DNA of 32,497 bases, from the sequence record SRR20825019_2041; one strand, written 5' to 3'. The notes under the pieces were generated by a model, which was not told where the DNA came from, did no database searches, and saw only the letters and a list, made by a program, of their open reading frames with translations. Made by a program: the position numbers and the translations under genes. Below, one piece after another: positions 1 through 32,497 of the stretch (position 1 is its first letter; each line of letters begins with the position of its first letter).

Positions 1-1
1 A

Positions 2-1564
2 GACGGCTATATTTTTGTGTTTCAGGATATCCGGGGGCGACACAAATCGGAAGGTGAGTTCGAGATGCTGCGGCCGCTTGCAGAGGGCGGCGGCGAACTA
101 GCTATCGATGAAAGCACGGACGCATACGATACGATAGATTGGCTCGTGAAAAATGTTGGGGGCAACAACGGCAACGTTGGCATGCTGGGGGTTTCTTATC
201 CGGCGTGGCTTTCCGTAATGGCGGCAGCAAACCCGCACCCTGCGCTAAAGGCCATTTCCCCGCAAGCCTCACCCGCTGATGTCTATATCGGTGATGATTT
301 CTTTCATAATGGCGCGTTTCATCTGAGCTATGGTTTTGAGTATGTCACGTTCATGGAGCGTGGGACCGGTGCCGATGTTTTCGACTTCGGTACAGATGAT
401 ACATATGAGTGGTATCTTAAGCTTGGTTCCCTCAAAAATGTTAAATCCAACTATCTGGCTCAGTATGACACCAGTTGGGATCAGTTTTCCGCTCATCCCA
501 ATTATGATGCGTTCTGGCATAAGCGTGCCGTGTTAAAACAACTGCCAAAGATTGAAGTTGCGAACCTCAATGTGGGCGGGTGGTACGATGCGGAGGATGG
601 CTATGGCCCCTTTGCGATGTATCACGCTTGGCAAAAAGCTAGCCCGTCAGGGCCAAATTATCTGGTGCTTGGCCCCTGGACACATGGTGGATGGTTGGGC
701 GAGGGCTCGGCCATTCGCCCGTTGGCTTTTGGTAGTGATACTTCGGCTTATTTCCGCGAGCAAATCCTTCGCCCCTGGTTTGCAGAACACTTGAAGGGCA
801 ATAAGGGCAAAGTGTCCACGGCTCATATTTTTGAAACCGGCAGCAACCAGTGGCGGACAGCTGAAACGTGGCCTGCGGTAAATAGGCAGACACGAAAGCT
901 CTATTTTCACAACGACGGCATACTTTCCTTTGAACCTCCAGTGGAAAATACGGGTGCTGCCGACAGGTTTGTTTCTGATCCCGCTTCCCCTGTACCCTAT
1001 CGTCCGAGGCCCATCGAAAATATGTTTTCAGGCCCTGGGTGGTCTACATGGCAAACTCTTGACCAACGGTTCGTTGAGGGTCGGGAAGACGTCCTTAGCT
1101 GGGTAACTCCCATGCTGGAAGAAGATGTCGTGATATCAGGCCAGATATTGGCACGGCTATATGCGGCTACAACAGGTAGTGATGCTGACTGGGTCGTCAA
1201 GCTTATCGACGTATATCCAGAAGATTATCCAGAGAAACCGGAAATGGCTGGCTACCAGCTTATGGTGTCAGGAGAAATCCTTCGTGGACGCTTCAGAAAC
1301 GGGCTGGAGAAACCGGAAGCAATTACACCAGGTGTGACCGAACAATATGATATCGACCTTCGTTTCAGGCAGCATCGCTTCAAGAAGGGCCACCGGATCA
1401 TGGTACAGGTGCAAAGCAGCTGGTTTCCGCTTTTTGATCGTAATCCGCAGAAGTTCATTGAAAACATCTTTGACGCAGAAGCGGAAGATTTCAGGAAGGC
1501 GGAGCACACAATCCTGCGTTCAAGAGACTTTCCCTCTCACGTTCAGGTCGATGTGATTGAATAA
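2..1564 (+). CDS. CocE/NonD family hydrolase (alpha-amino acid ester hydrolase / glutaryl-7-ACA acylase-like, peptidase S15), 5'-truncated by the window edge
   Basis: Frame is open from base 2 (DGYIFVFQDIRGR). Contains QDIRGR..SEG, DAYDTIDWL, nucleophile GVSY, GGWYDAED, GPWTHG and a PepX-type C-terminal domain (HRFKKGHRIMVQVQSSWFP). Confidence 0.9.
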   Translation, partial: DGYIFVFQDIRGRHKSEGEFEMLRPLAEGGGELAIDESTDAYDTIDWLVKNVGGNNGNVGMLGVSYPAWLSVMAAANPHPALKAISPQASPADVYIGDDFFHNGAFHLSYGFEYVTFMERGTGADVFDFGTDDTYEWYLKLGSLKNVKSNYLAQYDTSWDQFSAHPNYDAFWHKRAVLKQLPKIEVANLNVGGWYDAEDGYGPFAMYHAWQKASPSGPNYLVLGPWTHGGWLGEGSAIRPLAFGSDTSAYFREQILRPWFAEHLKGNKGKVSTAHIFETGSNQWRTAETWPAVNRQTRKLYFHNDGILSFEPPVENTGAADRFVSDPASPVPYRPRPIENMFSGPGWSTWQTLDQRFVEGREDVLSWVTPMLEEDVVISGQILARLYAATTGSDADWVVKLIDVYPEDYPEKPEMAGYQLMVSGEILRGRFRNGLEKPEAITPGVTEQYDIDLRFRQHRFKKGHRIMVQVQSSWFPLFDRNPQKFIENIFDAEAEDFRKAEHTILRSRDFPSHVQVDVIE

Positions 1565-1572
1565 GCAAAAAA

Positions 1573-1607
1573 TTGGCGAGATTGGTTTATGTCAGCCATC
1601 TCGCCAA
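1573..1607. terminator. Stem-loop just after the CocE/NonD stop, probable intrinsic terminator
   Basis: TTGGCGAGAT (1573-1582) and ATCTCGCCAA (1598-1607) form a perfect 10-bp inverted repeat that extends inward. It is preceded by an A-run; there is no U-tract on the + side. Confidence 0.55.
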
Positions 1608-1822
1608 AGTATGCAGTCGGTCTCGGATCGCCCCAAAGCAGACGCGGGCACAGGACTGGCTTGGAACTTTCTAGGTTCTTATTTTATCTGTCTAATAAAT
1701 AAAGAACGCGCCATCTCCGCCTGCTCTCCACCAAGAAAAGGTGATGAAAATCATGGAGCCATTACTGCATTTTTGATAATAGATTGTAGTAATGCTTGGA
1801 GGTCACGGGGTGAGAGAAAGAT

Positions 1823-4504
1823 ATGACTGACTTGGCGAGCGCAACAGCAGGCGCACAATTTGTTAGAGCCGATTTACACATTCACTCCTTTGGGCCACAT
1901 GGGTCGTTTGACGTCGAAGACGAGATGATGACACCCGAGGCAATCGTGCAGTCAGCTATTGCAAACAACCTAGATATTATCAGCATTACTGATCACAATG
2001 AGATCGGCAATGTTGGTCGCGCGATTGAGTATGTACAAGTCAATAGCCTCAATATTTTGGTCATTCCCGGCGTCGAACTCAGCACACCACAAGGTCATTT
2101 GCTAGTTTATTTTGCCGAGTACAAACACCTCCGGACTTTTTTTGGTCAATTAAACATTTCCGAGGACCATAAGCGATGCAAAGACAGTTTGGAAATCTGT
2201 CTTGACCAAGCAGGCCGGCATGGAGGTTTCGGAATTTGTGCTCATATCGAACTTGCGTCCGGGTTTGAGCAGACCATGGGGCGGTTTAGCCCGGTTATGT
2301 CCGCCGTATTCTGCCATCCTCAGCTGCTTGCACTCGAAATTAGCAACAAAGAGACCGTCAATCGCTATACCGACGTAGATGACAACGCAAGTCGCCTGAA
2401 ACTTGTGGGTGACAGGCGTGTGCTACTGGGGCAGGAGTCGGACCATATCCTTCCAAAAGTTATGAATTCCGACGCGCATATGCTCAGCAAACTAGGGGAA
2501 AACGCCGCAGGTGAGAAGCGATTGACCCGCTTCAAAGTGGATGAGTTGTCATTTGACGCAGTGCGAATAGCGCTCACTCAGTACCATTCACGAGTAAGAT
2601 TAGAAGACTATATTCCAGCAAGGATACCGCATTTTGTCTCCGTCAAGCTCGAAGGCAATTTGCTAGATCAGCAACACATTCATCTCAGTAAAAACCTCAC
2701 TTGTATAATAGGTGGTCGCGGGACCGGTAAATCTACCCTTCTTGAAACTATCCGAGAGGCATCAGGCAATAGCCGTGAAGCTGATGTGGTTGATAGTGAG
2801 GTTTGGCCTGACAAAATCACGCTCACTTACGAAGATGAAACCGGTGGGCGCACTACGTTCGTCCAAGGTGCTTTTAGTTGTGCGGAAAACATCACGGACC
2901 CGAAGGAGGGTATAAATCAAGTCCCTATAGAGTGTTATGGCCAAGGCGCGACAATGGAGACGATCAAGCATAGCGACAAAGATCCACGTGCACTTTTAGG
3001 ATTTCTCGATGACTTTATCGAATTTGGCCTGCTTAAAAGTGATGACAGGCGAGTACGCGACCAGTTGCTAGAAAACCAAAGCGACAATACCAAACTTCGA
3101 CTATCGGTCGCCCAAATTCCAGAAGTAGCAAAGCATCTCAAAAACCTGCGCGACAAGCAAAAACGTCTAGAAGATGACAAAGTTGGTGACTTGGTACGAA
3201 ACCACGCAGCGCTAGTGAATGAGCGAGCCATGCGCAACGAGTTGATTGAAGAACTCAATAAGCTTGTCAAGACATACAAGGAAGCTTTGTCTGATACCTC
3301 GCTCTTTGATCAGATTGCTCAGTTTGATGGAGCCAGGATCGTGGTTGGAAAGACCGAGTTTGATGCGGTGAAATCTATTGTGAAGCAAATTGCTGAAATA
3401 GTCTCGAGCCAATCAGGTCAGCTAAATGAAGCGCTCAAGGTTAAGATTGCCGAGATTAGTGCTCAACTTGAAGCATGGAAAGGCTGCGAGGCCGATATTC
3501 GGAAAAAACTGGACGCGAAAAAAGAGGAGTTGGAAGCTGAAGGTATCCCGTTTGATATCGCTAAAATCAATCAGATTGTAACCGACATCAGCGATTATGA
3601 GCGGCAGCTTAGGCACTTGGAGCGGGATGCCGAAACGCTTATGCAAGTGCGGTTGGCGCGCAGAGATTTGCTCGCGGAGCGGACTCGGGTGAAGAAAGAG
3701 ACCTATCGCGCAAGAGCGATATTTGCCCGAGAGATCAATAAAAACCTTGCCAATGCTGTGGATGGATTGCACGTAAAAGCTAGCTTCCATGCAGGATGCT
3801 ATTCACCCCCTTTCCACAAGGAAATCAAAGAATTAATGGGGTGGAAAACATCGCGGGTCAGCAAAGCCGAGGCCCTGGCGTGCGCAATGTCACCCCTGCA
3901 GTTCGCCAAGCTGGTACGGAAAAAGGATCTTTCAAGTTTAAAAGCGATCACAGATGACGTCGGCATTCCTGTGTTCGATGACTCTGAAATTGCAAACATA
4001 TTAGAACGAGCCCTCGAGAACGAAGCCTACAAAGATTTTGAAGCGCTAGAGTTTGAAGATCGTCCCAAGCTTGAGGTAACCAAAGAGATAGCTTTGGAGG
4101 ATGGCGGTAAACGCCACATGACAAAGCCGATTTCAAAACTGTCATTGGGGCAACAGCAGTCTATTCTTCTTGCTATCCTCATTCAATCCAATAGCGACCG
4201 GCCCCTTTTGATAGATCAACCAGAAGACAATCTGGATAGCGAATTTATTTATAAGACGATCGTAAAAAATCTCATGCAGATCAAGGAAACGCGGCAGGTT
4301 ATCGTCGTAACTCACAATGCGAACATTGCTGTGCTTGGAGACGCCGAACTCGTCCTACCTCTCCGCAGTACACATGAACGCTCTCGGATCGTCGATAGAG
4401 GATCAATAGACCGTCGCGAAGTCAGAGATCAATGTTGCGAGATACTTGAAGGCGGAGAGCGGGCATTTAAGCAACGCCAAGCAATATATGGGCTCCAGGA
4501 TTGA
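1823..4504 (+). CDS. ppl: PHP phosphoesterase - coiled-coil ABC/SMC-like ATPase fusion (Ppl / TrlF-like anti-phage protein)
   Basis: PHP metal motifs ADLHIHS, ITDHN, GVELST..GHLL, AHI, NSDAH. Walker A GGRGTGKS, long coiled coil, ABC signature-like LSLGQQ, Walker B/D-loop LLIDQPEDNLD, H-loop VVTHN. 893 aa, adjacent to qatABCD. Confidence 0.8.
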   Translation: MTDLASATAGAQFVRADLHIHSFGPHGSFDVEDEMMTPEAIVQSAIANNLDIISITDHNEIGNVGRAIEYVQVNSLNILVIPGVELSTPQGHLLVYFAEYKHLRTFFGQLNISEDHKRCKDSLEICLDQAGRHGGFGICAHIELASGFEQTMGRFSPVMSAVFCHPQLLALEISNKETVNRYTDVDDNASRLKLVGDRRVLLGQESDHILPKVMNSDAHMLSKLGENAAGEKRLTRFKVDELSFDAVRIALTQYHSRVRLEDYIPARIPHFVSVKLEGNLLDQQHIHLSKNLTCIIGGRGTGKSTLLETIREASGNSREADVVDSEVWPDKITLTYEDETGGRTTFVQGAFSCAENITDPKEGINQVPIECYGQGATMETIKHSDKDPRALLGFLDDFIEFGLLKSDDRRVRDQLLENQSDNTKLRLSVAQIPEVAKHLKNLRDKQKRLEDDKVGDLVRNHAALVNERAMRNELIEELNKLVKTYKEALSDTSLFDQIAQFDGARIVVGKTEFDAVKSIVKQIAEIVSSQSGQLNEALKVKIAEISAQLEAWKGCEADIRKKLDAKKEELEAEGIPFDIAKINQIVTDISDYERQLRHLERDAETLMQVRLARRDLLAERTRVKKETYRARAIFAREINKNLANAVDGLHVKASFHAGCYSPPFHKEIKELMGWKTSRVSKAEALACAMSPLQFAKLVRKKDLSSLKAITDDVGIPVFDDSEIANILERALENEAYKDFEALEFEDRPKLEVTKEIALEDGGKRHMTKPISKLSLGQQQSILLAILIQSNSDRPLLIDQPEDNLDSEFIYKTIVKNLMQIKETRQVIVVTHNANIAVLGDAELVLPLRSTHERSRIVDRGSIDRREVRDQCCEILEGGERAFKQRQAIYGLQD

Positions 4505-4712
4505 TTTATGCAATCCGTCAACTGTGACCAAAATCGCACTGACTACTATCGCTAACAGGTGTGACAACGGATTGGCATAGTTTGAAATCTTATGCTGCCT
4601 TATCCTTTTGCCCCCCATCGACTTCCGTCAAGTCCGTTATTGGCTATAACTTTCTCCATTGAGATTCCAACAAGCTAATCTGTTGATTTCTTTGGCAAAT
4701 CAACTACGAGAA

Positions 4713-5456
4713 CTAGCGAAGGAGCAGCGTCAAGTTCTCCGCCACTGCGGCCCGTAACTCCACTTCCGGTTTTTGCAGGAGCTGAGATAGGATTGAGATT
4801 GCAGGTGCTACCTGCAACGGCTGCAGTTCAACTTCTTGCCATTTAGCAAAAGGTCCGTCGGTCTCTGTCAATATTCTATCTAAAGGCATCATTGCAGCAA
4901 GTCGGCGCCCTTTTTCTGATGCTAGCATTGCAGGACCAACTGAAAACCAACAGCCCAATTCCACTGCCTCCATCAGCTGCTTTTGGGTACCGCTAAACCA
5001 GTGCAGGATTGGAGTGCTGTCGCCCATGTAATCAACAAGGTGATCCAAAACTTGATCTGTAGCCTCGCGACTGTGAATAGAAAGAATCTTTCCGCCCCCA
5101 GCATCGGACAATTTCAAGATTTCAGAAAATACGAACTTCTGCGCTTCAATGCTATCTCGGTATTCCCTGGAGGCATCTAGACCTATCTCTCCAACGAAGC
5201 GCGTTTGTGGGAGCAGTTCTTCAAAAAGGAATAATTCACTAGCCCTACTACCTGCCAGTTGGGGATGCAGACCTAAAGCGGTTTCAATATTCTTCACATT
5301 TCTAGCTAGTGCACTTGTTTTATTCCAAGCCTTTGGCGTAGTTGTCACTGACAAAACGAAGTTGCCGGATGACCGAATTTTTTTCACCTGTTCCGAAGCA
5401 TTTTCGTACAAATCTAGATGGCAATGCATATCAACTAAATTGGCACGTGCTTGCAC
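4713..5456 (-). CDS. qatD: QatD, TatD-family nuclease of the Qat anti-phage system
   Basis: DMHCHLDLY, ALGLHP, VGEIGLD, SIHSR, LHWFSG, LTETDGPF TatD motifs. Last gene of the operon, overlapping the qatC end. Confidence 0.9.
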   Translation of the reverse strand: MQARANLVDMHCHLDLYENASEQVKKIRSSGNFVLSVTTTPKAWNKTSALARNVKNIETALGLHPQLAGSRASELFLFEELLPQTRFVGEIGLDASREYRDSIEAQKFVFSEILKLSDAGGGKILSIHSREATDQVLDHLVDYMGDSTPILHWFSGTQKQLMEAVELGCWFSVGPAMLASEKGRRLAAMMPLDRILTETDGPFAKWQEVELQPLQVAPAISILSQLLQKPEVELRAAVAENLTLLLR

Positions 5457-6751
5457 AAGAAGTCTCTTAGCTCAGATAATCCGTTACTTACAACATCGAC
5501 CCGGGCCGCCCTCTCGGCAGGATCATGCGGTAGCGGGCCGCTTCTTCTAGCCCACTCTTTTACATCGGCTCCACTAAATTTTTTTATCGCCTGAATTACT
5601 GCCAATACATCATCCCGATCGTTTTCCAATGCTAATGCATCCGAAAGCTTGGGAAAGCGATATGCCGCGTCAGCATTTTCTGCTATTCCACTCGCGTCAA
5701 AAGACGCCCTCCGGATCAGACAGGGAAGGCATTTACCACATTGCTGCCAGTGACGTTTCCACTTTCCGCATGAACGTGTCGCCGGAGCCAATTTCGATAG
5801 CAATTTTTGGTCCGCACAATTCAGCATCATCTCCCCCTTGGTAACATTATAGAAGGGGTTTTTGACCTTTATTGGCAGCCCCAAAGAGTCAAGCAGCTCT
5901 TGAAACAATCCCAAGAAGTACGGATGTGTTGTCCTTGTACTTTGAGCGCCAATCCTTCTGGGCGTCAAAGGGGGATTAATCGAGATAAAGCCATTCTCTG
6001 GCACAACTAAATCGACAATGTGCCCGCCTTTTGTATTCGAGATCGCCGATGCTGCGACCACCCCCATTGCCAGGAAAAGAAAGCTCCTAGCCCTCATAGA
6101 GGTCTCGTATTTAAACTTGGTCCCGTCAGCAAGTGGACGCCTCTTAGGATTCACATTGGCAGCAAATCTGGGCAGATCATACTTCGCATAATGGAGCAGT
6201 TCATTTTGTACACTTGCGTCACCGATATAAGCTTGGCTCACGAGTAGCGGCTTAATTCCCGCTCCTACAAGGTCGATAACTCCGGTCGTACTATCAAGTC
6301 CTCCAGAAAACAAACATGCGCAGTCAGCCTTATAGTCTGGCCTCAGGTGGCTTTTGCCAGTGGGCAGATAGCCGTCCCCAGCAAATTCGATTCTCCATTG
6401 GTCACCAGAAAGAAAGCAAAGCATCTTTTCCAAAGATTGATTGATCTGAGCCCATGACGATGGCCTCGCAAGGTGTACTCTTGCATCAATCTCTCGATGC
6501 CACCGGTTAGCAGCATCCGACCGCAATACAAAAGTGTCACCTGCGATTACCGTCAATGCTAAGCTTAGTAAATCAACTGCCTCCGGCTGCGGTAGCGCAG
6601 GAAGGCGCAAAACCTCTCTATGAAGTTGATCACCGATATAAGCTAGCTCGCTGCCAACATCCGATCTCTGAAAAAGTAGAACTGGAACAACATCTGGCCC
6701 AACCTTCGGCAAATGAGAAGCATCGTGGGAACAAATCAGTTTAGTCATCAT
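5435..6751 (-). CDS. qatC: QatC, QueC-like ATP pyrophosphatase-fold protein
   Basis: PP-loop LFSGGLDS, RARSFLF, VPENGFISINPPL, TRTTHP, NPF..TKGEM, Cys cluster SCGK..QCGKCLPCLIRR. Start moved to ATG 6751 (or 6748), which overlaps the qatB stop. Confidence 0.9.
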   Translation of the reverse strand: MMTKLICSHDASHLPKVGPDVVPVLLFQRSDVGSELAYIGDQLHREVLRLPALPQPEAVDLLSLALTVIAGDTFVLRSDAANRWHREIDARVHLARPSSWAQINQSLEKMLCFLSGDQWRIEFAGDGYLPTGKSHLRPDYKADCACLFSGGLDSTTGVIDLVGAGIKPLLVSQAYIGDASVQNELLHYAKYDLPRFAANVNPKRRPLADGTKFKYETSMRARSFLFLAMGVVAASAISNTKGGHIVDLVVPENGFISINPPLTPRRIGAQSTRTTHPYFLGLFQELLDSLGLPIKVKNPFYNVTKGEMMLNCADQKLLSKLAPATRSCGKWKRHWQQCGKCLPCLIRRASFDASGIAENADAAYRFPKLSDALALENDRDDVLAVIQAIKKFSGADVKEWARRSGPLPHDPAERAARVDVVSNGLSELRDFLCKHVPI

Positions 6752-7505
6752 AGCCCTCCCACACTTCCAGGACCTCATGCACAACATCGCGGTGCAGTTT
6801 GTCCAGCGCGTCTACCTGGAGATTAGACATGTCGCCCAAGCCTAGCCCTCCAACTGCTTCCTCCACGACTACACTAATCAACTCCTTCAGGCCATTTTCG
6901 GCACGGATCGCTTCTTCTGCATTGTCAGTTTTTTGAAATGCCTTATCACTTTCCACAACAATCCAGTGAAAAACAGACTCCGTGAGATAGGTCTCAAATA
7001 GAGACATTAGGGCCGAATTGTCGATGTTAGAGGGATCAAAATCCTGATGCTTACACAGCGCTTCTTCGAGAGCACTGTTTAAGGCAGCGCGGATAATTTC
7101 CGCGTCACCATTGTTGGGCGTCAATGCCTCTACCAACATATCAATCACAATATTGACGTCGACACCAATACAAGCGGCGATATCAAATTCCAGAACATCC
7201 CCTCGCGGCTTCCCTTCAGCAATATCCGAAAGTAGATCAATCGCTGCTGCACCCACAGCTGCCATTGGGGCATATCTGCGAGTACCTGTTGTGCTACCGC
7301 CTACAGAACTAGAGGCAAATCCGCAAAGTGCGCCGCGCAAATCCCGAGGGCTTCCGCTAGATACGTAGCGACCCAATTTTGTCCGGAATCCCCGGTGTCT
7401 TTGCTTTGAGTCCGGCTGCTTTGGCTTAGGGCCATTGTCGTCAACCCACGGCGGGAGAAGCGGTGACTTGTCAGAAGACCCCCGAGATGAAGAAGAAGTT
7501 CCCAT
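6741..7505 (-). CDS. qatB: QatB, Qat system associated protein
   Basis: Begins MGTSSSS..PLLPPW, as typical for QatB. ATG at 7505 overlaps the qatA stop (TAATG coupling) and has a GGAGGGG RBS. Lies between the KAP NTPase and the QueC-like gene. Confidence 0.85.
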   Translation of the reverse strand: MGTSSSSRGSSDKSPLLPPWVDDNGPKPKQPDSKQRHRGFRTKLGRYVSSGSPRDLRGALCGFASSSVGGSTTGTRRYAPMAAVGAAAIDLLSDIAEGKPRGDVLEFDIAACIGVDVNIVIDMLVEALTPNNGDAEIIRAALNSALEEALCKHQDFDPSNIDNSALMSLFETYLTESVFHWIVVESDKAFQKTDNAEEAIRAENGLKELISVVVEEAVGGLGLGDMSNLQVDALDKLHRDVVHEVLEVWEGYDD

Positions 7506-9325
7506 TATTTCCCCTCCTCTTTCGCAAGCCAACTCCGCTTATTTGTCAGCGCAACAAGCCACTTTGGGGGCTCCTTTAGCTGCAGGCTGACAATAAAGCC
7601 CCTTAAAAGCTGTCTAGCCGGTTCGTGTTCATCTGCTAAAAGTAGTAACCCGTTAAGAGGCCGAGGCCTTGACTCCCAATCCTGCGTCTTCCGCAGAAGG
7701 CCCACAAGCTCTTCTGCAACAACTTCCAGCTCATCCAACGGCAACTCTGAAATAAGTTTCTTGGCAGCTGGAGAACTTAAAGACGCCACCTCAGCAAGAC
7801 CTCGAAGCGCAGCTTCTCCCTGAACGGATAGCCCCATGACTGACGCTGTTATAGTAGCTGTATCCCGGCTCAGATACACCGCAGGCCTTAGGTCGATTTC
7901 GTCAAGAGAGGGCGGGAGCAAAACCCATTCCTTTAAAAACTCTTGGTCGGCCTTGAAGTCTGTTGGCAGGAGACCTTCGAACTTCTTGTCATCCAGAGCG
8001 TTCTTCTCCAGCTTTGATAAAACCGTAGGCTTTCCGGAACCCGCTGCATTCACCAAACCACAAAAAGCACTGAATGTTTTCCCGGCGGTACAGCGCTCCA
8101 AAATCGCAATCTTTGCTATGAGCGCCTCATCAATTGGCATGCCACGCTGTGTGGCTATCTGTTTGCGTATACGAATTGTGTTCAGAAGCCTCTTTACAAT
8201 CCTAGGGTTTCCTAAAATTCGGGAGGAATGTGCCAACAAGGGTGCAAGGCGTGTCGCAAGCCCTAGGGCTTCTGAAAGAGACTCTTCGTCTTCGGCTACC
8301 TTCAGAGCTTCCTCGGCAAATTTCCTATCAACCCCTGCCCCTTTCCATAGGGACTGAAGTCTTTCAAGTAATGCAGTCTGGAAGGCATCGAACCTTTCGT
8401 CGGAGACGCCAGCATCTTCCATAAACAGCAGCATAAGATAGACGGTAAGCTCCTGGACACCAATCCTAGGAACACGCACAGATACCTGAACCATCTTGTC
8501 CAAATAGTCGGTGACTAATCTATCGCCAGGGTCTTTGTAGTGCTCTTTAACCGCATGGCGTATCATCTCTTCGTCTGCTGCAATAACAAATGCCGTTGAT
8601 GGAAGAAACAAGAACTGCCGAACAGCTTCAAGGGTTTGGATAGCCTTTTTAGGCAAACATCTATCAAGATTGTCGATAAAGATAACGAGAGGGGCCTCTA
8701 GCTCACCCAAAAATGAACCAAACTGAGATCTAAAGGCTTCAATTTCTTCGGCCGGACTAAGTGGTCTTTCTGTTGGAGCAGCATGCGGGCGCTTCCTGAC
8801 AACCTTTTCGCCGGCATCTACGAGGGAGCTAACACCCAATCGCAAGTTGTTCGCGTCTTCTTCGTGTCCATCCCCCTCTAAGATACGCCTCGCTGAGCTC
8901 GATACCTTACTTAAGACGCCTGGAGGGGTGCCGGTAGCTGCTGCCAAGCCCCAGTCAGCCATTAATCCTGCCGCACGAAAAAAATCGACACGCTTGACTA
9001 ATTGGAGAGCCTTTTCTTTTAGTGAAGGAGTTGGCGCCCTTTCAAGAAGCTTCTTGGTAAGCACATCGAGCAACGCCGCACGAGCATCATCAAAGTCTTG
9101 AAACAACCAAGCATCAAAATTGACAACAATATATGACTTATCTGAGGATTGAGTCTTGAGGCTCTCTTCAACCAACCCCAAAACCGTAGACTTGCCCGCA
9201 CCCCATCCGCCATAAACTCCCACCGAAATGGGAAGAAGCTTGGGATTGGCAATCATAGACGCAACTACATCTGCAACCTCTGAAAAGTTAAGATAGTCAA
9301 CGCGAACGTCTGTATCGGCCCACAT
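7505..9325 (-). CDS. qatA: QatA, KAP-family P-loop NTPase
   Basis: MWAD..DYLNF start with a G-rich RBS, Walker A GGWGAGKS, FDAWLFQDFDDA, Walker B IFIDNLDRCLP, FVIAADE, DYLDKMVQ, GNPRIVKRLLN. Confidence 0.9.
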   Translation of the reverse strand: MWADTDVRVDYLNFSEVADVVASMIANPKLLPISVGVYGGWGAGKSTVLGLVEESLKTQSSDKSYIVVNFDAWLFQDFDDARAALLDVLTKKLLERAPTPSLKEKALQLVKRVDFFRAAGLMADWGLAAATGTPPGVLSKVSSSARRILEGDGHEEDANNLRLGVSSLVDAGEKVVRKRPHAAPTERPLSPAEEIEAFRSQFGSFLGELEAPLVIFIDNLDRCLPKKAIQTLEAVRQFLFLPSTAFVIAADEEMIRHAVKEHYKDPGDRLVTDYLDKMVQVSVRVPRIGVQELTVYLMLLFMEDAGVSDERFDAFQTALLERLQSLWKGAGVDRKFAEEALKVAEDEESLSEALGLATRLAPLLAHSSRILGNPRIVKRLLNTIRIRKQIATQRGMPIDEALIAKIAILERCTAGKTFSAFCGLVNAAGSGKPTVLSKLEKNALDDKKFEGLLPTDFKADQEFLKEWVLLPPSLDEIDLRPAVYLSRDTATITASVMGLSVQGEAALRGLAEVASLSSPAAKKLISELPLDELEVVAEELVGLLRKTQDWESRPRPLNGLLLLADEHEPARQLLRGFIVSLQLKEPPKWLVALTNKRSWLAKEEGK

Positions 9326-9639
9326 AATCCCCCCGACTAAATTGAGCGGCAAAAGCGTGTTCGACCAGCAAGCTTTGCGATCATTTCAATTCTAAAAGAT
9401 GATAGATACGGTACGCTCCAAAATACAACATTAAACAACACCAATTTAACCCTTAATTGCATTTTTGACAGTCGCACCAAATACTAAGGTAGTGGTTTCG
9501 TGGCATGAATGCTGTACGCAAAAGCTATATTCAATAAAATGAGTGCTACAGGTTCTGGGGCGTAGTTAGTTTTCGCCCAATGATGCTTCAAATGAGAATG
9601 GCCGCTTCTGGCCGATAACGGACAGGCATATGCAAAATC

Positions 9640-9673
9640 AAAAGCCGAACACCATTCTGGTGCCCGGCCTTTT
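9640..9673 (-). terminator. Degenerate intrinsic terminator following the MFS remnant
   Basis: AAAAGCCGAACACCA-TTC-TGGTGCCCGGCCTTTT is an imperfect GC-rich stem with A/T tails, about 10 nt downstream of the remnant's TGA. Confidence 0.55.
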
Positions 9674-9683
9674 CGGAGAACTC

Positions 9684-9872
9684 TCAAGGGTTGCTTGATC
9701 TCTTGCCCCAAAACATAGCCGCCACGAAAATGACCAAGCCTACAGCGCCGAATGCAGCGGCGACGTAGCCAGTCGACGCAAATCCCCAGCCCGCGCTGAT
9801 CGCCCAACCGCCGGCCCATGCGCCAAGAGCGTTTGGTAGATTGAATGCGGAGTGGTTCATGGCTGCGGCAAC
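9684..9872 (-). pseudogene. C-terminal remnant of an MFS transporter (DHA1/AraJ/YdhP-like)
   Basis: Manual translation gives VAAAMNHSAFNLPNALGAWAGGWAISAGWGFASTGYVAAAFGAVGLVIFVAAMFWGKRSSNP*, matching the last two TM helices of that family (N-SAFN--NALGAW-GG). There is an in-frame stop upstream at 9900-9902. Confidence 0.75.
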
Positions 9873-9977
9873 AAACCGCCGATTGCGGCGCTTTCCGGTT
9901 CAGAGGAGCAATTGCCCCTCTGAACCACAACCCGGAAAATCCTCCAGCCGGGTGGTCTAAAGACGGGGAGCAGCTCA
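9867..9977 (+). mobile_element. Right-end remnant of an IS3-family (IS407-group-like) insertion sequence
   Basis: + frame 9867-9923 reads GNKPPIAALSGSEEQLPL*, resembling the GNKPP tail of IS3 OrfB transposases. It is followed by GGTGGTCTAAAGACGGGGAGCAGCTCA, whose reverse complement TGAGCTGCTCCCC.. has the TG..CA IS3-type terminus. Confidence 0.7.
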
Positions 9978-10132
9978 AAAGTTAAGCCGGCCCCCAGCAG
10001 AGAATGGCCACATTTCAGGGGAGCACGTCGCCCTAGACTTTGGTTAAGCTGTTTTCGAACCGACTTTATCGACGGAGAAGTTAGAATCTGAACTAACTTT
10101 ATTGTTCCTCTATCTACGGTATATCTGTGCCG

Positions 10133-11680
10133 TTATTGCATTGTCTTCTCAAGCAAGGTTTGAAGTTCTTTGGCAACATCTGGATATTGTTTGATAACAT
10201 TCACTTTTTCCTCTGGGTCGGCGTCCAAATCATAAAGCTGAGCTTTAGGTGCATCCGCTTTAACCTTACCATCCTCAATATCGCTATTAACCTGACCCGT
10301 GAACTTCAGCGCTGCTGGCCCAGCAAAATCATGTTGGCCCAAGTGTTTGCCGCTAAAGCCGCCCTCGCCTTGCCCCGAAATATACATCCAGCGACCTTTT
10401 CTAATCGACAAGTGATTCTTAGAGGCGGGACTTATAATCAACGATTCCCGGATGGAGCCTTTTTCTTCCTGTATCAAAATAGGAAGAAAGCTGACACTGT
10501 CAGGCCCTTGCTCTGGAGTGAGCTTGCTTCCAACAATGTCAGCAAGTGTGGCCAAGAAATCCACATTTGACACCAAGCCTGAAGATACTGTTCCCACTGG
10601 GATATGACCCGGCCATTTTGCGAAAAAGGGCACTCGATGCCCCCCTTCCCAGGCACCAAACTTCATACCTAACAAGTCGCCATTCACATGGTGTCCCGTT
10701 TCCCAAGCTGTTTGTCCTCCTCGGTTGAACATGGCTCCATTATCACTAATGAAAAAGATCAGCGTATTCTCTGTCACTCCAGCCTTCTCAACAGCAGCCA
10801 AAAGCTCTCCAATCATCCAGTCCAATTCATGGACAAAGTCACCGTATGAACCAGCGGGACTCGTGCCAATAAACCTTGGTGAAGGGGTGAAGGGGTGATG
10901 GATATTCGTTGTCGCAAAATAGAGAAAGAAGGGCTCTGACTTATGGCTTTCAACCCAGTCAATCGCTTTCTCTGTTAGGAGGGTTCCTACTTTCCGGTCC
11001 TCATATAGTGCGTGAGCAGCTTCGCCTCCACCAATAACATTATAATCAAATTTCTCATCAAACTCACGAGTAACAGCCTTTTCCCCATAAACAAGCGGAT
11101 CATCCTCTGTAAGGCCCACAACATAGTGATTTTCAACAAATACAAAAGGCGGATGACTATTTAGGACAGGGACCCCGAAATAATAGTCAAAACCTAGCTC
11201 CAATGGCCCTGGCTTTAATGCCTTATTCCAATCAACTGGTTCTTCATGGCCAAACCCTAAATGCCACTTTCCAACAATTGCTGTTGAATAGCCGCTTTCC
11301 TTCAACATGCTCGCGACCGTGGTCTTTGCCTCATCAACCATCAGAGGCGTTTTTGCGAAAACGGGCAACCAAAAATTGATCCGGGCCGGGTACTCTCCCG
11401 TCAAGAGTGCATAGCGCGACGGCGAGCATACAGCCGATGCTGCGTGGGCATCCGTAAAACGCATCCCATCACTGGCAAGCTTATCAATATTTGGCGTCAA
11501 TATTTTCTCAGCACCGTATGCCCCAACATCACCGTATCCGAGGTCGTCCACATTTATAATGATAATATTGGGAAGACCTGGCGCTGCAGAAACAGAAGAG
11601 CCTGCATTTACAACGGCAGTAGATAGCAGGACTATTAAAATGCGTAACGGCAAGAAAATACGGACCAACACCCGTCGCAT
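10133..11680 (-). CDS. Arylsulfatase-like sulfatase (formylglycine-dependent S1 family, Cys type), probably exported
   Basis: PNIIIINVDDLGYGD, CSPSRYALLTG, GKWHLG, SDNG, WEGGHRVP, LYDLDADP. Start set at ATG 11680 after AAGGGGAG; hydrophobic signal-like N-terminus. Confidence 0.92.
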   Translation of the reverse strand: MRRVLVRIFLPLRILIVLLSTAVVNAGSSVSAAPGLPNIIIINVDDLGYGDVGAYGAEKILTPNIDKLASDGMRFTDAHAASAVCSPSRYALLTGEYPARINFWLPVFAKTPLMVDEAKTTVASMLKESGYSTAIVGKWHLGFGHEEPVDWNKALKPGPLELGFDYYFGVPVLNSHPPFVFVENHYVVGLTEDDPLVYGEKAVTREFDEKFDYNVIGGGEAAHALYEDRKVGTLLTEKAIDWVESHKSEPFFLYFATTNIHHPFTPSPRFIGTSPAGSYGDFVHELDWMIGELLAAVEKAGVTENTLIFFISDNGAMFNRGGQTAWETGHHVNGDLLGMKFGAWEGGHRVPFFAKWPGHIPVGTVSSGLVSNVDFLATLADIVGSKLTPEQGPDSVSFLPILIQEEKGSIRESLIISPASKNHLSIRKGRWMYISGQGEGGFSGKHLGQHDFAGPAALKFTGQVNSDIEDGKVKADAPKAQLYDLDADPEEKVNVIKQYPDVAKELQTLLEKTMQ

Positions 11681-11715
11681 GAATAACTCCCCTTGTATCA
11701 CGTGGACGATTATAT

Positions 11716-11760
11716 TTTTCATATTTGAGAAATTATATCAATATTTTTCTAATGAGAAAT
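11716..11760. promoter_or_regulatory. Two copies of a putative operator TTTTCW-N4-WGAAAA between the sulfatase and the XRE regulator
   Basis: TTTTCA-TATT-TGAGAA (11716-11731) and TTTTCT-AATG-AGAAAT (11745-11760). Confidence 0.45.
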
Positions 11761-11953
11761 ACTTCCTTATCCATTGAAAGACCTCATGCGCAGCATAACT
11801 TATTATTTAAAAACACTTTTAATGCCACCTTGGGTATATAAGCGTCCACTTTTTAGTGCAGATAAAAATTCTCATATTTTCATAGATGATTTTTTCTCTT
11901 ATGATTGAAATAATATGAGCTAGTGCAGGCATTGATAAACCACGGGATATATT

Positions 11954-12577
11954 TTGACTGAAACCGCATCAACCGCTTTTGACCCGCCAATTGTACCAAC
12001 CGCATCCGCAGAAAGTCTGGGAAGCCGCCTTCGCAAGAAACGGAAACAGGCAAAGCTGACCTTGAAGAAACTCGGGGACTTGTCCGATATTCCCGTTTCC
12101 ACATTGTCAAAGGTAGAAAACGGCTTAATGTCGCTGAACATCCAAAAACTAATGAAAGTGTGCAATGCCCTTGGGCTCGATGTCATGCAACTTGTCACAC
12201 CATCCGAGGCGTCGCTCCAAAGCGTGCCAGTGGTCACCGGGCGCCGAAGCATCACCAAAAAGGGAGAGGCACATGTGGTTGAGACCAAACAAACGATATA
12301 TGAGCACCATGCCAGCGACTTTCGCAATCGAAAACTGGCACCTAGCATCATGACTGTTCAAGCAGGGTCCGAGCCAGAACTGATTAGACACCAAGGCGAG
12401 GAATATATTTACGTACTAGAGGGCATTATTGAGGTCTTAACTGAGTTTTATGAGCCTACCGTTCTGGAGACAGGTGAGAGCATATATATCGACTCAACAA
12501 TGGGTCATAATGTGCGCGCCATTGGCGGAAAATCCGCTCGTATCCTAAACGTCATGACCAACATAGCAACAAGTTAA
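11954..12577 (+). CDS. XRE-family HTH transcriptional regulator with C-terminal cupin domain
   Basis: LGSRLRKKRK..LTLKKLG..IPVSTLSKVENG HTH; cupin HQGEEYIYVLEG..GESIYIDSTMGH. TTG start. Confidence 0.92.
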   Translation: MTETASTAFDPPIVPTASAESLGSRLRKKRKQAKLTLKKLGDLSDIPVSTLSKVENGLMSLNIQKLMKVCNALGLDVMQLVTPSEASLQSVPVVTGRRSITKKGEAHVVETKQTIYEHHASDFRNRKLAPSIMTVQAGSEPELIRHQGEEYIYVLEGIIEVLTEFYEPTVLETGESIYIDSTMGHNVRAIGGKSARILNVMTNIATS

Positions 12578-12591
12578 GCCCCCCTACAATC

Positions 12592-13866
12592 CTATGGCCG
12601 CCATGCTCTGAGTGGGCTTATCTTCTCAGAGATCTTGTCGGTTTGCTTCCCGGTCATTAACTGCATCAAGAGCCGTGCTGATCCCGCAGCCATGGTCCAT
12701 CCAAACGGACCGTGTCCTGTATTCAAAAACAGTCCCTCAATAGGTGTCTCACCAACATATGGCTTACCGTCAGCGCTTGCGGGCCGGAAGCCACACCAAT
12801 TCCCACGCTCTCTTCCCAGCAGAGTTTTTGAAGCCTCGGGAAAAACTGCCGACAGAAGCTGCTGCAAATTCAGTAGCCGCGCTTTTGTTAGCCTGTCATC
12901 AAAACCTGTGAACTCAGCCGTACCCGCGACCCTGAGCCGAGATCCAAGTGGCGTGATAGCTGCATGTAGATCGTCATCAACGATCGGAATTTGCGGAATG
13001 CAATCTGATGCAATATCTTTAGAATCAAACGTAATAGAATACCCCTTCACGGGTCTTACTGGCAAACCTGACCATAAGGGCGCCAAGAGGTTTCTTGTCC
13101 AAGCTCCAGCACTTAACACAACGCTATCCACTGCCAATGTTTCTTCTGCCGTTATAATCCCTTCAATTCGCTGTTTGGAAACAACCAGAGACTGCACCGT
13201 CTGTCCGCATTTCAGCGTGCCACCCTGTTCCACAAACTTGGCAGCTAAACCTTTCGTAAAAGCAGCCGCATCACCTGACATATCATTAGGGAAATAGAGC
13301 GCTCCCGCTAAATCCCCTGCAATTGGCGTCAGAGATGGTTCCTTTTGAACTAGCTCATCCTTTGTCAGCATGCAGGTCGCAACACCAAGGTCGGCGACAC
13401 GATCCATTTTTTTTAAGCCACTCTGTAACGCGGTTTCATTCCGGTAAATTTTCAAGACACCTTTTTCATTTTTGTCAAAAGCAAGCCTCTCAACTTTTGC
13501 GATGTCCTGAATAGCCTCAATACTAAGGAGCGACAGCTCAGTGTTGGTTCGCAGGGCTTCATTAAAAAAGACATCTTGTGAATAGTGCAAAAACTGAATT
13601 CCCCAACCGAATATGGATGGCAGAGCTTTTGCCCTCAAGAGCATGGGCGCATCTGAACGACCCAGATATCGTAGCAAATCACGCCACACTCCAGGAGAGT
13701 TCCAAGGATCAGACATACTCGGCGTTAGAAGGCCGCCATTCGCGAAACTGGTTGCGAGACCTACATCTGCATCTGCCTCTATAAGCGTGACGTCGTGCCC
13801 GGCATTTAACACCTCATACGCAGTGGTCACACCAATGACCCCACCGCCAACTACTGCTACTTTCAT
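12592..13866 (-). CDS. dadA: D-amino acid dehydrogenase (FAD-dependent, DadA family)
   Basis: VVGGGVIGVTTAY FAD motif, ATSFANGG, PVKGYSIT, LRVAGTAEF, WCGFRPASADGKPYVG, LNTGHGPFGWTMAAGSA. Confidence 0.88.
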   Translation of the reverse strand: MKVAVVGGGVIGVTTAYEVLNAGHDVTLIEADADVGLATSFANGGLLTPSMSDPWNSPGVWRDLLRYLGRSDAPMLLRAKALPSIFGWGIQFLHYSQDVFFNEALRTNTELSLLSIEAIQDIAKVERLAFDKNEKGVLKIYRNETALQSGLKKMDRVADLGVATCMLTKDELVQKEPSLTPIAGDLAGALYFPNDMSGDAAAFTKGLAAKFVEQGGTLKCGQTVQSLVVSKQRIEGIITAEETLAVDSVVLSAGAWTRNLLAPLWSGLPVRPVKGYSITFDSKDIASDCIPQIPIVDDDLHAAITPLGSRLRVAGTAEFTGFDDRLTKARLLNLQQLLSAVFPEASKTLLGRERGNWCGFRPASADGKPYVGETPIEGLFLNTGHGPFGWTMAAGSARLLMQLMTGKQTDKISEKISPLRAWRP

Positions 13867-13930
13867 GTTCTAGTCCGCATTCATTTTTAATTACGATTTA
13901 ACTCAATCTAGAATTTTCACAATTTTTCTG

Positions 13931-13970
13931 CAATTGAAATAATTATCATATGTGAAAATTATTTCAATTG
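13931..13970. promoter_or_regulatory. 40-bp palindromic operator in the dadA / M81-operon divergent promoter region
   Basis: CAATTGAAATAATT-ATCATATGTGAA-AATTATTTCAATTG has perfect 14-bp arms. Its core is TTATCA-TATG-TGAAAA (13943-13958). Confidence 0.65.
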
Positions 13971-14094
13971 TGCTAGGGTCTACAACTTCGACAGGGAAGT
14001 AAGCGGCTTTGCCTCTATAACTTTTTGAAAAATAACAAGTTTCAAAAATTATGCCGATGCAGAGGTATAAATATTTCAAGGGAGACGATATTCC

Positions 14095-15555
14095 ATGCGT
14101 TGTTTTGTTGCTTTTTTTGCGCATGAATCAAACAGCTTTTCGCCCATTCTGACAGACTTAAGCAGTTTTGAAGAAATTGGACTATATAGACCATCAATGG
14201 GTGACCCCAAGGAGCATCTAGCTGCTCTTAAAGGTGCTGTAGATTTTTATAATGAGGCGCAGCAACGAGGGCATACTGCCATTGTCGGAACCTGTGCACT
14301 TGCGCAGCCTAGCGCTCCATGCAATCGCAAAGATTATGAGTATCTAAGAGACACAATTTTAGATGAGTTGAAAGCAGCCGGTCCTGTGGACCTGATCGTT
14401 ATGATGATGCACGGAGCAATGATGGCAGAAGGCTATGATGACTGTGAAGGTGATATTCTGAAACATATCCGCTCAATCGTCGGCTCAGATGTTCCTATTG
14501 GAGTACTTCTTGACCTCCACTGCAATATTACAGAGGCCATGCTGGAAAATTCTACAGCCCTTATCCCCTGCAAAGAATATCCGCATACCGATTTTGCTGA
14601 TCGGGCTCATGAACTCTACAATCTCATTGAAGCTGCAGCAAAAGGTCAGGTGAAACCCGTTACCAGCTTCTTTAAAATTCCCACGCTGGGGCTGTTTCAC
14701 ACAACCCGCCCCCCCATGAGAGGGTTTGTTGATGCCATGATGGCTGCGGAACAGGAACAAGATGTTCTGGCGGTTAGTCTGGCACACGGATTTCCTTGGG
14801 CCGATTTTAAAGACACCGGGGCCTCCATGATGGTTGTCACTGATAACAACAAAGCCAAGGGTGACACACTCGCTGAAAAATTCGGACGAGAATTCTTTGC
14901 GTTCCGCGAACAAGCACTAACAAAAACACTCAGCCCACAAGGCTTAGTCGAAGTACTAAAAACAGCTAAAGAAGGTACTATTATAGCCGCTGATATGGCT
15001 GACAACCCCGGGGGTGGCGCCGGTTCTGATTCCACGTTCATTCTCGAAGCTCTACTAGAATGCGGTATGCAAGATGCCCTCATCGGCCTGTTCTGGGACC
15101 CTGCTGGTGTAACGCAGGCATTTTCAGCGGGCGTAGGCGCACAAATCAACATGCGGATAGGCGGCAGATTTGCGCCTTTTTCCGGAAACCCTCTGGACCT
15201 CGATGTTACAGTAAAAGAGCTCAGAGAGGATGCCTTCCAGCCTCATGTTTCTGACGGCACCCGCTGCCGCCTTGGCAGAACAGCTATTGTTGAGACACAG
15301 GGTATTGAAATTGTCCTGAATGAAATTCGCCAGCAACCTTTCAGGCCAGAGGCATTTTTATCGGCAGGCACTGATCCATGGTCAAAGCGTCTGGTAGTAG
15401 TAAAATCATCCTTCCATTTCCATGCTGGCTTTGCGGACAAAGCAGCCGAAGTGCTATTTGTCGACTCCCCAGGTACTCTGAACGAAGACCCAACAATACG
15501 GCCTTATAAGCATATTTCGCGCCCCATCTGGCCGCTTGACTCTGTGGAGCTATAA
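14095..15555 (+). CDS. M81-family metallopeptidase (MlrC-like)
   Basis: HESNSFSP, MHGAM, LDLHCN, KEYPHTD, GFPWAD, ADMADNPGGGAGSD, VVKSSFHF..F. GGAG RBS, no signal peptide. Confidence 0.9.
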   Translation: MRCFVAFFAHESNSFSPILTDLSSFEEIGLYRPSMGDPKEHLAALKGAVDFYNEAQQRGHTAIVGTCALAQPSAPCNRKDYEYLRDTILDELKAAGPVDLIVMMMHGAMMAEGYDDCEGDILKHIRSIVGSDVPIGVLLDLHCNITEAMLENSTALIPCKEYPHTDFADRAHELYNLIEAAAKGQVKPVTSFFKIPTLGLFHTTRPPMRGFVDAMMAAEQEQDVLAVSLAHGFPWADFKDTGASMMVVTDNNKAKGDTLAEKFGREFFAFREQALTKTLSPQGLVEVLKTAKEGTIIAADMADNPGGGAGSDSTFILEALLECGMQDALIGLFWDPAGVTQAFSAGVGAQINMRIGGRFAPFSGNPLDLDVTVKELREDAFQPHVSDGTRCRLGRTAIVETQGIEIVLNEIRQQPFRPEAFLSAGTDPWSKRLVVVKSSFHFHAGFADKAAEVLFVDSPGTLNEDPTIRPYKHISRPIWPLDSVEL

Positions 15556-15558
15556 GCC

Positions 15559-17826
15559 GTGGCGCGTTCTTATATCAAAGGCCCAATTCTCACGGTATTC
15601 TTTCTTGTAATTATGCTTTGGAGCATGCGCATCCTCACAGAAGGACCGCCTCTTAAACCAGCCACCACGCCTATGAATGAGTTTTCTGCTGAGCGCGCAT
15701 TCTCAGGCCTGTCTGCACTGCTGGAAGGGATAACTGCACATCCAGCAGGCAGTGACGCCAACAAATTGCTGCGATCAAGACTGGTCAGTACGCTAGAACA
15801 CCTAGGCTTTACCCCAGAAGTTCAAACTGACTTCCAGTGCTCCACTCTCGCACCGGGCTGCTCTTACCTTGAGAATGTGATTGTAGTCCTACCTGGCACC
15901 AACTCCGAGAAACCTGCCCTTATGGCGATGGCGCACTATGACAGCGCACCTGCCGCTGGCGGCGCTGCAGATGACGGAGCCGGCGTTGCCACCCTTCTCG
16001 AAGTTATTAATAACCTTAGAGAATCTGATCCGCTTAAAAATGATGTCATATTCCTCTTCTCCGATGCAGAAGAAAGTGGCCTTCGTGGGGCTATGGCCTT
16101 TAACCAAAAACACCCCTTAATGGAACGTGTTGGGATGATCCTGAATATGGAGGCACGCGGTGTTGCCGGTCCCAGCGTCATGTTTGAAACTGGCCCCAAT
16201 AATTTCACACAAGTTAAGGGCTTCGCAAGTGAAACGCCGCGACCAGTTGGCACAAGCCTAATTGTAGAAGTGTATAAACGTATGCCCAATGGTACTGACC
16301 TGATGGTATTCGGCGAGCGAGGTCTGCCAGCTCTCAATTTTGCTTTTTCTCGCGGTGTTTCACTTTACCACTCACCGCTTGACACTATTGCTCATCTGAG
16401 CAAATCCAGCCTTCAGCATCATGGCGATAATATGCTCGCTGCTATTCGCTACTTTGGAGATCAGGACCTCAGCACCCTCCAGACCGATGAGGATGCAACC
16501 TATATTGATGTTTTTGGCCTCTTTGTGCTCATGTGGCCTGCATCGCTAAATATCTGGCTTGTGTGCATTGCGGCTGCTGGGCTTGTCGTAATGGCGATTA
16601 ATGTAAAATCCTCTTGGAAGAAAACGGCATGGGCATTGCTCTCTGTTGTTTTAACTATTGTCGCGCTCGTCATCGCAGGTTGGTTACTTGCATTTCCGCT
16701 CGGCAATTGGGGTGACCTACACCCTCTGGATCATCCATACCCATGGCCCGGTCGGATTGCACTGATTCTGGCATCCCTGCTAATCCCAGCCCTGAGTATC
16801 AGACTGTTTGCCAAGCACCTCAATACTTCAAGCCTGTTTCAAGTGGTTTGGTGGCTATTTGCTATCATAGCCATCGCCCTTAGCCTGACAGTTACGGGTG
16901 CCTCATATATCTTTCTACTCCCTGTACTGGTTGCATCCATAACGGCAGTAGTTTGTCATTTTGGGAAACCGCAATATGCACTGAAAATTGCCTCTTATGT
17001 GGGCGCAGGCCTCGCTGCATACATGGCGTTTTATCACTTTATCCTGCTCGAAGTGGTCTTCAATTTCCACCTCAGCCACCTTAAAATGATCGCATTGCTT
17101 CCCCTCACACTCGCGGTGCTTCCGTTGTTCCTGGAGTGGCGAAAGTCAGACGATGACAAAGGTTTACTTATTGCCTTTATATCCACCACAATTGTTGCGA
17201 CAGCCATTGGCGCCAGCGTTCCAGCCTTCACGCCAGAGCGCCCTCGCAGCACCAACATCGTTTACCGCGCAGATGTAACAACAGAAACCTACAACTGGCA
17301 GCTGTTTACGTTCGGCCCGGAAGACAAGGCATATCTATCGACCTCAGGCTTTAGCATTGAAAAACAACATCTGGAAAACATGGGCTATATGGCCGATACC
17401 GGCTACCTGAAACCCGCTAAAAACCTTGGTATCGAAGCACCGACACTCACCGTGAATAGTGATATAACGGAAGGTGAGATACGAGTGATTGATGTAACTG
17501 CGCACTATAGCACTCAGGCCATGTTGTCGGGTATTGGCTTCCACCCGGATACGCAACTCATATCCCTGGAAGCTGATAGCCAACTTGTCCTTAAGGATCC
17601 GGCCCCTGCAGCCCATGCGCTCTTTATGGGCAGCGACCCTGCAGGCTTGCACCTTCGCATTACAGCGGTTGCAGGATCGCCGGTTGAAGTCCGGATTTTT
17701 GACATGACTCCCCTCTCTCTTGAAGGAGAAGCAAAACTTTTGGCTGATCTTCGCCCTGAAGACACAGCCCCTATGCATTTTGGCGATCACAGTGTGGTCA
17801 GCCGCACCATTCGTATTGGAGAGTGA
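15559..17826 (+). CDS. M28-family metallopeptidase with multi-pass membrane domain (ERMP1-like architecture)
   Basis: N-terminal TM, FSAERA, AHYDS, GAADDGAG, DAEESGL, NMEARG, TD, YHSPLD, then about 8 hydrophobic segments and a soluble C-terminal domain. Confidence 0.88.
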   Translation: MARSYIKGPILTVFFLVIMLWSMRILTEGPPLKPATTPMNEFSAERAFSGLSALLEGITAHPAGSDANKLLRSRLVSTLEHLGFTPEVQTDFQCSTLAPGCSYLENVIVVLPGTNSEKPALMAMAHYDSAPAAGGAADDGAGVATLLEVINNLRESDPLKNDVIFLFSDAEESGLRGAMAFNQKHPLMERVGMILNMEARGVAGPSVMFETGPNNFTQVKGFASETPRPVGTSLIVEVYKRMPNGTDLMVFGERGLPALNFAFSRGVSLYHSPLDTIAHLSKSSLQHHGDNMLAAIRYFGDQDLSTLQTDEDATYIDVFGLFVLMWPASLNIWLVCIAAAGLVVMAINVKSSWKKTAWALLSVVLTIVALVIAGWLLAFPLGNWGDLHPLDHPYPWPGRIALILASLLIPALSIRLFAKHLNTSSLFQVVWWLFAIIAIALSLTVTGASYIFLLPVLVASITAVVCHFGKPQYALKIASYVGAGLAAYMAFYHFILLEVVFNFHLSHLKMIALLPLTLAVLPLFLEWRKSDDDKGLLIAFISTTIVATAIGASVPAFTPERPRSTNIVYRADVTTETYNWQLFTFGPEDKAYLSTSGFSIEKQHLENMGYMADTGYLKPAKNLGIEAPTLTVNSDITEGEIRVIDVTAHYSTQAMLSGIGFHPDTQLISLEADSQLVLKDPAPAAHALFMGSDPAGLHLRITAVAGSPVEVRIFDMTPLSLEGEAKLLADLRPEDTAPMHFGDHSVVSRTIRIGE

Positions 17827-17830
17827 CTCG

Positions 17831-18910
17831 ATGTCTGAGCTAGATGATATGTACACCCTGAGCACAGGGATTGTTTCCCGGTCTATTTCCTTTGAAAATC
17901 CAACTGGCGCAGTTGGTAGCGGGGCCAGAGCTGCTAGCCCACTGGGTATTGGCCGCAAGGGCGACCCCGCAAGGCATTTGCATCCCGGCGAGACCATTAC
18001 TTTAGCAGACATTGAGGGCATCGGTATCATACGCCATATCTGGCTAACAACGCACCCGAAGCTTGCCCTTTTACGCGGCATTATTCTTCGGTTTTACTGG
18101 GATGATCAGGAACATCCATCCATTGAAGCTCCCATCTGTGACTTCTTTGGGTTTGCCCACGGTCAGACACCACCATTTGAAACTGCCGTGCACTCTGTCG
18201 GTGAAAAAAATGGCATGAACATTTGGCTTCAAATGCCATTCCTGAAGCGGGCAAAAATAGAAATCATTAATGAAACAGAGGTTCGCATGCCTCTGTTTTA
18301 CCAGATTGATTACACCCTTGGGGACAAACTGGACAAAAACACTGGACGCCTCCATGTGTCCTTCCGCCGCGAAAACCCAACTACCAAAACCAAAGACCTC
18401 GAAATTCTGAACCGCAGCGGTAATCCCGGCAGATATCTGGGTGCTGTTTTCGGTGTGCGCCCCCTTGGCCCGCTATGGTGGGGCGAAGGTGAGTTTAAAG
18501 CCTATATTGACGGCGACACAGACTTCCCAACCCTCGCGGGCACCGGTGCTGAAGATTATGTGGGCCTTTCATGGGGCATCCAGCAAAATGCCTTCCGTTA
18601 CCTGGGTGCCAACTGGCGTGAAAAAGACCATGTTTCAGACACTGGCCTGGTGTCCATGTACCGCTGGCATATCCCGGACCCGATCGTCTGGGAGACCGAG
18701 ATTCGTGCCACTATCCAACAAATCGGGCACAACCCAACCGGCAATGCTCGTATCATCGATGACTATAAAAAAGAACTGTATGAGCGGGAAGACGACTGGT
18801 CAGTCACCGCCTTCTGGTATGAACCAGTCCCGAGCCAACCACTCCCCCCTATTCCGTCTGTTGAAGAGCGCATGGCAGATTTGCCGGAGCCAACCTTGGA
18901 GCTTGTATAA
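17831..18910 (+). CDS. Glycoside hydrolase family 172 (DUF2961) protein
   Basis: SRSISFENPTG, GIIRHIWLT, YWDD..PSIEAP..DFFG, YQIDY, WWGEGE, GTGAEDY, YRWHIPDPI, AFWY. Start moved to ATG 17831, just after the M28 stop (GGAG upstream); no signal peptide. Confidence 0.88.
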   Translation: MSELDDMYTLSTGIVSRSISFENPTGAVGSGARAASPLGIGRKGDPARHLHPGETITLADIEGIGIIRHIWLTTHPKLALLRGIILRFYWDDQEHPSIEAPICDFFGFAHGQTPPFETAVHSVGEKNGMNIWLQMPFLKRAKIEIINETEVRMPLFYQIDYTLGDKLDKNTGRLHVSFRRENPTTKTKDLEILNRSGNPGRYLGAVFGVRPLGPLWWGEGEFKAYIDGDTDFPTLAGTGAEDYVGLSWGIQQNAFRYLGANWREKDHVSDTGLVSMYRWHIPDPIVWETEIRATIQQIGHNPTGNARIIDDYKKELYEREDDWSVTAFWYEPVPSQPLPPIPSVEERMADLPEPTLELV

Positions 18911-18912
18911 TA

Positions 18913-20424
18913 ATGTCTGATACAATTCATATCTATTGGCCCGGGGATTACCGGAAAGTCCCAAATGATATGGCAATGCCGATGGTCGAAGCAACCACGG
19001 TACAGCTTGAAAAAGCCCTCAACAAACTTGGGCGTAAGCATAAGCGGACAGGTGGCATTCTCAGTAAACCAAATGAAGCTATCTCAACCTTGGGTCCAAT
19101 TGATGACCCGCTAATTGGCGTCTACAGTCACTGGGTTTACGGCCCTCACACCACAGATGGGGTGGTTGGAAAAGATAGCCCCCTTCTTCTCGCCAGCAAC
19201 TTTGATGGCACATGGCCCGGTCTTGTCGGCCTTCTGAACACAGCTGCTTGCCTTGAAATGGTGGCCCGTAAATCCAGCCGCATCTGGACTGATGCGAAGG
19301 ACTGGACATCTGACGAAACCTTCATGGATAGCTTGAAAGAATGGTGTGACACAGGTGGTATCCGCTATGACACGAGTGCTCTAACATATAATGCTCCAGT
19401 TTCTGCTCCTGCCGCGGCGACTGCAGATAAAGTACTTGCCGAGTTTAAAGCACGCCGCCCCTTGGCTCTTATGCTTGGCGACACGTCCATGGGCATGACC
19501 AATGGGTATTTTGGGTCCCGCTTCCTCTCGAAAATAGGGTTTAGCGAGCATAAAGTGGACCAAGCTTGGATCATTGAACGCGGCAAATCCATTAGGCAAA
19601 ATCGAATTGAAGAGGCTTATAAATTTGTCTGTGATAAGGGAGTCACTTTCCATTATGGCGGTGATTTTGGGCCTGAGGCTACAAAAGAGCAGCTCCGCGA
19701 TTATTTTGTAGTGCTTGATCTGCTCGCCGAATTTGAAGCCGACTGTGTGGGCTGGCAGTATCAGCTTGGCCTGATTGGATCGCGAGCCCCCTCTGACTTT
19801 GCGGAAGGCCTTCTTAACTCTACATGCCGCCCGGAAAGCAATGGCGATACCTATACAGACGCCACCGAAGCAGACCAAGGAAACCTTATTCCACAAGAGA
19901 TGATGAAGCGTCTTTTAAAGGTAAAAGGGCTGCACCAAGCAGTGTTCTTCCATGATATTCGTTGGGGCGCCGAGCACGATGGACGCTTCCTTTGGGTTCT
20001 TTTAAACTCAGGGTCCAGTGGCGCTTATGCTTTCAATCAGGACCCTGACACATTGAAAGGCGTACACAGCTACCGCCAACCTGCCGCTTATTTTCCCATT
20101 CCGGGCGGTACCTTTGCGGGGGAAAGCAAGGCTGGCGATATTACTTGGGCGCGCTCCTATGTTCAGGACGGTGATCTATGGATGGACCTTGGCTGCGGAG
20201 AAGTTGTGGAGCTTCCAGCAAGCGTTCGGGACAGCTGGTGGAACGGAACCACTCGCGAATGGCCATTTATGGCAGCTGACCTTGGTATAGGCCGAGATAC
20301 CCTGATGGCCCATTATATGAGCAACCATATTGCTGTTGTGTATGGCGATATCTTTGAAGAAATGCTCGCCCTCTCAAAAGTCATGGGCTTCAAAATCCGC
20401 ATTATGAAAGATTTGAGAGCCTAA
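18913..20424 (+). CDS. L-fucose/D-arabinose isomerase-like protein
   Basis: WPGLVGLL, GWQYQ, and ATEAD / FHDIRW / SNHI motifs that parallel the catalytic Glu, Asp and metal-binding His of FucI. Sits directly upstream of a sugar kinase. Confidence 0.75.
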   Translation: MSDTIHIYWPGDYRKVPNDMAMPMVEATTVQLEKALNKLGRKHKRTGGILSKPNEAISTLGPIDDPLIGVYSHWVYGPHTTDGVVGKDSPLLLASNFDGTWPGLVGLLNTAACLEMVARKSSRIWTDAKDWTSDETFMDSLKEWCDTGGIRYDTSALTYNAPVSAPAAATADKVLAEFKARRPLALMLGDTSMGMTNGYFGSRFLSKIGFSEHKVDQAWIIERGKSIRQNRIEEAYKFVCDKGVTFHYGGDFGPEATKEQLRDYFVVLDLLAEFEADCVGWQYQLGLIGSRAPSDFAEGLLNSTCRPESNGDTYTDATEADQGNLIPQEMMKRLLKVKGLHQAVFFHDIRWGAEHDGRFLWVLLNSGSSGAYAFNQDPDTLKGVHSYRQPAAYFPIPGGTFAGESKAGDITWARSYVQDGDLWMDLGCGEVVELPASVRDSWWNGTTREWPFMAADLGIGRDTLMAHYMSNHIAVVYGDIFEEMLALSKVMGFKIRIMKDLRA

Positions 20425-20426
20425 CC

Positions 20427-21932
20427 ATGAGCAAGAGATACGTTATCGGAATTGACGGAGGCACAGAAAGCCTGCGCGCGGGTGTGTTTGACCTCAGTGG
20501 GAACCCTATTAGCTTTGCAGCGACACAGTACTCGACACAGTTCCCAGCATCTGGATGGGCCGAGCAAAACCCAGATGACTGGTGGCGTGCCCTGGTCAGG
20601 TCGGTAAAACAAGCCGTTCAGAATGCAAGCATCAAGAGCTCAGATATCCTGGGCCTTGCTGTCGACACTACCTGCTGCTCGGTGTTAATGCTTGACAAAA
20701 ATGGCGCCCCCATCCGCCCCGCCCTTATATGGATGGATGTTCGCTCTGATGCAGAAGCTGCTAAAATTCTGGCGGCAGGTGACATCGCTCTTTCAGTGAA
20801 TAGTAATGGCAATGGTCCTGTGTCAGCGGAGTGGATGCTGCCGAAGGCATTATGGCTTAAAACTAATGAGCCCAGAAACTGGGACAAAGCCCAAACGGTT
20901 TGCGAATATCAGGACTATATTAATTATAGGCTCACAGGGCGCATGTGCAGCAGCGTGAACAATGTCGGGGTACGCTGGCACCACCAAGGAAAAGAAGGAC
21001 GCCCTCTTGGACTACTGCATGCAGCAGGCCTGTCAGACCTTGCGGACAAATGGCCAGAAGACACGCTTGAACTCGGGGAAGTAGTGAGCCATTTGCATCC
21101 GCAGGTCGCGGAAGAACTGGGCTTATCGGCCGACATTCCTGTTGCGCAAGGAGGCGCTGATGCATTCATCGGTATGATTGGCGTTGGCGTAACCAAACCG
21201 GGTGCTCTCGCCTTCATCACTGGGTCTTCACACCTTCATTTGGGCCTGAGTGACAAACCCTTTCACGCACCCGGAGTGTGGGGGACATATCTGGATGCCC
21301 TTATCCCGGGCTTGCACGTGGTTGAGGGCGGTCAAACCTCTACAGGCTCTGTTGTTAACTGGTTTAAACGCACCCTTGCAGCAAACAACAGTTACAGAGA
21401 GCTGGACGCAGAAGCAATGCTATTGCCGTCGGGATCAGACGGCGTCATAGCGCTGGATCATTTTCAAGGGAATCGCACGCCTTATACTGACGCTTTATCT
21501 CGCGGTGCTTTCATTGGCCTTTCACTGGGTCATAGCCGCGCCCACATGCACCGCGCTCTGATGGAAAGCGTGGCGATGGGGTCCCGCTTGATTCTAGAGA
21601 CCATGCAAAAGGGAGGCTTTGAGCCTCATGATATTGTGCTCTCTGGAGGTGTGACCAATTCCCCACTCTGGTTGCAAATTCATGCGGATATCATCGGAAA
21701 ACCGCTTCATCTTACAGAGGTTGCCAATGCGCCAGCACTCGGCTGCGCTATTCTTGCATCTGTCGGGGCAGGAGTTTATTCAGATATCGAAGAAGCTGCA
21801 ATGGCCATGGTGCGCCGAACACGTACAATTAAACCGTCAAAATATAGCTCTGAGTATGACGACCCATATGCTACTTACAAGTCGCTTTATGGTGCCTTGA
21901 AATCTGTCCGCCAGCCAGGACGCAACCGTTGA
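20427..21932 (+). CDS. FGGY-family carbohydrate kinase (ribulokinase-like)
   Basis: IGIDGGTESLR, WAEQNPDDWW, ALIWMDVR, GGADA, EGGQTSTG, DHFQGNRTP, SGG..SPLWLQIHADI, ALGCAILA. Confidence 0.9.
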   Translation: MSKRYVIGIDGGTESLRAGVFDLSGNPISFAATQYSTQFPASGWAEQNPDDWWRALVRSVKQAVQNASIKSSDILGLAVDTTCCSVLMLDKNGAPIRPALIWMDVRSDAEAAKILAAGDIALSVNSNGNGPVSAEWMLPKALWLKTNEPRNWDKAQTVCEYQDYINYRLTGRMCSSVNNVGVRWHHQGKEGRPLGLLHAAGLSDLADKWPEDTLELGEVVSHLHPQVAEELGLSADIPVAQGGADAFIGMIGVGVTKPGALAFITGSSHLHLGLSDKPFHAPGVWGTYLDALIPGLHVVEGGQTSTGSVVNWFKRTLAANNSYRELDAEAMLLPSGSDGVIALDHFQGNRTPYTDALSRGAFIGLSLGHSRAHMHRALMESVAMGSRLILETMQKGGFEPHDIVLSGGVTNSPLWLQIHADIIGKPLHLTEVANAPALGCAILASVGAGVYSDIEEAAMAMVRRTRTIKPSKYSSEYDDPYATYKSLYGALKSVRQPGRNR

Positions 21933-22873
21933 GCACACCCTCAAAAGAAGCTCGCGCTTTTCTTGAAAGTTTACCCCCTTTTGAGGAAAGACCCTTTCCA
22001 CCAGAAATCGGTGACTTTTCCGCTTGGGCTGCCTGGCAAGCCCACATTGAGAAAGTCGCCGGTGAGCGCTCAGAAAAAACCATACAAGACTATTACGATC
22101 AGATTAAACCTGTAGCTTTCAAGGAGGCGGGCGGGCTGGAAATAGCAGAAATCACCCCCACTCAAAAAGATAAAAGTGTGCCGCCTCTCATCTTTTTGCA
22201 CGGCGGGGCATACGTGGGGTTTTCAGCCCGTTCCAGTCTGTTCGCGACCATACCGCTTGCTATCAGGCTAGGCACCACTGTTACCAGTGTTTGTTACCCG
22301 CTGGCGCCTCAGTCCAGTTTCCAGAGCGTTGTACCTGCAGCAGCTAAGACAATTATAAGCCTTATGAAACCAGGCTTTGCCTTGATGGGCGATTCAGCGG
22401 GTGGTGGGCTTGCTATCTCTGTAACGCAGTATATGAAGCGGATGAAGGAACGCCTTCCCGCCAGTTTGGTGCTGTCATCGCCGTGGGTAGACCTGACAGC
22501 GAGTGACAGGATAGATGACCCAATACTGCGCTTCAAAAACGACTTGGAGGTCTGCGCGAAAGCCTATGCCGCTGACGATGCCAAAAACCCTATGGCTTCT
22601 CCGCTTTATGACACCTTTACCGGCGATTTTCCACGCGTTCTAACACAAATGGGGGAGCGAGAAATCTTTGTCTCTTCCGTTGAAGCCTTTCATACCAAAC
22701 TTACTAGTGCCGGCATTGTAAACGTCTTGAAAGTTTATGACGGCATGTACCACTCGTTCCCTGTCCTCACACCCGAAGTACCTGAAAGTGTGGTCGCCTT
22801 TAGACAGCTCAAAAGCTTCCTGAAAAACAATCATATGAACATTGGACCAAATAATGACCCACAGCAGAATTGA
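21929..22873 (+). CDS. Alpha/beta hydrolase, hormone-sensitive lipase (HSL) family esterase
   Basis: FLHGGAY oxyanion loop, YPLAP, GDSAGG nucleophile, SPWVDL, ASPL, GMYHSF. TTG start overlaps the kinase stop. Confidence 0.88.
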   Translation: MSTPSKEARAFLESLPPFEERPFPPEIGDFSAWAAWQAHIEKVAGERSEKTIQDYYDQIKPVAFKEAGGLEIAEITPTQKDKSVPPLIFLHGGAYVGFSARSSLFATIPLAIRLGTTVTSVCYPLAPQSSFQSVVPAAAKTIISLMKPGFALMGDSAGGGLAISVTQYMKRMKERLPASLVLSSPWVDLTASDRIDDPILRFKNDLEVCAKAYAADDAKNPMASPLYDTFTGDFPRVLTQMGEREIFVSSVEAFHTKLTSAGIVNVLKVYDGMYHSFPVLTPEVPESVVAFRQLKSFLKNNHMNIGPNNDPQQN

Positions 22874-23345
22874 CAAAAAGCTGAAAACCCTGAACCTCCA
22901 GCTTGCTGAGGCGATGCAACTACCCGAAGGACTGGTGCTGCCCTTTGTTGGCGCAAAAATACTAGGCAAGAGGGTCGTAATTTCTGGTCATCTGCCCCTG
23001 AATACTGACGGCAGTATCCATGAAATACGTGGCAAAGTGGGTGATGAAGTTTCCATTGAGGAAGCATACCTGTCGGCCAAGCTTGCAACCCTTGCCATGC
23101 TCGGCACCTTAAAGCGTACAATTGGAAGCCTCGACAGAGTTGAAAACTGGGTCCGTATTCTGGGTATGGTGAATGTAACGCCCGGCTGCACTCAGACGGC
23201 CCCAGTTATCAATGGCTGTTCGGACCTCCTGATTGAACTGTTTGGGCCTGAAGTGGGCAGTCATACACGCTCCGCAGTCGGCTTTGCAGAACTTCCGTTT
23301 GACTGCCCGGTTGAAATTGAGGGCGAGGTTGAAATTACCCTCTAG
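22854..23345 (+). CDS. RidA/YjgF-family protein (Rid1-like imine hydrolase)
   Basis: ISGHLP, GKVG..VSIEEA, GSLDRV, VINGCSDLLIELFG, HTRSAVG (conserved Arg), LPFDCPVEIE. Confidence 0.9.
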   Translation: MTHSRIDKKLKTLNLQLAEAMQLPEGLVLPFVGAKILGKRVVISGHLPLNTDGSIHEIRGKVGDEVSIEEAYLSAKLATLAMLGTLKRTIGSLDRVENWVRILGMVNVTPGCTQTAPVINGCSDLLIELFGPEVGSHTRSAVGFAELPFDCPVEIEGEVEITL

Positions 23346-25237
23346 GCCATTTGCCACCCCAGGACATTATATGGCAGTAGCAGCAGGGCGCTGATCGCTG
23401 CCATAACCATGAAAAGCCCTAGGACAACCCGTGCTTTTACTGTGTCGGCTTTCAACGCACGCCAAAACGACCAAAGGGCTCCAATAATAAGCACATGATA
23501 CGCCAGAATAAAAAGCCCGATACGCCCGACATGTCCTGCATAAAATGGCGTAATCAGGCTCCCTCCTTCAGATAACCCCACAGTTGCAGTCAAAACCATC
23601 AACAAGCTTGCCGCACCAATCATGATGGCTGGCATTATATCCTTGCCAGCCCCCAATAAAAAAGGAGCAGCCAACCCAAAAACAGATAGCAGGATCACAA
23701 TATGCAAAATAATCGCATGCACTTTACTGCTAGCTATCACCGGTATTTTGGTGAATGTATAGATGCCAAGATCATGACTGATCGTCATAACTCCAGTTCT
23801 GCTATTCTCTGCAAACACCATCATGGGACGCCCCGGTGCATCCAACATAAAGCGGCCCTCACCCACAGGCACAAACGGCCCACCACCATTGAGATAAAGC
23901 CCGCCTTCTCCCACTGTTACATCGAGGATGCCTGCCCCGAAATATACGAGCGATGCTAATGCCTCCACACTGTGGTACGGGCGCCTATCGGCTTGATATG
24001 TCCCAGCGTAAGCCTCCACGGGTATCTCTATGGCGGGCAATATAGGGCGCTTGTCCCCGAGAAACTGCTGCAAAAAGTTACTGTGCAGCGACGATGCAGA
24101 TAAAAGTGCTGGTGATGGCTTCGGCCCCAGGGATGGAACAACTGCACTAAGAAACCGGTCCACGACCCCATGCGGTTCTGCCTCGCTGAACAGGGTAACA
24201 TAAAAACCAAGATGCTCCTCAGGCACCATAGTCATCCACGTATGAAAGCCCGCCCAGTTACCGCCGTGGGAGACAACCTTTTTGCCTGCCCATTTATCAA
24301 CGAAAAACACCATACCCAGGCCCCCAATTTCTGGGTGGTTTGCCGCTAAACGTACGAATAATTTTTCTTGCAATTGTTGGCCGTGCTCTGGCCAACCTTC
24401 CATATGCGCGTTCATATAAAGCGCCATGTCATGTGCGGTTGCTACAATAGATCCCGTCTGAGCCACAGCTGGGTTAATAGCGGTAAATGGAACAGGTCCT
24501 GTCATCCCACCCGCCGAGACAATTCCAGGGACCGCAAGCCCCTCAGGCTCTTGTATGGTAACGACAAGTTCAGTTTCGCTCATACCAAGTGGTTCAAAGA
24601 TGCGGGCTTCCATAACGTCATTAATTGGTTGCCTTGTGATATCTTCAATAACTAATCCGAGTGTAGCGACACCAAAGTTAGAATAGACCACTTTTTCACC
24701 TACAGGGCGCGTAAAGTCAGGCCTCAAAGTATCATAGAGCTCGGCATCAACGGGTATTGAGACAGGCCTGTCACTTCCTATGAAAAAGAACCTATCTTCA
24801 AATCCAGCTGTGTGGGTTAGCAGATGTTTAAGCGTAATGGCCACACCGCCGTTATCAGGAAGTTGATAGCGTTTCAGATATTTGTTGGCCGGGTCATCAA
24901 GGGACTGTATTTTCCCTTCCTGCATAAGCTGGGCAATGATGGTTGCCGTAAAAGTTTTTGTGGTGGAACCAATACGCGACCGGGTTACTGCCGGATCTGC
25001 AGCTTCTCCTGTCAGAACATTCCCCTGACCATACCCCTTTTCCAGTACAATCCGCCCGTCCTTGACCACACTGACAACCGCTCCAGTTACACGGCCTGCC
25101 TTGACAAGACTGCCTACGGCTCCATCTGCCCATTTTTCCATCTCATTTTGCTGCGCCTCCACAGCGTGGACAGATGCCCCAGCGACAACGAAACATATGA
25201 AACCTGCAAATAATTTCTGGATGTTTTTCACAGACAT
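23342..25237 (-). CDS. Serine hydrolase of the beta-lactamase/D-peptidase fold (S12-like) with signal peptide and C-terminal TM helices
   Basis: IGSTTK (SxxK), LLTHTAG, YSN, SHGG. N-terminal signal ending SVHA and about 4 C-terminal hydrophobic segments. Confidence 0.88.
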   Translation of the reverse strand: MSVKNIQKLFAGFICFVVAGASVHAVEAQQNEMEKWADGAVGSLVKAGRVTGAVVSVVKDGRIVLEKGYGQGNVLTGEAADPAVTRSRIGSTTKTFTATIIAQLMQEGKIQSLDDPANKYLKRYQLPDNGGVAITLKHLLTHTAGFEDRFFFIGSDRPVSIPVDAELYDTLRPDFTRPVGEKVVYSNFGVATLGLVIEDITRQPINDVMEARIFEPLGMSETELVVTIQEPEGLAVPGIVSAGGMTGPVPFTAINPAVAQTGSIVATAHDMALYMNAHMEGWPEHGQQLQEKLFVRLAANHPEIGGLGMVFFVDKWAGKKVVSHGGNWAGFHTWMTMVPEEHLGFYVTLFSEAEPHGVVDRFLSAVVPSLGPKPSPALLSASSLHSNFLQQFLGDKRPILPAIEIPVEAYAGTYQADRRPYHSVEALASLVYFGAGILDVTVGEGGLYLNGGGPFVPVGEGRFMLDAPGRPMMVFAENSRTGVMTISHDLGIYTFTKIPVIASSKVHAIILHIVILLSVFGLAAPFLLGAGKDIMPAIMIGAASLLMVLTATVGLSEGGSLITPFYAGHVGRIGLFILAYHVLIIGALWSFWRALKADTVKARVVLGLFMVMAAISALLLLPYNVLGWQMA

Positions 25238-25264
25238 TATTTTCCCCTCTGTCATTCTTAACGA

Positions 25265-25300
25265 AGAACGCCTGCGACACTCTCATGCCACAGGCGTTCT
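25265..25300 (-). terminator. Intergenic hairpin between the TonB-dependent receptor and the serine hydrolase
   Basis: AGAACGCCTG (25265-25274) and CAGGCGTTCT (25291-25300) form a perfect 10-bp stem, extendable by G-U pairs on the minus transcript. The U-tail is weak. Confidence 0.55.
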
Positions 25301-25336
25301 ACTCAATTCCAGTGATAGCTCATCAGCTATTCTACC

Positions 25337-27592
25337 TTAGAAATCTACCTTGAAGACGGCACCTACAGTCCGTGGCTGCAAGACGTTTGCTGTTGCACGT
25401 GTAAAGCCAACAAGTGGACGTGCACTACCGCCGGTAAAGGCATATTTATCGAAGATATTGCGAGCGTAAATAGACGCTGTCACACTGCCAATTCTTATAC
25501 CGAAGCTCACATTAGCCGTCACATAGTCTTCGATTGGGAAGTTAGCTATCAGCGGTGTAATTGTCGTGCCATCTTCGCCTACGCCGCCCTCATAACCAGT
25601 ATCTTTTGAGCCGACATACCTCACACCTGCATTGACAAAGCCATCAACTTTGTCCGTAAGCGGGAAATCATATGTACCCCGAATAGAGGCCGTCCACTCA
25701 GGGAGCAAATGCATATTTTCACCAGCAAGTGCACCAAAGCCTGCGGTCTCGTCATCATCAAGCGTGCTATGCGAATAGGACAGGCTGGAGATGAGCTGGA
25801 AGCCATCAGAAACCTGCACACTCAAGCTGCCTTCAAAACCGTACGCTGTTACGTCACTATTCGCGTTACCGCCTGTCGATGCACCGTTCACGAACGTCAC
25901 CACTTGCAGGTTTGACCAGTCGATGTACCAGAGGGCCATATCATAGTTTACCTTACTGTCCGCAAGTGCCCCTTTGGCGCCCACCTCATAGCTCCAGAGT
26001 GTGTCTGTCGCGATAATAGCAGGAGCAGCGTTATTACCGCTGGCATCCAAAAGGGGCAGGTTTGCATTTTCCGGACGATACCCGCTTGCCACCCGTGCAT
26101 ACAGAGACAGGTCAGGATTTGGACGATAGCGTGCTGTGAAGCTATAGGTGTCAACTGTGTCGCTGCTGGATGTTTCCGGCAGGTTAGCCACAATAAGACC
26201 TGGACCATCAATTAATGAAACCGCTGAATCGATCCATGCTAAGCGCGCGCCGACGGTCACATCAAAATTATCATTTAGATAATATGTACCGTTTCCAAAG
26301 AGCGCGAACTCTTCAACACCGCTGCCGAGGTCTACGTCGAGAGCAAGGAACCCGCTTGGGAAGCCTTCAAGGCGCTGAATATTACTACTATCTTCGTCAG
26401 AATAGATACCACCAATCGACCACTCAAACGACTGGTTCTCTTTGGATGTTAAGCGTATTTCCTGAACAAAGCGCTCTGTCTTAATAAGACCTGTAAAGGG
26501 TGCTGATGTCACGGAGCCCGGCGCACCACCAGAAAGTAACTCAATAAGAGACCCGAACGTGGCAACCAGATCGGCAGCGTTCGAGTTTACACGGTCCTGA
26601 TAGCTGGTAGATGATGTGAAATCTCCCCACCCAAAATCATAAATTAAGGTACCGGCATACAGAGTAAATTCATCATTGAGGTCATTTTCTCCCTCGTCCG
26701 TGCTATATGGCCCATTCACCGGCTCATATGGAGGGCCTTGAATAACAACCGTATTAGCTCCTGATGTTTCAACATCTGTGTGCACGAACAAAAAGTTCCC
26801 TGACAAGTTTTCTGTCGGGTTGGCTGTCATCTTCGCGTAAATGCCATAGCGGTTAAAACTGTCAACATCCACCGCTGCACCAGTTGGTGATGCCGCAATC
26901 CGGTCAATGAACCCATCGAAGTGTTCGTGATAACCGGCAACGCTGATGCCCAGTTTATCTTTAATAATCGGGCTGCTAATGCGACCACTGAAATTGGTGT
27001 TAAACCCCCCTTCTTTCGTTGCTGACAAGTCTGCTTTTACATTACCTTCGAAGCCATTACTTGAAGGGTCTTTAGTGATATAACGAACCACACCGCCCAT
27101 GGACGAACTGCCATAAAGAGTTCCTTGTGGCCCCTTAATCAACTCCACCCGTTCCACATCACCAGACAGCGCATCAAAATGTAATGATGGCCCAGCCGCA
27201 AACGAATTGCTTGATCCTAGTGGCACATCATCCAGATAGATGCCTACAGTTGAGGCGCGGCCTGCCTGTGACACCCCCCGCATGGTGATAGTATTGCCCG
27301 TAGGCAAACCACCGCCTGCATAATGAACACCCGGTGCGAAATCAATAACATCACGCAACTTGGTAAGCCCATTAACACTAAACTCTTCCGGGTTAATAGC
27401 GGTTACCGACAGCGCCGTATCCTGCAAAGTCACAGCCCGGCGGGACGCAGTAATTGTTATTTCCTCAAATCCACTAAATTCTTCACTCTCTTGCGCAGGT
27501 GCATTCTGTGCATAGGCAACCTGCGATCCTAGGGTTGCTAGTGCTATAAAAGAGGTACCTGCCAAAAATTGACGATATTTTGCTTGTGCCAT
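25337..27592 (-). CDS. TonB-dependent outer membrane receptor
   Basis: Signal peptide ending AYA-Q, TonB box EEITITASRR, plug motif RVELIKGPQGTLYG..SMGGVVRYIT, NIFDK, terminal Phe. Start set at ATG 27592 after GGGAGGA. Confidence 0.95.
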   Translation of the reverse strand: MAQAKYRQFLAGTSFIALATLGSQVAYAQNAPAQESEEFSGFEEITITASRRAVTLQDTALSVTAINPEEFSVNGLTKLRDVIDFAPGVHYAGGGLPTGNTITMRGVSQAGRASTVGIYLDDVPLGSSNSFAAGPSLHFDALSGDVERVELIKGPQGTLYGSSSMGGVVRYITKDPSSNGFEGNVKADLSATKEGGFNTNFSGRISSPIIKDKLGISVAGYHEHFDGFIDRIAASPTGAAVDVDSFNRYGIYAKMTANPTENLSGNFLFVHTDVETSGANTVVIQGPPYEPVNGPYSTDEGENDLNDEFTLYAGTLIYDFGWGDFTSSTSYQDRVNSNAADLVATFGSLIELLSGGAPGSVTSAPFTGLIKTERFVQEIRLTSKENQSFEWSIGGIYSDEDSSNIQRLEGFPSGFLALDVDLGSGVEEFALFGNGTYYLNDNFDVTVGARLAWIDSAVSLIDGPGLIVANLPETSSSDTVDTYSFTARYRPNPDLSLYARVASGYRPENANLPLLDASGNNAAPAIIATDTLWSYEVGAKGALADSKVNYDMALWYIDWSNLQVVTFVNGASTGGNANSDVTAYGFEGSLSVQVSDGFQLISSLSYSHSTLDDDETAGFGALAGENMHLLPEWTASIRGTYDFPLTDKVDGFVNAGVRYVGSKDTGYEGGVGEDGTTITPLIANFPIEDYVTANVSFGIRIGSVTASIYARNIFDKYAFTGGSARPLVGFTRATANVLQPRTVGAVFKVDF

Positions 27593-27632
27593 TAATTCCT
27601 CCCACACAAGTGCATTATGAATTGTCATAGCG

Positions 27633-27678
27633 ACAAAATTTTCAATAATGAAAATATTTTCATAAATTGAAATTTTGT
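27633..27678. promoter_or_regulatory. Tandem palindromic operator upstream of the TonB-dependent receptor
   Basis: Perfect TTTTCA-ATAA-TGAAAA (27639-27654) abuts a second degenerate copy. Together they form a ~46-bp near-palindrome centred on ATGAAAATATTTTCAT (27648-27663). Confidence 0.6.
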
Positions 27679-27789
27679 GCAAGATTAAAGTAGGAGCGAT
27701 TACAAAGCGGCGATGATCAGAAGCCATAAGTTGTAATTGTCTCTACTTTACAATTTTCTGATTGAAAAATTAGATCGAGGGGATGTGGT

Positions 27790-29403
27790 ATGAAAGAAAT
27801 GAAAATTTTCAAATTTCTGAAAATAGCACTTAAATGCAGCAGAAAATTATCACTGATTCTCACCACAGGGAAAAATTTTCATAAAAAAATTAAAGCAGTG
27901 CCTCCCCTTATTCTTATGCTTTTCGCGGCACAGCCTTTAGAAGCATCAAATATTGAACTGAAAAGCCCTTGTCCGTTCCCAGCTGGCCAGGAAGTTCCGC
28001 TAGACCGTTTGGTGTGCGGCTATCTTCATGTACCGGAAAATAGAGAGGTGCCCACCTCAAGTCTCATCTCATTGCCTTTCGCAATAATAAAGACAGAAGC
28101 CAGAGAACCTGCACATGATCCGGTCGTTTTTCTGACAGGTGGCCCCGGCGCATCAGCGACCAGCAGCCCGCACACATTTCAGTTGTTCGCTCGCCATGCA
28201 TTCGGAGCAAACAGGGACATTATCCTCCTGACTCAACGCGGCGGTTTCATGACGGAGCCTGCCTTGACATGCCATGAACTTTCAGAAGCTAGAGTTTCTA
28301 TTTACTTAGAAGACCACACCCTTAAAGAACGAGATAACGCGATTACTGAAGTCGCCATTAATTGTCTGGTTCAGTTGCAGGAATCCGGTCGTGACCTTCA
28401 GAGCTATAACGCCGCTTCAAATGCCCAAGACCTGAAGGACTTGAGACAAGCCTTACAGATCGAAGAATGGAATTTACTTGGTGTTTCCTACGGCACGTAC
28501 ATAGCGCTCGAAGCCGCTCGTATTGATACAGTCGGCATTCGCAGCATGATCCTCGATTCTCCGGTATCCATGGAGAGTGATTTGTTTATGTCAGAAGCAC
28601 AGAAAAATTTCAGCGATGGAATGAAACGGGTTGTAAATGCATGCCATAGCACGCTCTCCTGTAAGCAACGGTTCCCCAAATTAGGTGAAGGGCTTCAATC
28701 CCTTATCCGATCCTTAAAAGAAAAACCTATAACACTTACACTGGACGGTAAGGACGGTGCCGTGGAGATGGTTGTCAACTGGCATGACTTTCTAAATCTG
28801 ACCCACTGGATGCTCTATAACGCAAAGTCGCTGCCACTTATCCCATTGCTAATTGAAGCGACATATAGCGGAGACTATAGGCTGCTCACGCACCTTATGA
28901 ATACTGTTTTCCCCGCTCCAAAAAATGCAACGGAAAGTGCTGCAGGCACTTTTTTTGCTGTTGTCTGCCAAGACCAATTCACAGAGAGAAATCCTATCCC
29001 AAAACCAACTGAACCAACAGACTTTGGGGATTTTGCCATCACCAGTTTTATGGAGGATATATGTGAAAGCCCGCGCCTCAATTATGGGACACAACCAATA
29101 CCTGAACCTCTTAAAACTGATGTCCCAACACTGCTTCTTTCAGGTAATTTTGACCCCATGACTCCAAGCCGGTACGCGGAAGACATAGCTAAAAATCTGT
29201 CACACAGTACCCTTATCCACATCCAGAATTATGGGCACTCTACCCTCAGCGGTTATACAGAATGCCAGACAGATGTGGCTGCTATGTTTCTGGACAGCCC
29301 TGATGAAAAAGTAAACTCATCGTGCCTTTCAGTAATCCCGGACGTAGACTTTCAAACATCACGAGAGGCCGTTTATGCGAAGCTGGGCCTTCAACCATGC
29401 TGA
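27790..29403 (+). CDS. Alpha/beta hydrolase, TAP-like (tripeptidyl aminopeptidase/S33-type), probably exported; start uncertain
   Basis: CGYLHVPENR, FLTGGPG, QRG, GVSYGT nucleophile, ILDS, LLLSGNFDPMTP, GHST, paired Cys residues. The first ~35 codons are AT-rich and may be non-coding (alternative GTG near 27898). Confidence 0.85.
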   Translation: MKEMKIFKFLKIALKCSRKLSLILTTGKNFHKKIKAVPPLILMLFAAQPLEASNIELKSPCPFPAGQEVPLDRLVCGYLHVPENREVPTSSLISLPFAIIKTEAREPAHDPVVFLTGGPGASATSSPHTFQLFARHAFGANRDIILLTQRGGFMTEPALTCHELSEARVSIYLEDHTLKERDNAITEVAINCLVQLQESGRDLQSYNAASNAQDLKDLRQALQIEEWNLLGVSYGTYIALEAARIDTVGIRSMILDSPVSMESDLFMSEAQKNFSDGMKRVVNACHSTLSCKQRFPKLGEGLQSLIRSLKEKPITLTLDGKDGAVEMVVNWHDFLNLTHWMLYNAKSLPLIPLLIEATYSGDYRLLTHLMNTVFPAPKNATESAAGTFFAVVCQDQFTERNPIPKPTEPTDFGDFAITSFMEDICESPRLNYGTQPIPEPLKTDVPTLLLSGNFDPMTPSRYAEDIAKNLSHSTLIHIQNYGHSTLSGYTECQTDVAAMFLDSPDEKVNSSCLSVIPDVDFQTSREAVYAKLGLQPC

Positions 29404-29408
29404 AATTA

Positions 29409-29424
29409 TTTTCTTATTTGAAAA
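29409..29424. promoter_or_regulatory. Putative operator copy upstream of the TRAP genes
   Basis: TTTTCT-TATT-TGAAAA, with the same spacing as the other copies. Confidence 0.45.
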
Positions 29425-29523
29425 TTTTTTCTTTCATGATAAGTCGTGAAAAGTATCACCGCTCGGCATAAGGTATGCGAGTACTGATTATAGACTAGTT
29501 ACCCTGTGGGAGGGGAGAGTAGT

Positions 29524-30807
29524 ATGCAAGCGGTTATAACCATCGCTATCGTTCTCGTATTTGCAAGCTTTGGTGTTGCCCTTGCCTACGCCATCGGTGC
29601 CAGTGCAGTCATCACATATTATCTAACGGATAGCGCTCGCTTTCTTATAGTTGCACCGCAGCGCATCTTCTCACAATTAGATTCCTTTACTATCATGGCC
29701 ATGCCGCTGTTCATTTTGGCGGGTGAATTTATGAATCGATCAGGCGCAACAAAGTCTCTTATCGATTTTTCGTTGTTGTTTCTGGGTCGCCTACGGGGAG
29801 GCCTTGGTCACGTTAATATCATGACATCTGTCTTTTTTGCCGGTATCAGCGGATCAGCGGTGGCCGATGTCGCAGCACTCTCGAATACATTTGTGCCTCA
29901 AATGGAAAAAAGAGGATATGACAGAGAATATGCAGGTGCCATAACGGCAGCCTCTTCTGTTATTGGGCCTATCATCCCTCCGTCCATTATCCTGATCCTT
30001 TACGGCGCTATCATGTCAACGGATGTCGCCGCCTTGTTCGCCGCAGGTATTATACCAGGCTTGCTTTTGGCGACCGGCCTGTTTGTGACCAACTGGATCA
30101 TAGCTAAAAAAGAAAACCATCCAGGTGGTAGCAAAGAAGATATTCCGCCACTTTGGCCTACCCTAAAAAGATCGCTACCCGCTCTATCCCTGCCTATTGT
30201 AATCCTTGGAGGCATTGTTTTTGGTGTCATGACCCCAATTGAAGCAGGAGCACTGGCGTGCCTTGCTGGAGCTGTCCTTGGGTTTGCCTTTGGGGAAATG
30301 AACGTTGCATCCGCAAAAGAAGGGATCGAGAAAACTGCCCTGCTTACCGGCTCTATTTTTGCGATCATGGCCGCAGCTTCCGTGCTCAGCTATCTGATTT
30401 CCCTACATCAGGTACCAGTTATGATTGCGAACCTAGTCAGCTCCATTCACCTTGAAGGTGTCTGGTATATTCTCCTCATCACGGCGACCTTCCTTATCCT
30501 CGGTATGGGTTTTGACTTTATGCTGGCGCTTACAATCGTTGCGCCGTTGTTGGTGCCTGTTGCAGTTGCACAAGGTTTTCACCCTGTAATGCTAGGCATG
30601 CTCATATGCCTGAACCTCGCTATCGGCCTCATAACGCCTCCGCTGGGCGGCGCTGTCATGATGGTGTCAACTATCACAGGTCAGGGCTATTGGTCCCTCT
30701 GTAAACGGGTAATGCCCTTCGTTGTTGCGGAGCTAATCATACTGCTATTGATTGCCCTTATTCCTGAACTGTCCCTCTATTTACCAAGAAAGCTGGGGTT
30801 ACTATGA
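29524..30807 (+). CDS. dctM: TRAP transporter large permease
   Basis: AMPLFILAGEFM, GGLGHVNI, FAGISGSAVAD, IIPPSI, TPIEA, IGLITPPLG; about 12 TM segments. Confidence 0.95.
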   Translation: MQAVITIAIVLVFASFGVALAYAIGASAVITYYLTDSARFLIVAPQRIFSQLDSFTIMAMPLFILAGEFMNRSGATKSLIDFSLLFLGRLRGGLGHVNIMTSVFFAGISGSAVADVAALSNTFVPQMEKRGYDREYAGAITAASSVIGPIIPPSIILILYGAIMSTDVAALFAAGIIPGLLLATGLFVTNWIIAKKENHPGGSKEDIPPLWPTLKRSLPALSLPIVILGGIVFGVMTPIEAGALACLAGAVLGFAFGEMNVASAKEGIEKTALLTGSIFAIMAAASVLSYLISLHQVPVMIANLVSSIHLEGVWYILLITATFLILGMGFDFMLALTIVAPLLVPVAVAQGFHPVMLGMLICLNLAIGLITPPLGGAVMMVSTITGQGYWSLCKRVMPFVVAELIILLLIALIPELSLYLPRKLGLL

Positions 30808-31823
30808 AACGCCGGTCCTTTTTAAAACATGCTGCTTCACTCGCCGTAGTATCAGGCTTTAGTGCTACCGGTCTCAAAGCCCTTACAATAGACAATGATG
30901 TGAAGTTTGGATTCTCGAGCCCTGCAAGCCTTGAGAATAATGGTGTTTATGTTTGGCTTGACGCCTGCGCTCAGGTTTTGCGTGAAAATGGATTTGGAAC
31001 CCGAATGTACCCAAACAGTGGCCTCGGCGGTGAAATGGAACGCCTATACCAAACACAACTTGGCCTAATGGAGCTGAATGTAACGAGCGGTGATTCCATT
31101 GGTCGGTGGTCTCCCCTGCTATATGCTGGTGCGCGTCCTTTCTTAATTGAAACCTATGAGCACATGGACCGGCTGCTGACAGAGACACCATACCTGAAAG
31201 CGATGTCGGAGGAGCTTGCACCTCATGACATTGAGATTGTTGATATCGTCTATACAGGATCAATGGTTGGTCTATTTACCCGCGGACTTCCAGTTAGAAC
31301 CCTCGCTGACCTCAGAAATCTGCGACTTAGAGTTTTAAGTGCCGCTGACATGGACCTGCTTCACGCATGGGACGTGCGGGGTGTACAAGTCGCATGGGAA
31401 GAAGTGGCACAAGCCCTTCAGACAGGTATGGTTGACGCTTATCTCAACCCACCAAATATTGCTCCCATGTATGGGCACGGCGCTGTATTGGACTATTTCA
31501 CAGACCTCGGGATGGGACCTGCAGTTCGGATACTTATCGTCTCTAAAAAATGGCTAAACAGTCTGTCATCAGAGCAGCTTGCAGTTTTTAAACAGGCGAA
31601 AACCGCTGGGCGAAAAGCGAACCGGGCATGGAACAAAAATGCCATAAAGCGAGATAGAGAACGCCTTGAGAAAACAGGTATTCAGTGGATTTCACTGACA
31701 CACGCTGAGCGGGACGAATGGGTGGAAGCTTGCAGAAAAATCCCACCAAATAGGTGGGAAGTTAAGGAAAAAACGGTACAGTATCTAGAATGGGTCCAGC
31801 AAACCTCAGAGGTGCCGTCATGA
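30804..31823 (+). CDS. dctP: TRAP transporter substrate-binding protein with Tat signal peptide
   Basis: MKRRSFLK twin-arginine motif; YPNSGLGGE, DLRNLRLRV, EVAQALQTGMVDA. Confidence 0.9.
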   Translation: MKRRSFLKHAASLAVVSGFSATGLKALTIDNDVKFGFSSPASLENNGVYVWLDACAQVLRENGFGTRMYPNSGLGGEMERLYQTQLGLMELNVTSGDSIGRWSPLLYAGARPFLIETYEHMDRLLTETPYLKAMSEELAPHDIEIVDIVYTGSMVGLFTRGLPVRTLADLRNLRLRVLSAADMDLLHAWDVRGVQVAWEEVAQALQTGMVDAYLNPPNIAPMYGHGAVLDYFTDLGMGPAVRILIVSKKWLNSLSSEQLAVFKQAKTAGRKANRAWNKNAIKRDRERLEKTGIQWISLTHAERDEWVEACRKIPPNRWEVKEKTVQYLEWVQQTSEVPS

Positions 31824-32308
31824 CCGCTTTTGTTTCCATTCTGACCACCATGTCTGTGCTCGGGAACAAAGTCTGCAAAACGGTCGCCTCTGTCGGCATT
31901 CTCGTTATGCTGCTCTGCATCCTTTACCAGATTGCAGCCCGCTATATTTTCAATGAGCCGCCAGCATGGCCTGAGGAGCTGGCGCGCTATGCTATGATTT
32001 GGGCGGGATTCACCGGCGCAACCGTTGCATTCAAAGCAAAAACAGACCCAACGCTCTTCAATGCCGAAAACTTGATCAATCCACATATTCGGAAGTTATC
32101 AAAAGCATTGGAAGCTATCGCTGTTTTTGCTTTCTGGGTACCTGTCCTTCTTGCTATGCCAAAATTTATTGAACTACAAAGCACCCGCGCAAGCGAGGCT
32201 CTTGAGATACCAAATGTTTACATTATGCTGATCATGCCCGTTTGTGTTTTGATTATCCTTCTGCACCTTAGTGTAAGGCTGCTTGGAGGCTCGGATAAAA
32301 GTAATTAA
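31820..32308 (+). CDS. dctQ: TRAP transporter small permease
   Basis: Four TM segments, QIAARYIFN, WPEELARYAMIW. ATG 31820 overlaps the dctP stop (ATGA). Confidence 0.92.
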   Translation: MTAFVSILTTMSVLGNKVCKTVASVGILVMLLCILYQIAARYIFNEPPAWPEELARYAMIWAGFTGATVAFKAKTDPTLFNAENLINPHIRKLSKALEAIAVFAFWVPVLLAMPKFIELQSTRASEALEIPNVYIMLIMPVCVLIILLHLSVRLLGGSDKSN

Positions 32309-32445
32309 CTGCGTCAGCATTCTACATCATACATAATCACAGCCTCTCCCGGCTATAATTGACAAGTCTAGCCTCCCTCGCCTTTGACCAAGACAAGGTC
32401 ATCCCCACGACCATCAAGCGCTCAGGGTCCATGCAGCTCCATAAC

Positions 32446-32497
32446 TAAGACCCGACACATGATCTCACCCGGGTCAATTCTCGGTGAAAACACCGGG
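32446..32497 (+). mobile_element. Probable IS21-family right-end terminal repeats, running off the window
   Basis: CCCGGGTCAATTCTCGGTGAAAACACCGGG resembles the reiterated GGGTCAATTCTC.GTG.AAA units of IS21-type ends. No istA/istB ORF lies upstream within the window. Confidence 0.5.

Follow-up and report, generated by a model that had tools for sequence, protein, structure and literature searches.

Our analysis of the window (the whole 32,497-nucleotide stretch of DNA studied, from sequence record SRR20825019_2041) indicates that a GH172 glycoside hydrolase, a FucI-like isomerase and an FGGY sugar kinase lie in the middle of a conserved six-gene operon, and suggests, at slightly better than even chances, that the three together provide a cytoplasmic salvage route for alpha-D-arabinofuranosides. 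In the route we propose, the GH172 would cut terminal alpha-D-arabinofuranose off a small imported glycoside, the isomerase, of the Mn-type ene-diol aldose-ketose kind related to FucI, would turn the D-arabinose into D-ribulose, and the kinase would yield D-ribulose-5-phosphate, which could enter the pentose phosphate pathway with no need of an aldolase or epimerase. The idea of such a pathway is not new. In Shimokawa 2023 (PMC10509167), GH172, isomerase and kinase were already proposed to lead to D-ribulose-5-phosphate, and the isomerase and kinase of the D-arabinan locus of Microbacterium arabinogalactanolyticum are drawn as converting D-arabinose to this product; a further precedent for D-Araf activity in GH172 appears in Al-Jourani 2023 (PMC10115798).

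The first-pass annotation had presented the trio as a compact route of three genes 2 bp apart, self-sufficient if the sugar is D-arabinose. The coordinates agree, with all three frames on the plus strand and a 2-bp gap at each junction (Table 1), but the trio is not self-contained. Since the flanking M81, M28 and esterase genes adjoin or overlap it, the unit is six genes rather than three: the M81 gene ends 3 bp ahead of the M28 gene, the M28 gene ends 4 bp ahead of GH172, and a 4-bp overlap joins the esterase gene to the kinase stop. The trio would be transcribed together with the two peptidases and the esterase, to which relatives add a TRAP transporter. We saw no convincing terminator within the operon, and its promoter is likely to lie between the M81 gene and a divergent DadA-like gene, where the best sigma-70-like matches of a scan of 13400-23600 fall (13916-13943, 10/12; 13934-13962; 14025-14052), these being consensus matches only.

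Table 1. Features of the window discussed in the text.
Feature	Position	Strand	Evidence
D-amino-acid dehydrogenase-like FAD enzyme (DadA-like), divergent from operon	12592..13866	-	Pfam DAO 5.1e-70
Intergenic region, DadA-like gene / M81 gene	13867..14094	+	sigma-70-like consensus matches
M81 (MlrC-like) metallopeptidase, cytoplasmic, first operon gene	14095..15555	+	Pfam DUF1485/M81 4.3e-78, MlrC_C 5.6e-51
Membrane-bound M28 peptidase	15559..17826	+	Pfam Peptidase_M28 1.8e-43, residues 106-295
GH172 (DUF2961) glycoside hydrolase, cytoplasmic	17831..18910	+	Pfam 1.7e-68
FucI/AraA-superfamily isomerase, 503 aa	18913..20424	+	Pfam Fucose_iso_C only, E 4e-14
FGGY sugar kinase	20427..21932	+	Pfam FGGY_N 6.9e-38, FGGY_C 1.9e-41
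Hormone-sensitive-lipase-family carboxylesterase (Abhydrolase_3), cytoplasmic, last operon gene	21929..22873	+	Pfam 5.2e-31
TRAP DctM	29506-30807	+	Pfam DctM 1.7e-103
TRAP DctP	30804-31823	+	Pfam DctP 1.7e-37
TRAP DctQ	31790-32308	+	Pfam DctQ 2.7e-19

The same gene set recurs elsewhere. Six loci of marine Alphaproteobacteria (L002, L003, L005, L007, L008 and L009) keep the order M81-TRAP-M28-GH172-isomerase-kinase-esterase, with M81 at the head and close homologues of the window's TRAP genes (DctM 551-666 bits, DctP 346-450 bits) between M81 and M28; in the window the TRAP genes span 29506..32308, outside the operon. The M28 gene is immediately upstream of GH172 in 8/8 module loci, and the esterase comes after the kinase in all six that extend that far. 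The M81 protein, whose nearest PDB match is microcystinase C (7YLQ, 7.1e-95), has no TM segment or signal peptide as judged by hydropathy and by eye. The M28 protein has, in order, an N-terminal TM anchor (hydropathy peak at residues 5-23), the M28 domain, eight predicted TM helices (peaks between residues 329 and 554) and a C-terminal domain of about 200 aa; a search of 400 genomes sampled from the class gave no close orthologue of it, the best match having 38% identity over part of the length. The esterase scores below the NCBIfam HSL subfamily cut-offs, and in the PDB it is related to generic esterases from metagenomes, most closely to 4Q3O (8.3e-28).

We predict from its sequence that the GH172, the only one in the genome, is an exo-alpha-D-arabinofuranosidase. 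Its gene starts with the ATG at 17831, preceded by the Shine-Dalgarno-like stretch GGAGAG; an alternative TTG start at 17720 is disfavoured because it would extend 107 nt into the M28 gene and because a longer start is impossible in L002, where the open frame begins directly past the M28 stop. The protein carries no signal peptide, as had been claimed: read by eye and by hydropathy, without SignalP, it has no hydrophobic N-terminal stretch, and from residue 14 onward it aligns with cytoplasmic ExoMA1 from residue 13. This exo-alpha-D-arabinofuranosidase of M. arabinogalactanolyticum is its top PDB match and best solved relative (8IC8, 2.4e-44), and E219, E241 and D242 align with the catalytic Glu/Glu/Asp of DgGH172c (E233, E254, D255) and of alphaFFase1.

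Conversion of D-arabinose to D-ribulose-5-phosphate is the reading that the comparative evidence supports best, and it does so through the isomerase family. Its members, of about 505 aa, are 60-88% identical over many phyla and remote from FucI and AraA. The window isomerase has no NCBIfam match, no PDB match by phmmer and no Fucose_iso_N1/N2 domain detectable with Pfam, while its profile matches D-arabinose isomerase 3A9R (3.8e-4) and FucI 1FUI (5.9e-3). In Foldseek its structure model, of moderate quality (pLDDT 70, pTM 0.77), finds FucI first (E 3e-15), with AraA nearly as close (4e-13). The fold is that of 1FUI, 3A9R and 6K1F (E 3e-15 to 7e-14, probability 1.00), although the structural alignments reach only 17-18% identity and a TM score of about 0.5, and the protein is some 90 residues shorter than L-fucose isomerase and the Aeribacillus pallidus D-arabinose isomerase. 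Q282, E319 and H472 are invariant and align with FucI Q300, E337 and H528; D348 is probably the equivalent of Asp361, a correspondence that no alignment shows. FucI enzymes interconvert D-arabinose and D-ribulose (PMC6894278), and we predict, from sequence and model, that the window protein is a D-arabinose to D-ribulose isomerase on an uncharacterised branch of the FucI/AraA superfamily.

We counted neighbours, by our own ORF rules, in the best 80 of 151 isomerase loci, which span more than 10 phyla and include many MAG contigs that end mid-locus. The commonest neighbour within 6 kb is a kinase like TIGR01315 (43/80), and all 21 tested of these 43 kinases exceed the TIGR01315 cut-off (513-693 bits vs 408.7); the preprint 10.1101/2025.02.06.636802 describes TIGR01315 as the D-ribulokinase family, with DarK, from the D-arabinose route of E. 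coli, among its members. CUT2 sugar ABC genes stand beside the isomerase in 28-30 of these 80 loci and a DHDPS-family lyase, possibly a KDO aldolase, in 7, while a class II aldolase lies within 6 kb in none. The window's clade nests among RbtK-linked clades (60-78% identity). Linkage of GH172 to the isomerase is confined essentially to one clade and one further locus; the second, separate linkage, in L043 (Gemmatimonadota), belongs to another branch in the tree of isomerases. The earlier observation that the window lacks an aldolase or 4-epimerase extends to the genome: PF00596 is absent from all 23 window ORFs scanned, and whole-genome searches found neither AraD nor FucA. PF00596 matches a single protein in the genome, encoded 1.8 Mb away; it is of the PRK07044 type and falls far below the AraD (53.6 vs 251) and FucA (46.6 vs 264) cut-offs.

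The window kinase, one of two FGGY genes in the genome, stays under every curated cut-off (ribulokinase PRK04123 295/428, XylB 289/380, TIGR01315 253/409); its module relatives also reach none, the ribulokinase and xylulokinase models being about equally near. In a FastTree phylogeny it falls with AraB-like and RbtK kinases, while RhaB-like kinases and the genome's other FGGY branch separately. Beyond the module, the proteins nearest to it (50-57% identity) are encoded beside split transketolase, Dak1/Dak2 and SorC regulators, a neighbourhood that is tetrulose- or apiose-like and not D-ribulose. We predict a pentulose (D-ribulose) kinase of an FGGY subfamily distinct from TIGR01315. The D-arabinose route of the first-pass annotation holds up in part: the D-ribulokinases beside the isomerase family, the lack of class II aldolases there and the lack of AraD and FucA favour it, whereas the window's own kinase, outside TIGR01315, and a glycine in its GH172 do not.

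How does this arrangement compare with known systems? At the M. arabinogalactanolyticum locus, too, the exo-alpha-D-arabinofuranosidase of family GH172 is cytoplasmic, lacks a signal peptide and adjoins a putative isomerase and a putative kinase. The locus further encodes GH183 endo-arabinanases, a beta-D-Araf-ase of family GH116 and an ABC importer for oligosaccharides (PMC10509167), whereas ours has peptidase, esterase and TRAP neighbours; no GH183 was found, in a search whose control likewise matched nothing anywhere, and the organism has no evident source of D-arabinan among those known. The E. coli B / Klebsiella route (FucI plus DarK, TIGR01315) shares with our proposal an aldose isomerase, an FGGY D-ribulokinase and D-ribulose-5-phosphate, and its kinase family is the usual partner of our isomerase family; unlike it, the window has a separate isomerase branch, found only by profile or fold, and a kinase outside TIGR01315. 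The Rbl D-ribulose system of Citrobacter rodentium (10.1101/2025.02.06.636802) brings together a TIGR01315 D-ribulokinase and a transporter of the CUT2 ABC type, as many isomerase-family loci do, but it imports the ketose itself and its KpsF-like phosphosugar isomerase is dispensable for growth, whereas every locus studied here includes a FucI-like aldose isomerase.

Could the GH172 instead be an alpha-D-fructofuranosidase or other ketofuranosidase, with the isomerase and kinase handling a different sugar, for example to D-xylulose-5-phosphate, also without an aldolase? By alignment its G249 corresponds to Gly299 of alphaFFase1 (7V1V, the Bifidobacterium dentium difructose dianhydride I synthase/hydrolase) and not to Asn253 of ExoMA1, and glycine occupies this position in 9/9 GH172s of the module, which comprise 5 distinct sequences and that of the window. 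According to PMC10509167 the position separates Araf from Fruf, glycine making room for the Fruf C1 hydroxymethyl, so a fructofuranosidase may be compatible with Gly249; 7V1V, with the same catalytic glutamates, is moreover nearly as close a PDB match (2.7e-41) as ExoMA1. However, alphaFFase1 and DgGH172c, highly similar Gly-type enzymes, cleave alpha-D-Araf too (PMC10115798, PMC10509167), no fructan or DFA genes lie near the window GH172, and free fructose would need neither an aldose isomerase nor a pentulose-type FGGY kinase. As for xylulose, the kinase scores nearly as well with XylB as with ribulokinase, and XylB is the top model in L002, yet the usual partner of the isomerase family is a D-ribulokinase and not a xylulokinase. 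We regard this alternative as unlikely.

A short-form L-fucose (or L-galactose) isomerase working with an L-fuculokinase, the aldolase being encoded elsewhere or replaced, strikes us as quite improbable, even though L-fucose isomerases are the nearest solved folds, sources name the family 'fucose isomerase' and a RhaB/FucK-like kinase is near the isomerase in 6 of the best 80 of 151 loci, mostly in Planctomycetota. A FucA-type aldolase is absent from the window, the genome and the 6-kb surroundings in all 80, the window kinase scores 122 bits on the fuculokinase model against a cut-off of 471, no fucosidase is present, and the GH172 papers cited here report no fucoside activity for characterised GH172 enzymes. 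To an L-arabinose pathway, in which the isomerase would make L-ribulose and the kinase be an AraB analogue, we give very little credence. L014 and L015 do pair the isomerase with a PRK04123 AraB-type ribulokinase above cut-off (559 and 521 bits vs 428), PRK04123 is the window kinase's best NCBIfam model and the fold is common to AraA, but an AraD 4-epimerase is found in neither the genome nor any of the same 80 loci. Moreover, since AraB also phosphorylates D-ribulose in EHEC (10.1101/2025.02.06.636802), an AraB-type neighbour is no proof of an L-sugar.

One promoter might also serve two unrelated functions with no common substrate, the uptake and hydrolysis of D-amino-acid peptides (M81, TRAP, M28) and the sugar route (GH172, isomerase, kinase, esterase), an arrangement that we consider possible but doubtful and that could hold alongside the D-arabinose reading of the trio. 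The region is abundant in peptide-catabolic genes (DadA-like, a beta-lactamase-fold protein, TAP-like and S15 peptidases), DctP is closest in the PDB to 4NGU and 4N8G, probable D-Ala-D-Ala binders, and most isomerase-family loci (best 80 of 151) have no peptidases. Against it stand the gene order kept in six loci and the recurrence of peptidases next to the isomerase in two further arrangements, M81 with a beta-lactamase-fold protein in L014 and an M19 dipeptidase in L043. The DadA-like protein reaches 361.7 bits with the NCBIfam D-amino acid dehydrogenase model PRK00711, slightly under the cut-off of 383, and its gene is possibly associated with the operon. L003 has a weak DAO fragment in the equivalent place.

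Returning to the proposed salvage of alpha-D-arabinofuranosides, we infer both that the peptidases are connected with the sugar and what kind of compound is consumed: given the peptidases, esterase and TRAP transporter in the gene set, the natural substrate would probably be a small carboxylate-bearing conjugate, for example a glycopeptide or an acylated glycoside, rather than a D-arabinan polymer.

Our analysis of the gene neighbourhoods indicates that the isomerase family represented in the window keeps company with D-ribulokinases rather than with aldolases. Relatives were sought with the window isomerase in genome contigs, where 151 loci were found and the best 80 kept, and genes within 6 kb of the isomerase were counted over these 80 loci (six-frame ORFs, single-query phmmer, E < 1e-8). 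A kinase like that of locus L036, which is of the TIGR01315 type, was present in 43 loci, the window-type module of GH172, M28 peptidase and window-type kinase in 8, RhaB-like kinases in 6, and AraB-type kinases in 2 (L014 and L015). The ATPase, permease and binding protein of a CUT2 ABC importer occurred in 30, 29 and 28 loci respectively, a DHDPS-family lyase in 7, an RbsD/FucU mutarotase in 3, and a class II aldolase within 6 kb in none of the 80. All 21 kinases tested from among the 43 passed the TIGR01315 cut-off of 408.7 bits, with 513-693 bits (NCBIfam). TIGR01315 is a D-ribulokinase family whose members include RblK and DarK of the E. coli D-arabinose route, as described in 10.1101/2025.02.06.636802. 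An isomerase accompanied by a D-ribulokinase and a monosaccharide ABC importer, and by no aldolase, points to D-arabinose as the sugar; D-ribose is less likely.

The isomerase itself, 503 residues long, matches Fucose_iso_C alone (52.9 bits, E 4e-14), whereas canonical FucI has three domains, N1, N2 and C, in about 590 residues; the lone domain and the shorter length rule out a canonical three-domain FucI. Neither NCBIfam nor a single-sequence phmmer search of the PDB gave a match, and a profile built from 16 family members reached the D-arabinose isomerase 3A9R (3.8e-4) and FucI 1FUI (5.9e-3). An AlphaFold model of moderate confidence (pLDDT 70.2, pTM 0.77) was compared with known structures by Foldseek, which returned L-fucose isomerases first (E 3e-15 to 7e-14, 17-18% identity) and L-arabinose isomerases from 4e-13, all with probability 1.00, the next unrelated match being at 7e-3. 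The modelled fold is thus that of the FucI/AraA superfamily, and at this model confidence the ranking does not separate functional nearness to FucI from nearness to AraA. Residues Q282, E319 and H472, invariant in the 16 sequences, align by HMMER to Gln300, Glu337 and His528 of FucI, of which the first is described as a substrate residue, the second as catalytic and metal-binding and the third as metal-binding in the text of PMC6894278. D348, also invariant, is a candidate equivalent of Asp361 at a position outside every alignment obtained. The family is strongly conserved, the best 120 of 2297 matches being 67-88% identical and coming from Planctomycetota, Chloroflexi, Hydrogenedentota, Burkholderiales, Myxococcota and others. 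A homologue, P0037, retrieved only 'putative fucose isomerase' clusters in the ESM Atlas, and a search of a representative library gave 988 relatives at E ≤0.001, with the tight family reduced to about one full-length representative at 50% clustering, and no functional lead. A literature search, with subscription journals mostly outside it, found no paper characterising the family. We conclude that it is a third, uncharacterised branch besides FucI and AraA.

The glycoside hydrolase, the only GH172 in the genome, matches DUF2961 with 231.1 bits against a Pfam gathering cut-off of 27 (E 1.7e-68), and its best solved relatives are the Microbacterium exo-alpha-D-arabinofuranosidase ExoMA1 (8IC8, 2.4e-44), alphaFFase1 of Bifidobacterium dentium (7V1V, 2.7e-41), BACUNI_00161 (4KQ7) and a Dysgonomonas protein (8AH3). 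E219 of the motif WWGEG and E241 and D242 of GTGAEDY align to E233, E254 and D255 of the characterised enzyme DgGH172c, where mutagenesis has shown them to be catalytic; the catalytic pair is 22 residues apart as against 21 in alphaFFase1, owing to a one-residue insertion. According to the text of Shimokawa 2023 (PMC10509167), the C1 hydroxymethyl group of Fruf is accommodated at Gly299 of alphaFFase1 and blocked by Asn253 of ExoMA1. The window enzyme has Gly249 at the position of Gly299, and Gly is found in 9 of 9 module GH172s (the window and eight relatives). With the bulky Asn missing, the claim of strict specificity for Araf falls away, which leaves Araf activity itself unaffected. Since Gly-type enzymes have alpha-D-Araf activity, as the text of PMC10115798 and PMC10509167 describes, cleavage of alpha-D-Araf is likely, judging from these residues, and fructofuranosides may be substrates as well. 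A search with GH183 (DUF4185, PF13810) gave no match in the genome, the same model being silent in all 14 control genomes too.

The kinase matches FGGY_N (131.1 bits) and FGGY_C (142.5 bits) in Pfam, and in NCBIfam it scores 295 with PRK04123 ribulokinase (cut-off 428), 289 with XylB (380) and 252.7 bits, in two stretches, with TIGR01315, so that against 408.7 bits membership of the latter is ruled out. The other module kinases score much alike (TIGR01315 275.6 in L002 and 239.6 in L005). A FastTree tree built without a XylB anchor placed the window kinase with AraB-like and RbtK kinases, apart from RhaB-like ones. Outside the module the nearest homologues, at 50-57% identity, occur in 3 of 400 class genomes (loci L087, L088 and L089 in G150, G424 and G309), beside SorC-type regulators, a split transketolase, Dak1/Dak2, a 3-hydroxyisobutyrate-dehydrogenase-like gene and CUT2 ABC genes, and tetruloses or branched pentuloses are possible substrates of the subfamily at these loci. 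Since there is just one further FGGY gene in the genome, the window kinase must serve the operon, and D-ribulose is its expected substrate from genomic context, because the isomerase clade is nested, at 60-78% identity, among clades linked to D-ribulokinases.

The first-pass annotation had described the trio as a cluster with 2-bp gaps, its GH172 lacking a signal peptide and the window lacking an aldolase or 4-epimerase, and the ORFs, all on the + strand, bear out the layout. The GH172 has no hydrophobic N-terminal stretch, and its residue 14 aligns to residue 13 of the cytoplasmic ExoMA1; a longer reading from a TTG at 17720 would extend the gene 107 nt into its upstream neighbour, and this start has no counterpart in L002. 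A scan of 23 window ORFs revealed no class II aldolase and no epimerase. The single PF00596 protein of the genome, 1.8 Mb from the trio, scores 53.6 for AraD (cut-off 251) and 46.6 for FucA (264), so far under the cut-offs that both assignments are ruled out. We give little weight to L-arabinose or L-fucose as the sugar, since the genome lacks both AraD and FucA and the 80 loci show no class II aldolase within 6 kb of the isomerase. The proposed conversion of D-arabinose to D-ribulose-5-phosphate gains from the neighbours of the isomerase family, but the trio proves to be the middle of a six-gene unit and its kinase is not of the TIGR01315 type. On balance we lean slightly towards the trio being such a route.

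Positions of the features in the window
Feature	Position	Strand	Remarks
89-aa ORF	1557-1826		overlaps start of PHP/ATPase gene
PHP/ATPase protein	1823-4504	+	893 aa
QatABCD anti-phage system	4713-9352	-	PADLOC
QatD	4713-5456	-	PADLOC 307 bits
QatC	5435-6787	-	PADLOC 355 bits
QatB	6741-7532	-	PADLOC 195 bits
QatA	7505-9352	-	PADLOC 591 bits
Unannotated ORF	9484-9978
Recurring short stretch	~9866-9990		90-98% identity
M81/MlrC-like peptidase	14095-15555		first operon gene; 3 bp before M28 gene
M28 peptidase	15559-17826		4 bp before GH172 gene
GH172	17831-18910	+
FucI-like isomerase	18913-20424	+
FGGY kinase	20427-21932	+
Hormone-sensitive-lipase-type esterase	21929-22873		4-bp overlap with kinase stop
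Beta-lactamase-fold (AmpH / D-aminopeptidase-like) protein	23342-25255	-	637 aa
TonB-dependent receptor	25337-27727
TAP-like alpha/beta hydrolase	27790-29403
TRAP genes	29506-32308

What could such an operon be for? Its best promoter-like matches are found ahead of the M81 gene. The M28 product combines an N-terminal anchor with eight more predicted membrane helices and a C-terminal domain; in the other five products neither a signal peptide nor TM segments were predicted. Since the GH172 is cytoplasmic and no polymer-degrading enzyme accompanies it, the imported substrate should be small, and the TRAP importer implies that it carries a carboxylate. The closest solved relatives of the TRAP protein DctP, encoded at 30804-31823, are 4NGU and 4N8G, which we take to be D-Ala-D-Ala complexes. 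Other peptide-type genes in the window encode a DadA-like dehydrogenase, a beta-lactamase-fold membrane protein, and TAP-like and S15 peptidases. The beta-lactamase-fold protein has an N-terminal signal-like segment and four predicted C-terminal TM helices; the TonB-dependent receptor and the TAP-like hydrolase follow it. All six genes would be accounted for by a D-Araf glycopeptide or an acylated glycoside as the substrate. Equally possible is that two functions merely stand under one promoter. The M28 peptidase has just remote matches outside the module (27-38% identity, in 5 of 400 class genomes). Three arrangements place peptidases beside the isomerase, namely that of the window, that of L014 (M81) and that of L043 (M19), and the link suggests a glycopeptide substrate class so far undescribed.

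L014 (Henriciella, 6271-13735) has an AraB-type ribulokinase upstream of the isomerase (559 bits against a PRK04123 cut-off of 428) and, downstream, a diaminopropionate ammonia-lyase-like PLP enzyme (492 bits against 276), a beta-lactamase-fold protein and the M81 peptidase. L043 (Gemmatimonadota, 69-12501) comprises a 401-aa GH172 on the minus strand, an ABC ATPase and permease, a 715-aa GH172, a binding protein, the isomerase, an M19 dipeptidase and a GH3. The L043 isomerase lies on another tree branch than the window clade, and the locus is an independent linkage of GH172, isomerase and peptidase; its 715-aa GH172 has Ser at the specificity position, neither Gly nor Asn.

The window-type GH172-isomerase-kinase set was found in eight loci, L002-L009, with five distinct isomerase sequences, among the best 80 of 151, in Pseudokordiimonas, Parvularculaceae, Marinicaulis, Hyphococcus and similar hosts. 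All six module loci of sufficient length share the order M81-DctM-DctP-DctQ-M28-GH172-isomerase-kinase-esterase; in the window 6.6 kb separates the esterase gene from the TRAP genes downstream of it. The isomerase was absent from all 24 other genomes of the genus searched, and the 20-kb stretch 9500-29400 was represented by short DNA patches only in 31 other same-genus genomes; the operon region is accessory. DNA near-identical to 14095-22873 (at least 0.95 of sampled words) was present in 16 public runs, which come from 8 studies and include seawater, marine and biofilm metagenomes, so that the lineage carrying the operon recurs in marine samples. In metatranscriptome runs X17 and X19 short contigs at ≥99% covered all six genes at a depth of 2-4, for which DNA carry-over is possible, and none of them bridged a gene junction with 31 letters on each side; two raw RNA-seq runs (X21, X22), in which the presence of the organism is not established, gave 0 reads.

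A complete QatABCD system lies 5 kb upstream of the operon. Nearby, the 893-aa protein joins an N-terminal PHP domain to an ABC/AAA_15/AAA_21-type ATPase; it has AriA-like matches, PADLOC relates it weakly to Ppl (95 bits, confined to the C-terminal part), and it is possibly the product of a second defence gene. The short stretch at ~9866-9990 recurs several times on one same-genus contig (G018:C11), with weak copies in G000 and others, and is probably a small repeat element adjoining the unannotated ORF.

Elsewhere the isomerase family may meet D-arabinose from another direction. KDO aldolase (EC 4.1.2.23) cleaves KDO to D-arabinose and pyruvate. In L016, L018, L022, L027 and L037 a DHDPS-family lyase directly adjoins the isomerase; these DHDPS/NanA-family lyases, with that of L023 (~6900-11200 in each locus), are under all curated cut-offs. 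A TIGR01315 D-ribulokinase stands beside lyase and isomerase in L016, L018, L023, L027 and L037 but not in L022; TRAP genes occur with the pair in L018, L022 and L023, and NagA/NagB/SIS/BadF-type genes in L027 and L037. Between isomerase and D-ribulokinase in L027 (9528-11093), and in the same place in L037, is a 521-aa protein with no Pfam match and a sub-threshold 'Hef-associated nuclease' score of 322 bits against a cut-off of 840. The lyase-isomerase loci could be a catabolic cluster for KDO, or another ulosonic acid, with the lyase as candidate KDO aldolase. KDO would then be a second, independent source of D-arabinose for the family, and GH172, in the window clade and L043, a third. A literature search found no paper assigning a gene to KDO aldolase; such papers may exist. 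The lyase loci supply a testable candidate for that gene.

The pathway idea is already published: a cytoplasmic GH172 and GH116 followed by an isomerase and a kinase yielding D-ribulose-5-phosphate was proposed in Shimokawa 2023 (PMC10509167), and E. coli B uses FucI and DarK for D-arabinose (10.1101/2025.02.06.636802). The window shares with the D-arabinan utilisation locus a GH172 with adjacent isomerase and kinase. What is new is the identity of the isomerase, a widespread unassigned branch, and the strength of its D-ribulokinase link, as well as the peptidase, esterase and TRAP setting and the possible KDO link.

More speculatively, and we think it improbable, the operon and TRAP genes would be dedicated to small peptides bearing D-arabinofuranose, or to acylated D-Araf conjugates, that other bacteria shed from their envelopes, pilin-type O-D-Araf glycopeptides and cell-wall fragments being candidate substrates, and would couple the hydrolysis of D-amino-acid peptides with the breakdown of D-arabinose. 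The 505-aa family would then supply the dedicated D-arabinose isomerase so far missing in bacteria, and in other phyla it would close a KDO route, in which TRAP uptake would lead through a DHDPS-type KDO aldolase, releasing D-arabinose and pyruvate, to the isomerase and the D-ribulokinase.

If the D-arabinose assignment is true, a function would be found for a compact, highly conserved isomerase family that is spread through Planctomycetota, Desulfomonilaceae, Myxococcota, Acidobacteriota, Alphaproteobacteria and others and carries no annotation beyond 'fucose isomerase-like'. D-arabinose is a marker sugar of bacterial envelopes, present in D-arabinan and in D-Araf pilin glycans and formed by aldol cleavage of KDO. 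If a D-arabinose isomerase is widely paired with a D-ribulokinase, this would accordingly suggest that bacterial necromass is routinely recycled.
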